From positions 23,461 through 58,531 of the forward strand of contig PS015265.1 of NCBI GenBank assembly GCA_048213135.1: a DNA stretch of 35,071 nucleotides, given 5' to 3'. Below, piece after piece: positions 1 to 35,071 of this stretch. Both the position numbers and the translations under genes were made by a program. Within the stretch, counting starts at the first letter, position 1; every line of letters begins with the position of its first letter. The stretch comes from Reclinomonas americana ATCC 50394. Lineage: Eukaryota. The notes under the pieces were generated by a model, which saw nothing but the letters and a program-made list of their open reading frames with translations, was not told the origin of the DNA and made no database searches.

Positions 1-2
1 GG

Positions 3-170
3 ACGACTGCCACTGGCGCGTCGACTGCCATCTCTGGCCAGGCTCTGACTGGTGGTCGGGCACGACTGCGTCGAACCCGGCTGTGGCGGTGGGTGCCACC
101 GACACCACGGCGTCTGTGACGGTGGTGAACGGCAACTTCTACCGCTTCTTCCTCAACGCGACCAACTCGA
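3..170 (+). CDS. Fragment of a Thr/Ala/Gly-rich fibronectin type III-like protein, in opposite orientation to the giant FN3 gene
   Basis: Reads TTATGASTAISGQALTGG, then after an apparent 1-nt slip near 55, SGTTASNPAVAVGATDTTASVTVVNGNFYRFFLNATNS. YRFFLNATN matches the FN3 Y.F.V.A.N strand pattern. Codon style resembles the minus-strand gene. Cut by the window start and the gap at 171. Confidence 0.55.
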
Positions 171-718
171 NNNNNNNNNNNNNNNNNNNNNNNNNNNNNN
201 NNNNNNNNNNNNNNNNNNNNNNNNNNNNNNNNNNNNNNNNNNNNNNNNNNNNNNNNNNNNNNNNNNNNNNNNNNNNNNNNNNNNNNNNNNNNNNNNNNNN
301 NNNNNNNNNNNNNNNNNNNNNNNNNNNNNNNNNNNNNNNNNNNNNNNNNNNNNNNNNNNNNNNNNNNNNNNNNNNNNNNNNNNNNNNNNNNNNNNNNNNN
401 NNNNNNNNNNNNNNNNNNNNNNNNNNNNNNNNNNNNNNNNNNNNNNNNNNNNNNNNNNNNNNNNNNNNNNNNNNNNNNNNNNNNNNNNNNNNNNNNNNNN
501 NNNNNNNNNNNNNNNNNNNNNNNNNNNNNNNNNNNNNNNNNNNNNNNNNNNNNNNNNNNNNNNNNNNNNNNNNNNNNNNNNNNNNNNNNNNNNNNNNNNN
601 NNNNNNNNNNNNNNNNNNNNNNNNNNNNNNNNNNNNNNNNNNNNNNNNNNNNNNNNNNNNNNNNNNNNNNNNNNNNNNNNNNNNNNNNNNNNNNNNNNNN
701 NNNNNNNNNNNNNNNNNN

Positions 719-3700
719 ACGAGAACGAAATCGCCGTGCCAGTGTTGCTGGTCACCGCAAAGTTGGTCTGGTCGTTCGGCACCTGGCCCGTCAGCACGTT
801 GTTGTTGAGGCCGTTGCCGATGATGCCGTCGCCAAAGGTGGCCTGAGTGGTCGACGTGCCAATGCCGTTGATGCCGCGCACATCGACAAAGTAGTTGGTG
901 GCGTCAGTGAGGCCGCGGATCACAGCCTGCTGCACCGAGGTGGTGTTCTGGGTCAACGTGCTCGCCGTAGCCGCGCGCCACGACACCTGCCACTGGTACA
1001 CGAAGCCCTGGCCGCCAGTCTCCTGCGGCTGTCCCCAGCTGAGCCAGATCGAGGTCGAGCGCTTGAGCAGAAGGTTCGAAGACAGCGACATGATGCCGCT
1101 CGGGCGCACCGGCGACGTGGCCGTGGTGATGGTGATGGCCGACGCAGACCAGGCAGTCTGGTAGCCGTTGAACGACGACACGCCAATGCGATACTTGGTG
1201 TTGGAGCTGAGGCCGTTCACCAGCAGCGACGAGGTGGTCGAGCCGAGCGAGCCAGTGAACTGAGTCACAAACGAGTCCGGCACGAAGGCAGTCGAGGTGA
1301 CGTTGGTCAGGTTCTGCACCAGCACCTGCACGCCGACAAAGTTCGCGAAGCCGTCCGAGGTGGCCAGTGAGTACTGCGTGCCCACCACCGTCGAGGGGGT
1401 CGACAGCGTGAAGGTGGCGTAGCCGGAGCCAGTCGTGCCAGCCGAGCCGCCAGTGGTCAGAGCCGGCAGCGGGTACGGGCGCACAATCGAGTTGGCAATC
1501 TGCGACAGAGTGCCCGACTGAGCACCGTTCTGCGTCGAGGTCACACCAGAGTCCGAGCGGGTGTTGGTGGCCTGCACGGCGTAGGTGTACGACTTGCCCG
1601 GAATGGTCGGGAAGTTGAAGTTGGTGGTCAGCGTCGTCCACGTGTACGTGCGGTTGCAGTTGCTGGTGTTCTGCGTCACAACGTAGCCGTTGATCGAGGT
1701 GCCGCCAATGCCAATCGGCGACGCCCACGAGATGCTGGTCATGGTGTCCTGGTAGCAGTTGCCAGAGAAGCCCACACCGAGGGTACCAGCCACAGCAGCG
1801 CAGCCGGCGCTCGAGTTGGTGCCCTGCGAGTTCGCAATACCAGCAGCGAGCGTTGGGGCGGCCGGGGCGATCGGAGCATCGTCTGTGTGGTGGAGGAGAA
1901 GGGAGGCAGCGGTGGATGAGATACTCATACTCAAAAGAAGCAGATGGTTCCCTTCTCCCTCTCCCACTACCACTCCCCTCTCCTCTCCTCTCCTCTTTCT
2001 TTCCCTTTCCCTTCCCTCCCCCCTCCCCTCCTTTCCCCCCCTTTCACGCAACTGGTGTTGTGAGTGGTCTGAGTGATCGGGCCAGCAGCCGTGGCCGAGT
2101 TGGTCGACGTGGCAGTGGCGTACACCTGGTACGTGTACGACGTGTTGGCCGTCAGCGTCGTGTCAGCAGTGTAAGCGGCGGTGGTCGCCCATCCAGCCGG
2201 CAAGGTCACCGTGCCCACAGACACCGGGGTCGCGCTGCCCTGGCCGCGGAAGATAGTGAACACCGTCACCGGGTTGGAACCGAAACTCTGCGGAATCGTC
2301 CACTGCAGGAAGATGTTGGTGAGGCCGTACTGCGTCACGACCAGGCTGGTCGGCGGGTTCGGCACGACACCGGTGGCAGCCGGAGTGGTGAAGTTGATAG
2401 CAGTGCTGAACGCGCACGTCACCGGGTTGGCGGTGGTGCCAGCCGGGTTGAAGGGCGAGGTCGGGAAGGCAATCGAGAACTGGTTGCTGGCGCAGATCTG
2501 CAGGTTGACCGAGGTGCCAGCCGGCAGGCCAGTCACGTCAATGTAGTAGGTCGACAGGTTGTTGCTCCACGACGCCGCAGCGCCAGTGCCGTTGGTGGAC
2601 GGGATGGAGCTGGTGTCAATAATGACGGCAGAGCCGGCAGTGGCAGCAGTCACCGACGAGGCGCTGGTGGTCGAGTACACCACTCGGTAGTTGGCGACGT
2701 TCGGAGTCGGCGTCGTCAGGTTGCTCTGCGTGGCGCTCGAGGTGGCGGTGTTGGAACCGCCGACGCTGATCGGAGTCGAGAAGTTGAGGCGCACGCCAGT
2801 CGAGAACAGGCGCGAGTACGCCACGTTGGTGGGCGCAGCCGGCACAGAGCCGTTGTTGTCGGTGGTGGCCTGGATGGAGCCGGCCGCCGAGGCGGTGGTG
2901 TTGTTGTTCACAGTGATCTTGGCCTTGACAGTGTACTGCGTGGCAGCCACAAAGTTGTTGGCGGTGCCGCTCACAGTGAAGCCGGTGATCTGCTGGTAGA
3001 AGCCAGAGTTGTATGAGAACAGGCCGTAGAACGAGGTAGCGATGGTGCCAGCGCCAGTCGCGCCGGTGGTGATGGCAGGCTGGTCAGTGCTGGCGTTGGT
3101 CACCGTGTAGGCGGCAGTCGGCGCAGCGGTGGTGTCGCCCGTGCCAAAGGTGGCCGGGTAGTTGAAGGCGACGACAAAAGACGTCGAAGAGACCTGGTCC
3201 ACAGAGCCAGTGTACGGAGCCACAGTGTAGCCAGTCGGCGTGGCCGGCGCACCCGACGCCAGAGTCACCGTCACGGCAGTCGAGAACGTCAGGCTGGCAC
3301 CGTTGGCACCCGGAGTGCCGCTGCCGTTGTTGTAGGCCGTCGAGATGGCGCAGCTGGTGCCAGTCAGGCCAGTGACCTTGACGAGCACGCGGTTGCGCGA
3401 CAGACCAGCGCTGCCGGCCTGGATGCCGAAGTCGGTCAGGTCGGCAATGGTGGTGACCACCGTCACTGCACCGGTGCCGCAGTCCGACTTGACGTACCAA
3501 GACGGAGCACCGCCAATCACGCCCACATTGGCCGCCACACCCTCCCACTCCACCCACGCCGAAGTCGACGTGACGTAGCGCAGGTTGGACGACAGCGTCG
3601 GCGCCGCAGTCGACACCTTGGTGGCATCGGTGCCGCTGGTGGTCAGAGTGCCGCTCCAGGGAGCAGCCGAGCGGTTCACCTGCGACTCAGTCCACACGTT

Positions 3701-6700
3701 GATGGTGTAGCCCTGGCCAGTGGAGGCGTTGGCGGCCGCGAGCGTGCTCAGCGTGTAGCCGCGCCACGTGCCAGACGACACGCTGGCAGCGGTCACAGTG
3801 GTGGGACCAGCGTCGCCAATCACGAACGCGCGGTTGGCGGTGGTGCCGGTGGCGAGGTTGGTCGTCTGCTGCACAGTGAGCGACGTGTTGATGTCCTGGA
3901 AGGTGCTGGCAGTGGCACCGGGGGTCTGCGACGAAATACCGCCCTGGCCGACAAGGTCAGTCGGCAGCTGCAGCCAGATGGTGGCCTGGGTGCTGCCAAT
4001 GTAGTAGATGGCGTTGGAGCCGGCGGTGACGGCCAGAGCGCGGTCTATTTTGAGGGAAGGAAGTAGGAAGTGTGAGCTCCGTCACCAATGGCGAGAAAAT
4101 GAATGACAGAAAAGAGAAAGTGGGCGATGCGCAACTGGTGGCGGTGTAGAAGTTTGGGCCGCCAGCGGTCGCCGAGGCGGATGCAGCGGAGTTGGTGCTG
4201 CCAGCATTCGTGACGGAGAACGAGATCTGCGGGGTGTACTGGCGACCGGGGAGGAGGCCAGAGAGGGTGACCTGCCAGCCGTCGAGGTGACCGGTGGCCA
4301 GCTGGCTGCTGTTGGCGGTGGTGGTGAGGCCCGAGGCGACAGCGACGCCACGCACAAACGCGGAGCCGGTGGCGGTGAAGGCGTAAGCGCTGGCAGCGGA
4401 CGAGGCACTGACGTTGGCCTGCTTGGCCACGTACTTCGCACCGCCGGCGGTCATGTTGATGAGGAAGGTCAGCGAGGTGTCGGTGATGTCGACGACAGTG
4501 ATACTATTCGCGGCCGTGAGGGCATCAGTATTGCTGCCGGCACCTGATTGATTGGCAGCAGTGCGACCACCACTGACAGCAGCGACGGTGCCCTGGAAAG
4601 CAACTCCAGCCGTAAGACCACTCGGAGCTAGGAAAGTGAGGTTCGCATTGCCGACCTCGTAGTCAGCGCCCGCACTGGTCACAGTAATAGACACAGAGCC
4701 ATCGGCGGCCACAAGCACGGAAGCCGTTGCACCAGTGCCGGTACCGCCCAGGAGAGGCACATTGTGGAATGTACTTTCCACACCGTATCCAGACCCGCCA
4801 AAATCGAGTGCAAGACCCGTGATAGCTCCATTCACACCAACAGAGACGACGTCGAAGCGAGCCCACTGCCCCTGTGCTGCCGGAGTCGGGAACTGGGTAT
4901 TGCCTTGGAGATCGGTGCAAGTGCCGTTCAGAAAGACGCTCTCATTCGCGACATAGCCCGTGCCGGCTGCAGTCAAACCAGCATTGCCATTGACACTGCC
5001 AGTACTGCTGAATATAACGCTTACTCGCGCACCATTTCCACTTCCGCCAATCAGCGCACAGCCAATGAAATTCTTCATGTAACCAGTGCCAGTGTTATTT
5101 TGTTTGACCAACGTAGTGATGCCGCCACTGGTGGTTGCATTGGACCGGTCGGCGTTGCTCGTGCAGCAGTACAACGAAGCAGGCGTGCCGCCATTGACCA
5201 ACGTGTACCTGACTCCAAACGTGCTGGTTGCGGAAGGTGCTGCACGAATCGCCACCACAAACTTCGAAGCCGACAACACACTCGTCGTTGTGGTACCGTC
5301 GAGGAACTGGTAGTCACTGACAGTCGCTCCATTGTTGCCAGCCGTCGTGCCCGCGACAAACCCAATCGCACTCATGCCGCCAAGGCTCGTGCCAGATCCG
5401 CCAGTCTGGACCGCCCCTCGATTGGTCGGCGAGCCAGGGTACAGCACCACAAAATTAACTCCGACGGTTATGAAGGCATCAGTGCTGCCGACAAGGCCAG
5501 AGCGGCGATACCACACAGCCCCGCTCGGCGAAGTCACGTTAACCGACGTCACAAAATTGACACCAGCAAGCGTGGCCGTCGCGCCTGCACCGAGGTTGAT
5601 TGCTGACAGATTTACGGTTCCGGCAGCAGTGGCGCTAAACGCCATTGTCCCACTGAGGTCGCTAGCGCTCATCGATACAGTGCCAACGGCGCCAGCGACT
5701 CCGTTACTCGCAAACGAATAGGGACTCGTGCCAAAGCCACCGCTTCCAATTACCGTGGCCGCAGTGATACTCGCCACGCAGTTGATTGTCGTGCTGCCGC
5801 CCACCGACCAGCAGCCCACAAGAACCGGCGCAGTACCGAGCGTCACGTTGACACCAGTGGTTGCAGACAGCGTGATCTCCCGCTGCGTTGAACCGTCAAG
5901 CGCTGCGGTCCCCTCCCCGTTGGCATTCATCGCCTGCACGCGGATACGATACCGACCAATGTTGGTCGTCACGAGGCCGGAAATCAATACGTGGCCACCG
6001 GTCACACGTCCAAATTCATAGTCGGTCACCGGAGAGCCACTAAACGATGCGCCGAACGCATTGTAAAGTACAGTGCCGCCGCCGCCCGCCGCAGAGTTCG
6101 ACGCCGCAGCCTCAACCTTCCAGCCGGTGATGCTGCCGCCCGTAATGTAAGGCGAGTCCCACCTTATCAGAGCGCCGTCGGAGGCCGCCGCCACCACCGT
6201 CGGGGTCAATATCTTGCCCGGAGACTGCTTGCCGTCCTGCGTGGTCACCGTCACAGTCTGCGAACAATGGAACAAGTCAGAGAGAGGGAGGGCTAAACAA
6301 ACACCTGGAGACAAACAAAGATACTACTATAGATGCCCAAGACGCAACAGTGCTCCACGGGCCAAAGCCCCACTGGCCCACAGCGCGAGCGCGCACCACG
6401 TAGCCAGTGCTCGGCTGAAGCAGGCTGGACGAGGCAGTGGCGCCAGTGCCCGACACCACGCACGACTGAGTGGAGAACGGGCCACTCGTGAACGGAACAA
6501 TCGCCGCATTGGCGTTGTTGCCATTGGTGGTCTCAGTGTAGAAGGTCACCGGGGTCCAGGCGGTCAGCGAGCTGCCAGACGAGCTGCGGATCTGCACCTG
6601 GAAGAAGGGAGTCTGCAGCTGGTTGAAGTTGGCAACGTTGCCGGAGCCAGTGGCGCCAGTCTGACCGAGCTTGATCGGCGGGGAGAACGACAGCACAAAC

Positions 6701-8080
6701 GAGGTGGCCGACGTGTAGCTGATGGCCAGGTTGGTCGGCTGGCGCGGGGTGCCGCCGAGCGGCACCGTCACGACCTGCGACGAGGTGCGGACGCCCTCAC
6801 CGTACGCGTTGACAGCGTAGGCCTGCGGGTGGGGAAAAGAGAGGAGATGAGTGGGGGGATTAGGAGGGAAGGAAGGGAGGAGAAGGGACGCAACAGCGAT
6901 GGTGTACTGCACGCCCTCCTGGATGTTCTGGTCAAAGTAACGCAGAATCATGCCGTAGCAGCCGGCGCCGCCAGAGGAAGGGCCGCCGTTGGCCGCAATG
7001 GCGTTGACCGACGAGCACTGTTGGAGGAGATGGGAGTGAGCAGAGAAAGAGGAGAGGAGAGAGGAGAGGGAGAGGCGGAGCGAGAAGACGCAACAGTGTA
7101 CTTGGTGGTGCCACCAGTGCTGGCCACGTCGACACCGAACTCAGACGGCGGCGCGTTGCCCTGGTTGACGGGGCTGGTCCAGTTGACCCAGATGGCCGAC
7201 TGTGAGCCAGTTTGGGCAGAAGTGTCGAGGTCTGCATTCATTATGAGAGTGAGACGGTGCAGTGACAGAAGCAAGAGGAGGAGGAGGAGGAGGAGGGAGG
7301 GGGGGAGGAGGAGGAGGAGGAGGAGGAGGAGAGGAGGAGGAGGAGGAGGAGGAGGACGAGAGNNNNNNNNNNNNNNNNNNNNAGGAGGAGGAGGAGGAGG
7401 AGGAGGGAGGTGGGTGAAAGAAGATGAAAAAGGAGAAGAGAAATTGAAAAACAAGTACACACAGAGAGAGAGACACACACACACAGACACACACACACGA
7501 AGACGCACCGTCTTCACCCACGGCCTTGATGATCTGGAACTCCTCTGGTGCGGCAGAGCTGCCGGGGGCGAATGCGGTTGACTGGGCGTCTGCGCATTGC
7601 GTGGAAAAAAAGAGTTAAGTCGTGGTAAAAATCGAACAAACTCACACAAACTCGAACGTTGTGAGAGGAGAGAACACGCTTGCACACCCCGTTCAGTCTA
7701 CAATTGTGCGTGTGAGAGCGTGCGTGTGTGCGTGTATGCGTGCGCGCTGCAACCCAACGTGAAAGTTGTGCTGAACATGTGTGAAAGATAGTAAGTAACT
7801 GCACTTGAGCACAGAAGACAAGATGGTTTTCGTCCCGGCGGCAGAGAGAGTGTACGTGTCGCGCAGGAGGTGACTTCTCATTCTATCACACACGGACTCT
7901 GAGGAAACGAACAAACGGCTCACCAGCAGCGAGGACTATGCTGAACAACACGAGAAAACTTGCCACAAGAAGCAGCGCGGCGGACGCCGAGGGAACTGCT
8001 GCTGCTGCAGTCGAACAACTCATGTTTCTCGGACGAGCTATCGAGGAAAGAAGCGTTGCCGTGCGGTAGATGGTAGCCAT
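719..8080 (-). CDS. Giant secreted/cell-surface fibronectin type III repeat protein (>2,080 aa, 3' end lost in gap)
   Basis: Phase-consistent exons 8080-7924, 7589-7509, 7231-7095, 7017-6895, 6822-6349, 6257-4136, 4044-2053, 1882-719(gap). N-terminal hydrophobic stretch (AALLLVASFLVLFSIVLAA-DAQ) looks like a signal peptide. Many FN3 signatures, e.g. PRQPTNLAISYTSATSFVLSFSPP...LQPSTGYVVRARAVGQWGFGPWS, PNPPTSLVVTQYGLTNIFLQWTIP...LTANTSYTYQVYAT, IWLSWGQP...GLTDATNYFVDVRGINGIG. Very T/S/A/G-rich. Confidence 0.88.
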
Positions 8081-8444
8081 TGCTCCAGAATCACACTCAA
8101 CGATCCGTTGGCGGCAATTCAATGTTTTCCGAGACCGTTAAAGTCGGATATGATGCACTTGCCCGTCAGCGACGTGCCACCGTAACCATGCGGTACCAAC
8201 GACAGGGAGGCATGCGATCCTCAGCGCTTCCGAAAAAAACGCAATCTCGGAATCCTATTGCGAGAATCGATATCAGTCAAGCATTACTACAGCAGTAGCA
8301 TGTACATGTACATGTGTTTGCTGGCACGCTCAACGCACGTTGGGTGGGTGTATGTGCTGATACGATTCGGCCTGCGGAAGGCAACGCTGCGAGATGTTCG
8401 GGGGCCATCACACCACGCAGACGCCAGGCTATATAATTGCGATG

Positions 8445-9082
8445 TCGCCACACAATGACTTCAGCCTCCTCGAGGCAGCACCAGTTCCGGCAGGAAGTAA
8501 GAATCGCGAAATTGTTCCTCCTCCTCCTCCTCCTCCTCTCCACTCCCCACTCGCAGAGCGTGCCATATCATGTCGAGCGAGACCACACGGCGTCGACCAC
8601 ACACACACACACCGTAACATCACCGGCACTCGCAACGTGTTGACCATCGGGTGCGATAGCCACAGAAAAAAACTGCAGCATCGTGTCCCTCCAATCGCTG
8701 CACTTCTGCTCCACTCGCCAGCGACCACACTCGCACCGTCTTGTCATCGCTGCCACTCACAACGTGCTGACCGTCGGGCATGACGGCGACAACATGCACC
8801 CACGAGGCAATGTCCCTCCAATCGTCGCACCTCCTTCCAACTCTCTGTGGACCACACTCGCACAGTCTTGTCACCACCCCAGTGAGAATGAACTGACCGT
8901 CGGGAGTGACGGCAACACAAAACACTTGATGTGTAACAGTCGCAAGTGTTCTCCAGTCGCCAGCGACCACACGTGCACTGGATTGTCCTCTCTCCGCTCA
9001 CAATGTGCTGGCCGTCGGGAGTGACGGTGACTATCGACACCGATGCCGAGTGTTGGAAGACGTGGGTGCAGCGGAAGGTCAT
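8445..9082 (-). pseudogene. Degenerate WD40 array copy 1 (internal deletion of repeats, frameshifts, eroded C-terminal domain)
   Basis: Starts MTFRCTHVFQH like the other copies. WD motifs (VTPDGQHIVSG, KTVRVWSTESW, VMPDGQHVVSGSDDKTVRVWSLASG) are split across three frames. Only about 4 repeats remain. The tail keeps only remnants (WSTPCGLAR, EEAEVIV) and lacks CDPQLCL. Confidence 0.8.
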
Positions 9083-9527
9083 CGCAAGGACAAGGAGAGG
9101 AGAACGAGAAGGAGAGGAGAAGGGGAGGGGAGAGAGAGAGGAGAGAGAGAGAGAAGGTGAATGAGAGGAGAAGGAGAGGAGAAGGAGAGGAGGTGGCTGT
9201 GGAGAGAGCAAAGGGAAAGCAGAGGAGTGAGAGCAATGGGTACAGATTAAGGAACTGTAGAACAAGAGATGCCTGCACCGGGAGGAGACGGGGTTGAGAG
9301 GAGAGAGCAAGCGCGCGCGAGTGCGGAAAAATTGTCGCCTTGTCCTTTCGGCGTCCTCACTTCACGCTGTCGCTTGCCAGCGTTGAGTTCAAGATAGTCA
9401 ACAGTGCACAAAGAATATCATGGGCGATGAAAACAGCAACAGCAACAACTTTATATGCAGCTCAAGGACGCTCATATAAGTCGACGTCTCTTCAACACCT
9501 GCCTCCCTCTCGATCAGCTTTCGCGCC

Positions 9528-10610
9528 TCACAGACAAAGCTGTGGGTCGCAGAAGCACCGATACACAATGGCCTCTGCCTCCTCAACCATGAAACACCGC
9601 AGCACGAGTTCCGGCAGGCAGCGCGAATCCCGTTCCTCCTCCTCTTCTCCTGCTACTTGCATCACCTCCTGCACGCTGCGCATCGCCGAGCGCGCAGCAT
9701 CCAATTCCTGTCGAGCAAGACCACATGGCGTGGACCACAGGCGCACCGTATTGTCGTAGCCCGCACTCGCAACGTGTTGACCGTCGGGTGCGATTGCCAG
9801 AGAAAAAACTGCAGCATCGTGTCCCTCCAATCGCTGCACTTCTTGCTCGCCACTCGCCAGTGACCACACGCGCACTGTGCTGTCTTCGCCGCCGCTCACA
9901 ATGTGCCGACCATCGTGTGTGATGGCGACAGACCACACCGGACCAGTGTGTCCCAGAAATCGACGCGTCTCCTGGCCACTCGCCACGGACCACAAACGCA
10001 CAATGCCGTCCGTACTCGCACTCGCAACGTGACGGCCGTCGGGAGTCACAGCGACCGAGAACACATCACCAGTGCAGCCAACCATCTGCCGCACTTCTTC
10101 TCCACTCGCCAGCGACCACACCCGTACAGTCTTGGCATCACCTCCGCTCACAATGTGCTGACCATCCGCAGTGACGGCCACTGATCTCACCATCTTCGTG
10201 TGTCCATCGAACCGCTGCTCTTCTACTCCACTCACCAGTGACCACACTCTCACTGTTTTGTCATCGCTGCCACTCACAGCGTACTGCCCATCGGGAGTGC
10301 CGGCGACTGCGCACACACGCCCAGTGTGCCCCTTCAGTTGTCGCACCTCCATCCAGCTCTCCGTGGACCACACTCGCACAGTCTTATCCCCACTCGCACT
10401 GAGAATGTGCTGGCCGTCAGGAGTGACGACCAGCGACATCACATAGCGTGTGTGTCCCTCCAGTCGGCGCACTTCTTCGCCAGTCGCCAGTGACCACACA
10501 TGCACTGCTCTGTCATTGCCTCCGCTCACAAGGTGCTGGCCATCGGGAGTGACGGTGACGGACCACACTGGTCCCGTGTGCTTGAAGACGCGGGTGCAGC
10601 GGAAGGTCAT
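9528..10610 (-). CDS. WD40 repeat protein (7 repeats) with conserved C-terminal ...CLPELVLRCF...CDPQLCL domain, copy 2 (360 aa)
   Basis: Intronless ORF from ATG of MTFRCTRVF. Seven GH...V.SVAVTPDG..VSG..D.TVRVWS repeats. The longer ORF call upstream runs through a pyrimidine tract and is probably non-coding. Confidence 0.9.
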   Translation of the reverse strand: MTFRCTRVFKHTGPVWSVTVTPDGQHLVSGGNDRAVHVWSLATGEEVRRLEGHTRYVMSLVVTPDGQHILSASGDKTVRVWSTESWMEVRQLKGHTGRVCAVAGTPDGQYAVSGSDDKTVRVWSLVSGVEEQRFDGHTKMVRSVAVTADGQHIVSGGDAKTVRVWSLASGEEVRQMVGCTGDVFSVAVTPDGRHVASASTDGIVRLWSVASGQETRRFLGHTGPVWSVAITHDGRHIVSGGEDSTVRVWSLASGEQEVQRLEGHDAAVFSLAIAPDGQHVASAGYDNTVRLWSTPCGLARQELDAARSAMRSVQEVMQVAGEEEEERDSRCLPELVLRCFMVEEAEAIVYRCFCDPQLCL

Positions 10611-11037
10611 CGAGAGGGGAAGGAGAAGGGGAAGCAGAGGAGAGGGGAAGCAGAGGAGAGGAGAAGGAGAAGGAGAGGAGAAGGGGAGGAGAAGGGTAGA
10701 GAGAGAGAAGGTGAGGGAGAGAGAGCAAAGGGAAAGCAGAGGAGTGAGAGCAATGGGTACTGATGGAGGAACTGTAGAACAAGAGATGCCTACACCGGGA
10801 GGAGACGGGGTTGAGAGGAGAGAGCAAGCACGTGCGAGTGCGGAAAAATTGTTGAGTTGTCCTTTCAGCGTCCTCACGCTTGCCAGCGTTGAGTTCAAGA
10901 TAGTCAGCAGTGCACAAGAACATCATGGGCATTGAAAACAGCAACAGCAACTACAAGTTTACATGCAGCTCAAGCGGACGCTCAAATACTTCGACGTCTC
11001 TTCAACACCTGCCTCTCTCTCCGTCAGTTGCCACAAT

Positions 11038-13125
11038 TCACAAACACAGCTGAGGGTCGCAGTGGCACCGATACACAATCACCTCTGCCTCCTCAACCAT
11101 GAAACACCGCATCACTAGTTCAGGCAGGCAGCGCGAATCCAGTTCTTCCTCCACTTGCATCTCCTGTACGCTGCGCATCGCCGAGCGCGCCACATCCACT
11201 TCCAGCTGAGCGAGACCGCACGGCGTCGACCAGACACGCACCAAATTGTCTGCACCTCCACTCACAATGTGTTGACCGCCCGGGGAAACAGCGACAGACC
11301 GAACACTCTCGTGTTCCTCCAGCCGCTGCGNNNNNNNNNNNNNNNNNNNNNNNNNNNNNNNNNNNNNNNNNNNNNNNNNNNNNNNNNNNNNNNNNNNNNN
11401 NNNNNNNNNNNNNNNNNNNNNNNNNNNNNNNNNNNNNNNNNNNNNNNNNNNNNNNNNNNNNNNNNNCCTCGTCGCCGCTCGCCAGTGACCACACTCGCAC
11501 TGTCGTGTCTTGGCTGCCACTCACACCGTGCCGACTGTCGGGAGTGACGGCGACAGACCACACCGAGCGAGTGTGTCCCTCAAATCGCCGCACTTCGTCG
11601 CCACTGGCCAGCGACCACAACCGCACTGTTGTGTCCCGGCTGCCACTGAGAACGTGTCGATTGTCGAGAGTGACAGCGACCGAGTACACCTCTGCAGTGT
11701 GCCCCTCCATCTGTCTCACTTGCACGCCACTCGCCAGTGACCACACTCGCACTCGGCAATCGCCACCCCCACTCACGACATGTTGGCCGTCGGGAGTGAC
11801 GGCGACAGCGTACACTCTTCCGTAGTGCTCCTGCAATCGTCGCACATGCCCTTCGCCCTCGAGACGAGAGCGCACTCGCAGAGTGCAGTCGTCGCTGCCA
11901 CTCACAAACGTGTCGACCGTCGGGAGTGACGGCGACTGAATTCACATAATCAGCATGTCCCTTCAACCTCCGCACTTGCTCGCCACTCGCCAGTGACCAC
12001 ACGCGCACTGTGCCGTTGGCGCTCCCAGTGACAACGTGCTGACCGTCGGGAGTGACAGCAAGGCACCACACTGTGTTATTGTGTCCTCCCTCCAATCGGC
12101 GAACTTCCTCGCCAGTTGCCAGTGATCTCACTCGCACTGCCGTTCCGTTGCCGTTGACAATGTGCTGGCCGTCGGGAGTGAAGGCGACGCACAGTGCCCG
12201 ACCGGTGTGTNNNNNNNNNNNNNNNNNNNNNNNNNNNNNNNNNNNNNNNNNNNNNNNNNNNNNNNNNNNNNNNNNNNNNNNNNNNNNNNNNNNNNNNNNN
12301 NNNNNNNNNNNNNNNNNNNNNNNNNNNNNNNNNNNNNNNNNNNNNNNNNNNNNNNNNNNNNNNNNNNNNNNNNNNNNNNNNNNNNNNNNNNNNNNNNNNN
12401 NNNNNNNNNNNNNNNNNNNNNNNNNNNNNNNNNNNNNNNNNNNNNNNNNNNNNNNNNNNNNNNNNNNNNNNNNNNNNNNNNNNNNNNNNNNNNNNNNNNN
12501 NNNNNNNNNNNNNNNNNNNNNNNNNNNNNNNNNNNNNNNNNNNNNNNNNNNNNNNNNNNNNNNNNNNNNNNNNNNNNNNNNNNNNNNNNNNNNNNNNNNN
12601 NNNNNNNNNNNNNNNNNNNNNNNNNNNNNNNNNNNNNNNNNNNNNNNNNNNNNNNNNNNNNNNNNNNNNNNNNNNNNNNNNNNNNNNNNNNNNNNNNNNN
12701 NNNNNNNNNNNNNNNNNNNNNNNNNNNNNNNNNNNNNNNNNNNNNNNNNNNNNNNNNNNNNNNNNNNNNNNNNNNNNNNNNNNNNNNNNNNNNNNNNNNN
12801 NNNNNNNNNNNNNNNNNNNNNNNNNNNNNNNNNNNNNNNNNNNNNNNNNNNNNNNNNNNNNNNNNNNNNNNNNNNNNNNNNNNNNNNNNNNNNNNNNNNN
12901 NNNNNNNNNNNNNNNNNNNNNNNNNNNNNNNNNNNNNNNNNNNNNNNNNNNNNNNNNNNNNNNNNNNNNNNNNNNNNNNNNNNNNNNNNNNNNNNNNNNN
13001 NNNNNNNNNNNNNNNNNNNNNNNNNNNNNNNNNNNNNNNNNNNNNNNNNNNNNNNNNNNNNNNNNNNNNNNNNNNNNNNNNNNNNNNNNNNNNNNNGCGA
13101 AAACGCGGGTGCAGCGGAAGGTCAT
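11038..13125 (-). CDS. WD40 repeat protein copy 3 (interrupted by two assembly gaps and one frameshift; may be a pseudogene)
   Basis: ATG (MTFRCTRVF) at 13125, gap 12211-13096, repeats 1-6 at 11467-12210, gap 11331-11466, then repeat 7 and the tail ending CHCDPQLCL*. An extra A at about 11907 (ctcacaaacgtg versus ctcacaacgtg in copy 5) shifts the frame. Confidence 0.75.
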
Positions 13126-13677
13126 CGCGAGGGGAAGGAGGAAAAGGAGAAGGGGAGGAGAAGGAGGAGGAGAAGGGGAAGGAGAAGGGGAAGGAGAAGG
13201 AGGGCAGGAGGGAGGAGAAGGAGAGGAGAAGGGGAGGAGAAGGGGAGGAGAAGGGGAGGAGAAGGAGGAGGAGAAGGGGAGGAGAAGGAGGGGGAAGGGG
13301 AGGAGAAGGAGAAGGATAGGAGAAGGAGAGGGGAAGGAGCGGGAAGGAGAGGAGAAGGAGAGGAGAAGGGGAGGAGAAGGAGAGAGCAAAGGGAATGCTG
13401 AGGAGTGCGAGCAAAGGGTACACAGATGGAGGAACTGTAGAACAAGAGATGCCTGCACCGGGAGGAGACGGGGTTGAGTGGCGAAAAAATATGTTGTCCT
13501 TTCGTCCTCACTTCACGCTCTTGCTTGCCAGCGCTGGGTTCAAGATAGTTAGCAGTGCACAAGAACATCATGGACAGAATACAACAATCACGCTGCAAGT
13601 TTACTCGCAACACATGAGCGCTCAACCACGTCGACGTTTTGCTCCGAACATGCTTCCCTCTCTCTCAGTCAGTTGCC

Positions 13678-14745
13678 TCACAGGCACAACTGTGGGTCGC
13701 AGAAGCACCGATACACAATGGCCTCTGCCTCCTCAACCACGAAACACCGCAACACGAGTTCCGGAAGGCAGCGTGAGTCAGCTTCCTCGCCCCCCTCTTG
13801 CATCTCCTGCACGCTGCGCATCGCCAAGCGCGCCACATCCGACTCCTGTCGAGCGAGACCACACGGTGTCGACCACACACACACCGTAACATCACCCGCA
13901 CTCGCAACGTGTTGACCATCGGGTGCGATAGCCACAGAAAAAACTGCAGCATCGTGTCCCTCCAATCGCTGCACTTCTTGCTCGCCACTCGCCAGTGACC
14001 ACACGCGCACTGTGCTGTCTTCGCCACCGCTCACAATGTGCCGACCATCGTGTGTGATGGCGACAGACCACACCGGACCAGTGTGTCCCAGAAATCGACG
14101 CGTCTCCTGGCCACTCGCCACGGACCACAGGCGCACTATGCCGTCCGTACTCGCACTCGCAACGTGCCGGCCGTCGGGAGTCACAGCGACCGAGATAACC
14201 TCGCCAGTGCTGCCAACCATCTGCCGCACTTCTTCTCCACTCGCCATGGACCACACCCGCACAGTCTTGTCATCACCTCCGCTCACAATGTGCCGATCAT
14301 CCACAGTGACGGCCACTGATCTCACCTTCCAAGTGTGCCCCACCAACCGCAGCACTTCTTCTCCGCTCGCCAGCGACCACACTCTCACCGTTTTGTCATC
14401 GCTCCCACTCACAACGCGCTGACCGTCGGACGTGATTGCAACAGCGTGCACCCACGAGGCATGCCCCTTTAGTTGTCGCACCTCCATCCAGCTCTCCGTG
14501 GACCACACTCGCACAGTCTTGTCCTCACTCCCACTTATTACATGCTTACCATCGGGAGCAACAGCCACCGACAATACTTGTTGTGTGTGTCCCTCCAGTT
14601 GCTGCATCTCTTCGCCAGTCGCCAGTGACCACACGCGCACGGGCTTGTCCTCAGCTCCACTCACCACGTGCTGGCCATTGGGAGTGACGGTGACGGACCA
14701 CACACAACCAGTGTGCTCAAAGATGTGGATGCAGCGGAAGGTCAT
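13678..14745 (-). CDS. WD40 repeat protein copy 4 (355 aa)
   Basis: Intronless ORF MTFRCIHIFEH..., seven WD40 repeats, tail DSRCLPELVLRCFVVEEAEAIVYRCFCDPQLCL. Repeats 5-7 are nearly identical to copy 2. Confidence 0.9.
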   Translation of the reverse strand: MTFRCIHIFEHTGCVWSVTVTPNGQHVVSGAEDKPVRVWSLATGEEMQQLEGHTQQVLSVAVAPDGKHVISGSEDKTVRVWSTESWMEVRQLKGHASWVHAVAITSDGQRVVSGSDDKTVRVWSLASGEEVLRLVGHTWKVRSVAVTVDDRHIVSGGDDKTVRVWSMASGEEVRQMVGSTGEVISVAVTPDGRHVASASTDGIVRLWSVASGQETRRFLGHTGPVWSVAITHDGRHIVSGGEDSTVRVWSLASGEQEVQRLEGHDAAVFSVAIAPDGQHVASAGDVTVCVWSTPCGLARQESDVARLAMRSVQEMQEGGEEADSRCLPELVLRCFVVEEAEAIVYRCFCDPQLCL

Positions 14746-15255
14746 CGCGAGGGGAAGGAGGGGAGAAGGGGAAGGAGGAAAAGGAGTAGGAGAGAGAGAA
14801 AAGGAGGGGAGAAGGAGAGGAGAAGGAGGGGAAGGAGAGCAGAAGGGGAAGGAGAAGGGGAGGAGAAGGGGAGGAGAAGGAGGGGGAAGGGAGGAGAAGG
14901 AGGGGGAAAGGGGAGGAGAAAGCGAAGGAGGGGAGAAGGAGAGGAGACGGAGAGAGCAAAGGGGATGCACAGGAGTGAGAGCAAAAGGTACACAGGGGAG
15001 GAACTGTTGGGCAAAGAGATGACTGCAGTGGGAGGGACGGAGGGAGAGAGACAATGCTGTGTGTGAGTGGATGGAGTGCGGAAAATTGACTGTGTTGTCC
15101 TCTCAACGTCCTCACTTGGCGCACTTGAGCTCGCATAGCAGCGTTGGGACCAAGGTTCTTCGATCATGCAGTGAGCGTTAAATTAGCCGCAACAACAGCT
15201 TTACATGCAACTCAAAAAAACCTTAAAAACGTCGATGTCTCCTTTATACCGCGCC

Positions 15256-16374
15256 TCACAGACACAGCTGAGGGTCGCAGAGGCACTGATACAAAACGAC
15301 CTCTGCCTCCTCGACAATGAAGCACCGCAGCACCAGTTCCGGCAGACAGTGAGAACCGCGACCGGGCTCTGCATCCTCCCCTTTCTCCTCCTCCACCTCC
15401 TCCTCTTCTTCTTCTCCACTCCCCACTTGCATCTTCCGCACAATGCGCCGCACTGAGCGTGCCATATCCAACTCCTGCCGAGCGAGACCATACGGCGTCG
15501 ACCACACGCGCACTGTGTTATCTGTTCCTGCGCTCACAATGTGTTGACCGCCGAGAGCAACAGCGACACACCGAACACTCCAAGCGTGTCCCCTCAACCG
15601 CTGCATCTCATCGCCGCTTGCCAATGACCACACGCGCACCGTGCTGTCTTGGCTGCCGCTCACAATGTGCCGACCATCGGGAGTGACGGCAACAGACCAC
15701 ACCGGACCCGTGTGTCCCTGAAACCGCCGCACTTCGTCGCCACTGGCCACGGACCACAGCCGCACTGTCTTGTCTCGGCCTCCGCTGACAATGTGCTGGC
15801 CGTCGGGAGTAACAGCGACCGAGTTCACCTCTCCTGTGTGCCCTACGAGCTCCAGCTGCCGATATTTTTCTCTCGTATCCAGCGACAGCACTCGCACGGT
15901 CCTGTCATCACCTGCGCTGACAATGTGCTGCCTGTCGGGAGTAACGGCAAGAGTGTGCACCACTCCAGAGTGTTCCTCCAGCCGCCGCACTTGCGTGCAG
16001 TTCGCGAGAGACCACACTCGCACAGTCAAGTCCCGACTGGCACTCACAACGTGTCGACAGTCAGCGGTGACAGCGAGCGAGTGCACGTCATCAGTGTGCC
16101 CCTTCATCCATCGCACCTGTTCGCCTGTTGTCAGCGACCACACGCGCACTGTGCTGCCGCTGCCGCTCACGACTTGCCGACCATTGGGAGTGACAGCAAG
16201 ACACCACACCGTCTCACTGTGTCCTCCTATCAGCCGCACATCGTCTCCAGTCGCCAGAGACCTCACTCGCACTGCGCTGCCGTCACCATTGACAACGTGC
16301 TTTCCGTCGGGAGTGAAGGCGACGCACAATGCTGGTCTTGTGTGTTCGAAGACGCGGGTGCAGAGGAAAGCCAT
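15256..16374 (-). CDS. WD40 repeat protein copy 5 (372 aa)
   Basis: Intronless ORF MAFLCTRVFEH..., seven repeats, Glu-rich linker, tail CLPELVLRCFIVEEAEVVLYQCLCDPQLCL. Closest to copy 3. Confidence 0.9.
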   Translation of the reverse strand: MAFLCTRVFEHTRPALCVAFTPDGKHVVNGDGSAVRVRSLATGDDVRLIGGHSETVWCLAVTPNGRQVVSGSGSTVRVWSLTTGEQVRWMKGHTDDVHSLAVTADCRHVVSASRDLTVRVWSLANCTQVRRLEEHSGVVHTLAVTPDRQHIVSAGDDRTVRVLSLDTREKYRQLELVGHTGEVNSVAVTPDGQHIVSGGRDKTVRLWSVASGDEVRRFQGHTGPVWSVAVTPDGRHIVSGSQDSTVRVWSLASGDEMQRLRGHAWSVRCVAVALGGQHIVSAGTDNTVRVWSTPYGLARQELDMARSVRRIVRKMQVGSGEEEEEEVEEEKGEDAEPGRGSHCLPELVLRCFIVEEAEVVLYQCLCDPQLCL

Positions 16375-16877
16375 CGAGAGGAGAAGAAGAACGAGAGGAG
16401 AAGGAGAATGAGGAAGAAGGAGAAGGAGAAGAGAAGGAGAAGGGGAGGAGAAGGGGAGGAGAAGGGGAGGAGAAGGGGAGGAGAAGGGGAGGAGAAGGGG
16501 AGGAGAAGGAGGAGGAGAAGGGAGGAGAAGGAGGAGGAGAAGGGAGGAGAAGGGAGGAGAAGGGGAGGAGAAGCAGAGCACGCGATGACCGCAGTGGGAG
16601 GAATGGAGGGAGAGAGTGAACGAGAGAAGATGCTGTGGTGCGCTGGATGGGAACAGAAGGAGAGTGTGCGGAAAAATTGAGTTGTCCTCTGCAAATCATC
16701 ACTTCGCGAGCTCGCTTGTCAGCGTTGGGGCCAAGGTTGCACGAGACGATTACAGAATAAGCGATACCAAAACCACAACACCAACTTTACATGCAACTCA
16801 AGGACATAGAAACGTCGACGTTCTCCTTCCATGCCGCTCTCTCGCTCTCTCTCTTTCTCTCTGTCAGTTGCCAAAAC

Positions 16878-17966
16878 TCATAGGCACAACTGCGGGTCGC
16901 ACAGGCACCGATACACAATCACCTCTGCCTCCTCGACCATAAAACACCGCAGCACCATTTCCGGAAGGCAGCGCGAATCCCGTTCCTCCTCCGAATCCTC
17001 GTCTCCTGTTCCTTGCATCATCTCCTGCACGTTGCGCATCGCCAAGCGCGCCACCTCCAACTCCAGTCGAGCGAGTCCATACGGCGTCGACCACAAGCGC
17101 ACCGTATTATCGGCACCCGCACTCACAATGTGCTGACCGTCGCGGGTGACGGCAACAGCGTGCACCGGCGCAGTGTGTCCCTCCAGCCGCTGCAACTCCA
17201 TTCCACTCGCCACAGACCACACCCGCACCGTCTTGTCTTGGCTGCCGCTCACAATGAGCTGACTGCTGGGAACATTGATGACGGCGACAGACGTCACCCA
17301 CTGCGAGTGTGCCAGCTGTTGCACTTCTTCCCCACTCGCCACGGACCACAGCCGCACGGTTTTGTCTTCGCTGGCACTCACAATGTGGTGGCCATCGGCA
17401 GTGACGGCGACCGATCGCACTCCGCGCAGGTGACCCTCGAGCCGTAGCACTTCCTCCCCACTCGACAGTGACCACACGCGCACCGTCTCATCCCAACTCC
17501 CGCTGATAATGTCTTGCCCGTTGGGCGAAAGCACCGCGCACCACACCTCCTCCGTGTGCCCCCTCAACCGCCGCACCTCCTCACCGCTCACCAGCGACCA
17601 CACTCGCACCGTCTTGTCGAAGCCGACACTGACAACGTGCTGGGCATCGGGCGCAATGGCGACAGCGTTCACCCACCACGCGTGTCCCTCCAGCCGCTGC
17701 ACCTCTGCACCACTCAACACGCACCACAATCGCACGGTTTTGTCTTGACCGCCGCTCACCACATGCAGCCCATCGGGAGTAAAGGCCACACTGCGCACGA
17801 TCGACGTGTGTCCCTCCAACCGCTGCACTTCTTCGCCACTCGCCAGTGACCACACGCGCACTGTCATGTCGGAACCTCCGCTCGCCACGTGCTGGCCGTC
17901 GGGAGCAAAGGCGACGGACCACACTGATGCGGTGTGGTCAAAGGTGCGGGCAAAGCGGAAAATCAT
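16878..17966 (-). CDS. WD40 repeat protein copy 6 (362 aa, most divergent)
   Basis: Intronless ORF MIFRFARTFDH..., seven repeats, tail DSRCLPEMVLRCFMVEEAEVIVYRCLCDPQLCL. Confidence 0.9.
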   Translation of the reverse strand: MIFRFARTFDHTASVWSVAFAPDGQHVASGGSDMTVRVWSLASGEEVQRLEGHTSIVRSVAFTPDGLHVVSGGQDKTVRLWCVLSGAEVQRLEGHAWWVNAVAIAPDAQHVVSVGFDKTVRVWSLVSGEEVRRLRGHTEEVWCAVLSPNGQDIISGSWDETVRVWSLSSGEEVLRLEGHLRGVRSVAVTADGHHIVSASEDKTVRLWSVASGEEVQQLAHSQWVTSVAVINVPSSQLIVSGSQDKTVRVWSVASGMELQRLEGHTAPVHAVAVTRDGQHIVSAGADNTVRLWSTPYGLARLELEVARLAMRNVQEMMQGTGDEDSEEERDSRCLPEMVLRCFMVEEAEVIVYRCLCDPQLCL

Positions 17967-18720
17967 GGGGTGAAGGGAGGAGAAGGGAGGAGAAGGGGGA
18001 AGGGGAGATGGGGAGAAGGGAAGGGAGAAGGGGAGAAGGGGGAGAAGGGGGAAGGGGAGATGGGAGAAGGGGGGAAGGGGGAAGGGGAGATGGGAGAAGG
18101 GAGAAGCGATTACAGAGAAGGGGGAAGAGGAAACTGTCTGCGTTGCTGCCACAAGAGCGCAGTGAGGAGGAAAGAGAATGGCGGTGTCTGTGCGCGTGTC
18201 TCACAAGGGGAAAAGCACGTGCGATGCGCTCAGTGCGCGCGTGCGCGAAGGGTGATCACGACAAGAGTTCGGCGGAAGTTGTGTCGTTGTGCTTCACTAG
18301 TTGCCTTGCTAGCATTGTTGTTGAACGACGCACGCCCACAACAAAGACAAAAACAAAATAGCGAGAGGTGACTGTCAGCTTGCGGATAGGAAAATTGTTT
18401 GTTGTCCTTCTTATGTCCTCACTTCTCGCTCTCTGTTGCTGCCATTGTTGTGGTCCTGTGCAAGACGACTGCAGTGACAAGCACGACAACAGCAGCAACA
18501 TATTGTGCGCCAAATTTCTTCGACGTCGACGTTCTCTTTCTTTCTTTCGTGCATGTTTTCGTTAATGCAAGCTTCGACTCTTGTGTCTCGTTGTTGCTGT
18601 GTTGTGCATGCACGGCTGCTGTTGCGTCAACTGAGTGACTGTGAGAGGTTTGCAGGACAAAGACAGAGTCCGAACAAAACTCACTCACAGTCAGAAAGAG
18701 AAGACCACCTTTCCTCAACA

Positions 18721-19191
18721 ATGAGACGCAGAGTTGCGTGCGCCACTTGTGTGTGTGTCTCGCCTCGCATGCACAGTTCGCCATGCGCGCGAAAAAAAGT
18801 GCGGAGAATTTGACACATTAAGTATGTGTGTGTGTGTGTGTGCTCTTTGTGTGTTTGTTTGTGTGTGTGCAGCCGGTGTATTCGACTATTGCAGTGTGCT
18901 GTGTGATATCAGCGGGTCTTATTGTGGCTGCGCTGGTGAGTGCATTGATGATCAATACATGCCTTGAATCACAGGGGACTTGCTGCTCTCGACTCTCTCT
19001 TGCATGCTCACTGTGCGCTCTTACACACACTCAGTCACACTAGCTCTTTCATACTCTCACTGGCCCCTTCTCCTTCTGATTGCGCCAACTCACTCAATGC
19101 TCTCCCTCCGGCATTCTCAGTCTCTCTTTCCTCGCTCTTCTCTCTGTCTTTCGCATTCTCTCTGTCTTTCGCATTCTCTCTGTCTCCCTCA

Positions 19192-19222
<31 letters not shown>

Positions 19223-22200
19223 TGTGTCATGACCTCCTTCCTTCTCCTTTCATCTCTCAATCACTCCTCTGGTCGTCTGTCTCTCACGCACAGCCTTCTT
19301 TCTTCCTTCCCTGCTCACTCGCTTTCACGCACCTTCTCCTTCCGTTTTTGCCAACTCACTCAATGCTCTCCCTCCCATACTCTCACTCTCACTCTCTCAT
19401 CCCTCGCTCTTCTCTCTCTCTCTCTCTCTCTCTCATGACCTCCTTTCTTCTCCCTTCATCTCTCACTCGCTCCTCTGGTCGGCTGTCTCTCGCGCACAGC
19501 CTTCTTTCCTCCTTCCCTGCTCACTCACTCTCACTCGCCCCTTCTCTTTCCGTTTTCGCCAACTCGCTCAATGCACTCCCTCTCTAGATCTCTCGCTCTC
19601 CTCTCTCTCCTTGTCTCTCTTCTCCTTCATCTCTCACTCACTCCTCTGGTCGGCTGTCTCTCGCGCAGCCTTCCCTGCTCACTCGCTCCCTCCCTTTTTC
19701 TCACTCACTGGTTGCACTCCTTCTGCTCTCACTCAATGCACTCCCTCTGACACGCTCACCCTCTCTTTCTCTCAGTCTCTGTCGCGCTGGTGCTCATTCA
19801 CCACGTACCTTGCATCTCTCGCTCGCCCCGTGTGACTGCGCTCACTCGCACAACCTCCTGCCCTCCTTCCCTCACTCGCTCATTCACCGCATCCAGTTTT
19901 CTCCCTTGAGATCTCACTCCATCACTCCCGTTATTCTGCTTTCGCTCGCACAACCCTCTTCCTTCCGTCCTTCCCCACTCACTCCCTCACACGCTCTCCT
20001 TCTTTCCCATTTCTCCTTCGCTTCACTCTTTCTCTTCCCTTTTCCTCCTCCCTCTCCCCTCACCCTGCCCCCTCACCCTCCCCCAGGTGCTGAAGGACTG
20101 GTTTGGCGTGGAGAACCAAGGTGTGTGCGCATCACCTGCCTCGCCACTCACTGCACGTCGCCCACTCACCTCCTTCCCCTTTTTGCCGCGCAGTCATTGT
20201 GGCGCAGAACACGCAGGACCCCGACGTGACCTATCACGCCATCTTCAACGTGGCCATTGATCCGTTCACTGTCGACTGGAAGGGTAAGGCATCCGGGCTA
20301 GTCGCGCCCTTACTCCTTGCTCACCCAGCTGACGACTGCGCTCCTCGCAGTGGAGCTGTTCTCGTACAAGGGCACGCAGGTGACGAGCGAGGTGCAGTCG
20401 GTGTTCTACGAAGGGTCATTGTCGGGAGCGTGTGGTTTGTGGCTTGTATGTGTCGAGGCGTCGGATCGTGCGGTTTGAAACGTGCTGCCGCAGATGTGCA
20501 GCTGATTGTGGACGAGCTGCATGGCAACGATCATTGCGATCTGGTGTCGAAGTTTGGCAAGGGTGTGGCGATTATCGCGGTGGCGGCAGGTGAAAAGGGG
20601 GGAAGGGAAAGGGGGAAGGGGGGAAGAGGGAGAAGGGGAGGGGGAGGTGGGAAAGGGAGGAAGAGAGAGAGGGAGAAAGAGAGAGAGATAGAAGGTAGGG
20701 GAGATAGATAGACTGATATCTATGGAGGTGAAGGAGGATAATTCGAGACCATTGCCTCTGCGCTATGGAGTTCAGAGAGCGAGAGATTTAGAGGGAGAAG
20801 GTAGAAAGGCAGCACGGTTCCACACGCCTCGCAAAAGCCCTGCGATCTGTAGGTGAGCGGAAAGAGACAGAAGAGAGAAGCGATTGACCGACGACACACC
20901 AGTGGCGGTGTTGGCCGAGAGAAGCGAGGATATGTGAAGGAGAACGTTTCGAGTTCATCGTCTCTGAGTCGTGGTGTCGGGAGAGCGAGAGGAACTCGAA
21001 GGCAAGGAAGGTAGAGCTTAATACGAAAGTAGATGAGTTCTCCAACCTTCGCATGCAGATGGAGAGATTGAGGAAAGTCTCAGGTTTCTCTGTCCCTCTT
21101 CGTACCTGAATCACAGAGTTGAGAATGAGAGAAATTGGCGAGCGAAACAAGAAGGGTGATAAGGGTAGTCGGAGCGATGACGATAGAGCGAGCAATATAC
21201 GAGAATAATAATGGTTACTGAAGTTCATTCAGTAAGAGAGAATGAGAGAGAGAGAGAGAGATGTAGGAGAAAGGATGAGGGAGCGATGTTGCTTTCCTGA
21301 ACAAACGGGGGCTTTTCACTTGCTTTGCTTACAATCAAAAGANNNNNNNNNNNNNNNNNNNNNNNNNNNNNNNNNNNNNNNNNNNNNNNNNNNNNNNNNN
21401 NNNNNNNNNNNNNNNNNNNNNNNNNNNNNNNNNNNNNNNNNNNNNNNNNNNNNNNNNNNNNNNNNNNNNNNNNNNNNNNNNNNNNNNNNNNNNNNNNNNN
21501 NNNNNNNNNNNNNNNNNNNNNNNNNNNNNNNNNNNNNNNNNNNNNNNNNNNNNNNNNNNNNNNNNNNNNNNNNNNNNNNNNNNNNNNNNNNNNNNNNNNN
21601 NNNNNNNNNNNNNNNNNNNNNNNNNNNNNNNNNNNNNNNNNNNNNNNNNNNNNNNNNNNNNNNNNNNNNNNNNNNNNNNNNNNNNNNNNNNNNNNNNNNN
21701 NNNNNNNNNNNNNNNNNNNNNNNNNNNNNNNNNNNNNNNNNNNNNNNNNNNNNNNNNNNNNNNNNNNNNNNNNNNNNNNNNNNNNNNNNNNNNNNNNNNN
21801 NNNNNNNNNNNNNNNNNNNNNNNNNNNNNNNNNNNNNNNNNNNNNNNNNNNNNNNNNNNNNNNNNNNNNNNNNNNNNNNNNNNNNNNNNNNNNNNNNNNN
21901 NNNNNNNNNNNNNNNNNNNNNNNNNNNNNNNNNNNNNNNNNNNNNNNNNNNNNNNNNNNNNNNNNNNNNNNNNNNNNNNNNNNNNNNNNNNNNNNNNNNN
22001 NNNNNNNNNNNNNNNNNNNNNNNNNNNNNNNNNNNNNNNNNNNNNNNNNNNNNNNNNNNNNNNNNNNNNNNNNNNNNNNNNNNNNNNNNNNNNNNNNNNN
22101 NNNNNNNNNNNNNNNNNNNNNNNNNNNNNNNNNNNNNNNNNNNNNNNNNNNNNNNNNNNNNNNNNNNNNNNNNNNNNNNNNNNNNNNNNNNNNNNNNNNN

Positions 22201-23125
22201 NTCCTGAGATGACCGCTGTTTTCATCTCTCCGTCCTCTCTCTCTCTCTGGTACTCACCCGCGTTGCGCCACAGCGGCCATGTGCGGCATTGCGGCGCTGA
22301 CTTCACTGCTCGGCTCGTGCTCGCAAGACTCCAAGTGCTGCGCATTTATGAATAGCGTTGCGTTTTGGTTTGCGAGTTGTCTATCGCAGTGTTTTGCCAA
22401 CCTGTCCTACTCGCGTAGATTATTGTGCTGGTGGCCTTCCTCACCACGGCAGTGGTTTCCGGTAAGTTTCCCTTCCATCTGTCAAACCGCGCTTATCTCC
22501 TCACTCCGTTCTCTTTCTTGCACAGCGCTGTGGGGTGCGCTGGCCATCAAGGGCAAGTCGGTGAGTCCATTATTTGGCTTCATGATACCTCGCCGCTGTC
22601 TCACCACGCTGCGCAGTACATCAACGACGGACTCGGTGCGTTCGTGCAGAAGGAGCTGATTCCGATGGGTGTGCCGACGACGATTGCGAATGGTTTGTGT
22701 CCACGTCTCCCTGGCGTTGCCTGTTCATCTCACCCATTCTTCGTGCACAGGCAACGGTCAGTTTGATGCGCATCTGTCGCTGTGGCTGGCGGTCGGCGCT
22801 GCTGGTGAGTGCGCTTCACTTCTTATCTGAGACTCGCTGCCTCATTCTCTTGCCACAGGCCCCATGCTGATCGCCGTGCTTGCCGGCTTTATGGCTTGCT
22901 GCTGGTTTGTCGCCCTGCCCCTCTCTCTCTTTACTCTTTCGCTCACATCTCCCACGCAGCGGCTCCGCCAGCGACGACGAGAAGCGCATGCTGCGCGAGC
23001 CCATCAACATTGTGTCGTACTCGACTGCCCCGCCGGCGTCGTACGGCTCGCAGCCGCAGTCGTTCAGCGCGCCACCGGTGTCGTATTCGACGGCGCCGCC
23101 CAACAATCGCTACACGAGGATGTGA
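18721..23125 (+). CDS. Four-transmembrane claudin/PMP22-clan (claudin/amastin/SUR7-like) membrane protein, about 293 aa
   Basis: 13 phase-consistent exons: 18721-18732, 18873-18935, 20087-20120, 20194-20283, 20351-20434, 20494-20589, 22274-22356, 22419-22461, 22526-22560, 22617-22692, 22751-22804, 22859-22904, 22960-23125. Short basic N-terminus (MRRR), TM1 followed by KDWF, a long loop with two Cys, TM2, TM3, and TM4 preceded by FDAHLSLWLA. Cys cluster after TM4, Pro/Tyr-rich tail ending YTRM. Family call rests on topology and motif placement only. An exon hidden in gap 21343-22201 cannot be excluded. Confidence 0.78.
19060..19750 (+). repeat. Degenerate ~200-bp tandem repeat (3-4 copies) in intron 2 of the four-TM gene
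   Basis: actc(a/g)ctcaatgc(t/a)ctccc recurs near 19087, 19353, 19560, 19730. ctcctctggtcg(t/g)ctgtctctc(a/g)cgc recurs near 19264, 19470, 19641. Confidence 0.75.
21343..22201. other. Assembly gap (one of seven)
   Basis: N runs at 171-718, 7363-7382, 11331-11466, 12211-13096, 21343-22201, 29177-29674, 32816-33110. Confidence 1.
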
Positions 23126-23527
23126 GCGAGATAGGGAGAAGGAGGGGGAGAATAGGGGAAAAGTGATGAGGCATGAAGGTGGTCTGCCGGAAAGGGAAAG
23201 GGGGTGGGAAGGGGGGTGGGACAGAGGAGAGGAACGAGGGTAGTGGGATAGTTCTCAAAGAACGAATGCAAAATGTAGGCAAGGGAGTGGAGAAGAGGTT
23301 GGAACCATGAGTAAATCTGGACGGTTGGGAGACCTTACGTTTCTGAAGGAAACGACGCTGACAGGGATGTTGCATCCCAACTGCAGACTTCTATGTCAGG
23401 CCTGGAGAAAGCAATATTCCAACTTTCTAAGAGGCATGCGCTGCGCTGTCCTTGCTCCCTCCAGAACGTCGCAAACTCGATGGCACAACAACGTCCTGCA
23501 ATCAAAGGACAACTCCATCTCCGTCTC

Positions 23528-26232
23528 ATGTCAACGCCATCCACCCCAGCCTCCACGCCTTCTCGCAGTCGCCTGCCTGTTCCACGCAGTCGACCGCAGA
23601 GTGCGCTTGTGCGATCCACTGATGACGCACCTCGCTTGTCAACAGCAACATCGACAACAACAACAACGACAACGACATTGATGATGTCAACAGAGTCGGC
23701 TGTGATGCGGGAGAGTGTGGATGAAAGAGTGAGTGAGTGGGAGAGAGAGAGCACAGGGAAGATGTGTATTGTGATCTTACTTGTGTCTTTCCCGCTCAGC
23801 ACGTCACTCGACTCCCGCGACCGCAGAGTGCGCGTGAGCATCGCTCAGGCCAAGCTGAGAAGGTGGAAGATGAGCTTCTCGATGATGCGAATGGAGTGGA
23901 AGGCGAGGAGAAGGAGGAGAAGAAGGCAACGCGACAAGTGGCGCCTGTCAGACCTCAGGAGTTTGACGCTGAGCTGCTTGGCGGCACAGTTGGAGTGGAT
24001 GGCGAGGAGAAGAGGACAGCAGCACCTCGGCAGCGACCTGCCCGACCTCAGAGTGCACGTGGCAAGACCGAGGAGCCTGACGACGATCATCTCGAAGCCG
24101 CGAACGGAGTGGATGGCGAGAAGAAGAGGACAGGAGTACCTCGACAGCGACCTGCCCGACCTCAGAGTGCACGAGGCAAGACCAAGGAGCTTGACGATGA
24201 GCTCATTGACGACGCGAACGGAGTCGAAGGCGTGAAGAAGACAGTGCCTCGACAGCGACCTGCCCGACCTCAGAGTGCACGAGGCAAGACTGAGAAGCCT
24301 GACGACGATCATCTCGATGCTGCGAACGGAGTGGAAGGCGTGAAGAAGACAGTGCCTCGACAGCGACCTGCCCGACCGCTGAGCGCACGACCTTCAGGCA
24401 AGACTGAGGAGCCTGACGACGATCATCTCGATGCCGCGAACGGAGTGGACCGCGAGGAGAGGATGAAGGCAACTGCACCTCGACAGCGACCGGCCCGACC
24501 GCTGAGCACACGAGATCGCCCTTCAGGCAAGACGGAGAACCCTGACGGTGAGCTCGTTGATGGCGCCAACGGAGTAGAAGGCGTGAAGAAATCAGCAGCA
24601 TCTCGACAACGACCGGCCCGACCGCGTAGTGGAAGTGATTGTCGCACTGGCAAGACCGAGGAGCCTGACGACGATGACGCGAACGGAGGGCAAGGCGACG
24701 AGGACAAGAAGAAAGCAGTGCCTCAGCATCGACCTGCTCGACCGCTGAGCGCACGTCCTTCAGGCAAGACTGAGGAGCCTGACGATGAGCTGCTTGATGG
24801 TGCGAACGAGGAGCTGCATCCACCAAGGCCTCGACAACGACAAGTGGCGCCTGCGCCTGCTCGCCCAGGTGCGTTCCTTTTTTTATTCTTGAGTTGTTGA
24901 AATGCTAATAACTGTTTGCAGTTGCCGCAGCGCGTCCTGGCAAGGTCGGCAAGCGAGGAAAGGCGGTGTCGTATTTTGTGTACAACAAGCTGGTGGGCGA
25001 GGCGGAGTGCTCGTTGCGTTGTTTGTGTTGGCTTGGCAGTGTGTGTCTTGCTGGCTCTGAGCGATGTCTGTGATACAGGGAGGAGGAATTTGCGCGCGTG
25101 TTGCAGTTGCATGCGCTCTGGCGTGTCATGGTGTCCGCTCCTCTTCTCACTTCTCTCGATGTGCAGGTTGTATCACGACTCGTGGGCCAATCGCGTGTAC
25201 ACACTGTGGCGCAGCAATCTCACAGGGCGCGAGTTGCGTGGTTGGCGAGAGGAGGCAAGAAGTGAGTTGAGATTACTCACTGTCCACAGATGCGTGCGAG
25301 TCAAGGGTCCCTGTCTCTGCTTTTGTGGCCACTCTGTTGCGTGCGAGACTGCCGTGTATCTCACTTGTGTGCCTGTGAACTGACGGCGTTCTTGTGATGC
25401 TGCAGTACAAGTCGCATGAGGTGCTTGGCAGCCGATCGCACTCGCTTTCCCCCTGTGAGACACGCGCACAGCTACCCCTCTTCTCCCTTCTCCCTTCTCC
25501 GTATCTACCTTCCCCCTTCTCCTCTCGTCTCTCCCTCCCTTCTCCTCGTAATTTTCTGCTTTGCCCGTCGGTCTTCTGCAACGTGACTCATCGGTTGTCG
25601 CGTCACGCAGTGGTGGGACGCCGAGGGCAAACAGCTGCGATGCCGTGTCGCCACGTGCAAATGTGCGCGCTTTGAGGTACGGCAGAGTATCTCAAGCGAC
25701 TGCCATCTACGTGCTCACCCGCCTTCCTTTTTCAGTACCTTCACCACCAGGGCTCGTGGTTCCTGCAGTGTCGCTGCAAGGTGTGTCATTATCCGTGTTG
25801 CTGCGGCACCACTTTCCCAATTTCACACCTCTTCAACAGCACCCGGGCATCGAGCATCGCAAGTCCGGTCGTCCGTCCCCGTGCCAGCACGCCGGTTGCG
25901 AGTGCCGCGAGTTCAGCACCGATTTCACGTGCATGTGTGGCGACCAGTGGAACGATCATAGTACGTTCGTGGACACGGAGGCGGAGAGGAGGGTGGAGGG
26001 CCGACCGGTGGATTCGGAGGTTGCGTTATTTGGGGATGAAACTTGGTGTGCGTGTATCGGCGGCTGACGAAGAGTGGGGTTGTTGTGGATGCAGCTGGTC
26101 AAGGGCGAACGTCGGCAGCAGATGCGTGATACGGTGAAGCAGCAGAAGGAGGCTGGGTGTGGCATGTGTGTTGGGTGCAAGTGTCTCATGCCGTGTCAGA
26201 GGAGGGGTGGGGGAGGAGGAGGAGGCAAGTGA
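23528..26232 (+). CDS. FAM221: FAM221-family Cys/His-rich protein with N-terminal tandem repeats, about 647 aa
   Basis: Exons 23528-23728, 23800-24868, 24922-25012, 25079-25105, 25167-25232, 25290-25335, 25406-25420, 25611-25676, 25736-25780, 25840-26019, 26095-26232, all phase-consistent. Spliced C-terminal half reads VYTLWRSNLTGRECVRVKGPCLCFCGHSYKSHE...CRVATCKCARFEYL...CRCKH...CECREFSTDFTCMCGDQWNDHSTFVDTEAERRVEGRPV, the Cys/His pattern I recognise as FAM221. Confidence 0.82.
23860..24868 (+). repeat. Coding tandem repeat, about 36-42 aa unit (PRQRPARPQSARGKTEEPDDDHLDAANGVEG), about 8 copies
   Basis: DNA unit gacagcgacctgcccgacctcagagtgcacgaggcaagac...gacgacgatcatctcga..gcgaacggagtgga repeated in frame within exon 2 of the FAM221 gene. 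Confidence 0.92.
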
Positions 26233-26331
26233 ACATTGCGACTGGAAGGCAGGAGCAGAGCCAACGCGGTTCACACGTGCGGCTGCATTGCAGTCTTCAA
26301 ATTATTCATACAGACCTCTCTCTTTTATTCA

Positions 26332-26639
26332 TTACGACGGCCCAGCTGGTCCTGCTCCTGCTATTGACACTGCTGTTGCCTCGCTCAGACGCCTCAATTC
26401 GTCCAGGACATACGATGCTGACACTCGAGTTGCTTGTGGTCTCTGCATCACACGCGCGTAATGAGCAGCCACCTCTCCCGGCGACACCATCTACTTCGCA
26501 ACCCAGCACTGGCGAATCAAATTGCGAATGTCTTTCGGCACGCTTGCTCGCACACTGTCATCGTCAAGATCGGCATCCACTCCGCCGATTGTGCATCTCA
26601 AGCTTGCCTCCTGACCAGGTATCGCATGTACGCCGCGAT
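26332..26639 (-). CDS. C-terminal remnant of a protein kinase domain (subdomains X-XI only), probably the tail of the ankyrin gene
   Basis: Exons 26639-26503 and 26442-26332, joined by a 60-nt GTTGCG...AG intron, give ...VPKDIRNLIRQCW/RPQATRVSASYVLDELRRLS. This is the P...LI..CW...R.SA..VL..L ending typical of TKL-type kinases. No upstream catalytic motifs are present. Confidence 0.6.
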
Positions 26640-27372
26640 CTGTGACACGCCGCCAATACAGAGAGCGGCATGAGATCCCACGTGGTGGTGGTGATAGTGA
26701 TGATGGTGGTGGAGGGGATTGTCGATAAGATGTTGTGTTGGAAGCTGTTGCTCCGCAGCGAAAAGACGGTCGAGCAACTCGGCCACTTGCTGATGGCCAT
26801 GATCGCGTGCCATCTGAGCCGCCGTCTTGCCCTTCTCATCGACCATGGGAATAAGACTGGGGCAACGAGTGGCGAGGAGCCGCACAATATCTCCGTGGCC
26901 TTTCTCAGCAGCCACATGCAGTGCAGTGCGCTGATCGTGCGCTGCCGCAGCTTGCCTCATCTCCAGTGAACAGCGTCGCTCATCGGCCAGCAACCACTCC
27001 ACCACGTGCACATGCCCTTCGCGGGCAGCCACCATCAGCGGCGTCCAGCCACCAAAGGCGACCATCTGTACGAGTTGCGACCCGACACCACTCTCCTCCC
27101 ACAAGTACTCCAACACCGCGAGGTGACCACAAGCAGCGGCGCAGTAATATGCCGAGCTGCCATACGAATCCATCTCCTCTCGCTTCAGCAGAGCGCGTGT
27201 GCCCTCACGCGACACCAACTCGCGCAGTGCCTTCACATCGCCATTCCACGCCATCTCCCATGCATTGTTCCTCTGCTGTTGTCTGTCGACGAGCACGAGT
27301 CGTCAAAGAGTGAGAGAGAGAGAGAAGAGGATGACAGGCGACAAACCTGTCACCGCCCTGCGCTGCGCCCAT
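26598..27372 (-). CDS. Ankyrin repeat protein (about 4-5 repeats), possible N-myristoylation; true 3' end uncertain
   Basis: Exon 1 27372-27347 (MGAAQGGDR), intron GTTTGT...AG of 64 nt, exon 2 from 27282. Ankyrin motifs GSSAYYCAAACGHLAVLEYL, GWTPLMVAAREGHVHVVEWLL, RTALHVAAEKGHGDIVRLL, GKTAAQMARDHGHQQVAELL. Unspliced stop at 26598, but it may splice onto the kinase remnant. Confidence 0.85.
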
Positions 27373-27741
27373 TACTCGACTTGCAAACGGCGGCCGCAGG
27401 ACAGCTCTCTCAATCACAACTTCTGTAACCACTGAGCGAACGAGTGAGCCATCGCGCAGCTCGCACAGAAGTAAGCACGTGTCGCGCACACCATCGCGCA
27501 CCATACACGCTCGATGTGCGGACAGTGCCGCGAAGGCGCAGCTCGATTGCGATCGTGTTAACGTTTGCGATCGATTTCTGCGCATGCAGCCGGCGTGCTT
27601 CCACCCAAGAAGATCAGTATGCGCAATGTCTCGGTTTCTCAAGGTGGTGTTGATGTGCAGACTGGTAAAGCTCTTGTTCTGGTGCAGCTGATGCATGCAT
27701 CCAGCGGTCCCACACGTCCTTTCATCGCTGCCTCGTGAGCC
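27373..27741. promoter_or_regulatory. Putative short bidirectional promoter between the ankyrin and GNAT genes
   Basis: About 370 bp between divergent ATGs (27372 minus, 27742 plus). Contains clustered CG palindromes (ttgcgatcg twice, atcgat) at 27541-27580. Inferred from layout only. Confidence 0.45.
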
Positions 27742-28530
27742 ATGAGCTTCTCCTTCCTCCCACTCAACGACGACGACGACCTCCTCCTCCGCGAGTCACC
27801 CACCTCCTCTCCTCCTCCTCACCTCTCCTTGCGTGTCGTCGACCGCGCCTATCGACTGCCACTGGGTGGAGTCGCGCGTGAGGCCGTGTTAGACGCGCAT
27901 GCCGTGCCGTTTTATGTGTTTGGCATGCACGTGGAGGGTGCGAAGGAGGAGGAGGAGGTCGGGCGCATCTCGCTGCGGGTGACCAGTGATGATGAGTTCA
28001 CGCTGCGAGTGCGCGGGCATATCGGGTATGCGGTGCAGGAGGAGCATCGCGGGAAGAGAGTTGAGTGGGGTATAGGGGGAAGGGGGGAGGGGGAGGGAGG
28101 AGTCATGGGACAGGGGGGCTGAAAGCGTAAGGGAGTGTTGCTCGGTGTCGGATGCATATGCCATTGCACAACTGCGCCCTCTGCTTCGACTCGATGCTCT
28201 ACTTCTTCCTCTTCTCCCTCTCACTCCCGTTGCTGGTTGCTCCTCCATTGCATTCATTGCTCCTTTTGCTTGCTTCCATCTCTTCCCCATTTACAGTACG
28301 CCTCCCGCGCCCTTCGCCTCGTCCTTCGCGTGGCACGCCGGCACGGCCTGTGCGAGGTGTTTGTTACCTGCAATCCCGACAATGTGGCCTCGCGACGGAC
28401 GTGCGAGCTGGCGGGTGGCGAGCTGGTCGACGAGTGCGTGGAGGTGCCGGAGTGGAGTGATTTGTACCAGCGTGGCGCTCGCGTCGTCTGTCGCTATCGG
28501 TGGGAGCTGTCGAGCGGGGATGGGGAGTGA
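27742..28530 (+). CDS. GNAT-family N-acetyltransferase, bacterial type (183 aa, one intron)
   Basis: Exons 27742-28059 and 28297-28530. Splicing restores the acetyl-CoA motif GHIGYAVQEEHRGKR/YASRAL, followed by VTCNPDNVASRRTCELAGG. Also has VPFYVF and VGRISLR, as in small bacterial RimJ/RimL-like (COG3981-type) GNATs. Confidence 0.88.
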
Positions 28531-29819
28531 GGGGGACGCTGGAGAAGGCTGCTGTGAAGTCTTCTATGCCACTGCCACTGACGGGCGCCTACGAGATGAC
28601 TGAAGTACCGCGATCTGATGCGTGCTGTCGAGCAACACACGCAGGAGCGCGTCGTCTTCTATTCACCAAACGGACTGGTGACAACTTGGCTGAGCTGGTG
28701 CGTGGCCGTTTGCCTCAGGAGCGTGGAAGCGGACTGCGGGGGCGTTGTGAGCCGTTTGACGCATATCGAAACATTGTCTCGGCCGCCCCCCTCCCTCCCC
28801 GCTTCGCACAGGAGCGTCGACGCAGTGACGACACGAATCGCTTGATGTCCAGACTGTGTGCCACGACCACTACATCTAGTCGGCGCATTGCGGTGCCGTT
28901 GCCAGGATCAACAGGCGGCAGTGACAACTCCCGTGAGCAACACCATCATCAGCGACAACCACTCAACTGACACCTTGGCTCCTTCCCGGACCTAACTTGC
29001 ACGTTGCCTGGCTCTGTTGGTTTTCCCTATGTGTTCTGGCACCAACAACTCTTGCTATCTCTCTCGTTTCCTTTGTGGAATTCGGCGTCAAATCCATGCT
29101 TGTCATGAGCCGTGGTTTCTCTTGCAGAAACGCCAGCATTAGCCATCTCCATTTTTTCTCGTTTTTCCGTGATGTCNNNNNNNNNNNNNNNNNNNNNNNN
29201 NNNNNNNNNNNNNNNNNNNNNNNNNNNNNNNNNNNNNNNNNNNNNNNNNNNNNNNNNNNNNNNNNNNNNNNNNNNNNNNNNNNNNNNNNNNNNNNNNNNN
29301 NNNNNNNNNNNNNNNNNNNNNNNNNNNNNNNNNNNNNNNNNNNNNNNNNNNNNNNNNNNNNNNNNNNNNNNNNNNNNNNNNNNNNNNNNNNNNNNNNNNN
29401 NNNNNNNNNNNNNNNNNNNNNNNNNNNNNNNNNNNNNNNNNNNNNNNNNNNNNNNNNNNNNNNNNNNNNNNNNNNNNNNNNNNNNNNNNNNNNNNNNNNN
29501 NNNNNNNNNNNNNNNNNNNNNNNNNNNNNNNNNNNNNNNNNNNNNNNNNNNNNNNNNNNNNNNNNNNNNNNNNNNNNNNNNNNNNNNNNNNNNNNNNNNN
29601 NNNNNNNNNNNNNNNNNNNNNNNNNNNNNNNNNNNNNNNNNNNNNNNNNNNNNNNNNNNNNNNNNNNNNNNNNNGAAGGAGGAGGAGAGTGAACAGGCAA
29701 CGATCCACGGCGCGAGCGAAATCAAGTGCGTCAAATCCACTGTTCGACCACGCTTATGCGTGAAGATCACAATTCTCGACTTGTTCGGAGCTCCGAGAGC
29801 GAACACACACACACAAGGA

Positions 29820-30430
29820 ACCTGCTGCTGCCTCAAGATTGGTGTTCGTGTTGATGTGCTGGATACGGTTGAACTTGGTCACCAAGACAGCTTTAAACGT
29901 TTGACAGAGCTGCGATTAGAAGATGCACGGATCGATTTGAATTCGCGATTTCGAATTCGAACACCTGCGAACGAAGACGCCGGCGCCGCCAGCCAAGACG
30001 GGAATATGCGGGGATGCCCCGAATAGGGTTGCGATGCTTCTATTGCTCGTGCGCTAGCAGGGGCATGCCTGGTCGCGAATCCGAATTCGAATTCGCGATT
30101 GAAGAACAATCGCGATTGCACACGAATTTCAAAGCCTGGAGTCGCCCTCCAAGACAGGAATGTGCATGGCTATCCCGAATACTATTGCAAAGCTGCAAGT
30201 GGTCTTGCGCAGGTCCGCAGCACATTCTTGTTCGCGCACTGCGAATTCGCGAAATCGATGGAATTCGAATGTCGAACATCTGAAATTGATGCCTGCCGCG
30301 ACCGCTGCGTTCAAGATCGGTGTGTTCTCTTCCCTCTGATATTGCGCTTCTGTTGCTCGTGCCGTGCGCCAGAGACTTTCGTGCCCCGAAATCGAATTCG
30401 AATTCGAACACCTGCAGCTGCAACTCAAGC
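29820..30430. repeat. Degenerate ~155-bp tandem repeat (about 4 units) rich in GAATTCG/TTCGAA/TCGCGA
   Basis: gaattcg clusters near 29939, 30084, 30243, 30395. caaga(c/t) anchors at about 29834, 29994, 30150, 30312. cgaattcgaacacctgc is exactly repeated near 29952 and 30399. Confidence 0.6.
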
Positions 30431-30579
30431 AAAACAGCCTGCCGCCGCCTGTGTACATTAATATCCTGCATTCGCTGCTGTTGCTCGCATGCGCAGCTGG
30501 GCAAATGGAAAAAACGCAGAATGGCGCGAACCTCCACTGTCCCACGCGAGCACTGTCCACAGTTAACTCACACGCAGTC

Positions 30580-35069
<4,490 letters not shown>

Positions 35070-35071
35070 CG

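Follow-up and report, generated by a model that had tools for sequence, protein, structure and literature searches.

Regular WD40 propellers with variable hotspots occur in bacteria, fungi, and protists, and to our knowledge next to nothing is known about their ligands beyond the fungal NLRs. WSB1 and WSB2 carry a C-terminal SOCS box on a WD40 propeller and serve as substrate receptors of cullin-RING ligases, and in F-box/WD40 proteins the F-box is normally N-terminal to the WD40 domain. [quoted passage not shown] Hu et al. 2017 (PMC5587647) describe hotspot sites that vary on an otherwise conserved frame as typical of highly repetitive WD40 proteins in general, and they class WD40 proteins with an internal identity of at least 0.4 and below 0.7 as moderately repetitive.

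Within the window, that is, the whole stretch of 35,071 nucleotides that was analysed, at least six tandem WD40 gene copies were found at 8445-17966. All of them lie on the minus strand; four are intact, one is broken, and one is decayed. Every encoded protein follows the same plan: first a single closed seven-blade WD40 propeller, then a helix and an acidic linker, and at the C-terminus a conserved motif of 32 residues. The copies and the GA-rich tracts beside them were located as follows.

16878 to 17966, minus strand: gene A, intact ORF of 362 aa, with seven blades plus helix, acidic linker, and C-terminal motif
15256 to 16374, minus strand: gene B, intact ORF of 372 aa, seven blades
13678 to 14745, minus strand: gene C, intact ORF of 355 aa, seven blades
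13098 to 13125, minus strand: start fragment, ATG and first nine codons, cut by the 886-N run
11038 to 12210, minus strand: body of gene D, read in three frames, tail intact, nearest to B
9528 to 10610, minus strand: gene E, intact ORF of 360 aa, whose protein was used for the AlphaFold2 model
about 8445 to 9082, minus strand: copy F, a pseudogene that shifts frame many times, with four blades remaining and a degenerate tail
16375 to 16578, no strand assigned: GA-rich microsatellite of gene B, CT-rich on the coding strand and abutting the ATG upstream (Tandem Repeats Finder and spacer alignment)
9086 to 9192, 10613 to 10744, 13139 to 13384, 14749 to 14965, and 17979 to 18106, no strand assigned: similar GA-rich tracts

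Gene A is the most divergent copy (62% identity to E), C is the closest paralog of E (83% identity), and the acidic linker of gene B exceeds that of the other copies by 13 residues. Gene D lost its 5' end in an 886-N run (12211-13096) and contains a second run of 136 N at 11331-11466; its frameshift is due to one extra base within a run of three near 11906-11909. The start fragment may be the beginning of either gene D or another copy, and the spacer upstream of it could be aligned with those of E and F. The two N-runs make it uncertain whether D is intact and whether the copies number six, or seven or more. A tblastn search of the window gave 34 HSPs and no further copy outside 8476-17966, where no HSP fell.

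The two N-runs and the homopolymer frameshift could be taken to mean that the array is an assembly artefact or a single conserved housekeeping WD40 gene, the copies being mis-assembled reads of one or two genes with an orthologue conserved elsewhere. We consider this extremely improbable, since the encoded proteins are 17-39% different from one another, synonymous distances are 0.29-0.95, and the spacers are distinct. A housekeeping gene is also at odds with the database matches. The whole-protein search was dominated by generic WD40 proteins, with 5739 of 8000 scored candidates at E <=0.001. No orthologue was recognised; among the 120 best matches listed, identity was 30-54%, and none of these shares the tail. 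A whole-protein atlas search likewise returned only generic WD40 clusters. The Gcp1-3 proteins of jakobids, which are WD40 proteins described as Pex7-like conserved orthologues of protists bearing miT2SS (bioRxiv 10.1101/790865), were considered because they come from the same kind of organism; no link to them was found, and nothing in the Pfam or whole-protein matches pointed to Pex7.

In the AlphaFold2 model of the E protein, the propeller had pLDDT >90, a helix spanned residues 295-322, and residues 323-360 fell below pLDDT 50. Residue 4 was already in a propeller strand, and the first element of the ORFs is the strand that closes the propeller. The structure search ranked the regular WD40 propellers 5yzv, 7big, and 2ymu first and WDR5 and LIS1 next. 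Like the window proteins, Thermomonospora PkwA (5yzv) and the Nostoc propeller (2ymu) have near-consensus blades with diverse hotspots. The repetitive WD40 proteins known from prokaryotes, fungi, and protists are frequently rich in repeats or multidomain, or carry fused kinase/STAND domains, whereas the window proteins are small single propellers encoded by tandem genes with a private tail.

To locate the variation, 35 repeat units were cut out by coordinates and aligned. Scaffold identity was 62% over the 35 units, while the five variable positions per blade were about 10% identical. Entropy reached 2.9-3.7 bits in columns 19, 20, 22, 40, and 42, where 10-16 different residues occur, and stayed at or below 2.62 bits in all remaining columns. 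Between blades of the same protein (75 pairs), identity was 61.8% on scaffold columns, 9.9% on the five variable columns, and about 56% overall. This value would place the proteins within the moderately repetitive class of PMC5587647, although our measure was mean pairwise identity and not exactly the procedure used there. DSSP on the model assigns the variable columns to strand A, to the residues immediately preceding it, and to the B-C turn. Relative to the expectation from base composition (n=173), Trp, Asn, and Lys were enriched 3.5-, 3.4-, and 3.7-fold at the variable sites, and Val and Leu were depleted to 0.15- and 0.33-fold.

The original prediction had described a tandem array of variable propellers on a highly uniform scaffold, with variability right after the GH and around the turn, and with intact, frameshifted, and deleted copies side by side. 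The confinement of the entropy peaks to five columns, the blade-to-blade identity of the scaffold, and the location of the variable columns (D-A loop/first strand, B-C turn) all agree with this description. A, B, C, and E are intact, D is frameshifted, and F carries a deletion. Moreover, all 14 of the five-residue strings listed in the prediction were recovered, in units E2, E3, E4, C2, C3, C4, B2, B3, A3, A4, A5, D2, D3, and D4. Two further statements, that the variable positions are those of fungal HET-E and that NACHT is replaced here by a C-terminal module, also held when the locus was compared with the HNWD family.

HNWD and window proteins are alike in their 42-residue WD units on a uniform frame and in belonging to multigene families that include pseudogenes and whose members exchange sequence. 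HET-E codons 7/9 and 25/27 correspond to columns 20/22 and 40/42, four of the five variable columns. Each pair flanks a conserved residue, the first pair in the d-a loop and the second in the b-c turn, and PMC1805685 puts the equivalent sites on the top surface of the propeller. Column 19 is variable in the window in addition to these four. In domain content, however, the two differ. Pfam matched 50-55 families on the four intact proteins (with 7 WD40 stretches in the gene A protein), and the best 25 per protein were all WD40/beta-propeller, with no NACHT among them. The window proteins lack an N-terminal extension or effector (HET) domain, the sequence upstream being a CT-rich spacer, and their distinct C-terminal motif is absent from HNWD. 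Each window protein forms one closed seven-blade propeller, whereas HNWD proteins have variable numbers of repeats. Internal repeat identity is about 56-62% in the window versus about 85% or more in HNWD (PMC4986451 for the latter figure). As judged from this architecture, the window family is not an HNWD-type NLR.

We then examined how selection acts on the two classes of positions. The scaffold had an omega of 0.27-0.29, indicating purifying selection. The variable codons, treated as an a priori class, had an omega of about 1.5-1.9 when measured by the synonymous rate of the whole gene (p 0.0006-0.0013). However, when they were given their own synonymous rate, beta/alpha was 0.69-0.83 and not different from 1, with a class-specific alpha of 2.2-2.4 (p 0.003-0.005). 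M2a was preferred over M1a (LRT 13.98, p 0.0009, omega2 2.55), and under FEL with site-specific alpha, beta did not significantly exceed alpha at any site. Between paralogs, exactly the five variable columns had a per-column omega above 1 (1.35-2.82), the other 37 being at or below 0.71. The closest pair, C and E, gave an omega near 1; the non-synonymous proportion at its variable sites was 0.275, compared with 0.243 for scaffold synonymous sites. At the five positions per blade, change is no slower than at synonymous sites, both between blades and between paralogs. The spacers were not used as a neutral yardstick, being CT-rich, poorly aligned, and inconsistent in distance (0.38 between the C and B spacers versus a B-C synonymous distance of 0.76).

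The raised alpha and the own-rate beta/alpha mean that the variable codons may be unconstrained, or hot spots of mutation or conversion, and not selected for diversity. One explanation of the locus builds on this: the propeller would be a stable scaffold, or would bind through its bottom, side, or tail, and the five top-face positions would drift after ordinary tandem duplication. It is consistent with the own-rate estimate, the FEL result, and the C-E proportions, and with the hotspot variability that PMC5587647 describes as general in highly repetitive WD40 proteins. We nevertheless regard relaxed constraint as somewhat unlikely. Omega at or above 1 is confined to the canonical hotspot columns, whereas other exposed loops are constrained (columns 29-33, omega 0.18-0.49; columns 2-6, omega 0.19-0.69). 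The enrichment of Trp and the depletion of aliphatic residues are contrary to pure drift, and both the site-model comparison and the a priori class test point the other way. Diversifying selection, as expected in the original prediction, is favoured by M2a and by the class omega above the mean synonymous rate and is not favoured by the own-rate estimate and FEL; it is unsettled for these five positions. The HET-E codons are positively selected, and positive selection is not robustly shown for the window columns. Should the variable face be under diversifying selection, the locus would amount to a repertoire of receptors built on a new chassis, in a lineage of eukaryotes that has been little studied. 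Otherwise, the locus would cleanly exemplify hotspot variability in repetitive WD40 proteins without positive selection, and would caution against readings in terms of immunity.

The history of the cluster was reconstructed from comparisons between copies, among which one tract stood out.

13900 to 14325, minus strand: tract of low divergence between C and E, nucleotides 421-846 from the ATG, blades 4-7

C and E differed at 20 of 426 nt inside this tract and at 124 of 639 nt outside it, and none of 200 permutations reached the observed maximum chi-square. The tract probably arose by gene conversion between C and E. Copy F differs from C by at least 15 small gaps and lacks three blades: its nucleotides 1-400 aligned to C 1-411 (79%, 15 gap openings) and 292-512 to C 681-899 (88%), and these offsets indicate that about 385 nt, or three repeats, were lost in F. 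This three-blade loss in a pseudogene is the sole change of repeat number in the array. These alignments show a cluster in turnover, through duplication, probable gene conversion, inter-repeat deletion, and the decay of copies.

Such turnover bears on the candidate role in non-self recognition (immune or allorecognition), by which the propellers would sense foreign molecules and the tail would trigger a response, in an NLR-independent analogue of HET-E/HET-D. The hypervariable positions shared with HET-E, the distinct combination of residues at the variable positions in 34 of 35 units, the tandem birth and death with conversion between paralogs, and the omega above 1 against the gene-wide synonymous rate are in line with it. 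Nevertheless, we hold this analogy to be doubtful. Neither NACHT or another NTPase nor an effector domain is among the best 25 Pfam families per protein, and internal identity is well short of the HNWD value in PMC4986451. Repeats are fixed at seven, in conserved order, in all four intact genes; their unit DNA has diverged by 20-30%, and free repeat shuffling is not evident. The repeat-number polymorphism and concerted evolution by shuffling of HNWD were not seen among these genes, which show a single in-register conversion tract, and only six or seven copies were seen in this window. A fuller version of the idea, that a deep-branching jakobid-like protist would possess an NLR-independent recognition repertoire of tandem single-propeller WD40 receptors, with top faces diversified by selection and inter-paralog conversion and with a new tail motif that connects all of them to a common signalling or degradation machine, seems to us just as unlikely. 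If it were true, it would amount to innate non-self sensing, or sensing of prey or viruses, on a chassis unlike the NLRs of fungi, plants, and animals.

The tail behaved differently from the faces.

9531 to 9626, minus strand: 32-codon C-terminal motif of gene E, from the tail alignment
11041 to 11136 (D), 13681 to 13776 (C), 15259 to 15354 (B), and 16881 to 16976 (A), minus strand: the same motif

Pairwise omega of the motif was 0.08-0.27 (for D, 0.08-0.21), and constraint on the tail is even stronger than on the scaffold. Cys, Leu, Pro, Glu, Arg, and Phe are among its invariant residues. With moderate confidence, we favour the reading that the genes encode a lineage-restricted tandem family of adaptors, with a variable WD40 recognition face and a constant C-terminal docking tail. 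Each paralog would be a small putative adaptor, using one seven-blade propeller as its variable recognition module, and the helix and flexible acidic linker would connect this propeller to the constant 32-residue module. The variable positions may form a ligand site on the top face, and a site of this kind would give each paralog a different partner. The conserved tail might dock all paralogs on one shared machine, comparable to ubiquitin-ligase receptors with a variable WD40 face and a constant box. In this logic the window proteins are like the WSB and F-box-WD40 receptors, and in WSB the short constant docking box is C-terminal as well. The BC-box consensus fits the tail only in part, and a Cul5-box-like segment is lacking. 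Pfam gave no SOCS_box or F-box match in three tails (E up to 10) or in the four whole proteins (E up to 0.1), and the window module is C-terminal, unlike the usual F-box. The variable propeller here stands alone in a tandem cluster and is tied to a short tail (omega about 0.1) of no known family. Experiments thereby have two points of attack: the tail, to search for a presumed common partner, and the faces particular to each paralog, to search for ligands.

Several candidate identities of the tail were considered. No Pfam family reached the cut-off with three tails (E up to 10); a sub-threshold DFF-C match in one of the three was taken as chance, as were four PDB sequence matches, all at E >=0.84. 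A word-based region search gave 20 candidates, none at E <=1, a feature-based atlas search gave no usable match, and none of 19 tail-pattern matches in metagenome contigs was confirmed. A homodimer prediction for the tail scored 0.01 (mark 0.32) and counts neither for nor against. A prenylation or PTS1 signal was rejected, as the C-terminal ends misfit the known motifs, and the last residues are not kept in the two relatives described below. The idea of the tail as a pseudo-ligand of its own top face was also rejected: the faces vary but the tail does not, and the AlphaFold2 model leaves the tail undocked.

Among 1.84 billion representative proteins, only two relatives of the motif were found, P0121 (E 1.2e-23) and P0122 (E 2.2e-4), and a profile search with the tail among longer proteins returned P0122 only. 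P0121 is an expressed sequence, a 116-aa fragment of a Reclinomonas americana EST product (EukProt), and it too includes the end of a very similar WD blade. In P0122 (381 aa), as in the window proteins, the motif sits at the C-terminus, behind a propeller; in contrast to them, its blades are divergent and non-uniform and the last three Cys of the motif are absent. The presence of the motif on the much more divergent P0122 and in the expressed P0121 implies that it is older than this array.

The family at this locus is real and evolving, and joins a variable top face to a constant tail. It lies in a eukaryotic scaffold with gaps (seven N-runs in the window), and the minus strand holds every gene within 8445-17966. 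The members of the WD40 array are as follows.

16878-17966, minus strand: gene A, intact ORF, 362 aa
15256-16374, minus strand: gene B, intact ORF, 372 aa
13678-14745, minus strand: gene C, intact ORF, 355 aa
13098-13125, minus strand: start codon and nine codons, beyond the 886-N run from gene D
11038-12210, minus strand: gene D, 5' end in the 886-N run, inner 136-N run, tail intact
9528-10610, minus strand: gene E, intact ORF, 360 aa
about 8445-9082, minus strand: copy F, many frame changes

Intact (A, B, C, and E), frameshifted, and deleted copies thus stood in one array, as the original prediction had it. In gene D, a run of three bases near 11906-11909 carried a 1-base insertion; the fragment at 13098-13125 may begin this gene, or else another copy. 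Copy F showed 15 gap openings against C in its first 400 nt and lacked about 385 nt relative to C, equal to three blades, apparently through inter-repeat recombination. When protein E was used as a tblastn query of the window, all 34 HSPs fell inside 8476-17966, and none (0/34) pointed to a further WD40 copy beyond it.

The four intact proteins were searched against Pfam, and only WD40/beta-propeller families were found among the best 25 of the 50-55 families matched by each. Pfam delimited seven WD40 stretches each in A, C, and E, and six in B. AlphaFold2 was run on protein E with an alignment of the four paralogs. The model was a closed seven-blade propeller with 277 of 360 residues at a pLDDT of at least 90, followed by a helix (295-322) and a segment with pLDDT below 50 (323-360). 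Foldseek ranked regular propellers at 37-40% identity highest among PDB entries, namely PkwA of Thermomonospora (5yzv), the WRAP-T designs (7big and 7bie), and 2ymu, a 'highly repetitive propeller', with WDR5 and LIS1 next. Behind the last blade, the order was helix, acidic linker, and a 32-residue C-terminal motif; the linker varied in length between copies, with 13 additional residues in gene B.

Next to the fold, the variable positions were located by cutting 35 repeat units from the genes (those of D by coordinates) and aligning them over 42 columns. Columns 19, 20, and 22, which come after the Gly-His pair, and columns 40 and 42, on either side of a conserved Asp, had entropies of 2.9-3.7 bits with 10-16 residue types, whereas the remaining columns did not exceed 2.62 bits. 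The uniform scaffold predicted to carry variable residues after GH and around the Asp was therefore recovered: between blades of one protein (75 pairs), identity was 61.8% in the scaffold and 9.9% in the five variable columns. Paralogs compared at equal blade index (70 pairs) were 66.9% and 21.3% identical, respectively. A distinct residue combination at the variable positions was found in 34 of the 35 units, only C6 and E6 (blade 6 of genes C and E) sharing one, and all 14 of the five-residue strings quoted earlier were present among the units. By the DSSP strands of the E model, the variable residues lay immediately before and within strand A, and in the B-C turn. Relative to base composition, Trp (3.5-fold), Asn (3.4-fold), and Lys (3.7-fold) were enriched at these sites and Val (0.15-fold) and Leu (0.33-fold) depleted, in counts (n = 173) without correction for shared ancestry. 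Since residue use departs from what base composition predicts, the bias speaks for a putatively used, exposed surface over pure drift.

In excerpts of Paoletti et al. 2007 (PMC1805685), the d-a loop of HET-E has codons 7 and 9 on either side of the conserved codon 8, the b-c turn has codons 25 and 27 around codon 26, and all four lie atop the propeller. Counted from the conserved Asp, columns 20, 22, 40, and 42 equal these codons 7, 9, 25, and 27, so the hypervariability is confirmed and, as predicted, coincides with that of HET-E. The array proteins work partly like the WD domains of HET-E and its fungal NLR family, HNWD, but stand outside that family. They had neither a NACHT domain, in agreement with the original prediction, nor an effector domain within the best 25 of 50-55 Pfam families; their repeat number was fixed at seven; and their internal identity was about 56-62%, versus ~85% as the mark of high internal conservation in the excerpted text of PMC4986451. 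By the cut-offs quoted from Hu et al. 2017 (PMC5587647), they are 'moderately repetitive' WD40 proteins. The same excerpts place many repetitive WD40 proteins in protists, fungi, and prokaryotes, and describe a conserved frame with diverse hotspot sites.

Whether this variability reflects selection, the chief check proposed with the original prediction, depended on the synonymous yardstick chosen. Nei-Gojobori counts between paralogs at equal blade index gave a scaffold dS of 0.29 for C-E, 0.62 for B-D, and 0.71-0.95 for the remaining pairs, with a scaffold dN/dS of ~0.25-0.3. For C-E, the non-synonymous proportion at variable columns was 0.275 and the proportion of synonymous change in the scaffold 0.243; the former rose to 0.56-0.69 in distant pairs, close to saturation. 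The 35 units (42 columns) were then fitted by custom codon-likelihood code, with a GY+F3X4 tree from IQ-TREE. M0 omega was 0.35, and M2a (lnL -2841.97) was preferred to M1a (lnL -2848.96; LRT 13.98, p 0.0009), with omega 2.55 for 6.6% of sites, in a setting of custom code, fixed trees, and short alignments in which inter-repeat recombination can inflate M2a. Selected-class posteriors were 1.00, 0.91, and 0.86 for columns 20, 40, and 19. With alpha fixed at its mean, an FEL-like test gave beta 3.16 for column 20 (p 8e-5), 1.94 for column 40 (p 0.023), 1.93 for column 19 (p 0.045), and 1.0 for columns 22 and 42. With a site-specific synonymous rate on the 35-unit tree, beta significantly exceeded alpha at no site (ratio 1.27, p 0.70, for column 20; 1.90, p 0.28, for column 40). 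Between paralogs (294 codons on the tree ((C,E),(B,D),A), with branches scaled in synonymous units), the a-priori HET-E-equivalent class of 28 codons had omega 1.71 (versus 1, LRT 11.7, p 0.0006) and the scaffold 0.29. Per-column omega exceeded 1 in exactly the five variable columns (1.35-2.82) and was at most 0.71 in the other 37. Given its own synonymous rate, the variable class showed alpha of 2.2-2.4, significantly above 1 (p 0.003-0.005), and beta/alpha of 0.69-0.83, not different from 1 (p 0.26-0.56). The apparently raised 'synonymous' change may be a side effect of multi-step codon replacements, or may be real local hypermutation or conversion patches. As read here, the tests show five positions that escape purifying selection and change at a rate at least equal to that of silent sites; they do not demonstrate an excess over the local neutral rate. 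The predicted diversifying selection is thus suggestive but not robust: M2a and the class omega favoured it, and the own-rate ratios and site-specific test did not. The earlier observation was confirmed, and its interpretation partly supported; the role in non-self recognition is a candidate one. The array offers a clean test case of whether hotspot variability in repetitive propellers implies selection.

C and E were 83% identical, although their differences were spread unevenly, with 20 mismatches in 426 sites of nt 421-846 versus 124 in 639 elsewhere in the gene, a contrast reached by 0 of 200 permutations. This stretch is probably a conversion tract between C and E, paralogs with gene D between them. 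C units had same-index E units as nearest neighbours, and B1 and B6 had D1 and D6; otherwise the scaffold DNA of units differed by 20-30%. These neighbour relations indicate that units retain positional orthology across paralogs. The family predicted to evolve by birth and death does so, to judge from copy F, which combines inter-repeat deletion with decay, and from the C-E tract; birth and death is the mode, joined at times by in-register conversion, and it differs from the free repeat shuffling in HNWD genes. Blade 6 (B6, C6, D6, and E6) was the least diverged unit between paralogs and the nearest DNA neighbour of many blades, e.g. A2, A4, A5, A6, B2, D2, and D3; it may preserve the ancestral unit most closely, or may donate sequence during intragenic conversion.

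The worth of the locus lies mostly in this test case and in its orphan tail motif. The last 32 codons, part of the C-terminal module proposed at the outset, were the most constrained segment (pairwise omega 0.08-0.27, 10 pairs, A-E), whereas the helix before them reached 0.26-0.82. The tail gave no Pfam family at its cut-off, no match in a PDB sequence search (best E 0.84), no neighbour in the Atlas, and nothing in JGI metagenome contigs. A profile of the five tails matched two of 1.84 billion representative proteins. P0121 (E 1.2e-23; 116 aa) is a Reclinomonas americana EST product (EukProt). P0122 (E 2.2e-4; 1.7e-22 against a seven-sequence profile; 381 aa) has divergent, non-uniform propeller blades with the motif at its C-terminus, and places the motif on a second, older propeller type. 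The seven sequences all agreed at thirteen tail positions; only the window copies had the three terminal Cys. These two relatives indicate that the motif predates the array. Reclinomonas americana, the sole named source, points to jakobids and suggests, short of proof, that the window belongs to that region of the eukaryotic tree.

Among WD40 substrate receptors, WSB-type SOCS-box and F-box/WD40 proteins carry a docking box that is constant, and the array architecture is reminiscent of them, with a variable WD40 domain and a constant box. Profile tests for the SOCS box and F-box on the array proteins and tails were negative, which ruled out membership and left an analogy of logic only. No published description of this WD40-tail family was found in a literature search that was not aimed at the tail motif itself. 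New are the small stand-alone propeller, its arrangement in a tandem gene cluster, and a C-terminal motif that is private and highly constrained.

The coding regions of the WD40 genes were without introns, and a CT-rich microsatellite tract of 100-250 nt preceded each ATG (coding strand). In the inter-gene spacers (9083-9527, 10611-11037, 13126-13677, 14746-15255, and 16375-16877), a conserved block of ~150 nt was followed by the CT-rich tract to the ATG, and this region may contain the unit's promoter or 5' UTR. Gene A has a spacer (17967-18520) that hardly aligned with the others. At 19040-19700 (plus strand) lay a low-complexity CT-rich block with about three copies of a ~180-190-nt unit, (GT)n and (CT)n microsatellites on its flanks, and a GC skew of -0.59. 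Short GT..AG introns were found in 20080-20380, and a series of short exons with GT..AG introns of 60-90 nt was read by eye at 20087-20600 (plus strand), so the organism has spliceosomal introns. A very large gene, or fragments of one, at 153-6951 (minus strand) is rich in Thr, Ser, Gly, and Ala and encodes fibronectin type III domains (fn3 E 5.7e-13 at 719-1928, with weaker matches in 1967-3874 and 6277-6951). CT-rich introns and two N-runs apparently interrupt it, and its predicted product resembles a giant surface protein or adhesin. Other flanking features are the following.

25561-26067, plus strand: exon with FAM221 domain, E 1.8e-11
26598-27254, minus strand: ankyrin-repeat protein, 218 aa, with a His-rich stretch
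34113-34420, plus strand: protein kinase exon

Domains in the window are split across exons; the kinase ORF, for example, covered profile positions 134-203 of 263 only.
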